Below are positions 1-64,000 of a stretch of 64,000 nucleotides of DNA, one piece after another (the stretch's first letter is position 1; each line of letters begins with the position of its first letter). The stretch comes from Ranitomeya imitator (lineage: Eukaryota). Location of the stretch: assembly GCF_032444005.1 (NCBI RefSeq), contig NC_091288.1, forward strand, positions 201,996,001 to 202,060,000, given 5' to 3'. Under the pieces are notes generated by a model. The model was not told the DNA's origin, did no database searches, and saw nothing but the letters and a program-made list of their open reading frames with translations. A program made the position numbers and the translations under genes.

Positions 1-10
1 CGCTTCTGTA

Positions 11-360
11 TTGTATGATACAATATTGTTCTGCTCCAGGAAGACATCCAGGCCTCTCTTGAACCCCTCGACTGAGTTCGCCATCACCACCTCCTCAGGC
101 AAGCAATTCCAGATTCTCACCGCCCTAACAGTAAAGAATCCTCTTCTATGTTGGTGGAAAAACCTTCTCTCCTCCAGACGCAAAGAATGCCCCCTTGTGC
201 CCGTGGCCTTGGTATAAACCTTGGTATAAACAGATCCTCAGCGAGATATTTCTATTGTCCCCTTATATACTTATACATGGTTATTAGATCGCCCCTCAGT
301 CGTCTTTTTCTAGACTAAATAATCCTAATTTCGCTAATCTATCTGGGTATTGTAGTTCTC
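11..360 (-). mobile_element. CR1 LINE ORF2 3' fragment (truncated), part of the histone repeat unit
   Basis: Minus strand reads YPDRLAKLGLFSLEKRRLRGDL...GFFTVRAVRIWNCLPEEVVMANSVEGFKRGLDVFL, typical of the CR1 ORF2 C-terminus, with a stop and a frameshift. Homologous to the CR1 end at 47950-48010. Confidence 0.8.
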
Positions 361-792
361 AATAGAATTGTAGTTCTCAATACCCAGATAGTGGTAATGT
401 TCTGAGCAGGGACACTCCGCAATCTTCTACACATGATCGTACATTTCCCATCACAGAGGGATCTGCTGGGAAGGGCAGAATTGGTCTTCCCTGAAATGTC
501 TCTTGTAGGATACGTCCCTGACCAGTATATCGTCTGCACAGTACTGATTGTGACGGGAAAGGGACGATCTGATCGTCTCCAGGTCAGGCACACGGGCACA
601 TCACAGCATGTGGAGAACACGAATCAGTCTCTATATCTATGAGTGGAAACAGGAGCGAATACTGCACCGCTAACCTGGAAATCTGCAGACTCCTGTGTGG
701 GATGTAAGAGAGCAATGATCGCTCAACACAAGCAGATTTCCCGATATCGGTCCTGGGAGCACGTGTCATATGAAGACAAAGGACGGAAAAAA

Positions 793-887
793 GCGGGAAC
801 TTTAAACTTTTTACCATTGGAAACATTAGCTCCTCCCTCTGCTGATTGGCTGAACACAGGACGGTTAGGGGGGTTTGAATTTCCCGC
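793..887. promoter_or_regulatory. Orphan GCGGGAA-CCAAT-TTTGAATTTCCCGC cassette (E2F/NF-Y-like)
   Basis: Two inverted E2F-like sites flank a CCAAT box. The right half resembles the module upstream of the H4 genes. Copies at 12688-12782 and 32285-32379; inverted paralogs at 7036-7132 and 18949-19045. Confidence 0.45.
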
Positions 888-1242
888 CGCTTCTAAATGT
901 AATGACGTCATTTACACTGTAAAAAGAATTCAATTAGGCTCTAGATCAACTCCACCGACCACCACAAATGGCTCCTGTTAACGGAGAAAGGAGAGTAATG
1001 AACGAGACCCCAGAATGCCGAGATCTGTGCAGCAAGGGGTTAAATAAGTCCCTGAATACACATCAACTCACTGAGCAATGCCCAGATTATTCCTGAGGTT
1101 TTCTCACTATCTCCCTCGTCATCAGACGCAGAGCCCCGGGCGGTGCGAGCAGACACCTCGGGGAGACGGGAGAGGACACCGGAGCAGTGTGGGTGGCTCT
1201 TATAGTGAGGGTGTAGGTGGCTCTTATAGGGAGGGTGTGGGT

Positions 1243-1258
1243 GGCTCTTAGAAGAGCC
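1243..1258 (-). terminator. Histone 3' stem-loop of H2B copy 1, followed by 2 extra AAGAGCC/HDE-like repeats
   Basis: Minus strand GGCTCTTCTAAGAGCC followed by ACCCA. Confidence 0.93.
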
Positions 1259-1288
1259 TTTGGGGTGAGGAGCGGAGCACGGANNNNN

Positions 1289-1850
<562 letters not shown>

Positions 1851-2163
1851 TCCAACTGATATTTCGCTTTTCAGCACCCTCCATATAGCGCTGTAAAACA
1901 CGTATAATGCTGAATACATCTAAATAGTGCTGTGAAGCGCCATATACCGCAGTGCACCCTCATATAGTGCTCTATGTGTTAATGTAGCTCTGTTTACCCT
2001 TCATGTGCTGCAGTATACTCCAATATAGTGCTGCTATTCATCTGTATAGTGCAGAGTGCCCCCATATACTGCAACTTACTGACAAATGACTGTGCCACTT
2101 CCAGAGCTCGGCCGTCATGGCCCTGCAGGAGGCCAGCGAGGCTTATCTGCTGGGGAGTCTGGG

Positions 2164-4290
2164 GATGTACTAGATTTTCTCGGCACCACCATCCGCATGT
2201 GGGGTGCTGCTGTAATCCCGTTCATTATCCTCATTTTTCCTCTGCACATTCCCACATCCAGCCAAGTGATCGCGGGGTCCAGTATACTCATCAGCATTGC
2301 CAATACTTCGATATGTAGCAAAGAAGGAGTGGTGTAAAAATTTGGGGGGCATTTTGAGGGCAACCCAAACGTTGTGCCCCACCAAAAAATGTCCCGGTTG
2401 ACCCAAAACATTCTGAAAAAAATTACCACACACTCTTATAGTGTTCCTCTACACACCCTGAGAATTTGTGGTCGACAGACCCAAACCGGGCTTAGCAGTG
2501 ACCTTGCGCACCACAGACTTCAATGGGCAGGGTCACTTTGGGGAGTCTCTGCTCAGCCCAGTTTGTGGCTATCATCAACCCCAAATGTTCAGGGTGTGTA
2601 GCTCTAGTGGACCAGTGCTGTAAAAATTTAGGGGGCATTTTGAGATGACCCAAAACATATGCCCCTCCCCACCCCCAAACTTCTGAACAAATTACCCGAC
2701 ACTCTTGAATTGTTCCTCTACACACCCTGAACATTTGGGGTCGATGGGCACAAACTAGGCTGAGCAGTGACCCTGCGCGCGATAGGCTTCCATGGGCAGG
2801 GCAGCTTTGGGGGGTAACTGCTCAGCACAGATTGGGGCTATCGACTTCAAATTTTCATAGTGTGTAGAGGAATAATTCATGAGTGTGGGCTATTTTTTTT
2901 CTGAATACCTTGCTCTATATACTGTACACACTGCTCTAGATATTGTACACTGCTCTATATACTGTACACACTGCTCTATATATTGTATACTGCTCTATAT
3001 ACTGTACACTGATTTACATACTGTACCCTCTCCTGTATATACTGTACACACTGCTACTGTACACTCTGGTCTATATACTGTGTACTCTGCTGTATATACT
3101 GTACACACTGCTCTATATACTGTACGCTCTGGTCTATAATACTGTACACTGCTGTATATACTGTTCACACTGCTCTATATACTGTACACTGCTCTAAATA
3201 CTGTACACACTGCTCTATATACTGTATATACTGTATATATACTGTATATATTGCTGTATATATACTGTATATATACTGTATATATTGCTGTATATACTGT
3301 ACAATCTGTTGCACAGTCTGTATACACTGCTGTATATACTGCATACTCTGCTCTATATACTGTACACACGGCACTATGCTATACACTGCTCTATATACTG
3401 TACACTCTGGTCTATAAACTGGACACTGCTGTATATACTGTACTCTGCTTTATATACTGTACACACTGTTGTATATACTGTAGACTCTCCTCTATTATCT
3501 GTGACACTTATTACACTGCTGATCTGGGCTGTGCAGATGTGATGTTGTGCACTATATATACTATATACAGCTGTGTTCTCTGTGTAGACGCTGGATTTTG
3601 TGTCTCCGCTTTTCTCCCAATATTCCCCTTTTGCACAACAGTGGGGGTCACATACATGCATGAATATTTCCGTTTTCTCCCGAGATGTTCATGTGTTTGG
3701 TTGGGGAGTCGCGCTGTGCAGCTGTCGCCTCATCAGAGCTCTTCCCTCCATTACAGGCCGCAGCGGTCACAGCTTCACACTGGGTAAGACACGATATCAG
3801 GCAGGTGATTGCAATCAGCCCCCGATATGGATCATCTACTGATGTGGAACACGTGTCCCCCCAATACTCTGCACATACGGGGTAGAGTGATATCACAGGT
3901 CAGGGAGGTGGCAGTCAGCGGAGGCCGTCGCCTGTGTTACCCTTCTGGGTTCTCAGCAGCTCCAGCTGGTCCCCACATCGTACAATCAGCTTCCTGTGCG
4001 ATAGACACTGGAGTAAAGATCCCTGTGATGGTGACAAGAGCCGGGAATAGGAGGAACGAGCTCCCGCAGCAGATTTATCTACCCGGACACACAGTGATGT
4101 GCAGATCGGGAGGACGGCGGCGATAATCTCCGCAATTTCTAGGCGTTTCCACTAGTGACGGCTACAAACGGTCGGTGGAGATGATGGAGAAGGAGAAGCG
4201 ACGGAGGAATCGCGCTCTGCTGTCCGGTGTTAGCCGGTAAAGGGTTTTTATCCCGGGCAGGGAAGCACAAGGGGAGAGCGGAGCTTCACT
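2164..4290 (+). repeat. Inverted paralog of the H1 upstream region (23535-26221); contains palindromic MITE-like units and a satellite
   Basis: Colinear reverse-complement similarity from gatgtactagattttctcggc (2164 vs ~26221) to gcttcac (~4290 vs ~23535). Near-identical copy at 14077-16203; interrupted copy at 33710-38404. Confidence 0.8.
2903..3490. repeat. 19-21 bp TATATACTGTACA(CA)CTGCTC satellite
   Basis: Visible degenerate tandem repeat. Other copies at 14816-15403, 24325-25105 (inverted) and 34449-35035. Confidence 0.9.
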
Positions 4291-4659
4291 ACCTGCCAGC
4301 CCTTATGCCGAAGTGATCAGATTCTATTCTGTGTAATCCGCTCATGTAACCAATATTGGCGGAGGCTGCGGGGAGTTATAGATTTCATGTCTTATAAAAG
4401 CAGCTCAGCGGGTTATCGATTGTGCAGAGGTGTCAGTATGTGCATGTATATATGTGTATGTACATACCCCATACACCCTTGTATCATTTACCAAATAGTA
4501 CCGTAACAATGAACAGCATCAGCGGTTCCAGCTCCATAATGCAAACAGGGGGCAGCACAATAAGATGGGGGCAAACACCAGTATATGTCAGGACTCGGGA
4601 GACTTAATGTTAGTCAGATAGGAGCTCTGCACTTCCGCAGCCATTTAATCTCATTCAAT

Positions 4660-5474
4660 GAGCCACCACCTCCTCCCCGCAGAGCTGTATGATCAGTGCC
4701 ACCACCTTCTCCCAACAGAGCTGTATGATCAGTGCCACCACCTCCTCCTCGCAGAGCTGTATGATCAGTGCCACCACCTCCTCCCCGCAGAGCTGTATGA
4801 TCAGAGCAACCACCTTCTCCCCACAGAGCTGTATGATCAGTGCCATCACCCACTCCCCGCAGAGCTGTATGATCAGTGCCACCACCTCCTCGCAGAGCTG
4901 TATGATCAGTGCCACCACCTCCTCCCCACGGAACTGTATGATCAGTGCCACCGCCTCCTCCCCGCAGAGCTGTATGATCAGTGCCACCACCTCCTCCTCG
5001 CAGAGCTGTATGATCAGTGCCACCACCTCCTCCCCGCAGAGCTGTATGATCAGAGCAACCACCTTCTCCCCACAGAGCTGTATGATCAGTGCCATCACCC
5101 ACTCCCCGCAGAGCTGTATGATCAGTGCCACCACCTCCTCGCAGAGCTGTATGATCAGTGCCACCACCTCCTCCCCACGGAACTGTATGATCAGTGCCAC
5201 CGCCTCCTCCCCGCAGAGCTGTATGATCAGTGCCACCACCTCCTCCTCCCTGCAGAGCTGTATGATCAGTGCCACCACCTCCTCCTCCCTGCAGAGCTGT
5301 ATGATCAGTGCCACCACCTCCTCCTCCCCGCAGAGCTGTATGATCAGTGCCACTACCTCCTCCCCGCAGAGCTGTATGATCAGAGCAACCACTTCCTCCC
5401 CAGCAGAGCTATATGATCAGTGCCACCACCTTCTCCCCACAGAGCTGTATGATCAGTGCCACCACCTTCTCCCC
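4660..5474 (+). repeat. Orphan 36-bp minisatellite (22 units) built from the H1 cleavage-site/HDE segment
   Basis: Unit accacctcctccccgcAGAGCTGTAtgatcagtgcc. It starts with gagccaccacctcctccccgcagagctgtatg, identical to the sequence from the 3' arm of the H1 stem-loop onward. Confidence 0.9.
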
Positions 5475-7035
5475 TTCATTGTCTGTTCTAGTTATATGGA
5501 GATAATGGTCCTTGTATGCAATGTCCAGTAATGATTCCCGAGAGCAGCAGACGCTCCCTGAGGACCCATCTATGCCCAGCAGAGGACACTCATAGCCAGA
5601 GACCGGTACCGGGAGTTCCCTCTCCTCACGCTGCAGAACAGCAGAGCGGGCTGGGGACTAGTGACCGGTGTCACCCGCACTCAGAGCAGCCTGCAGCTGA
5701 AGGAGGAATCCCCCCTAACAAGGAATGTGCCAGTGACACCCTGACAGCGGAGAAAGGACAGGCAGAACACGCAGCAGCCGGGACTCTCCTCGCTGCGAGC
5801 TCCGGTACACAGAGGGGGGCAGGAAGTTCCGGGCTCAGGAGACGGGGACATCACCTGCCATGGGGTGTAAGGGGATGATCTGTAGCGCTGCATCTAATTA
5901 TTGGGGGAAGCTCATTATCACTTACCAGACGCATTCAGGTGACATTAATGAGCCGCAGGCAGCGAGGCCGCCGAGTACTGTCCTCAATGGGGAGCAGCAT
6001 TATAACAATGAGAATAACTTGCCCCCACTGTGATTTTCTTGTTATACGAATTGACGGTTTACTTTATTTTAATAACACTTGTATTGCAAATGACAGAGAT
6101 CATAAAACTTAGATATAACCTGTTTCTTCATATGAAGATTTACATTCACAGAACATTTATTATCTTCCCGTAGAAGATAATGACAACAGCTTAGATGGAT
6201 AAAACCATAAGCAATGGAGAAAGAACACAGAGAAAGAATTCCAAAACCTGTCATTCCTCAGTTGCTGGAGCTGTAGAATGATGGGCTGCACAGATTTTAG
6301 AGGATCATCTCTTCATTGTAATAGCTGAATCATTGGAATAGTGATATCCAGCAGGAGACATATGTCAGGACTAATAGTAACAATGCAACAATGAGGCAGA
6401 CTGAGGTGTGCACTGACTTGCAGAGAAGCAGCAGTAGTCTGAAGAAGCTGACAATTAAGAACAGCTGTGTACAACCATCTCCTATCTGTAAGCCGCTAGG
6501 AAATTAATTGTTAAACACTTATCTGCTTTTGGAGGCAAAAAAAGACGCTAAATGCTCCTGAGTAACCTCATATCTTGTATTTTACTAACATGTTTTTCTT
6601 TTCCCTTATTTAGGCTATTCAATTTTAGTTACCATATTACATTTCTCCTGTAACTCTGACCTGCTTGGACTGTTGTCTTTTCCTACACTTTTATCATATT
6701 TGATCCTTTTTCTTACCCTATTAAAATTTATATTTACCGTCCCTCTTTTATTTATGTCTGATATAAAACTGTTTGTGTGTATTGATTATACTTTAAAAAA
6801 CAAAAAAAACTACAAATCGCTCTGAGTTCAGTGGCTTTTTATTCCAGCTCTTGCTCCATGGATCGTCCGATACTTTGTGGTCTCGTATTAATTGAAGTTT
6901 ATGATTCTCACTTTGTTTCTCCAAAGAAAACATTTATTTATTAAATGACTCCACGGTGATTTGGAAGGTGATTACAGGAGATTGCTGTTGGTGGACTTTA
7001 TATCACATCACAAGAAGCTGCGGAAACTACAACAA

Positions 7036-7132
7036 GCGGGAAATTCAAAATTCCTACCCGCCCTGTGTGCAGCCAATCTGCAGAGGAAGGGGAGGGGCTA
7101 ACGTTAACCGTTTAGGAACGTGGAGTTCCCGC
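7036..7132. promoter_or_regulatory. Inverted orphan E2F-CCAAT-E2F-like cassette
   Basis: gcgggaaattcaaaa...gccaatc...ggaggggctaac...gttcccgc. Reverse-complement paralog of 793-887 and of the H4 upstream module. Confidence 0.45.
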
Positions 7133-7774
7133 TGAGTGGCTGATGAATTTTCCGTTTTTTGTCTTTCTGTAGTTTCAGGACGATCAGATGTCCGAAAAGT
7201 GTTTGTGTGGAGCGATCAATGGTCACTTGTGTCCCATACAGGAGTTTATATATTTCCAGGATCAAGGGAGAAGTATCCGCTTTCTATAATAGAAGGTGCA
7301 GAACTTTGCGACTATAGTGACTCCATCAGACCAGCAATATTCAGTGCAGGGAATATACAGAAACGAGGTCATGCAGATTAGAAACAATCTTAAAATTGGG
7401 GTGGGGAGTCTAAAATGCTGATTAATGTTATCTAGGGAAACCTACTATAGAACTGTAAACTCCTGCAGTGAGAAGAATAACAGGAAATATCGCAGAGTAG
7501 ATGGGCGCCCTGTATGGTCACATATGAGCATTCTTGCCGCATCCAGTCCCATCACACATCAATATCTTTGCGGATTATTCTAGTATTGGTCCTGATCAGG
7601 GCGCACAGGGAAGAGGGGATGAGATTATTACATTTCCGCATATATGTATTTACTCCCCCACACACTGCAGACTGAGCCGCGAGTGACCCAGAGACCAGAT
7701 GTTACCGAGCACAAGTGATCCCTCCGGGCATAATTATATGTGAGGAATGAGCTCGTCTTGAGGGAGGATTTAGT

Positions 7775-7849
7775 GGCTCTGAAAAGAGCCTTTGTGTTGT
7801 GGTCGGTGCCGGGGCAGATCTAAGCTCTCTCCCCACGGATCCGGCGGGC
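7775..7849 (-). pseudogene. Orphan H3 3' tail (ARRIRGERA-stop, 3' UTR, intact stem-loop)
   Basis: Nearly identical to 21200-21274. Stem-loop at 7775-7790, stop at 7820-7822. Truncated at 7849, where it joins the H4 3' flank. Confidence 0.88.
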
Positions 7850-8079
7850 TTGGGAAAACCAGGTTTGTCTTTCTAGGTCAAAATATTGGAAAAGACTCTG
7901 GTCCCAGATCACACACTGCGGGCACATCCCAGAATCTGGATAATGCGGCTTCATTCCTTCGACCGGGAACCCACAGCATTAGTGGCTCAGTAAAGGTTCT
8001 AAACGATATATTAACTTTAAAACCACCAGGAACAAGAGCGCAGGAATAGGAAGGTGCAGCCTCTCACTGAGATGTGGGT

Positions 8080-8095
8080 GGCTCTGAAAAGAGCC
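8080..8095 (-). terminator. Histone 3' stem-loop of H4 copy 1
   Basis: Minus strand GGCTCTTTTCAGAGCC-ACCCA, with purine-rich TGAGAGGCTG downstream. Confidence 0.93.
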
Positions 8096-8125
8096 TTTGG
8101 GTTGTGAGGACAGAAGAGAACACAA

Positions 8126-8640
<515 letters not shown>

Positions 8641-10341
8641 ATATTCTGCAATTATCTTCCCAGCTTGTATTTTATGCAATTTCTTTCCCTTGTGACTAAA
8701 GATATCCCACATATTTTCATCACCGTTCCAGATCATCGTGGTTCATACCATCCACAATGTATGATGCCCCCACTTATCCCGCACACAGTATGCTGTGATA
8801 CCCCCAGAGCGACCCATCCTCAGTGTAATGTAATGATTAACAATTGTTCATGTTATGGTGAAAGTCTTCCATTAATGGAGATTTGGAAGGGTGAAAGAAG
8901 CAAGAGAAATTAGAAGAGATATTTCATCAGATCAACATCTGGTGATTAAATGTTCATTTTTGCCATTACCTCATGTACAAATCACAAACCAGAGAGACAC
9001 ATTTTTATGCAGTTTTTTATATATCATGTTATGCTTTAGTAATGCAAAATCACATGACTGGGCCTTTAATTGTAAAGTACAAATTATTAGGGGTTTTTTT
9101 GCTTCTTTTTCATTGTTTGTCTTAATGTGAAAACTGTACTGGCAGCAAAAGGGTTAAAAAACCAGTGTAACAGAAAAATGATCCCTACTACATTGCCCTC
9201 TATAGTGCCAGAGGCATTTACTCTCTTACAACCAGGACTTACTTCTTAGGCGTTAGGGCAGTGAACCCATTAAATGCTGCAGGTCAGTTACTGAGTAGCT
9301 GTATGATGGCTCCTGGGTCCCAGTAGGGCACTGTATGAAATACCAGGTCGGATCCACTGCCAATTACAGCACAAAGCCATTTTTGGCAGTGAAATCTGAT
9401 TAAGAAAAGTCCCTTCAACATCCACACCAGTAGCAATATGCATCGTGCATCCCCCCATAAAGTGGTTTTGACGTCCTGCAGCAGTGACAGGGGAGTCTAG
9501 CGAAGATAATCGCTGTTTTTCGGCAAGGAACATTCCATGTTATCCAAATCAATTTTCTTTATGACCCCAGTGGCCCATTCTGGTGGGCGCTCCTGCCGGC
9601 CCCAACAACGTCCCCGCCTGCCATTTGCGTTTCTTTTATCGTGTGCTCCAGCCAGTCTCTTCCATGCTGTTCGGAGGGATCAGTGTCACCATTGCAGTTT
9701 GGGCTACACAGCGAGAAGGATTTCACAAGCCTTTAATGCCACTGGCCGGTCACAGTCACACAGACAAGTCAATAAGGCCGGAAAAAGCCCGACTCTTTCA
9801 CATGTAACCAGAGCGTCGGAGATGGAACCTGAGCTTCTGCTAGATGGCAGCCCTATAGTGTAAGGGCACGTTAGGGACGGCCCCATCTCCAATATTTGTG
9901 ACATATACACATATAGGAATCCTTAGCCAAACAGTAAACACCTTTACCAAAGTCACGGTTTGTTTAGAAGTCCGACAGCCGAGCAGGTGCGTTTGGAGGT
10001 CTGGCAGCAGGGCAGCGCATTTCGAGATCCAACAGCTGTGGAGGTGCGTTTCAAGATCCGACAGCCAACGAAGAGTATTTCGATGTCCGACAGCCGGGTA
10101 GATGTGCTTCGAGGTCCAGCAGCCGCGGCGGAGTGATTCGAGGTCCTGTCACGTAGATATATATCCAGTTAGTGCAGTGTACGGGGGAACACAGGTGTTG
10201 GTTCTGCCCCGTATATATATATTTACAGTGTATACATTGTTTGCGGTGTATAGGGAACACAGCGCTACCGGGGCCTGGGGTGAAGGTGCCGCATCTTTGG
10301 ATACTCTGATGAGAGATCAGCTGGAACACGGAAAATAAGAA

Positions 10342-10402
10342 GTTAAATGGAGGAGACACGTCTGTGTACCTGATGTACGTAGATGTCTCTCCTCCATTTA
10401 AC
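10342..10402. other. 61-nt hairpin with 22-bp arms
   Basis: gttaaatggaggagacacgtct ... agatgtctctcctccatttaac, 20/22 complementary. Copy at 29923-29983. Confidence 0.75.
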
Positions 10403-10908
10403 GTCCTATTTTCAAGGCTGAGCTTTCCCAAGGCTGCCCGCTCATTGTCTTATCACATGATCCTTTGGGGGATTTGAGTTTCCCGCTCATAATCTCTGGA
10501 GGATTATTACCGGTCACTGCCGATAGCGGAGATCACAATCCGGTCACACCCGGAACAGCGCGGAGTCCTGTCCTCCAGAGCCGCCGCACACGGGATCGTC
10601 CTCCGAGAGAAGGCGCCGTCACTGATGTGGAGGAGAATCACCCGCCCGGTCCCCTTACTGCGGGACCTGCTAACTACATGTAGACCTCAGCGCGGAGTAT
10701 CAGACACTAATGAGGGGACATTTCCTGCGAGCTTGGCAGACGACACTCCCACCTGAGGGGTCTGAGACTTCATGTGGGATTGACCCATTCATCTCCTATT
10801 ATTCTGTGGATATGTGCACCAACAATGGCGGCAATGGTGTATGTACCATCAGCCTCATGTGAGGACCCCGAGATAGGCGGCGCCGGCTCTTGTGGTGACG
10901 GTGTGGGT

Positions 10909-10924
10909 GGCTCTTAGAAGAGCC
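10909..10924 (-). terminator. Histone 3' stem-loop of H2A copy 1
   Basis: Minus strand GGCTCTTCTAAGAGCC-ACCCA. Confidence 0.93.
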
Positions 10925-10953
10925 TTTGGTTTTGTAGACATTGGCGGCAGCGC

Positions 10954-11370
<417 letters not shown>

Positions 11371-11923
11371 CTAAAGACAGAAAATCGTGTGGAGAAGAGA
11401 CTGTGCTGTGTGGCCTTATATAGTCTGCTGCTCCGCCCTCCTCTCCTGTCATTGGATGACTCTGAAGCTGGCCAATGGGGAAGAGTCTTGAGGAACCGCC
11501 AATGAGCTGCCGAGGGCGGAGCTTATTATTGCTCCTTGCTCAAATTAGTTTCTCACCCAATAGAAAACGTTCGCTTTGGACCGAATAGATAAGGGGTGAA
11601 AACAGATATTTGTCTTGGAGCAGAAGGAAGTGCAGAAATATTCTGTTGATTTGTAGTTTGCACTTGTTGAATTTGTGTCTACTATCAGCCATAAATTGCA
11701 CTGACAGTCTGGTGGGTGAGGGGTTAATCCCTGTCAGTGCTTCTCCTCCGCTCCATCTGCACAGGAGGCGGCTCCTCACTCACCCGCTTATTACCCTGTG
11801 CAGATTCCCTGTGGTGTCCGCGCTGATCCTATCACAGCCTGACTGAGACAAGTCTCCTATGTTCTGCCCGGAGCCTGATGTGACGCTGCCGGGTCCCGGG
11901 TGGGGGAAGTCGCCGCTTCTGTA

Positions 11924-12265
11924 TTGTATGATACAATATTGTTCTGCTCCAGGAAGACATCCAGGCCTCTCTTGAACCCCTCGACTGAGTTCGCCATCAC
12001 CACCTCCTCAGGCAAGCAATTCCAGATTCTCACCGCCCTAACAGTAAAGAATCCTCTTCTATGTTGGTGGAAAAACCTTCTCTCCTCCAGACGCAAAGAA
12101 TGCCCCCTTGTGCCCGTGGCCTTGGTATAAACCTTGGTATAAACAGATCCTCAGCGAGATATTTCTATTGTCCCCTTATATACTTATACATGGTTATTAG
12201 ATCGCCCCTCAGTCGTCTTTTTCTAGACTAAATAATCCTAATTTCGCTAATCTATCTGGGTATTG
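11924..12265 (-). mobile_element. CR1 ORF2 3' fragment, copy 2
   Basis: Near-identical to 11-360 (offset 11913). Confidence 0.8.
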
Positions 12266-13161
12266 TAGTTCTCAATACCCAGATAGTGGTAATGTTCTGA
12301 GCAGGGACACTCCGCAATCTTCTACACATGATCGTACATTTCCCATCACAGAGGGATCTGCTGGGAAGGGCAGAATTGGTCTTCCCTGAAATGTCTCTTG
12401 TAGGATACGTCCCTGACCAGTATATCGTCTGCACAGTACTGATTGTGACGGGAAAGGGACGATCTGATCGTCTCCAGGTCAGGCACACGGGCACATCACA
12501 GCATGTGGAGAACACGAATCAGTCTCTATATCTATGAGTGGAAACAGGAGCGAATACTGCACCGCTAACCTGGAAATCTGCAGACTCCTGTGTGGGATGT
12601 AAGAGAGCAATGATCGCTCAACACAAGCAGATTTCCCGATATCGGTCCTGGGAGCACGTGTCATATGAAGACAAAGGACGGAAAAAAGCGGGAACTTTAA
12701 ACTTTTTACCATTGGAAACATTAGCTCCTCCCTCTGCTGATTGGCTGAACACAGGACGGTTAGGGGGGTTTGAATTTCCCGCCGCTTCTAAATGTAATGA
12801 CGTCATTTACACTGTAAAAAGAATTCAATTAGGCTCTAGATCAACTCCACCGACCACCACAAATGGCTCCTGTTAACGGAGAAAGGAGAGTAATGAACGA
12901 GACCCCAGAATGCCGAGATCTGTGCAGCAAGGGGTTAAATAAGTCCCTGAATACACATCAACTCACTGAGCAATGCCCAGATTATTCCTGAGGTTTTCTC
13001 ACCATCTCCCTCGTCATCAGACGCAGAGCCCCGGGCGGTGCGAGCAGACACCTCGGGGAGACGGGAGAGGACACCGGAGCAGTGTGGGTGGCTCTTATAG
13101 TGAGGGTGTAGGTGGCTCTTATAGGGAGGGTGTAGGTGGCTCTTATAGGGAGAGTGTGGGT

Positions 13162-13177
13162 GGCTCTTAGAAGAGCC
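13162..13177 (-). terminator. Stem-loop of H2B copy 2, followed by 3 extra AAGAGCC repeats
   Basis: GGCTCTTCTAAGAGCC; repeats at plus-strand 13090, 13114 and 13138. Confidence 0.93.
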
Positions 13178-13207
13178 TTTGGGGTGAGGAGCGGAGCACG
13201 GANNNNN

Positions 13208-13684
<477 letters not shown>

Positions 13685-14076
13685 TCAGACCGCCGTGCTA
13701 TTGGGTGATGAAGTCATGTGACCAACGGGAACGGGAACGGGAACTGCAGCTGATTGGTGGTTCTCCAACTGATATTTCGCTTTTCAGCACCCTCCATATA
13801 GCGCTGTAAAACACGTATAATGCTGAATACATCTAAATAGTGCTGTGAAGCGCCATATACCGCAGTGCACCCTCATATAGTGCTCTATGTGTTAATGTAG
13901 CTCTGTTTACCCTTCATGTGCTGCAGTATACTCCAATATAGTGCTGCTATTCATCTGTATAGTGCAGAGTGCCCCCATATACTGCAACTTACTGACAAAT
14001 GACTGTGCCACTTCCAGAGCTCGGCCGTCATGGCCCTGCAGGAGGCCAGCGAGGCTTATCTGCTGGGGAGTCTGGG

Positions 14077-16203
14077 GATGTACTAGATTTTCTCGGCACC
14101 ACCATCCGCATGTGGGGTGCTGCTGTAATCCCGTTCATTATCCTCATTTTTCCTCTGCACATTCCCACATCCAGCCAAGTGATCGCGGGGTCCAGTATAC
14201 TCATCAGCATTGCCAATACTTCGATATGTAGCAAAGAAGGAGTGGTGTAAAAATTTGGGGGGCATTTTGAGGGCAACCCAAACGTTGTGCCCCACCAAAA
14301 AATGTCCCGGTTGACCCAAAACATTCTGAAAAAAATTACCACACACTCTTATAGTGTTCCTCTACACACCCTGAGAATTTGTGGTCGACAGACCCAAACC
14401 GGGCTTAGCAGTGACCTTGCGCACCACAGACTTCAATGGGCAGGGTCACTTTGGGGAGTCTCTGCTCAGCCCAGTTTGTGGCTATCATCAACCCCAAATG
14501 TTCAGGGTGTGTAGCTCTAGTGGACCAGTGCTGTAAAAATTTAGGGGGCATTTTGAGATGACCCAAAACATATGCCCCTCCCCACCCCCAAACTTCTGAA
14601 CAAATTACCCGACACTCTTGAATTGTTCCTCTACACACCCTGAACATTTGGGGTCGATGGGCACAAACTAGGCTGAGCAGTGACCCTGCGCGCGATAGGC
14701 TTCCATGGGCAGGGCAGCTTTGGGGGGTAACTGCTCAGCACAGATTGGGGCTATCGACTTCAAATTTTCATAGTGTGTAGAGGAATAATTCATGAGTGTG
14801 GGCTATTTTTTTTCTGAATACCTTGCTCTATATACTGTACACACTGCTCTAGATATTGTACACTGCTCTATATACTGTACACACTGCTCTATATATTGTA
14901 TACTGCTCTATATACTGTACACTGATTTACATACTGTACCCTCTCCTGTATATACTGTACACACTGCTACTGTACACTCTGGTCTATATACTGTGTACTC
15001 TGCTGTATATACTGTACACACTGCTCTATATACTGTACGCTCTGGTCTATAATACTGTACACTGCTGTATATACTGTTCACACTGCTCTATATACTGTAC
15101 ACTGCTCTAAATACTGTACACACTGCTCTATATACTGTATATACTGTATATATACTGTATATATTGCTGTATATATACTGTATATATACTGTATATATTG
15201 CTGTATATACTGTACAACCTGTTGCACAGTCTGTATACACTGCTGTATATACTGCATACTCTGCTCTATATACTGTACACACGGCACTATGCTATACACT
15301 GCTCTATATACTGTACACTCTGGTCTATAAACTGGACACTGCTGTATATACTGTACTCTGCTTTATATACTGTACACACTGTTGTATATACTGTAGACTC
15401 TCCTCTATTATCTGTGACACTTATTACACTGCTGATCTGGGCTGTGCAGATGTGATGTTGTGCACTATATATACTATATACAGCTGTGTTCTCTGTGTAG
15501 ACGCTGGATTTTGTGTCTCCGCTTTTCTCCCAATATTCCCCTTTTGCACAACAGTGGGGGTCACATACATGCATGAATATTTCCGTTTTCTCCCGAGATG
15601 TTCATGTGTTTGGTTGGGGAGTCGCGCTGTGCAGCTGTCGCCTCATCAGAGCTCTTCCCTCCATTACAGGCCGCAGCGGTCACAGCTTCACACTGGGTAA
15701 GACACGATATCAGGCAGGTGATTGCAATCAGCCCCCGATATGGATCATCTACTGATGTGGAACACGTGTCCCCCCAATACTCTGCACATACAGGGTAGAG
15801 TGATATCACAGGTCAGGGAGGTGGCAGTCAGCGGAGGCCGTCGCCTGTGTTACCCTTCTGGGTTCTCAGCAGCTCCAGCTGGTCCCCACATCGTACAATC
15901 AGCTTCCTGTGCGATAGACACTGGAGTAAAGATCCCTGTGATGGTGACAAGAGCCGGGAATAGGAGGAACGAGCTCCCGCAGCAGATTTATCTACCCGGA
16001 CACACAGTGATGTGCAGATCGGGAGGACGGCGGCGATAATCTCCGCAATTTCTAGGCGTTTCCACTAGTGACGGCTACAAACGGTCGGTGGAGATGATGG
16101 AGAAGGAGAAGCGACGGAGGAATCGCGCTCTGCTGTCCGGTGTTAGCCGGTAAAGGGTTTTTATCCCGGGCAGGGAAGCACAAGGGGAGAGCGGAGCTTC
16201 ACT
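14077..16203 (+). repeat. Inverted paralog of the H1 upstream region, copy 2
   Basis: Near-identical to 2164-4290 (offset 11913). Confidence 0.8.
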
Positions 16204-16572
16204 ACCTGCCAGCCCTTATGCCGAAGTGATCAGATTCTATTCTGTGTAATCCGCTCATGTAACCAATATTGGCGGAGGCTGCGGGGAGTTATAGATTTCA
16301 TGTCTTATAAAAGCAGCTCAGCGGGTTATCGATTGTGCAGAGGTGTCAGTATGTGCATGTATATATGTGTATGTACATACCCCATACACCCTTGTATCAT
16401 TTACCAAATAGTACCGTAACAATGAACAGCATCAGCGGTTCCAGCTCCATAATGCAAACAGGGGGCAGCACAATAAGATGGGGGCAAACACCAGTATATG
16501 TCAGGACTCGGGAGACTTAATGTTAGTCAGATAGGAGCTCTGCACTTCCGCAGCCATTTAATCTCATTCAAT

Positions 16573-17387
16573 GAGCCACCACCTCCTCCCCGCAGAGCTG
16601 TATGATCAGTGCCACCACCTTCTCCCAACAGAGCTGTATGATCAGTGCCACCACCTCCTCCTCGCAGAGCTGTATGATCAGTGCCACCACCTCCTCCCCG
16701 CAGAGCTGTATGATCAGAGCAACCACCTTCTCCCCACAGAGCTGTATGATCAGTGCCATCACCCACTCCCCGCAGAGCTGTATGATCAGTGCCACCACCT
16801 CCTCGCAGAGCTGTATGATCAGTGCCACCACCTCCTCCCCACGGAACTGTATGATCAGTGCCACCGCCTCCTCCCCGCAGAGCTGTATGATCAGTGCCAC
16901 CACCTCCTCCTCGCAGAGCTGTATGATCAGTGCCACCACCTCCTCCCCGCAGAGCTGTATGATCAGAGCAACCACCTTCTCCCCACAGAGCTGTATGATC
17001 AGTGCCATCACCCACTCCCCGCAGAGCTGTATGATCAGTGCCACCACCTCCTCGCAGAGCTGTATGATCAGTGCCACCACCTCCTCCCCACGGAACTGTA
17101 TGATCAGTGCCACCGCCTCCTCCCCGCAGAGCTGTATGATCAGTGCCACCACCTCCTCCTCCCTGCAGAGCTGTATGATCAGTGCCACCACCTCCTCCTC
17201 CCTGCAGAGCTGTATGATCAGTGCCACCACCTCCTCCTCCCCGCAGAGCTGTATGATCAGTGCCACTACCTCCTCCCCGCAGAGCTGTATGATCAGAGCA
17301 ACCACTTCCTCCCCAGCAGAGCTATATGATCAGTGCCACCACCTTCTCCCCACAGAGCTGTATGATCAGTGCCACCACCTTCTCCCC
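16573..17387 (+). repeat. Orphan 36-bp HDE minisatellite, copy 2
   Basis: The ORF-track translations of this array are identical to those of 4660-5474. Confidence 0.9.
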
Positions 17388-19687
17388 TTCATTGTCTGTT
17401 CTAGTTATATGGAGATAATGGTCCTTGTATGCAATGTCCAGTAATGATTCCCGAGAGCAGCAGACGCTCCCTGAGGACCCATCTATGCCCAGCAGAGGAC
17501 ACTCATAGCCAGAGACCGGTACCGGGAGTTCCCTCTCCTCACGCTGCAGAACAGCAGAGCGGGCTGGGGACTAGTGACCGGTGTCACCCGCACTCAGAGC
17601 AGCCTGCAGCTGAAGGAGGAATCCCCCCTAACAAGGAATGTGCCAGTGACACCCTGACAGCGGAGAAAGGACAGGCAGAACACGCAGCAGCCGGGACTCT
17701 CCTCGCTGCGAGCTCCGGTACACAGAGGGGGGCAGGAAGTTCCGGGCTCAGGAGACGGGGACATCACCTGCCATGGGGTGTAAGGGGATGATCTGTAGCG
17801 CTGCATCTAATTATTGGGGGAAGCTCATTATCACTTACCAGACGCATTCAGGTGACATTAATGAGCCGCAGGCAGCGAGGCCGCCGAGTACTGTCCTCAA
17901 TGGGGAGCAGCATTATAACAATGAGAATAACTTGCCCCCACTGTGATTTTCTTGTTATACGAATTGACGGTTTACTTTATTTTAATAACACTTGTATTGC
18001 AAATGACAGAGATCATAAAACTTAGATATAACCTGTTTCTTCATATGAAGATTTACATTCACAGAACATTTATTATCTTCCCGTAGAAGATAATGACAAC
18101 AGCTTAGATGGATAAAACCATAAGCAATGGAGAAAGAACACAGAGAAAGAATTCCAAAACCTGTCATTCCTCAGTTGCTGGAGCTGTAGAATGATGGGCT
18201 GCACAGATTTTAGAGGATCATCTCTTCATTGTAATAGCTGAATCATTGGAATAGTGATATCCAGCAGGAGACATATGTCAGGACTAATAGTAACAATGCA
18301 ACAATGAGGCAGACTGAGGTGTGCACTGACTTGCAGAGAAGCAGCAGTAGTCTGAAGAAGCTGACAATTAAGAACAGCTGTGTACAACCATCTCCTATCT
18401 GTAAGCCGCTAGGAAATTAATTGTTAAACACTTATCTGCTTTTGGAGGCAAAAAAAGACGCTAAATGCTCCTGAGTAACCTCATATCTTGTATTTTACTA
18501 ACATGTTTTTCTTTTCCCTTATTTAGGCTATTCAATTTTAGTTACCATATTACATTTCTCCTGTAACTCTGACCTGCTTGGACTGTTGTCTTTTCCTACA
18601 CTTTTATCATATTTGATCCTTTTTCTTACCCTATTAAAATTTATATTTACCGTCCCTCTTTTATTTATGTCTGATATAAAACTGTTTGTGTGTATTGATT
18701 ATACTTTAAAAAACAAAAAAAACTACAAATCGCTCTGAGTTCAGTGGCTTTTTATTCCAGCTCTTGCTCCATGGATCGTCCGATACTTTGTGGTCTCGTA
18801 TTAATTGAAGTTTATGATTCTCACTTTGTTTCTCCAAAGAAAACATTTATTTATTAAATGACTCCACGGTGATTTGGAAGGTGATTACAGGAGATTGCTG
18901 TTGGTGGACTTTATATCACATCACAAGAAGCTGCGGAAACTACAACAAGCGGGAAATTCAAAATTCCTACCCGCCCTGTGTGCAGCCAATCTGCAGAGGA
19001 AGGGGAGGGGCTAACGTTAACCGTTTAGGAACGTGGAGTTCCCGCTGAGTGGCTGATGAATTTTCCGTTTTTTGTCTTTCTGTAGTTTCAGGACGATCAG
19101 ATGTCCGAAAAGTGTTTGTGTGGAGCGATCAATGGTCACTTGTGTCCCATACAGGAGTTTATATATTTCCAGGATCAAGGGAGAAGTATCCGCTTTCTAT
19201 AATAGAAGGTGCAGAACTTTGCGACTATAGTGACTCCATCAGACCAGCAATATTCAGTGCAGGGAATATACAGAAACGAGGTCATGCAGATTAGAAACAA
19301 TCTTAAAATTGGGGTGGGGAGTCTAAAATGCTGATTAATGTTATCTAGGGAAACCTACTATAGAACTGTAAACTCCTGCAGTGAGAAGAATAACAGGAAA
19401 TATCGCAGAGTAGATGGGCGCCCTGTATGGTCACATATGAGCATTCTTGCCGCATCCAGTCCCATCACACATCAATATCTTTGCGGATTATTCTAGTATT
19501 GGTCCTGATCAGGGCGCACAGGGAAGGGGGGATGAGATTATTACATTTCCGCATATATGTATTTACTCCCCCACACACTGCAGACTGAGCCGCGAGTGAC
19601 CCAGAGACCAGATGTTACCGAGCACAAGTGATCCCTCCGGGCATAATTATATGTGAGGAATGAGCTCGTCTTGAGGGAGGATTTGGT

Positions 19688-19762
19688 GGCTCTGAAAAGA
19701 GCCTTTGTGTTGTGGTCGGTGCCGGGGCAGATCTAAGCTCTCTCCCCACGGATCCGGCGGGC
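19688..19762 (-). pseudogene. Orphan H3 3' tail with stem-loop, copy 2
   Basis: Same as 7775-7849; stem-loop at 19688-19703. Confidence 0.88.
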
Positions 19763-19992
19763 TTGGGAAAACCAGGTTTGTCTTTCTAGGTCAAAATATT
19801 GGAAAAGACTCTGGTCCCAGATCACACACTGCGGGCACATCCCAGAATCTGGATAATGCGGCTTCATTCCTTCGACCGGGAACCCACAGCATTAGTGGCT
19901 CAGTAAAGGTTCTAAACGATATATTAACTTTAAAACCACCAGGAACAAGAGCGCAGGAATAGGAAGGTGCAGCCTCTCACTGAGATGTGGGT

Positions 19993-20008
19993 GGCTCTGA
20001 AAAGAGCC
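19993..20008 (-). terminator. Stem-loop of H4 copy 2
   Basis: GGCTCTTTTCAGAGCC-ACCCA. Confidence 0.93.
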
Positions 20009-20038
20009 TTTGGGTTGTGAGGACAGAAGAGAACACAA

Positions 20039-20560
<522 letters not shown>

Positions 20561-21199
20561 TTATTTCCCCGCTTCTCTATTCTTCTCATCTCGGCGCCGC
20601 TGCTAGATCTGTTGGTTATTTCGATTTTTTTTCATTGTTATTTATGTTGCTAGTTTCCAGCTTCTGCCAAATGTTAGCTAGTAGAATAAAAAATATATTC
20701 TAGGGACAATAATCTACAGAAAACTCGTGATCCCCGGCAGTCACTCATCATTACACGTGGTGCCGGACTGGCGGCCATTACCGGTCCCTCAGAGCAGGGA
20801 GCTGCATGTAACCAGTCACCCTGCGGCTCCAGCCCTGGAGAAGATGGGAAAAGTCAAATATACGAGAATTGCTTAACGACCCACCCACCACAAATGCGAC
20901 CATCGCAGCACACGGGGGAGGGATCTGCTCAGACCAGTGTCAGGCAGAATAGATCACATAAAGGCGTCATCACCGATCTGAGGGACAAATGAGGTTATTA
21001 ACAGAAACTAAGCGCAGAGATCTCCGATCCGAACAAAAGAGAACGTGCAGAGCGATAACCAATATCGCTGATCACCTGCAATATCGGAAGCAGCAGCCTC
21101 CGTCCATTAACTGATCGACCGTGCCTGCGCTTCGTACACGGAGAATACGCGCAGAAAAGGGACTGCTCAGGAATCGGCTCATTTGGGAGAGACTTTGGT

Positions 21200-21215
21200 G
21201 GCTCTGAAAAGAGCC
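21200..21215 (-). terminator. Stem-loop of H3
   Basis: GGCTCTTTTCAGAGCC-ACCAA. Confidence 0.93.
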
Positions 21216-21244
21216 TTTGTGTTGTGGTCGCAGCCGGGGCAGAT

Positions 21245-21844
<600 letters not shown>

Positions 21845-22059
21845 CTAATCCCGCCCCTGAAGTCCCCGCCTCTTCCGTGATGCGTCTGTCCTCAGATCAC
21901 TCATTTGCCGCTTGCTGGAGCAGCTGATGTATTTGCGTTCAAATGTCCCCGTGTATAGCGCTGTACAGTGCAGCTCCCGCAATATCGACAGATCACACCA
22001 ACCCCCCATCCTGAGACTGCGCCCAGCATCAGTTATATTACAAACATTAGAAGTCCGAG

Positions 22060-22671
22060 AACTAATCATACAGCTCTGCGGGGAGGAGGCGGTGGCACTG
22101 ATCATACAGCTCTGCGGGGAGGAGGTGGTGGCTCTGATCATACAGCTCTGTGGGGAGAAGGTGGTGGCACTGATCAAACAGCTCTGCTGGGGAGGAGGTG
22201 GTGGCTCTGATCATACAGCTCTGTGGGGAGAGGTGGTGGCACTGATCATACAGCTCTGCTGGGGAGGAGGTGGTTGCTCTGATCATACAGCTCTGCGGGG
22301 AGGAGGTAGTGGCACTGATCATACAGCTCTGCGGGGAGGAGGTAGTGGCTCTGATCATACAGCTCTGCGGGGAGAATGTGATGGCTCTGATCATACAGCT
22401 CTGCTGGGGAGGAGGTGGTGGCTCTGATCATACAGCTCTGTGGGGAGAAGGTGGTTGCTCTGATCATACAGCTCTGCGGGGAGGAGGTGGTGGCACTGAT
22501 CATACAGCCCTGTGGGGAGGAGGTAGTGGCACTGATCATACAGCTCTGCGGGGAGGAGGTGGTGGCACTGATCATACAGTTCTGCGGGGAGTGGGTGATG
22601 GCACTGATCATACAGCTCTGCTGGGAGGAGGTGTTGGCACTGATCATACAGCTCTGCGGGGAGGAGGTGGT
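22060..22671 (-). repeat. ~17 x 36-bp minisatellite starting directly after the H1 stem-loop; each unit carries AGAGCTGTA (HDE)
   Basis: Minus strand ...ggctcttataagagcc|accacctcctccccgcAGAGCTGTAtgatcagtgcc|aacacc... repeated. Confidence 0.92.
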
Positions 22672-22687
22672 GGCTCTTATAAGAGCC
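22672..22687 (-). terminator. Stem-loop of H1
   Basis: GGCTCTTATAAGAGCC, 28 nt after the stop codon. Confidence 0.93.
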
Positions 22688-22715
22688 TTTGTGGTATCAG
22701 AACAGGGGCTGCAGC

Positions 22716-23351
22716 TTATTTCTTAGCCGCGGGCTTCTTGGCTTTCGCAGCCTTCTTAGCCGGACTCTTGGCGGGTTTGGCCGCCTTCTTAGCCGGACTC
22801 TTCGTCACCTTCTTGGGCTTGGGAGCGGCTTTCGGCTTTTTGGGGCTCTTGGCCGCTTTCTTGGCAGCTGCGGGCTTCTTGGCCTTTTTCGGGCTCTTCT
22901 TGGCCGCGGTCGGAGCCTTCTTGGGCTTCTTCGGAGATTTGGCGGCTTTCTTGGCAGCAGCGGGTTTCTTAGGTTTGGCCGCAGCTGCTGGCTTCGTCTT
23001 GGCCACTTTGTCCTTCGTCTCCTGCTTCTTGTTCAGCTTGAAGGACCCGGAGGCGCCGCTGCCCTTCACCTGGAGGAGGGCGCCCTTGGTGACCAGAGAC
23101 TTGACGGCCAGCTTCAGGCGGCTGTTGTTCTTCTCTACATCGTATCCTCCGGCAGACAGAGCCTTCTTCAGGGCGGCCAGAGACACCCCGCTGCGCTCCT
23201 TGGAGGCGGACACGGCTTTCACGATCAGCTCGGAGACGCTGGGGCCGGAGGGTTTATTGCTCTTCTTGGCAGCAGATTTCTTCGGCTGCTTCTTGGATTT
23301 GGCGGCCGGTTCTGCGGGAGGGGGAGCGGCGGCTGGCGCGGTCTCTGCCAT
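22716..23351 (-). CDS. H1: Histone H1 (somatic type, 211 aa; alternative adjacent ATG at 23354)
   Basis: [15 protein letters not shown]..., globular domain [29 protein letters not shown]...[10 protein letters not shown], Lys/Ala/Pro-rich tail. CATATAA, two CCAAT boxes and a GC box upstream. Confidence 0.97.
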
Positions 23352-23534
23352 CATGTGCTGCGGAAAAACAAAATGAAAATATTTCCTGATAGGAAGGAAA
23401 ACACTGAGGCCGGAGCTGGAGGCGCCTGTTATATGTACAGGCTTACTGCGCACTGATTGGCTGCTGAGCTGCACCGTTCTGAGCTTCTATTGGCTGACAC
23501 TGGACATAAACCCCGCCTCCTCCCAGCTGAGTCC

Positions 23535-26221
23535 GGGTGAAGCACCGCTCTCTCCTTGTGCTTCCCTGCCCGGGATAAAAGCCCTTTACCGGCTAACACC
23601 GGACAGCAGAGCGCGCTTCCTCCATCGCCTCTCCTTCTCCAACATCTCCACCGGCCATTTGTAGCCGTCACTAGCAGAGATGCCGGGAAAGAGCGGAGAA
23701 CAAATCCCGGGATCATCGCCGCCGTCCTCCCGATCTGCACCTCACTGTGTACCGGGGAGATAAATCTGCTGCGGGAGCTCGTTCCTCCTATTCCCGGCTC
23801 TTGTCACCATCACAGGGATCTTTACTCCAATGTCTATCGTACAGGGAGCTGATTGTACGATGTGGGGACGAGCTGGAGCTGCTGAGAACCCAGAAGGGTA
23901 ACACAGGCGACGGCCTCCGCTGACTGCCACCTCCCTGACCTGTGGTGTCACTGTACCCCGTATGTGCAGAGGATTGGGGGGACACGTGTTCCACATCAGT
24001 AGATGATCCACATCGGTGGCTGAGTGCAATCACCTGCCTGATATCTTGTCTTAGTGGTGGGAAAGAGCTCTGATGAGGCGACAGCTGCACAGTGCGACTC
24101 CCCAACCAAACACATGAACATCTCAGGGGAGAAAACTGAAATATTAACGGATGTATATGACCCCCACTATTATGCAAAAGGGGAATATTGGGAGAAGAGC
24201 GGAGACACAAAATCCAGCGTCTACACAGAGAACACAGCTGTATATAGTATATATAGTGCACAGCATCACATCTGCACAGCCCAGATCAGCAGTGTAATAA
24301 GTGCCACTGATAATAGAGGAGAGGGTACAGTATATACAGCAGAGTGTACAGTATATAGAGCAGAGTACACAGTATATAGAGCAGAGTGTACAGTATATAG
24401 ACCAGAGTGTACAGTATACAGAGCAGTGTGTGCAGTATATACAGCAGAGTGTACAGTATATAGAGCAGTGTATAGTATATACAGCAGTGTACAGTATATA
24501 GAGCAGTGTATAGTATAGTATAGTGCGGTGTGTACAGTATATAGAGCGGTGTGTGCAGTATATACAGCAGAGTACACTGTATGTAGACCAGAGTGTACAG
24601 TATATACAGCAGAGTACACAGTATATAGACCAGAGTGTACAGTATACAGAGCAGTGTGTGCAGTATATGCAGCAGAGTACACAGTATATAGAGCAGTGTA
24701 CAGTATATACAGCAGTGTACAGTATTTACAGCAATGTACAGTAAATAGACCAGAGTGTACAGTATATAGAGCAGTGTACAGTAGTGCGGTGTGTGCAGTA
24801 TATAGAGCAGAGTATACAGTATATACAGCAGAGTACAGTATATAGAGCAGAGTGCACAGTATAAAGAGCTGTGTGTACAGTATATACAGGAGAGGGTACA
24901 GTACATAGAGCAGTGTGTACAGTATATAGAGCACTGTACACAGTATATACAGCAGTGTGTACAGTATGTAGAGGAGAGTGTAGAGTATGTACAGCAGTGT
25001 GTACAGTATATAGATCATTGTGTGCATTATATAGAGCAAAGCGTTCAGTATATAGAGCAGTGTGCAGTATAGTGCGGTGTATATAGAGCAGTGTATACAG
25101 TATACTATTATTATTTTTTTATATAGCACCATTGATTCCATGGTGCTGTACATGAGCGGTGACCTCCCAAAGTGTAGAGGAACAATTCAAGAGTGTGGGG
25201 TACTTATTTCAGAAATCGGGGGGGGGGGGGGGGGGGTTAACGGCCCGGGGGGGCATTTTTTTGAGGGGCATAACTTGTGGGCAAGGTCAATTTGGGGGGT
25301 CTCAGCTCAACCCGGTTTTGGGCTATCAACCCCAAATTTTCAGGGTGTGTAGAGTACCCCTAGCGAACCAATAGTGTAAAAAATTGAGGGTGGCACTTTG
25401 AGGGCACCCCAAAACTAATGCCCCCCCCCAAAAAAAAAAAAAATGCCCCCCTCCCATTAACCTAAAAATTCTGAAAAAAAAAATAGCCCAACTAATGAAT
25501 TGTTCCTCTACACACTATGAAAATTTGACGTCGATAGCCCCAATCTGGGCTGAGCAGTTACCCCCCAAAGCTGCCCTGCCCATTGAAGCCTATCGCGCGC
25601 AGGGTCACTGCCCAGCCTGGTTTGTGCCTACCGACCCCACATTTTCAGGGTGTGTAGAGGAACAATTCAAGAGTGTCGGGTAATTTGTTCAGAAGTTTGG
25701 GCGTCGGGAAGGGGGGCATATTTTTGGGGTGATCTCAAAATGCCCCCCACATTTTTGCAGCACTGGTCCACTAGAGCTATGGGTACGCTACACACCCTGA
25801 AAATGTGTGGTTGATAGCCACAAACAGGGCTGAGCAGAGACTCCCCAAAGTGACCCTGCCCATTGAAGTCTATGGTGCGCAAGGTCACTGCTCAGCCCGA
25901 TTTGGGTCTGTCGACCACAAATTCTCAGGGTGTGTAGAGGAACACTTTAAGAGTGTGTGGTAATTTTTTTCAGAATGTTTTGGGTCAACCGGGGCATTTT
26001 TTGGTGGGGCACAACGTTTGGGTTGCCCTCAAAAGCCCCCCAAAGTTTTACACCACACCTCCTTTGCTACATATCGAAGTATTGGCAATGCTGATGAGTA
26101 TACTGGACCCCGCGATCACTTGGCTGGATGTGGGAATGTGCAGAGGAAAAATGAGGATAATGAACGGGATTACAGCAGCACCCCACATGCGGATGGTGGT
26201 GCCGAGAAAATCTAGTACATC
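23535..26221 (-). repeat. H1 upstream block (satellite plus palindromic MITE-like units), inverted relative to 14077-16203
   Basis: Reverse-complement similarity. Includes the satellite at 24325-25105 and repeated ctacacaccctg...cagggtgtgtag palindromic units. Confidence 0.75.
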
Positions 26222-27453
26222 AGCCTCATTCTGGAGAGGTGCTGACATGAAGGATTGATCAGCTCTCCGTGAGAGAGAGCGAGAAAGAAAGAGAGAGAGA
26301 AAGCCTGATGTGACGCTACCGGGTCTCGGGTGGGGGAAGTCGCCGGTTCTGTAAAGCGAGTGTGTAGTGGGGGTCAGCACACACACGGCGACTAAGGAGT
26401 TAAATGGAGGCGGATATTCCTGTATCTGGGATTGGTCGGCGCCTGCGGATGTCTCTCGCTCATTGGCTGATTACAGATCCGTTGATGGTTTTGAATTTCC
26501 CGCTCAATATCTGTTCTTTGTCCGTCGGATTATTACCGGCCCCTCTGCTGGAGCGGCGATCGCCGATAATACCGGGTCCTGTCCTCCCAGCTGTCTGCCC
26601 CCAAACACGGGGATCGGTTTGCTTATCGGTTGCCATTAATATTCTGGGGAGGTTATAATAGTCTTCAGAGGCGCCTTCCATCCGAAACATTAGTGTCCAG
26701 GACGTGGTCATCACATAGGAGTCTCCGTACCCGGTACACAGGGCGTCCGTCTATCCAGCTGCCTCAGACAGCCACATTCCCTGTGAATATTCGCTGCCCC
26801 CTGTTCAGTATAACATCAAGTAGCAGAATCAACACATTCATCTCACGGCAGGACTGTAGTAACCGCATCACTCCGGGGTTTGTACTGTGTGCATAGAGGG
26901 GCCTCCGGGAGGCAGTGTGCGGATATATCCCCCATAAATCTGTGAGGTTTGAGATCAATAAGAAGAAACCGCATCACCCGAAGTTTGCGGTGCCGGCTCT
27001 AGTATGGAAAGACGGGGAGGAAAATAAGAGGGGAGAGTATAGAAGACACGTCCCAGGCTGTGACCGATACTACAGGCAGCCGCACGGGGGATATTGTGCC
27101 CTGCAGAGACGCTGCGCCCGATACTAATCAGCGCCCAATAAAAGCAGGATCTTAGGACAACATCTTAACAGATTTAGAAAACGCCGGGAGTTGCTCCGTT
27201 ATTAGAGCTGTAGAGGGATCTCCTTGGAAAAACCAGGTTAGTCTTTCTAGGTCAAAATATTGGAAAAGACCCTAGTCCCAGATCACACACTGCGGGCACA
27301 TCCCAGAATCTGGATAATGCGGCTTCATTCCTTCGACCGGGAACCCACAGCATTAGTGGCTCAGTAAAGGTTCTAAACGATATATTAACTTTATAACCAC
27401 CAGGAACCAGAGCGCAGGAATAGGAAGGTGCAGCCTCTCACTGAGATGTGGGT

Positions 27454-27469
27454 GGCTCTGAAAAGAGCC
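27454..27469 (-). terminator. Stem-loop of H4 copy 3
   Basis: GGCTCTTTTCAGAGCC-ACCCA. Confidence 0.93.
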
Positions 27470-27499
27470 TTTGGGTTGTGAGGACAGAAGAGAACACAA

Positions 27500-27820
<321 letters not shown>

Positions 27821-30489
27821 TCAGTGAGCAAAAACTGATTCCTGGACAGCACGGACTGCTCCTTTATATGGAGGAAGAATGGACCAGAGAGAGAACTGCA
27901 GAGATGACGCACTTCCGGGACGGGTCTTCCAGAATCTACATTTGCCCCTCCCTTCCTCTGCTGATTGGCTGACCACAGAACTGTTGGGACGTTTGAGTTT
28001 CCCGCTCATTGGTCATATTCTGCAATTATCTTCCCAGCTTGTATTTTATGCAATTTCTTTCCCTTGTGACTAAAGATATCCCACATATTTTCATCACCGT
28101 TCCAGATCATCGTGGTTCATACCATCCACAATGTATGATGCCCCCACTTATCCCGCACACAGTATGCTGCCCCCAAAGTTATCCTCCACATAGTATGATG
28201 CCCCCTACACAGCAAGATAACCACACAGTAGGATGCCCCCACAGTTACTGTTTAAGGGTATGATATCCCCAGTTACTCCGAAAACAGTATGATGCCCTAA
28301 GTTACCCCCCCCCCCCCCCCCCAACACACACACACACAGGAAATATGATGCACCCACAGTTACACCCTATACAATGTGATACCCCCAGAGCGACCCATCC
28401 TCAGTGTAATGTAATGATTAACAATTGTTCATGTTATGGTGAAAGTCTTCCATTAATGGAGATTTGGAAGGGTGAAAGAAGCAAGAGAAATTAGAAGAGA
28501 TATTTCATCAGATCAACATCTGGTGATTAAATGTTCATTTTTGCCATTACCTCATGTACAAATCACAAACCAGAGAGACACATTTTTATGCAGTTTTTTA
28601 TATATCATGTTATGCTTTAGTAATGCAAAATCACATGACTGGGCCTTTAATTGTAAAGTACAAATTATTAGGGTTTTTTTTGCTTCTTTTTCATTGTTTG
28701 TCTTAATGTGAAAACTGTACTGGCAGCAAAAGGGTTAAAAAACCAGTGTAACAGAAAAATGATCCCTACTACATTGCCCTCTATAGTGCCAGAGGCATTT
28801 ACTCTCTTACAACCAGGACTTACTTCTTAGGCGTTAGGGCAGTGAACCCATTAAATGCTGCAGGTCAGTTACTGAGTAGCTGTATGATGGCTCCTGGGTC
28901 CCAGTAGGGCACTGTATGAAATACCAGGTCGGATCCACTGCCAATTACAGCACAAAGCCATTTTTGGCAGTGAAATCTGAGTAAGAAAAGTCCCTTCAAC
29001 ATCCACACCAGTAGCAATATGCATCGTGCATCCCCCCATAAAGTGGTTTTGACGTCCTGCAGCAGTGACAGGGGAGTCTAGCGAAGATAATCGCTGTTTT
29101 TCGGCAAGGAACATTCCATGTTATCCAAATCAATTTTCTTTATGACCCCAGTGGCCCATTCTGGTGGGCGCTCCTGCCGGCCCCAACAACGTCCCCGTCT
29201 GCCATTTGCGTTTCTTTTATCGTGTGCTCCAGCCAGTCTCTTCCATGCTGTTCGGAGGGATCAGTGTCCCCATTGCAGTTTGGGCTACACAGCGAGAAGG
29301 ATTTCACAAGCCTTTAATGCCACTGGCCGGTCACAGTCACACAGACAAGTCAATAAGGCCGGAAAAAGCCCGACTCTTTCACATGTAACCAGAGCGTCGG
29401 AGATGGAACCTGAGCTTCTGCTAGATGGCAGCCCTATAGTGTAAGGGCACGTTAGGGACGGCCCCATCTCCAATATTTGTGACATATACACATATAGGAA
29501 TCCTTAGCCAAACAGTAAACACCTTTACCAAAGTCACGGTTTGTTTCGAAGTCCGACAGCCGAGCAGGTGCGTTTGGAGGTCTGGCAGCAGGGCAGCGCA
29601 TTTCGAGATCCAACAGCTGTGGAGGTGCGTTTCAAGATCCGACAGCCAACGAAGAGTATTTCGATGTCCGACAGCCGGGTAGATGTGCTTCGAGGTCCAG
29701 CAGCCGCGGCGGAGTGATTCGAGGTCCTGTCACGTAGATATATATCCAGTTAGTGCAGTGTACGGGGGAACACAGGTGTTGGTTCTGCCCCGTATATATA
29801 TATTTACAGTGTATACATTGTTTGCGGTGTATAGGGAACACAGCGCTACCGGGGCCTGGGGTGAAGGTGCCGCATCTTTGGATACTCTGATGAGAGATCA
29901 GCTGGAACACGGAAAATAAGAAGTTAAATGGAGGAGACACGTCTGTGTACCTGATGTACGTAGATGTCTCTCCTCCATTTAACGTCCTATTTTCAAGGCT
30001 GAGCTTTCCCAAGGCTGCCCGCTCATTGTCTTATCACATGATCCTTTGGGGGATTTGAGTTTCCCGCTCATAATCTCTGGAGGATTATTACCGGTCACTG
30101 CCGATAGCGGAGATCACAATCCGGTCACACCCGGAACAGCGCGGAGTCCTGTCCTCCAGAGCCGCCGCACACGGGATCGTCCTCCGAGAGAAGGCGCCGT
30201 CACTGATGTGGAGGAGAATCACCCGCCCGGTCCCGATACTCCGGGACCTGCTAACTACATGTAGACCTCAGCGCGGAGTATCAGACACTAATGAGGGGAC
30301 ATTTCCTGCGAGCTTGGCAGACGACACTCCCACCTGAGGGGTCTGAGACTTCATGTGGGATTGACCCATTCATCTCCTATTATTCTGTGGATATGTGCAC
30401 CAACAATGGCGGCAATGGTGTATGTACCATCAGCCTCATGTGAGGACCCCGAGATAGGCGGCGCCGGCTCTTGTGGTGACGGTGTGGGT

Positions 30490-30505
30490 GGCTCTTAGAA
30501 GAGCC
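30490..30505 (-). terminator. Stem-loop of H2A copy 2
   Basis: GGCTCTTCTAAGAGCC-ACCCA. Confidence 0.93.
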
Positions 30506-30534
30506 TTTGGTTTTGTAGAGATTGGCGGCAGCGC

Positions 30535-30996
<462 letters not shown>

Positions 30997-31504
30997 TTAT
31001 ATAGTCTGCTGCTCCGCCCTCCTCTCCTGTCATTGGATGACTCTGAAGCTGGCCAATGGGGAAGAGTCTTGAGGAACCGCCAATGAGCTGCCGAGGGCGG
31101 AGCTTATTATTGCTCCTTGCTCAAATTAGTTTCTCACCCAATAGAAAACGTTCGCTTTGGACCGAATAGATAAGGGGTGAAAACAGATATTTGTCTTGGA
31201 GCAGAAGGAAGTGCAGAAATATTCTGTTGATTTGTAGTTTGCACTTGTTGAATTTGTGTCTACTATCAGCCATAAATTGCACTGACAGTCTGGTGGGTGA
31301 GGGGTTAATCCCTGTCAGTGCTTCTCCTCCGCTCCATCTGCACAGGAGGCGGCTCCTCACTCACCCGCTTATTACCCTGTGCAGATTCCCTGTGGTGTCC
31401 GCGCTGATCCTATCACAGCCTGACTGAGACAAGTCTCCTATGTTCTGCCCGGAGCCTGATGTGACGCTGCCGGGTCCCGGGTGGGGGAAGTCGCCGCTTC
31501 TGTA

Positions 31505-31850
31505 TTGTATGATACAATATTGTTCTGCTCCAGGAAGACATCCAGGCCTCTCTTGAACCCCTCGACTGAGTTCGCCATCACCACCTCCTCAGGCAAGCAA
31601 TTCCAGATTCTCACCGCCCTAACAGTAAAGAATCCTCTTCTATGTTGGTGGAAAAACCTTCTCTCTTCCAGACGCAAAGAATGCCCCCTTGTGCCCGTGG
31701 CCTTGGTATAAACCTTGGTATAAACAGATCCTCAGCGAGATATTTCTATTGTCCCCTTATATACTTATACATGGTTATTAGATCGCCCCTCAGTCGTCTT
31801 TTTCTAGACTAAATAATCCTAATTTCGCTAATCTATCTGGGTATTGTAGT
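31505..31850 (-). mobile_element. CR1 ORF2 3' fragment, copy 3
   Basis: Near-identical to 11-360. Confidence 0.8.
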
Positions 31851-32788
31851 TCTCAATAGAATTGTAGTTCTCAATACCCAGATAGTGGTAATGTTCTGAG
31901 CAGGGACACTCCGCAATCTTCTACACATGATCGTACATTTCCCATCACAGAGGGATCTGCTGGGAAGGGCAGAATTGGTCTTCCCTGAAATGTCTCTTGT
32001 AGGATACGTCCCTGACCAGTATATCGTCTGCACAGTACTGATTGTGACGGGAAAGGGACGATCTGATCGTCTCCAGGTCAGGCACACGGGCACATCACAG
32101 CATGTGGAGAACACGAATCAGTCTCTATATCCATGAGTGGAAACAGGAGCGAATACTGCACCGCTAACCTGGAAATCTGCAGACTCCTGTGTGGGATGTA
32201 AGAGAGCAATGATCGCTCAACAAGCAGATTTCCCGATATCGGTCCTGGGAGCACGTGTCATATGAAGACAAAGGACGGAAAAAAGCGGGAACTTTAAACT
32301 TTTTACCATTGGAAACATTAGCTCCTCCCTCTGCTGATTGGCTGAACACAGGACGGTTAGGGGGGTTTGAATTTCCCGCCGCTTCTAAATGTAATGACGT
32401 CATTTACACTGTAAAAAGAATTCAATTAGGCTCTAGATCAACTCCACCGACCACCACAAATGGCTCCTGTTAACGGAGAAAGGAGAGTAATGAACGAGAC
32501 CCCAGAATGCCGAGATCTGTGCAGCAAGGGGTTAAATAAGTCCCTGAATACACATCAACTCACTGAGCAATGCCCAGATTATTCCTGAGGTTTTCTCACC
32601 ATCTCCCTCGTCATCAGACGCAGAGCCCCGGGCGGTGCGAGCAGACACCTCGGGGAGACGGGAGAGGACACCGGAGCAGTGTGGGTGGCTCTTATAGTGA
32701 GGGTGTAGGTGGCTCTTGTAGTGAGGGTGGCTCTTGTAGTGAGGGTGGCTCTTGTAGTGAGGGTGGCTCTTGTAGTGAGGGTGTGGGT

Positions 32789-32804
32789 GGCTCTTAGAAG
32801 AGCC
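32789..32804 (-). terminator. Stem-loop of H2B copy 3, followed by 5 extra AAGAGCC repeats
   Basis: Repeats at plus-strand 32687, 32711, 32729, 32747 and 32765. Confidence 0.93.
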
Positions 32805-32834
32805 TTTGGGGTGAGGAGCGGAGCACGGANNNNN

Positions 32835-33311
<477 letters not shown>

Positions 33312-35336
33312 TCAGACCGCCGTGCTATTGGGTGATGATGTCATGTGACCAACGGGAACGTCAGACGCTCCGCCCACTGCAGCTGATTGGTGGTTCTCCA
33401 ACTGATATTTCGCTTTTCAGCACCCTCCATATAGCGCTGTAAAACACGTATAATGCTGAATACATCTAAATAGTGCTGTGAAGCGCCATATACCGCAGTG
33501 CACCCTCATATAGTGCTCTATGTGTTAATGTAGCTCTGTTTACCCTTCATGTGCTGCAGTATACTCCAATATAGTGCTGCTATTCATCTGTATAGTGCAG
33601 AGTGCCCCCATATACTGCAACTTACTGACAAATGACTGTGCCACTTCCAGAGCTCGGCCGTCATGGCCCTGCAGGAGGCCAGCGAGGCTTATCTGCTGGG
33701 GAGTCTGGGGATGTACTAGATTTTCTCGGCACCACCATCCGCATGTGGGGTGCTGCTGTAATCCCGTTCATTATCCTCATTTTTCCTCTGCACATTCCCA
33801 CATCCAGCCAAGTGATCGCGGGGTCCAGTATACTCATCAGCATTGCCAATACTTCGATATGTAGCAAAGAAGGAGTGGTGTAAAAATTTGGGGGGCATTT
33901 TGAGGGCAACCCAAACGTTGTGCCCCACCAAAAAATGTCCCGGTTGACCCAAAACATTCTGAAAAAAATTACCACACACTCTTATAGTGTTCCTCTACAC
34001 ACCCTGAGAATTTGTGGTCGACAGACCCAAACCGGGCTTAGCAGTGACCTTGCGCACCACAGACTTCAATGGGCAGGGTCACTTTGGGGAGTCTCTGCTC
34101 AGCCCAGTTTGTGGCTATCATCAACCCCAAATGTTCAGGGTGTGTAGCTCTAGTGGACCAGTGCTGTAAAAATTTAGGGGGCATTTTGAGATGACCCAAA
34201 ACATATGCCCCTCCCCACCCCCAAACTTCTGAACAAATTACCCGACACTCTTGAATTGTTCCTCTACACACCCTGAACATTTGGGGTCGATGGGCACAAA
34301 CTAGGCTGAGCAGTGACCCTGCGCGCGATAGGCTTCCATGGGCAGGGCAGCTTTGGGGGGTAACTGCTCAGCACAGATTGGGGCTATCGACTTCAAATTT
34401 TCATAGTGTGTAGAGGAATAATTCATGAGTGTGGGCTATTTTTTTTCTGAATACCTTGCTCTATATACTGTACACACTGCTCTAGATATTGTACACTGCT
34501 CTATATACTGTACACACTGCTCTATATATTGTATACTGCTCTATATACTGTACACTGATTTACATACTGTACCCTCTCCTGTATATACTGTACACACTGC
34601 TACTGTACACTCTGGTCTATATACTGTGTACTCTGCTGTATATACTGTACACACTGCTCTATATACTGTACGCTCTGGTCTATAATACTGTACACTGCTG
34701 TATATACTGTTCACACTGCTCTATATACTGTACACTGCTCTAAATACTGTACACACTGCTCTATATACTGTATATACTGTATATATACTGTATATATTGC
34801 TGTATATGTACTGTATATATACTGTATATATTGCTGTATATACTGTACAATCTGTTGCACAGTCTGTATACACTGCTGTATATACTGCATACTCTGCTCT
34901 ATATACTGTACACACGGCACTATGCTATACACTGCTCTATATACTGTACACTCTGGTCTATAAACTGGACACTGCTGTATATACTGTACTCTGCTTTATA
35001 TACTGTACACACTGTTGTATATACTGTAGACTCTCCTCTATTATCTGTGACACTTATTACACTGCTGATCTGGGCTGTGCAGATGTGATGCTGTGCACTA
35101 TATATACTATATACAGCTGTGTTCTCTGTGTAGACGCTGGATTTTGTGTCTCCGCTTTTCTCCCAATATTCCCCTTTTGCACAATAGTGGGGGTCACATA
35201 CATGCATGAATATTTCAGTTTTCTCCCGAGATGTTCATGTGTTTGGTTGGGGAGTCGCGCTGTGCAGCTGTCGCCTCATCAGAGCTCTTCCCTCCATTAC
35301 AGGCCGCAGCGGTCACAGCTTCACACTGGGTAAGAC

Positions 35337-38098
35337 CAGTGGCGTAGGAAGGGGGGTGCGGGGGGGGGGCGGTCCGCCCCGGGCGGCACAATGCTGGGGG
35401 CGGCCGGCGCTGCAGAAGAAGATAAAAAAAAAAAAAAAAAAAAAGACGCCCCTTTAAATCTTCGGGCGGCGCCGTCCGCCGCCACGACCAGGGCCAGCTC
35501 CCCCCACCCCCGGGTCCCGCCCCCGCCCCCGCCCCCGCCCCCGCTCTATACTCACCTCTCCTGGTTCCTGCGGCGCCGGCAGCTGCAGCCTCCTCTGACT
35601 CTGCGACGTCTCAGAGCAGAGGGCGCGATGACGTCACTACTGTGCGCGCCGCTCTGCCTCTCTGTCCTGAGCGTCGCAGAGCCGGAGAGACGCTGACTGC
35701 ACCGGACCTGCGCTGGGAACGGGAGAGGTGAGGATTTTACTTTTTTTTTTTTTTCTTTATTTCTGACTGTCTGGGGCTGGGGCAATGCTGGAGACCATGG
35801 GGCAGAATGCTGGACACACTGGGGCAATACAGGAGACCATGGGGCAGATTGCTGGACACACTGGGGCAATACTGGAGACCATGGGGCAGATTGCTGGACA
35901 CACTGGGGCAATACAGGAGACCATGGGGCAGATTGCTGGACACACTGGGGCAATACAGGAGACCATGGGGCAGATTGCTGGACACACTGGGGCAATACAG
36001 GAGACTATGGGGCAGATTGCTGGACACACTGGGGCAATACAGGAGACCATGGGGCAGATTGCTGGACACACTGGGGCAATACAGGACACCATGGGGCAGA
36101 TTGCTGGACACACTGGGGCAATACTGGAGACCATGGGGCAGAATGCTGGACACACTGGGGCAATACTGGAGACCATGGGGCAGAATGCTGGACACACTGG
36201 GGCAGTACAGGAGACTATGGGGCAGAATGCTGGACACTCTGAATACTGGAGACCATGGGGCAGATCTCAGGACACATTGAGGCAATGCTGGAGACCCTGG
36301 GGCAGACTTCTGGACATACTGGGGCAATACTGGAGACCATGGGGCAGATTGCTGGACACACCGGGGCAATACTGGAGACCATGGGGCAGAATGCTGGACA
36401 CACTGGGGCAATACAGGAGACCATGGGGCAGATTGCTGGACACACTGGGGCAGTACAGGAGACTATGGGGCAGAATGCTGGACACACTGGGGCAATACTG
36501 GAGACCCTGGGGCAGATTGCTGGACACACTGGGGCAATACTGGAGACCATGGGGCAGATTGCTGGACACACTGGGGCAATACAGGAGACCATGGGGCAGA
36601 TTGCTGGACACACTGGGGCAGTACAGGAGACTATGGGGCAGAATGCTGGACACACTGGGGCAATACAGGAGACTATGGGGCAGAATGCTGGACACACTGG
36701 GGCAATACTGGAGACCCTGGGGCAGATTTCTGGACACATTGAGGCAATGCTGGAGACCCTGGGGCAGACTTCTGGACACACTGGGGCAATGCTGGACACT
36801 GGGGCAGATTGCTGGACACACTGGGGGTAATATACTGGACACACTGGGGCAATGCTGGACACTGGGGCAGACTGCTGGACACACTGGGGAAAGGCTGGAC
36901 ACTGGGGCAGATTGCTGGACACACTGAGGGCAGATTGCTGGACACACTGGGGGTAATATGCTGGACATACTGGGGCAGATTGCTGGACACACTGGGGGTA
37001 ATATGCTGGACACACTGGGGCAGATTGCTGGACAACATGGGGGTAATATGCTGGACACACTGGGGCAGATTGCTGGACAACATGGGGGTAATATGCTGGA
37101 CACACTGGGGGCAGGACTTGAGGCATGGGCAGAATGTAGATACGGGGCATGATTGGAGACACGGGGCAGGATTGGATCATGGGGCAGGACGGATACGATG
37201 GAGGCTGGTGGGGCAGGATGGGGAGATCATATGGGGTAGAATGGATACTCATGAGGGCAGGATACGACAACATATGGCTGGAGCCAGGAATGAGATAAAC
37301 GGGGCCAGGGTGGGGAATATTATTACCATAGGGGATAATTAAGGGATATTGTTACTGCAGTGATGTATTTATTTTATTTTTTGAGTATACTGTTTTAAAT
37401 GGGGGGGCTGTCCTGTTACTGTGCAGAGTGACACTATATCACCTTTTTTTCTTCATGTGGTGTAATGTAGAAGTTGTGAAAAATTAAGTAATGTGTTCTG
37501 CAAGCGGAGCTCGAGATAACTGTGTTATTTCCTGCAGAAACGAGTCCTGGCTGGAAGGAATGATGGCGGTCTGTGCTGGATAAAAGATGAAGGACTTCAC
37601 CTAGAGACGTCACTGGTGAGTCAGTGTTACCTATACACTGACACTATACACTGTATACTATATAGAGGTCCTGTGTATAATGTCACCAGTGATCTCTGTA
37701 TTACCTCTACACAGACACTGCATACTAAGTACAGATCTCCTGTGAATACTGGCACTTATGGTGATAGTATTGTGGTTTTTTTTTTTATTACTGATCAGTA
37801 TTGTAGTATTCAGTCACTATGTGGTGGTAATATGTGGTCTGGAAATGGTGCGGTGGTATTTGTCCCTTGTATGTAGTATTATTCGGTCACTATGTGGCCT
37901 GGTCATGGTGTGGTGGTATTAAGTCACAGGTGTGGCATGTGGGGGTGACACCATTAGGCCCAGTTTAAGTTCTACAAAACAGGAAAACCATTTTTGGTAA
38001 CCTTTGTGTGTATTGAGCTGGAGGGGGGGTGGGATGGGGGGGGGGGGCGCCAAACTCGGGAACAGCCCCGGGCGGCAAAAGCTCTAGCTACGCCTCTG
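35337..38098. mobile_element. Non-autonomous hAT-type DNA transposon (2762 bp)
   Basis: Termini CAGTGGCGTAG / CTACGCCTCTG (10/11 inverted). 8-bp TSD GGTAAGAC at 35329-35336 and 38099-38106. Empty sites with a single GGTAAGAC at 3783-3790 and 15696-15703. No transposase ORF. Confidence 0.9.
35775..37100. repeat. ~42-bp minisatellite inside the hAT element
   Basis: Unit gctggacacactggggcaatacaggagaccatggggcagatt, degenerating rightwards. Confidence 0.9.
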
Positions 38099-38404
38099 GG
38101 TAAGACACGATATCAGGCAGGTGATATGGATCATCTACTGATGTGGAACACGTGTCCCCCCAATCCTCTGCACATACGGGGTAGAGTGATATCACAGGTC
38201 AGGGAGGTGGCAGTCAGCGGAGGCCGTCGCCTGTGTTACCCTTCTGGGTTCTCAGCAGCTCCAGCTCGTCCCCACATCGTACAATCAGCTTCCTGTGCGA
38301 TAGACACTGGAGTAAAGATCCCTGTGATGGTGACAAGAGCCGGGAATAGGAGGAACGAGCTCCCGCAGCAGATTTATCTCCCCGGATACACAGTGATGTG
38401 CAGA

Positions 38405-40935
38405 CCCAGTGTGAAGCTGTGACCGCTGCGGCCTGTCATGGTGCGAAGAGCTCTGATGAGGCGACAGCTGCACACTGCGACTCCCCAACCAAACACATGA
38501 ACATCTCCGGGGAGAAAACTGAAATATTAATGGATTTATGTGACCCCCACTATTGTGTAAAAGGGGAATATTGGGAGAAAAGCGGAGACACAAAATCCAG
38601 CGTCTACACAGAGAACACAGCTGTATATAGTATATATAGTGCACAACATCACATCTGCACAGCCCAGATCAGCAGTGTAATAAGTGTCACAGATAATAGA
38701 GGAGAGGGTACAGTATATACAGCAGAGTGTACAGTATATACAGCAGAGTACACAGTATATACAGCAGAGTACACAGTATATAGAGCAGAGTGTACAGTAT
38801 ATACAACAGTGTGTACAGTATATAAAGTAGTGTGTACAGTATATACAGCAGTGTACAGTATATACAGGAGAGTACACATTATATAGAGCAGTGTGCACAG
38901 TATATACAGCAGTGTCCAGTTTATAGACCAGAGTGTACAGTATATAGAGCAGTGTATAGCATAGTGCCGTGTGTACAGTATATAGAGCAGAGTGTACAGT
39001 ATATAGAGCAGTGTACAGTATATAGAGCAGTGTATACAATATATAGAGCAGTGTACAGTATATAGAGCAGTGTATACAATATATAGAGCAGTGTGTACAG
39101 TATATAGAGCAGTGTGCACTGTATATAAAGCAGTGTATACAATATATAGAGCAGTGTGTACAGTATATAGAGCAGTGTACAGTATATAGAGCAGTGTATA
39201 CAATATATAGAGCAGTGTGTACAGTATATAGAGCAGTGTGTACAGTATATAGAGCAGTGTGTACAGTATATATAGCAGTGTACAGTATATAGAGCAGTTT
39301 GTACAGTATATAGAGCAGTGTATACAATATATAGAGCAGTGTGTACAGTATATAGAGCAGTGTATACAATATATAGAGCAGTGTGTACAGTATATACAGC
39401 AGTGTATACAATATATAGAGCAGTGTGTACAGTATATAGAGCAGTGTATACAATATATAGAGCAGCGTGTACAGTATATAGAGCAGTGTATACAATATAT
39501 AGAGCAGTGTGTACAGTATATAGAGCAGTGTATACAATATATAGAGCAGTGTACAGTATATAGAGCAGTGTACAGTATATAGAGCAGTGTGTACAGTATA
39601 TAGAGCAGTGTGTACAGTATATAGAGCAGCGTGTACAGTATATAGAGCAGTGTATACAATATATAGAGCAGTGTGTACAGTATATAGAGCAGTGTACAGT
39701 ATATAGAGCAGTGTGTACAGTATATAGAGCAGTGTACAGTATATAGAGCAGTTTGTACAGTATATAGAGCAGTGTATACAATATATAGAGCAGTGTGTAC
39801 AGTATATAGAGCAGTGTATACAATATATAGAGCAGCGTGTACAGTATATACAGCAGTGTGTACAATATATAGAGCAGTGTGTACAGTATATAGAGCAGTG
39901 TATACAATATATAGAGCAGCGTGTATAGTATATAGAGCAGTGTATACAATATATAGAGCAGTGTGTACAGTATATAGAGCAGTGTATACAATATATAGAG
40001 CAGTGTGTACAGTATATAGAGCAGTGTATACAATATATAGAGCAGTGTGTACAGTATATAGAGCAGTGTACAGTATATAGAGCAGCGTGTACAGTATATA
40101 GAGCAGTGTGTACAGTATATAGAGCAGCGTGTACAGTAAATAGAGCAGTGTATACAATATATAGAGCAGTGTATACAATATATAGAGCAGTGTGTACAGT
40201 ATATAGAGCAGTGTATACAATATATAGAGCAGTGTGTACAGTATATAGAGCAGTGTACAGTATATAGAGCAGCGTGTACAGTATATAGAGCAGTGTGTAC
40301 AGTATATAGAGCAGTGTGTACAGTATATAGAGCAGTGCACAGTATATAGAGCAGTGTATACAATATATAGAGCAGTGTACAGTATATAGAGCAGTGTACA
40401 GTATATAGAGCAGTGTGTACAGTATATAGAGCAGTGTGTACAGTATATAGAGCAGCGTGTACAGTAAATAGAGCAGTGTGCACAGTATATAGAGCAGTGT
40501 ATACAATATATAGAGCAGTGTACAGTATATAGAGCAGTGTACAGTATATAGAGCAGTGTGTACAATATATAGAGCAGTGTACAGTATATAGAGCAGTGTA
40601 CAGTATATAGAGCAGTGTGTACAGTATATAGAGCAGTGTACAGTATATAGAGCAGTGTGTACAGTATATAGAGCAGTGTACAGTATATAGAGCAGTGTGT
40701 ACAGTATATAGAGCAGTGTGTACAGTATATAGAGCAGTGTATACAATATATAGAGCAGTGTACAGTATATAGAGCAGTGTATACAATATATAGAGCAGTG
40801 TACAGTATATAGAGCAGTGTACAGTATATAGAGCAGTGTATACAATATATAGAGCAGTGTATAGTATATACAGCAGAGTGTACAGTATATAGAACAGGCT
40901 GTACATTATATAGCAGGGTGTATAATACATAGAGC
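38405..40935 (-). repeat. Inverted (fold-back) paralog of the block ending at 35330, with a strongly expanded CAGTATATAGAGCAGTGT(A/G) satellite
   Basis: cccagtgtgaagctgtgacc at 38405 is the reverse complement of 35311-35330. About 2 kb of 19-21 bp tandem units from ~38700. Confidence 0.85.
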
Positions 40936-40956
40936 AGTTGTCTATGCATCTCCTGT

Positions 40957-41233
40957 CACGGTGGCTCAGTGGTTAGCACAGCAGCCTTGCAGCGCTGGAG
41001 TTCTGGGTTCAACCGCCACCAAGGACAACATCTGCAAGCAGTTTGTATGTTCTCTCTGTGTTTGTGTGGGTTTCCTCCGGGTTCTCCGGTTTCCTCCCAC
41101 ATTCCAAAGACATACTGATAGGGAATTTAGATTGTGAGCCCTATCGGAGACAGCGATGATAATGTGTGCAAACTGTAAAGCGCTGCGGAATATGTTAGCG
41201 CTATATAAAAATAAAAGATTATTATTATTAATA
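40957..41233 (+). mobile_element. tRNA-derived SINE (V-SINE-like core)
   Basis: A-box-like GTGGCTCAGTGG, B-box-like GGTTCAA, core gggtttcctccggg..ctccggtttcctcccaca, tail gcgctatataaaaataaa(ATT)n. Paralog at 56868-57155. Confidence 0.85.
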
Positions 41234-41269
41234 TTATGATCTCCTTGTCCCTGACTGACAGTAGCTGCA

Positions 41270-41606
41270 GCGTGCGCGGTCCTGGGGTTGCCGGCCTTGG
41301 TAACGTGCGCGGCCCCGGCTTTGCCGTCCTTGGTGACGTGCGCGGTCCTGGGGTTGTCGGCCTTGGTGACGTGCGCGGCCCTGCGTTGTCTGCCTTGGTG
41401 ACGTGCGCGGCCCTGCGTTGTCTGCCTTGGTAACGTGCGCGGCCCCGGCTTTGCCGTCCTTGGTAACGTGCGCGGCCCCGGCTTTGCCGTCCTTGGTGAC
41501 GTGCGCGATCCTGGGGTTGTCTGCCTTGGTGACGTGCGCGGCCCTGCGTTGTCTGCCTTGGTGACGTGCGCGGCCCCGGCTTTGCCGGCCTTGGTGACGT
41601 GCGCGG
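41270..41606. repeat. GC-rich ~33-bp VNTR (10 copies) directly upstream of the NME3 ATG
   Basis: Core CCTTGGT(G/A)ACGTGCGCG repeated 10 times; the last copy ends ~27 bp before the ATG. Confidence 0.85.
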
Positions 41607-41632
41607 CACCGGCTCGCTCTCCTGCTCTCGCC

Positions 41633-44600
41633 ATGATCTGTCTGGTGCTGACAATCTTCGCGCACATTTTCCCCTCCGGTATGAAGCGTCAGTGTCGGGG
41701 AGTGCCGGGTGTGCAGTGTGTGGACGTGGAGGAGGCCGCGCTTTGGTCATGCAGGACTGTGGCGCGCTGTGTGTTGTGTCAGGACGTGTTGGGAGTTGTA
41801 GTTCTCCATGCAGTGCACGCTGAGGTCTGGCTGGACACATAGGACTGTGCATTAGTGGTCTCGGTGGGCTTCCTGCCATGTGAGGCCTGGCACTTAGTGG
41901 GCACAGTTGGGGTCTTGTGCAGATGTGGAGCTGTCCTCGGTGGCAGCCAGTCCTGACCCTGCAGCTTGTCACACTTTCTATGCTCCTCCCCATTGACTTT
42001 CTGTCTTTTACAGCCTGGTCGGGGGTGAATGAACGCACCTTCCTAGCGGTGAAGCCTGACGGGTGTCAGCGGCGCCTGGTGGGCGAGATCATCAGACGAT
42101 TCGAGAGAAAGGGCTTCCGACTGGTCGCAATGAAATTAATGCAGGTGGGCGACGTACAAGCTGTGCCCCTGTATGTGGGGTCCGCCTGCGCCAGTCTGCC
42201 GGAAAATCGCTCTAATGTTGTCGTGCAGATTTTTTTGCCCACGTTGATAGGATGGTAATCCCGTGCGGTGGGCTTCTCAAAAGCGGTCCTAATTTCACAC
42301 ACACCCTGCATGCAGAGGAGTCTGATCAGCACAGTCGGACTGATTTTCCCCCACGCCCAGAATGTAGAGGAGTCTGATCAGCACAGTCGGACTGATTTTC
42401 CCCCACACCCAGAATGTAGAGGAGTTTGATCAGCATAGTCGGACTGATTTTCCCCCACGCTCAGAATGTAGAGGAGTCTGATCACGCACTGTCGGACTGG
42501 TTTTCCCCCACACCCTGCATATAGAGGAGTCTGATCAGCACAGTCGGACTGATTTTACCCCACGCCCTGCATGTAGGGGAGTCTGATCAGCATAGTCAAA
42601 CTGATTTTCCCCCACGACCAGCATGTAGAGGAGTCTGATCAGCACAGTCGGACTGATTTCCCCCCACGCTCAGCATGTAGAGGAGTCTGATCAGCACAGT
42701 CGGACTGATTTCCCCCCACGCTCAGCATGTAGAGGAGTCTGGTCAGCATAGTCGGACTGGTTTTCCCCTCACACTCTGCATGTAAAGGAGTCTGATCAGC
42801 ATAGACTGGTTTTCCCTCACACCCTGCATGTAGAGGAGTCTGATCAGCATAGTCGGACTGATTTTCACACACACCGTGCATGTAGAGGAGTATGATCAGC
42901 ATAGTCCGACTGATTTTCACACACACCCTGCATGTAGAGGAGTCTGATCAGCATAGTCGGACTGGTTTTCCTCCACACCCTGCATGTAGAGGAGTCTGAT
43001 CAGCATAGTCGGACTGGTTTTCCTCCACACCCTGCATGTAGAGGAGTCTGATTAGCATAGTCGGACTGGTTTTCCCCCACGCCCAGCATGTAGAGGAGTC
43101 TGATCAGCACAGTCGGACTGATTTTCCCCCCCACACCCTGCATGTAGAGGAGTCTGATCAGCATAGTCGGACTGGTTTTCCCCCCACACCCTACATGTAG
43201 AGGAGTCTGATCAGCATAGTCGGACTGGTTTTCCCCCACGCCCAGCATGTAGAGGAGTCTGATCAGCACAGTCGGACTGATTTTCCCCCCACACCCTGCA
43301 TGTAGAGGAGTCTGATCAGCATAGTCGGACTGGTTTTCCCCCACGCCCAGCATGTAGAGGAGTCTGATCAGCACAGTCGGACTGATTTTCCCCCCACACC
43401 CTGCATGTAGAGGAGTCTGATCAGCATAGTCGGACTGGTTTTCCCCCCACACCCTGCATGTAGAGGAGTCTGATCAGCATAGTCGGACTGGTTTTCCCCC
43501 ACGCCCAGCATGTAGAGGAGTCTGATCAGCACAGTCGGACTGATTTTCCCCCCACACCCTGCATGTAGAGGAGTCTGATCAGCATAGTCGGACTGGTTTT
43601 CCCCCACGCCCAGCATGTAGAGGAGTCTGATCAGCATAGTCGGACTGATTGTCTTGGATGAGAGATAATCAGTCGTGTAACCCCGGCATTAGACAGATTT
43701 TGCCATTGACGATTGCTCTCTTTGTAAATCATCCTGCCGTGATTGTTGCATTTTGCTACTGGATTCCTATTTAATGTTTTCAGAGAAAGTCGAGGCGATT
43801 AATACCTTGGGGTCTCAGCGATTAGGCTCCTCTCCCCCCCCTGATAAACATGCCTGCAGCGGTTATATGAATCCCGCGCTAAAGAGACATGGCCGCCAGA
43901 GACCACGCATGCCTTGTGTTTCTCAGTTTGGCTGTTTCGTCTCATCACAGGCATCAGAGACCCTCTTAAAGGACCACTACATTGCTCTGCGGGACCGCCC
44001 GTTCTATAATCGCCTGGTGAAGTATATGGGTTCCGGACCTGTGGTAGCCATGGTGAGTGCCGGCATTAGATTACCCCTTCTGGGACTTCTGGTGATTATC
44101 GTTGGTTGTAACGTGCTGATTTCTGCAGGTCTGGCAGGGCCTGGACGTAGTGAAGACAGCCCGCCTAATGCTCGGTGAGACCAACCCCGTGGACTCCTTA
44201 CCGGGCACTATTCGTGGAGATTTCGGTGTGGATGTCAGCAGGTAAAATCCAAAGCAATGAGCTTTATGGTTCACATTCACAGAGGACTAGTCCACTGCCA
44301 CGGCACAGTCACTTCCTAACAGATCTAGGTGGCGTGATCGCAGGGCGTGCACCCCGACGGTGAGGGTGGCGGGTCAGTCATTCCTCCGAGGTTGCGCAGC
44401 GCACGTTCCTTCCTGTGTTGTCAGTGACCGTTCCTTGTTGATGGAGCTTACTTTACGGTTGATATCTCAGCTTTCCGACTACATGATTTACTTTTCTTCT
44501 TTTTTTTTTGTTCAGGAATGTGATCCACGGAAGCGACTCCAGAGAGAGCGCCCAGCGTGAGATTTCTCTCTGGTTCAGACCAGATGAGATTGTCTGTTGG

Positions 44601-44633
44601 CAGGACCATGCTGAGCGCTGGATCTACGAGTGA
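41633..44633 (+). CDS. NME3: Nucleoside diphosphate kinase 3 (NME3), 169 aa, 5 coding exons
   Basis: Exons 41633-41678, 42014-42144, 43951-44052, 44129-44241 and 44516-44633 (510 nt, all GT-AG). [16 protein letters not shown]-terminus, [11 protein letters not shown], catalytic NVIHGSDS, ends WIYE. Convergent with MAPK8IP3 as in human. Confidence 0.96.
42305..43650. repeat. ~52-bp minisatellite (~25 copies) in NME3 intron 2
   Basis: Unit gcatgtagaggagtctgatcagcatagtcggactggttttcccccacgccca. Confidence 0.92.
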
Positions 44634-45375
44634 AAGGTGTAGGAAAGACGTGGAGCTGTTACACACATCACAGGGCCTTTTTTTTTCCAACTATCAACAA
44701 AAGATGGGGAGTGAAACATGAAGCCAAATGGATTCCTGTAGAGTTGAGTGACAAAAAAAAATTTAATTTGCAGCACCCTGGTCAGGTGTCCGCATCGGTA
44801 GTCTGTGGCTACCAAACCAAAGCACTTCCTATTACCTGCACCATCCCCGATACCTCTTTTGATTAGCAGGTTGCCATGGTGTCCATTATGTTTCTGTGTG
44901 ACACTCGCATGATGTGCCTGCAACCTACAAATCAGAAGACGGATCGGGGTTGTTGCAGGACCTGAACTTTTTGCTGAACTTTTATTTGTAAGTCATATTG
45001 AGCCCAAGGCATTAACTCCAAATTCCATCCAAACTACGCTTATATCATTCCTGGTGTGTTCCTCCCCCCGCACAAATAGCATTGAGTCCTGATAGGATGT
45101 AACCTGATCCTTCAGTCTCCTAGAGAAAGTATGTACAGGGTGTGTTTATAGGTGTGTATGCGCAGCATCAATCAGATGGGCGAATTGTTCTCAGGGCTAT
45201 CAGACCGTATTTTGCATGTAGCACTGGGATTCTGTGAGGTTGGGCTGAATTTGCAGAACTATCACTATGATGCTGTATGTTCGGTATAACCTTGCCGCGT
45301 CTCGAGGGTTAAATTCAGGATATAAAATATAAACTGGGAACACTATTGCTTTCTGAATGTGGAAGGTGTACACAC

Positions 45376-45683
45376 TAGTGATGAGCGAATATGCTCGGAT
45401 GGCGTCTTATCCAGGCATACTCGGGTGTTATTGTGTATCTTGTGCATGCTCGTATATTATGTTCCAGTCCCTGCAGCTGCATGATTTGTGACTGTTAGAC
45501 AGCCTGAATATGTGGGGATTCTCTAACAAACAGGCAATCCTCACATGTGTTCAGGCTGTCTAACAGTCACAAATCATGCAGCCGCAGGGACTCGAACACA
45601 ATATACGAGCGCGCCCAAGATACTTGGATAACACCCGAGTATGCCTGGATAAGACGCTATCCGAGCATATTCGCTCATCACTA
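45376..45683. mobile_element. Palindromic MITE (TAGTGATGAGCG termini), probably hAT-derived
   Basis: TAGTGATGAGCGAATATGCTCGGAT...ATCCGAGCATATTCGCTCATCACTA. Flanks gtacacac / gtacactc form a 7/8 TSD. Confidence 0.8.
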
Positions 45684-47613
45684 GTACACTCCTGACATAT
45701 GATGACCTATTACTTGGGTGATCACTTCTGTACATCATGTAGTAAAGGATTTCTACACAGTCAAAAGGAAGAAGTTGGGTTGTCGAGGCTCGGTGTTCAA
45801 GTCTGCACTCGCTCTCTGTGACTGCACACTTGTGAATCCTCACAGTGTGGCGTGCAGTGTGTGCTGTTGGGATTCTCCAGTCCCGAATGCAGTTGGGGGA
45901 GCGTGGCCGCAATTATCTGATTTGCATACATGCAGATTAGACACGTCTGGCCTTGCTCTGTACAAGTGAATTGATCGAGGTCGGAATGTGGCCAGAAGTA
46001 TGCAAATGACCTACTTGTGGTCACATTACCGCCTTCTCCTGGCACCGGAAAATCCTGACAGTGTGCACTGTGCGCGCTGTGAGAATTAGAAGTCTGTGGT
46101 CACATAGAGTAACTGCAGATGTTAGCCCCAATCCTGGACTTCACCATTAAGGTATCTTTAGGCTGGGGCTGTACACCAACTTTAGACACATGTTGCGCCT
46201 CCAGAGATCCCAGTATTGCGATGCAGATTTTGATTTGTGCCAACTTGCAGTTCACAACAATATTTGCTTTCGTTATTTTGCATATCCCCAATACTGCGAT
46301 TTATGGGTTCAAGTCCAAAGTTGGCATGCAGCTCAAGCCTGATGAGAAATACACAGCTTCATCATCCATGTACCACTGCCCATGTCTGCTGGAGACGAAA
46401 GGCTTCTTTTAACTCTTGAAATACCCTGAGATATTGCATGGGCGTCTAACCCTACCCAGCACTTCTAACGCTGAGCAGGATCGTGCGCCATATTCTACTG
46501 CAGGTGACTGGCAGCTGCTGCAGATCCATAGGTTATAAATCACTCTCAAAATCATTGATTTTTGTGGAAAGTTCAGTACTGCCTGTTTGATTGAGATGCA
46601 TAATTGTCAATCAATTACTGCAATTGAGCCTTATGTCCAAAAAAATGCAAAGTTCTGCCTTAGAATGGCCCCTTCCGCAACTCACTTTAGCATGGGAAGG
46701 TAAAGGGGCTAATGACGTGGGGCCCATCGGCCACGTGCCAGGTATCTGCAGGTCTCATGCACATTTCCTATTCTAATTGATAGAAACCTGCGGCCGTGCA
46801 TGAAACCTGTCGAGCGGCCTGCAGACACCACATTGGTTCTTGATTTATCAGGACCCGATCACGTCTTTCTCATTCACACCCATCTTTACATATCTCCCAT
46901 GATCAGTGTGTGGGAGTCAACAAATTATGTTTAAAATGAAGGAGACTTTATATATGACGCTATAAATGTTAAACCAGGAAATGTTTAAGCACCAAAACTT
47001 GAGGCCTATTCACCGAACCTGGCATTCAGCTGGAAAGGACATTTTAGACGGACAATTGTGGTCCAGAAAGTGAATGCTCTGTTTTCTGAATGTCGTGTTT
47101 GCGCCCAACACTTGAGGACATGCGCTGTCTAAAAGTCGTCTTGAATGTTCACTTTTGTGCCATTTTTGCAGTCCATGCTGCCGGGGCGATCTTGTCTGTG
47201 ACATTACACTGTGGGAAGGGTCAGGAGTTCACACTTCGGGGTCAGGCTCTTTTAGGGTACATTTCCACAGAACGTATTCAAAGTGATATCCATAGAGGAT
47301 GTGAAGAACGTGTGGGGGGCGCTGCACATTTCGCCTTTTGCTTCAGTAGCCATAAATCAATGTGCTGCGAATCTAAAAGCTTTGTTCTTCTTGATTTACT
47401 CTAGATATTTTTCACAGTAAGACTTCTTAAAATCTCAGACTACGCGGCACTTTTGCTGTGTGGGAACGTGCCCTAACAGACACAAGCCTGAAGTTTACAT
47501 TTTTGTTCATGTCCAGTTGAAAAATTATTGGGCACAATGGGTCAAGAGTAAGTGGATAATCTGTTTACAGGATGAGGATGAATCAATGTTTTGTACTGCT
47601 TCTTGTTCTTTGT

Positions 47614-47630
47614 AATAAAAAACAAATAAA
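47614..47630 (+). terminator. Candidate NME3 polyadenylation signals
   Basis: Two AATAAA followed by a U/GU-rich tract (47641-47660). These are the first canonical AATAAA I found after the stop codon. Confidence 0.35.
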
Positions 47631-47934
47631 ATAGGGGAAATTGTGTTTTTGTTTTTTCTCTTACTAGTATCTGGTCTGAAAAAGTCCATAAATTCACTTC
47701 TTACTGCAGGTTTGTTCGTTTTACTGTTGGATTATAGTTTTTGAAACAATACTGACCCTATGGACTGACCACACACATGCGATAGCTGACAGCTGTCTCT
47801 TCCGACTCCCCTGTACACATGAACGTTCAGATCGGTCGAGTGCTCATGTGTTTTCAATGGGAGCGAGGAAAGCTGCTGCCATTAACGTCTGGCAGAGGCT
47901 TTCTCCTGGAGAACAAAAGGGTCATGCGATTATA

Positions 47935-48118
47935 ACTATGTTACTATAGTCGAGGGGTTCAAGAGAGGCCTGGATGTCTTCCTGGAGCAGAACAATATTG
48001 TATCATACAATTATTAGGTTCTGTAGAAGGACGTAGATCTGGGTATTTATTATGATGGAATATAGGCTGAACTGGATGGACAAATGTCTTTTTTCGGCCT
48101 TACTAACTATGTTACTAT
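47935..48118 (+). mobile_element. CR1 3' end with 3' UTR and (CTATGTTA)-type tail
   Basis: Shares gttcaagagaggcctggatgtcttcctggagcagaacaatattgtatcatacaat with the histone-unit CR1 and ends in actatgttactatg. Confidence 0.8.
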
Positions 48119-48129
48119 GATTGATTTTC

Positions 48130-48522
48130 ATCCGCCTGATCCTCCTCTCATGTGCCCGATCCTCCTCTCACGTGCCCGATCCTCCTCTCACCCGCCCGAT
48201 CCTCCTCTCACCCGCCCGATCCTCCTCTCACCCGCCCGATCCTCCTCTCACCCGCCCGATCCTCCTCTCACCCGCCCGATCCTCCTCTCACCCGCCCGAT
48301 CCTCCTCTCACCCGCCCGATCCTCCTCTCACCCGCCCGATCCTCTCATCCGCCCGATCCTTCTCTCATCCGCCCGATCCTCCTCTCATCCGCCCGATCCT
48401 CCTCTCATCCGCCCGATCCTCCTCTCATCCGCCCGATCCTTCTCTCATCCGCCCGATCCTCCTCTCACCCGCCCGATCCTTCTCTCATCCGCCCGAACCT
48501 TCTCTCTCTCTCTCTCTCTCTC
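48130..48522. repeat. 19-bp minisatellite CCGCCCGATCCTCCTCTCA followed by (CT)n
   Basis: About 19 visible tandem units. Confidence 0.92.
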
Positions 48523-49216
48523 AAAGCTGGTGTTACACATTTCAAATCGCTACAGCGCACAAGCGACAAGATGGCGATAGGCGTCCACGCCCCTAAGACC
48601 TATGTCATCACTCTGCCCACACTCCTTCATGGCCGACCCCACACAGGGATCGGGTCGGGTTTCATGAAACCTGACTTTGACAAAAGTTGGCGACTTTTCA
48701 AAATGAACGATCCGTTTTGCTCAACCCTAGTCGTAACCATGGAAATCTAAGTTACTGCAAGACCCTGCACATGAGGAAAGAGACATCGCAAATCAGAAGG
48801 ACTATACTACATTTCTAATTGGAGATATTTGCTAATATTCTTACACCTACTATATAGTGGGATAGGATCTTGGAGATGGGATTAACCTTTTTAGCTGTTA
48901 AAAAAAAAAAAATAATAATAATCAAAAAGATTGCATGCAAATTGAACATATGTGACATCCAAACAAAAACTGAGCAGGTTTGGGATTTTTGGGAGCAAAA
49001 GTTGTAACTTGACCCCCGTTAGCTCGAGTTACCAGACTTAGTCGGCCCTGACTTGACTGTAATCTGAATTAACCCTTGGATGTTCTCTGTCAGATCCTAC
49101 AGATTCTGCTGTGATGCCCTGTCTATAAGTTCTGCACACATTTTGGTCCATGTCCTGTCCCACGGGGGCTGTCACCACCACACAACACCGGCGTCTTGCA
49201 TTCATTTTGTAATACA

Positions 49217-49222
49217 TTTATT
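49217..49222 (-). terminator. Candidate MAPK8IP3 poly(A) signal
   Basis: Minus-strand AATAAA with a GU-rich GGTGTTGTGTGGTGGTG 28-46 nt downstream. Implies a ~1.9 kb 3' UTR. Confidence 0.5.
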
Positions 49223-51114
49223 ACATACATAACAATTACATGTTGATCATGTCACAAGGGGGAGAGAGAGGAAGCAGAGCGGTATTCGTACAGCAGTCTT
49301 TACATAATGCCACCGATTAGACCAGAGGACGGACCGGACACACTGCGGAGTTTACAAGCATTTTTTCGTTTTTTTTGGAACAGACACGTCAGAGCCCCCT
49401 TGTGACACTTTCTTTACACATGTCGTCGCTGTAGGTAGAAGGAGCTGATAGAGCCGAGCACTTTATACCTTGCTGGCTGGTTAGTAATGTGCTTCTTTTT
49501 TTTTTTTCTGGTTTAACCCCTGAACTCCCAGAAAATCCTGCAACACTGGGTATTGGAGGCAGTGCGGGAGCGACGGGCGCACATGCAGGGAGGTCGTCTG
49601 GGGACATAGCGATTGTTAGATTGGTTTGATCAGGCCCGGGATGATTACCACTGGTCATTGAATTATGGATATGTATGGAGTAACTTAGAATACAGGTTAG
49701 TGCTGAGCGGGTCCATTTGCCCCATTGTTAATGCCGACGAGGCTAGCAGGTCAATATGGTAAGTTCTACATACATCAGTCCAAGTGGACCAGGCACCATA
49801 GTGAAAATATAAGGCCTACCTCCTGGTGCTGTCTCTGTACCCCTTTCCCCAAATATTGGCAGTCCTAGCAGAGCTATCAGTGCTACACTTCCTCCTTAAA
49901 CCTGTATATAAGAAGCTGTATCTGTTAACCGAAGGGATCCTAAAAGAGGTTGGCAGTTTTACCCCTACTCTTTAAATTTAAAGGGGTTGTCTGGCATAGG
50001 AGAGAAGGATTAGCCATGCTGAATTCAAGTCCTCCAGCAGAGGTTTCTATCCGGAGCTTACTCCGCTCTCCATTTGGAAAACACTCGTCCAAGTCCAACA
50101 TTCATGTGTAAGGAGGAATAGTTTTCAACTAAACAAGCACTTAGCCACCTTAAAGGGGTTATCCAGTACTGCCTGTCTAAAATGAAGAAGTGAGCGGCTC
50201 TGGACAAACCCTTTAAATCATAGATGTAATTACATTTTTGCATGAGATAAAAGAAAGTACGGTTGCTCTCTTCCTAGAACAGCGCCATCCTTATCTACAG
50301 GCTGTATGTGTTGGTGCAGCTCAGTCAAGCAAATATTTTAATATATATCTACATTTTTTTGGGGGGTGTCAACTCGCGGCCACATTACCTCCACTACCTA
50401 TAATCTAGACCCTCTCATTTCCAGCTTTGGAACTGCAGGATTGGCGATGTAATCTACCCTAATGGTGATGCAGGTAAGTCTTATTGCTCACAGGCAACCA
50501 ATCAGGTCCTGCGTTTTAGTTTTTTTCAGTGCAATTTAGAAAATTTTGATTTTGATTACTTACCATAGATAGAAATAAAAATAATGCAATGCACCAATAC
50601 TGATAGATGTGTCCAGCCTTTGCATGAAGTAGGTGCTAATTATCTAATTAACTTGTTATAATATCAGAACGATTTGGCATAAGAAGAAAAAGAAAGAAAA
50701 ACAAACTCGATCCTCAGATGCAGCCTAGCCCGAGCTTGTCAGCTTAAATTCAGTCCCCTGCGATCTGTAATGTAACCCGCCAAACATTTCAGCGCCAGAC
50801 TGGATGATCGGACCTTGATGCCAGCCGGGCAGAGGTGATATTTAATTAACAGGTTCATCATACTTAGACTTTTGAAGAAGAAACATGAGAATTAGTTTTG
50901 AGTGTGAGTCTCCAGGAGTTTGTGGATATGCTGCCATGTCCTGGAGTTTTCTAGATATTGGGCACGTCAGAAGGTGAATAAAATGAGATAAGACCAGCAA
51001 GACACGGGCTGAGAAATTGCGCAGGATTGTGTCACTGTTCCAGTTTGGTATTTCCAGCGGGTGCAGGGAAGCAGGAGGCGTCTTGGCATTCTGGGGAGAA
51101 GGCTAAGGTTGCAT

Positions 51115-63494
<12,380 letters not shown>

Positions 63495-63869
63495 CTGCAG
63501 ACAGGGAGGAAGATGAACGCCCTTTATACAGATTTATGTGCTGTATTTGGGCACCACTGGCATTACACATGGGCTCGGCCAGTTCATAGAAATCATTAAT
63601 CTCTATATGAGTACCTGGGTGCTTAGAGTAACTAAACGTTTGGTTTTGTCTGTACTTTAAATGCCTATAAATAAGTGGGGGTACAGTTCCTGAGACCCTA
63701 ACTTATTACTCATTACCCAAAAGTTTGCTGAGAAATGTGCCGTTAAAATGTGCAGCTTGGAAGGAGTACGGATTCAATAGATAGTCATAGACGCCACACT
63801 TCTCAGCTGTCTGTTGAGCGATCAGTGAGGGTCTCGGAACCTGGACCTCCACTATATACAATATTAAAA

Positions 63870-63905
<36 letters not shown>

Positions 63906-64000
63906 TAGTTACTCTTTAAATTGAAAACCAAAATTGATGACATGGGGAACAAAAAGTTATAATAAAAAAAAATTGCAACTAATCCCAAAATTGTTAAAAA

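What the first reader, a model, noticed from the sequence alone, without database searches (positions are those of the whole stretch)
22060..22687. H1 3'-processing signal amplified into a ~17-copy array of U7 snRNA binding sites
Seen: immediately after the H1 stem-loop the 36-bp segment ACCACCtcctccccgcAGAGCTGTAtgatcagtgcc repeats ~17 times. The first AGAGCTGTA lies 16 nt from the stem, the normal HDE position. Known: the vertebrate U7 5' end contains UUACAGCUCUUU, so each unit offers 9 contiguous Watson-Crick pairs, a better match than the HDEs of the H2A, H2B, H3 or H4 genes here. Strong U7 pairing is known to reduce SLBP dependence of cleavage. Inference: a fail-safe multi-site cleavage/termination module protecting the H3 promoter ~250 bp downstream, or a local U7 concentrator. 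I am not aware of a described HDE minisatellite but could not search for one.
Basis: partly seen in the sequence, partly recalled or inferred. Interest (0 to 1): 0.8.

Follow-up and report, generated by a model that had tools for sequence, protein, structure and literature searches.

The report
Minisatellite grown from H1 cutting signal
Behind a poison-frog histone H1 gene, the 36-base signal that marks where the H1 message is cut is copied head-to-tail 17 times; the origin is clear and seems undescribed, but the extra copies look like a tolerated by-product of DNA slippage, not a proven safety device.

Summary
A 36-bp x 17.0 array (22061-22674, minus strand) starts directly after the H1 stem-loop (22672-22687). 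The first AGAGCTGTA lies 16 nt after the stem. 14 of 17 units keep this 9-mer, which pairs with human/mouse U7 (9 Watson-Crick pairs, -14.0 kcal/mol). That beats every other HDE in the window.

The origin reading is supported: each unit is stem 3'-arm-like AG(A/T)GCC + ACCACC + spacer + HDE.

The functional reading (fail-safe cleavage, H3 promoter shield, U7 concentrator) is not supported:
- The same array occurs twice more (4662-5474, 16575-17387; 22 units each) with no H1 gene or stem-loop.
- The U7-pairing core is no better kept than the adjacent TGATCAG.
- H2B genes carry 2, 3 or 5 copies of their own flank+HDE, while H2A shows the unamplified direct repeat. This points to slippage between stem arm and HDE.
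- DNA runs of two other coded organisms hold the unit at very high depth.
- The H3-to-H4 tandem pair has no array.

RNA contigs show H1 is expressed, and one contig reads 41 nt into the array.

This scan has already reported the same 36-bp satellite behind H1 genes elsewhere in this genome (40 to about 890 copies). The frog's own U7 sequence was not obtained.

The parts
22716..23354 (-). Histone H1 coding sequence (212 aa plus stop), intact
   Evidence: Translation. Best protein hits are Ranitomeya variabilis H1.01-like (96%) and R. imitator (99% over 79%). It is covered by RNA-run contigs.
22672..22687 (-). H1 3' stem-loop GGCUCU-UAUA-AGAGCC, the only stem-loop in or next to the array
   Evidence: Pattern search. 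Rfam Histone3 match at 29.9 bits, E 1.9e-6, the only match in 22000-22760.
22647..22655 (-). First AGAGCTGTA, the likely working HDE of H1, 16 nt after the stem
   Evidence: The spacing is comparable to H4 (15 nt), H2A and H2B (18 nt) in the same window.
22061..22674 (-). 36-bp x 17 array of [AG(A/T)GCC-like arm remnant + ACCACC + C-rich spacer + AGAGCTGTA + TGATC]; 217-bp higher-order period
   Evidence: TRF. Unit alignment and conservation.
21245..21870 (-). Histone H3 gene (CDS 21245-21655) and its promoter (TATA about 21712-21719, CCAAT about 21736-21740, GC boxes to about 21868), downstream of the array in the same orientation
   Evidence: ORF list and sequence.
4662..5474 (+). 'Ghost' copy of the same array: 22 units, no H1 gene and no stem-loop. 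It is preceded by 370 bp of unique sequence (4290-4659) and then by the H1 upstream flank (3412-4289, 91% identical to 23537-24400)
16575..17387 (+). Second ghost array, identical to 4662-5474, inside the 11.9-kb tandem duplicate
   Evidence: Identical over 860 bp. The duplicates are 99% identical overall.
1187..1250 (-). H2B 3' end: flank+HDE unit (ACCYACAC-CCTCMCTAT-AAGAGCC) present twice at a 24-nt period after the stem-loop (1243-1258)
13082..13169 (-). H2B 3' end in the near-identical duplicate: three HDE copies
32678..32795 (-). Third H2B 3' end: five HDE copies at 18- and 24-nt periods

Best explanation
The array is a minisatellite. It belongs to a high-copy 36-bp satellite family of this dendrobatid genome and was born from the H1 3'-processing signal.

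Origin (inferred from anatomy). A histone 3' end carries a built-in short direct repeat. The stem's 3' arm (A)AGAGCC and the HDE (A)AGAGC both complement GCUCUU-type sequence. Replication slippage or unequal exchange between such repeats duplicated the segment running from the stem's 3' arm to just past the HDE. Further unequal exchange then expanded and reshuffled it.

Present state (inferred). Unit 1 is the working HDE of H1. Most H1 mRNA ends at the stem-loop. The other 16 units are passengers. On RNA that reads past the first site they could pair with U7, and perhaps allow inefficient cleavage without SLBP. That would be a side effect, not a selected design.

Shown here: the anatomy, the U7 complementarity with mammalian U7, the gene-less copies, the parallel H2B amplification, the high copy number, and RNA that enters the array.
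Inferred: the slippage origin, neutrality, and any U7 binding.
For: 1. The unit contains both a stem-arm remnant with flank (AGAGCC/AGTGCC + ACCACC) and the HDE at the working spacing. Unit 1 equals the array consensus.
2. H2A shows the unamplified state: AAGAGCC in the arm and AAGAGCC in the HDE, 24 nt apart. H2B, with the same flank, carries 2, 3 and 5 HDE copies at exactly that period. The count differs even between two 11.9-kb duplicates that are 99% identical.
3. Two ghost arrays persist with 22 units and no H1 gene, stem-loop or H3.
4. Ghost units 3-9 equal units 10-16 exactly, and TRF finds 217- and 249-bp higher-order periods. These are signatures of unequal exchange.
5. The core is no better conserved than the non-pairing TGATCAG. 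Cores are broken in units 3, 5 and 14.
6. In DNA runs of two other coded organisms, summed word depth on the units is 1,600-29,000 against 6-2,000 on H1.
7. The window holds many other minisatellites with 20-, 21-, 33-, 42- and 52-bp units.
8. In RNA run X5 the H1 contig stops at the stem-loop (22687) joined to adapter sequence. In run X1 a 735-nt contig continues 41 nt past the stem.
Against: - The 3' half of the unit, which includes the U7-pairing core, has fewer variant cells than the C-rich half (3/153 against 21/306, p = 0.026; all units p = 2e-4). This could reflect constraint.
- 33 of 39 units keep a 9-bp match that is stronger than the real HDEs of the core histone genes here.
- Two histone classes amplifying exactly their processing signal could also be read as selection.
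- RNA libraries hold array words at depths comparable with H1, although DNA carry-over of a high-copy repeat could explain that.
- Neutrality is argued from pattern and was not measured.
Confidence: 0.68

Rival explanations
1. Fail-safe processing and termination module. RNA polymerase II that escapes cleavage at the stem-loop meets 16 more U7 sites. U7 snRNP cleaves at one of them without SLBP, and the 5'-3' exonuclease then terminates transcription before the H3 promoter.
For: - Nine contiguous pairs and -14.0 kcal/mol per unit with mammalian U7, stronger than the other HDEs here.
- H1, the array and H3 lie in tandem orientation, with the H3 promoter 195-345 bp beyond the array.
- An RNA contig enters the array.
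Against: - Ghost arrays have no gene to terminate and no H3 to protect.
- The H3-to-H4 tandem pair manages without an array.
- The core is not preferentially conserved, and units 3 and 5 are already defective.
- -14.0 kcal/mol is weaker than the H2a-614 benchmark at -16.9, which itself is cleaved poorly without SLBP.
- Unchecked scan notes report arrays of hundreds of units elsewhere, far beyond any fail-safe need.
Confidence: 0.12
2. U7 platform or sponge. Array transcripts, from H1 read-through or from the ghost loci, bind many U7 snRNPs. This would either concentrate U7 at the histone locus body or titrate a scarce snRNP.
For: - There are 52 intact U7-complementary cores in the three arrays of this 64-kb window, and the unit is high-copy in DNA.
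- Array words are present in RNA libraries.
- U7 is scarce, at 1e3 to 2e4 molecules per cell, and in human cells it acts through repeated HDE-like motifs in LTR12 elements (PMC11417402).
Against: - There is no evidence of binding.
- RNA runs hold only 0.03-0.12 of the array words, against 0.6-0.83 of the H1 words.
- DNA carry-over of a high-copy repeat could give the observed RNA depth.
- The unit fails the 15-nt LTR12 motif test (10 of 15 matches).
- Conservation does not single out the core.
Confidence: 0.08
3. DNA-level role. The G-rich/C-rich repeat would act as a boundary or upstream element for H3, as a protein-binding array (the invariant TGATCAG), or as a recombination hotspot that homogenises the histone cluster.
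For: - TGATCAG is the most invariant part of the unit and does not pair with U7.
- The array lies about 200 bp upstream of the H3 GC boxes.
- The clusters show recent duplication and rearrangement around the arrays.
Against: No factor is known. The ghost arrays have different neighbours. The homogeneity can come from recent expansion alone.
Confidence: 0.07
4. Assembly artefact: a collapsed or invented repeat.
For: Tandem repeats are error-prone in assemblies, and the two ghost arrays are identical.
Against: Independent DNA runs, including two other coded organisms, hold contigs of the unit. One of them joins H1, the stem-loop and the first unit with 6 differences in 623 nt (run X24). An RNA contig spans the same junction (run X1).
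Confidence: 0.02

Closest known systems
Canonical histone 3'-processing signal (stem-loop + HDE read by SLBP and U7 snRNP)
   Same: Unit 1 has the stem-loop, an ACC-type flank and a purine-rich core complementary to the U7 5' end at the usual distance. This matches the description in PMC5435866.
   Different: Known genes have one HDE. Here the segment is repeated 17 times, and units 2-17 have no stem-loop. Two unrelated vertebrate H1 contigs fetched here have a single HDE and no repeat (L001 and L002).
Human HDE-like motifs in HERV1/LTR12 repeats, repressed by U7 snRNA (Plewka et al. 2024, PMC11417402)
   Same: U7-complementary motifs sit in repeated DNA, several per element, outside the histone processing context.
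   Different: The LTR12 motif is 15 nt long (AAGAGCTGTAACACT, at most 2 mismatches), dispersed by a retroelement, and acts on transcription through NF-Y. The frog unit matches only 10 of 15 positions, is a head-to-tail array, and derives from the histone gene's own 3' end.
Newt (Notophthalmus) histone clusters embedded in satellite DNA, with read-through transcription on lampbrush loops (Diaz et al. 1981; Gall et al. 1981; from my own knowledge and the reference list of PMC2114352)
   Same: Amphibian histone genes are followed by tandem satellite DNA that transcription can enter.
   Different: To my knowledge, newt satellite 1 is an unrelated repeat of about 220 bp, not derived from the processing signal, and it carries no U7 site.
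Xenopus rDNA spacer 60/81-bp repeats and spacer promoters; mouse rDNA Sal-box terminator repeats (from my own knowledge)
   Same: A gene's own control signal is amplified into a tandem array in the adjacent spacer.
   Different: Those are Pol I signals with demonstrated enhancer or terminator function. No function is shown here.
Ordinary vertebrate minisatellites
   Same: Unit of 10-100 bp, GC-rich with strand asymmetry, variable copy number, higher-order duplications, and many neighbouring arrays.
   Different: The seed sequence is identifiable as an RNA-processing signal, and a working copy forms the first unit.

Membership tests
Histone downstream element (working U7-dependent processing signal) | Lies a fixed short distance downstream of a histone stem-loop and cleavage site | tested here: not met
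   Met for unit 1 only (16 nt after the stem). Units 2-17 and all ghost units have no stem-loop: there is one pattern match and one Rfam match in the region.
Histone downstream element (working U7-dependent processing signal) | Purine-rich core complementary to the 5' end of U7 snRNA | tested here: met
   AGAGCUGUA pairs with UACAGCUCU of human/mouse U7: 9 Watson-Crick pairs, -14.0 kcal/mol, in 14 of 17 units. The frog U7 itself was not available.
Histone downstream element (working U7-dependent processing signal) | U7 snRNP binds and cleavage occurs upstream of it | not testable with these tools
   The only data are contig-level RNA data. One H1 contig ends at the stem-loop and one runs 41 nt into the array.
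Minisatellite / satellite DNA | Head-to-tail units of 10-100 bp with high similarity | tested here: met
   36 bp x 17.0, 89% matches.
Minisatellite / satellite DNA | Copy number and unit order vary between loci, with signs of unequal exchange | tested here: met
   17 against 22 units. There are 217- and 249-bp higher-order periods, and ghost units 3-9 equal units 10-16.
Minisatellite / satellite DNA | Occurs at several loci independently of a particular gene, and is abundant in the genome | tested here: met
   Two gene-less arrays lie in the window. Summed DNA word depth on the units is 1,600-29,000 against 6-2,000 on H1 in two other coded organisms.
U7-regulated HDE-like motif of human LTR12 elements | 15-nt match to AAGAGCTGTAACACT with at most 2 mismatches | tested here: not met
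   The unit's CAGAGCTGTATGATC matches 10 of 15 positions (5 mismatches). This was compared by eye against the motif given in PMC11417402.
Fail-safe tandem terminator | Array present wherever a downstream promoter needs shielding, and absent where there is nothing to terminate | tested here: not met
   The H3-to-H4 tandem pair has no array. The ghost arrays have no upstream gene with a stem-loop and no downstream H3.

The most novel reading that the evidence does not exclude
The amplified H1 processing signal is used. Read-through or ghost-locus transcripts carrying tens of U7-complementary sites would recruit or titrate U7 snRNP at the histone locus. That would give back-up cleavage and termination, or set the local U7 concentration. 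It would be a satellite DNA whose repeat unit is a functional snRNP-binding site derived from the gene's own 3' end.
Probability: 0.15. Interest if true: 0.8.

Novelty: new variant of a known kind. Interest (0 to 1): 0.42.

Why it matters
The value lies in the origin. This is a clear case of a tandem repeat family seeded by an RNA-processing signal, with the working copy still serving as its first unit. The same window also holds an unamplified state (H2A) and small intermediate states (H2B). Together these suggest a general reason why histone 3' ends are prone to such growth: the stem's 3' arm and the HDE form a built-in direct repeat.

If the copies did bind U7, the locus would be a natural experiment on U7 dosage, on cleavage without SLBP, and on how histone locus bodies gather processing factors. 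As it stands the array is best treated as a tolerated by-product. For annotators, it should not be counted as 17 processing sites.

Tried and rejected
- Frog U7 sequence. No U7 gene lies in the window (Rfam gathering search). Papers giving Xenopus U7 are not held, or show it only in a figure (PMC5054213). I therefore used human/mouse U7 from PMC7026596.
- H1 3' flanks of related frogs. The look-up of encoding contigs returned no DNA for the Ranitomeya variabilis, R. imitator and Phyllobates terribilis H1 genes because the files are too large. Two Logan contigs of unidentified, more distant species show a single HDE and no array. They say little about when the array arose.
- Reads on the whole array. 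I did not lay reads on it, because read laying states that it turns away long repeats. Only the H1 gene plus two units was laid. Phased cleavage in distal units and transcription beyond the array therefore stay untested.
- ORFs through the arrays are repeat artefacts and were dismissed.
- RNA fold. A fold of the H1 3' end plus three units is not unusually stable (z = -1.2), so an RNA-structure reading was dropped.
- Chance. A chance origin of the U7 match was rejected: 53 occurrences against 0.65 expected, and the unit inherits the motif from the HDE position.
- Literature. Searches for HDE repeats, histone read-through with tandem repeats, and Ranitomeya satellites found no prior description.

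Full report
WHAT IS THERE

The window is a frog replication-dependent histone cluster. An intact 212-aa H1 gene lies on the minus strand at 22716-23354. Its best protein matches are Ranitomeya variabilis (96%) and R. imitator (99% over 79% of the length). The DNA is therefore from a dendrobatid poison frog.

The gene ends in a histone stem-loop GGCTCT-TATA-AGAGCC at 22672-22687. This stem-loop matches Rfam Histone3 at 29.9 bits, under the gathering score of 34, and it is the only match in 22000-22760.

Directly after the stem, Tandem Repeats Finder reports a 36-bp unit repeated 17.0 times at 22061-22674. The copies match at 89%, and a 217-bp higher-order period is also present. Unit 1 reads CCACCACC-TCCTCCCCGC-AGAGCTGTA-TGATCAGTG. 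The AGAGCTGTA starts 16 nt after the stem, against 15 nt in H4 and 18 nt in H2A and H2B of the same window.

U7 COMPLEMENTARITY

Human and mouse U7 begin (C/A)AGUGUUACAGCUCUUUUAG (PMC7026596). Against the first 20 nt of mouse U7:
- the unit gives 9 contiguous Watson-Crick pairs and -14.0 kcal/mol;
- the in-window HDEs give -13.4 (H2B), -11.8 (H2A), -11.7 (H4) and -6.8 (H3), with 4-6 contiguous pairs;
- the mouse H2a-614 HDE, used as a benchmark, gives -16.9.

I could not obtain a frog U7. None is in the window, and the papers with Xenopus U7 are not held or show it only in a figure. Marz et al. state that only the UCUUU box is universally conserved (PMC5054213). Five of the nine pairs (CUGUA with UACAG) therefore rest on an untested assumption. 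One indirect point in favour: the H4 HDE here (GAGAGGCUG) also extends into the CAG of that region.

ORIGIN

Eight of the 17 units read AGAGCC or AGAGCA before the ACCACC-type flank (AGAGCC ACCACC in the typical case). That is the stem's 3' arm plus its flank. The other units read AGTGCC. The unit is therefore the segment from the stem's 3' arm to 12 nt past the HDE.

The same window shows how such arrays start. In H2A, the arm AAGAGCC and the HDE AAGAGCC form a 7-nt direct repeat 24 nt apart, unamplified. In H2B, which has the same flank, the HDE recurs 2, 3 and 5 times at exactly that 24-nt period; the third copy also has an 18-nt derivative. The count differs between the two 11.9-kb duplicates, which are otherwise 99% identical.

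The arm and the HDE resemble each other because both complement GCUCUU-type sequence. Histone 3' ends therefore carry a built-in slippage substrate. This step is inference, but two gene classes and three copy-number states in one window support it.

EVIDENCE ABOUT FUNCTION

1. Gene-less arrays. The same array occurs twice more on the plus strand, at 4662-5474 and 16575-17387. Each has 22 units, and the two are identical to each other. Upstream of each lies the H1 upstream flank, 91% identical to 23537-24400. The H1 promoter-proximal region, coding sequence and stem-loop are replaced by 370 bp of unique sequence, and the distal flank is unrelated and holds no H3. The array thus persists, at greater length, where there is nothing to process or to shield.

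2. Conservation within the unit, over all 39 units.
   - The 9-nt core has 8 variant cells of 351.
   - TGATCAG, which does not pair with U7, has 1 of 273.
   - The C-rich half has 55 of 702.
   - By variable sites, the core has 5 of 9, the C-rich half 11 of 18, and TGATCAG 1 of 7.
- The 3' half of the unit is more uniform than the 5' half, but the U7-pairing core is not singled out.
   - In the H1-linked array the broken cores are in units 3, 5 and 14, so there is no gradient from the gene.

3. Turnover. Ghost units 3-9 equal units 10-16 exactly, and both arrays have higher-order periods.

4. Other tandem pairs. H3 to H4 lie in tandem, 850 bp from stem-loop to ATG, and have no array.

5. Abundance. 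In DNA runs of two other coded organisms, the two units that were laid collect a summed word depth of 1,600-29,000, against 6-2,000 on H1. One contig there joins H1, the stem-loop and the first unit with 6 differences in 623 nt. The unit is therefore a high-copy family shared with close relatives.

6. Repeat-rich surroundings. The window holds many other minisatellites.

RNA

RNA runs hold 0.6-0.83 of the H1 words but only 0.03-0.12 of the array words.

In run X5, a 709-nt H1 contig ends at 22687, the first base of the stem, joined to Illumina adapter sequence. I read this as the most 3' priming site on molecules that end at the stem-loop; that reading is inference.

In run X1, a 735-nt contig (22631-23365) runs through the stem-loop and the first HDE, 41 nt into the array. 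The junction occurs once per H1 gene. By my own estimate DNA carry-over is therefore an unlikely source, although no silent control stretch was laid to measure it. RNA extending past the first site probably exists, as any pre-mRNA must.

Array contigs in RNA runs have depths similar to H1. For a repeat this abundant, DNA carry-over cannot be excluded, and no silent control stretch could be laid. I did not lay the whole array, because the tool states that it turns away long repeats. Phased cleavage therefore remains untested.

COMPARISON WITH WHAT IS KNOWN

Literature searches found no description of an amplified HDE.

The nearest known case of U7-complementary motifs in repeated DNA is the human LTR12 HDE-like motif, through which U7 represses transcription (PMC11417402). 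The frog unit matches only 10 of its 15 positions. It is also tandem rather than dispersed, so it is not a member of that class.

Mammalian pre-mRNAs with a strong U7 duplex can be cleaved without SLBP, at lower efficiency (PMC5435866). Back-up cleavage is therefore possible in principle, but at -14.0 kcal/mol the unit is weaker than the H2a-614 benchmark.

Newt histone clusters embedded in satellite DNA, and the amplified promoter and terminator pieces in rDNA spacers, are analogies that I cite from my own knowledge.

EARLIER NOTES OF THIS SCAN

The same 36-bp satellite behind H1 genes has been reported repeatedly elsewhere in this genome, with 40 to about 890 copies. Follow-up readers likewise favoured a by-product repeat. 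These are unchecked AI notes. My own DNA-depth result agrees with high copy number, and the X1 contig agrees with one note that transcription enters the array.

This window adds four things:
- the smallest array, at 17 units;
- the gene-less ghost copies;
- the H2A/H2B series, which suggests the mechanism of origin;
- the within-unit conservation test.

VERDICT

The origin as an amplified H1 3'-processing signal is well supported. The proposed fail-safe or U7-concentrator function is not supported, though it is not excluded (about 0.15-0.2 taken together). The finding is a new variant of a known kind: a minisatellite seeded by an RNA-processing signal. Interest is moderate.

Noticed in passing
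window 4290-4659 and 16203-16572: In the two ghost loci, the H1 promoter-proximal region, coding sequence and stem-loop are replaced by 370 bp with no other copy in the window. This segment carries CCAAT and TATAAAAG-like motifs about 270 bp upstream of the 22-unit array, in the array's sense orientation. Whether it drives array transcription is unknown.
   Followed up: partly
window 1187-1258, 13082-13177, 32678-32804: H2B 3' ends carry 2, 3 and 5 copies of their own flank+HDE at a 24- or 18-nt period. H2A (10909-10924) has the same arm/HDE direct repeat unamplified. The copy number differs between duplicates that are 99% identical.
   Followed up: yes
window 7775-7790 and 19688-19703: Orphan H3-type stem-loops with H3-like flanks lie about 290 bp downstream of the H4 stem-loops, with no H3 coding sequence upstream. 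They look like remnants of a rearrangement that removed H3 and H1 from the 11.9-kb unit.
   Followed up: no
window 1-8637 versus 11914-20555: An 11.9-kb tandem duplication at 98-99% identity carries H2B, a 21-mer array, a ghost 36-mer array, H4 and H2A. The ghost arrays are identical between the copies, while the H2B HDE array differs by one unit.
   Followed up: partly
window 2911-3508, 14824-15421, 24313-25071, 34457-35054, 38696-40938, 35777-37087, 41271-41614, 42293-43650, 48128-48506: The window holds many other minisatellites: a 21-mer ATAGAGCAGTGTGTACAGTAT family with up to about 110 copies, a 42-mer x 31, a 33-mer x 10, a 52-mer x 26 and a 20-mer x 19. The region is generally prone to tandem arrays.
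   Followed up: no
window 22638-22646 and the same position in every unit: TGATCAG, directly 3' of the U7-complementary core, is the most invariant part of the unit (1 variant in 273 cells). It has no complement in the mammalian U7 5' end. This is unexplained.
   Followed up: partly
window 22672-22687: The H1 stem-loop has the loop UAUA, against UUUC or UCUA in the other histone genes here, and the flank ACCACC instead of ACCCAC. It scores below the Rfam gathering threshold (29.9 against 34 bits).
   Followed up: partly
window about 41917-42258 and 43753-44178: ORF fragments resemble nucleoside-diphosphate kinase (for example ...[33 protein letters not shown]...). This suggests that the histone cluster ends near 41 kb and an NME-type gene follows.
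   Followed up: no
window 1040-1669, 12935-13588, 32532-33215: The central parts of all three H2B coding sequences are runs of N (masked). They were left as they are.
   Followed up: no
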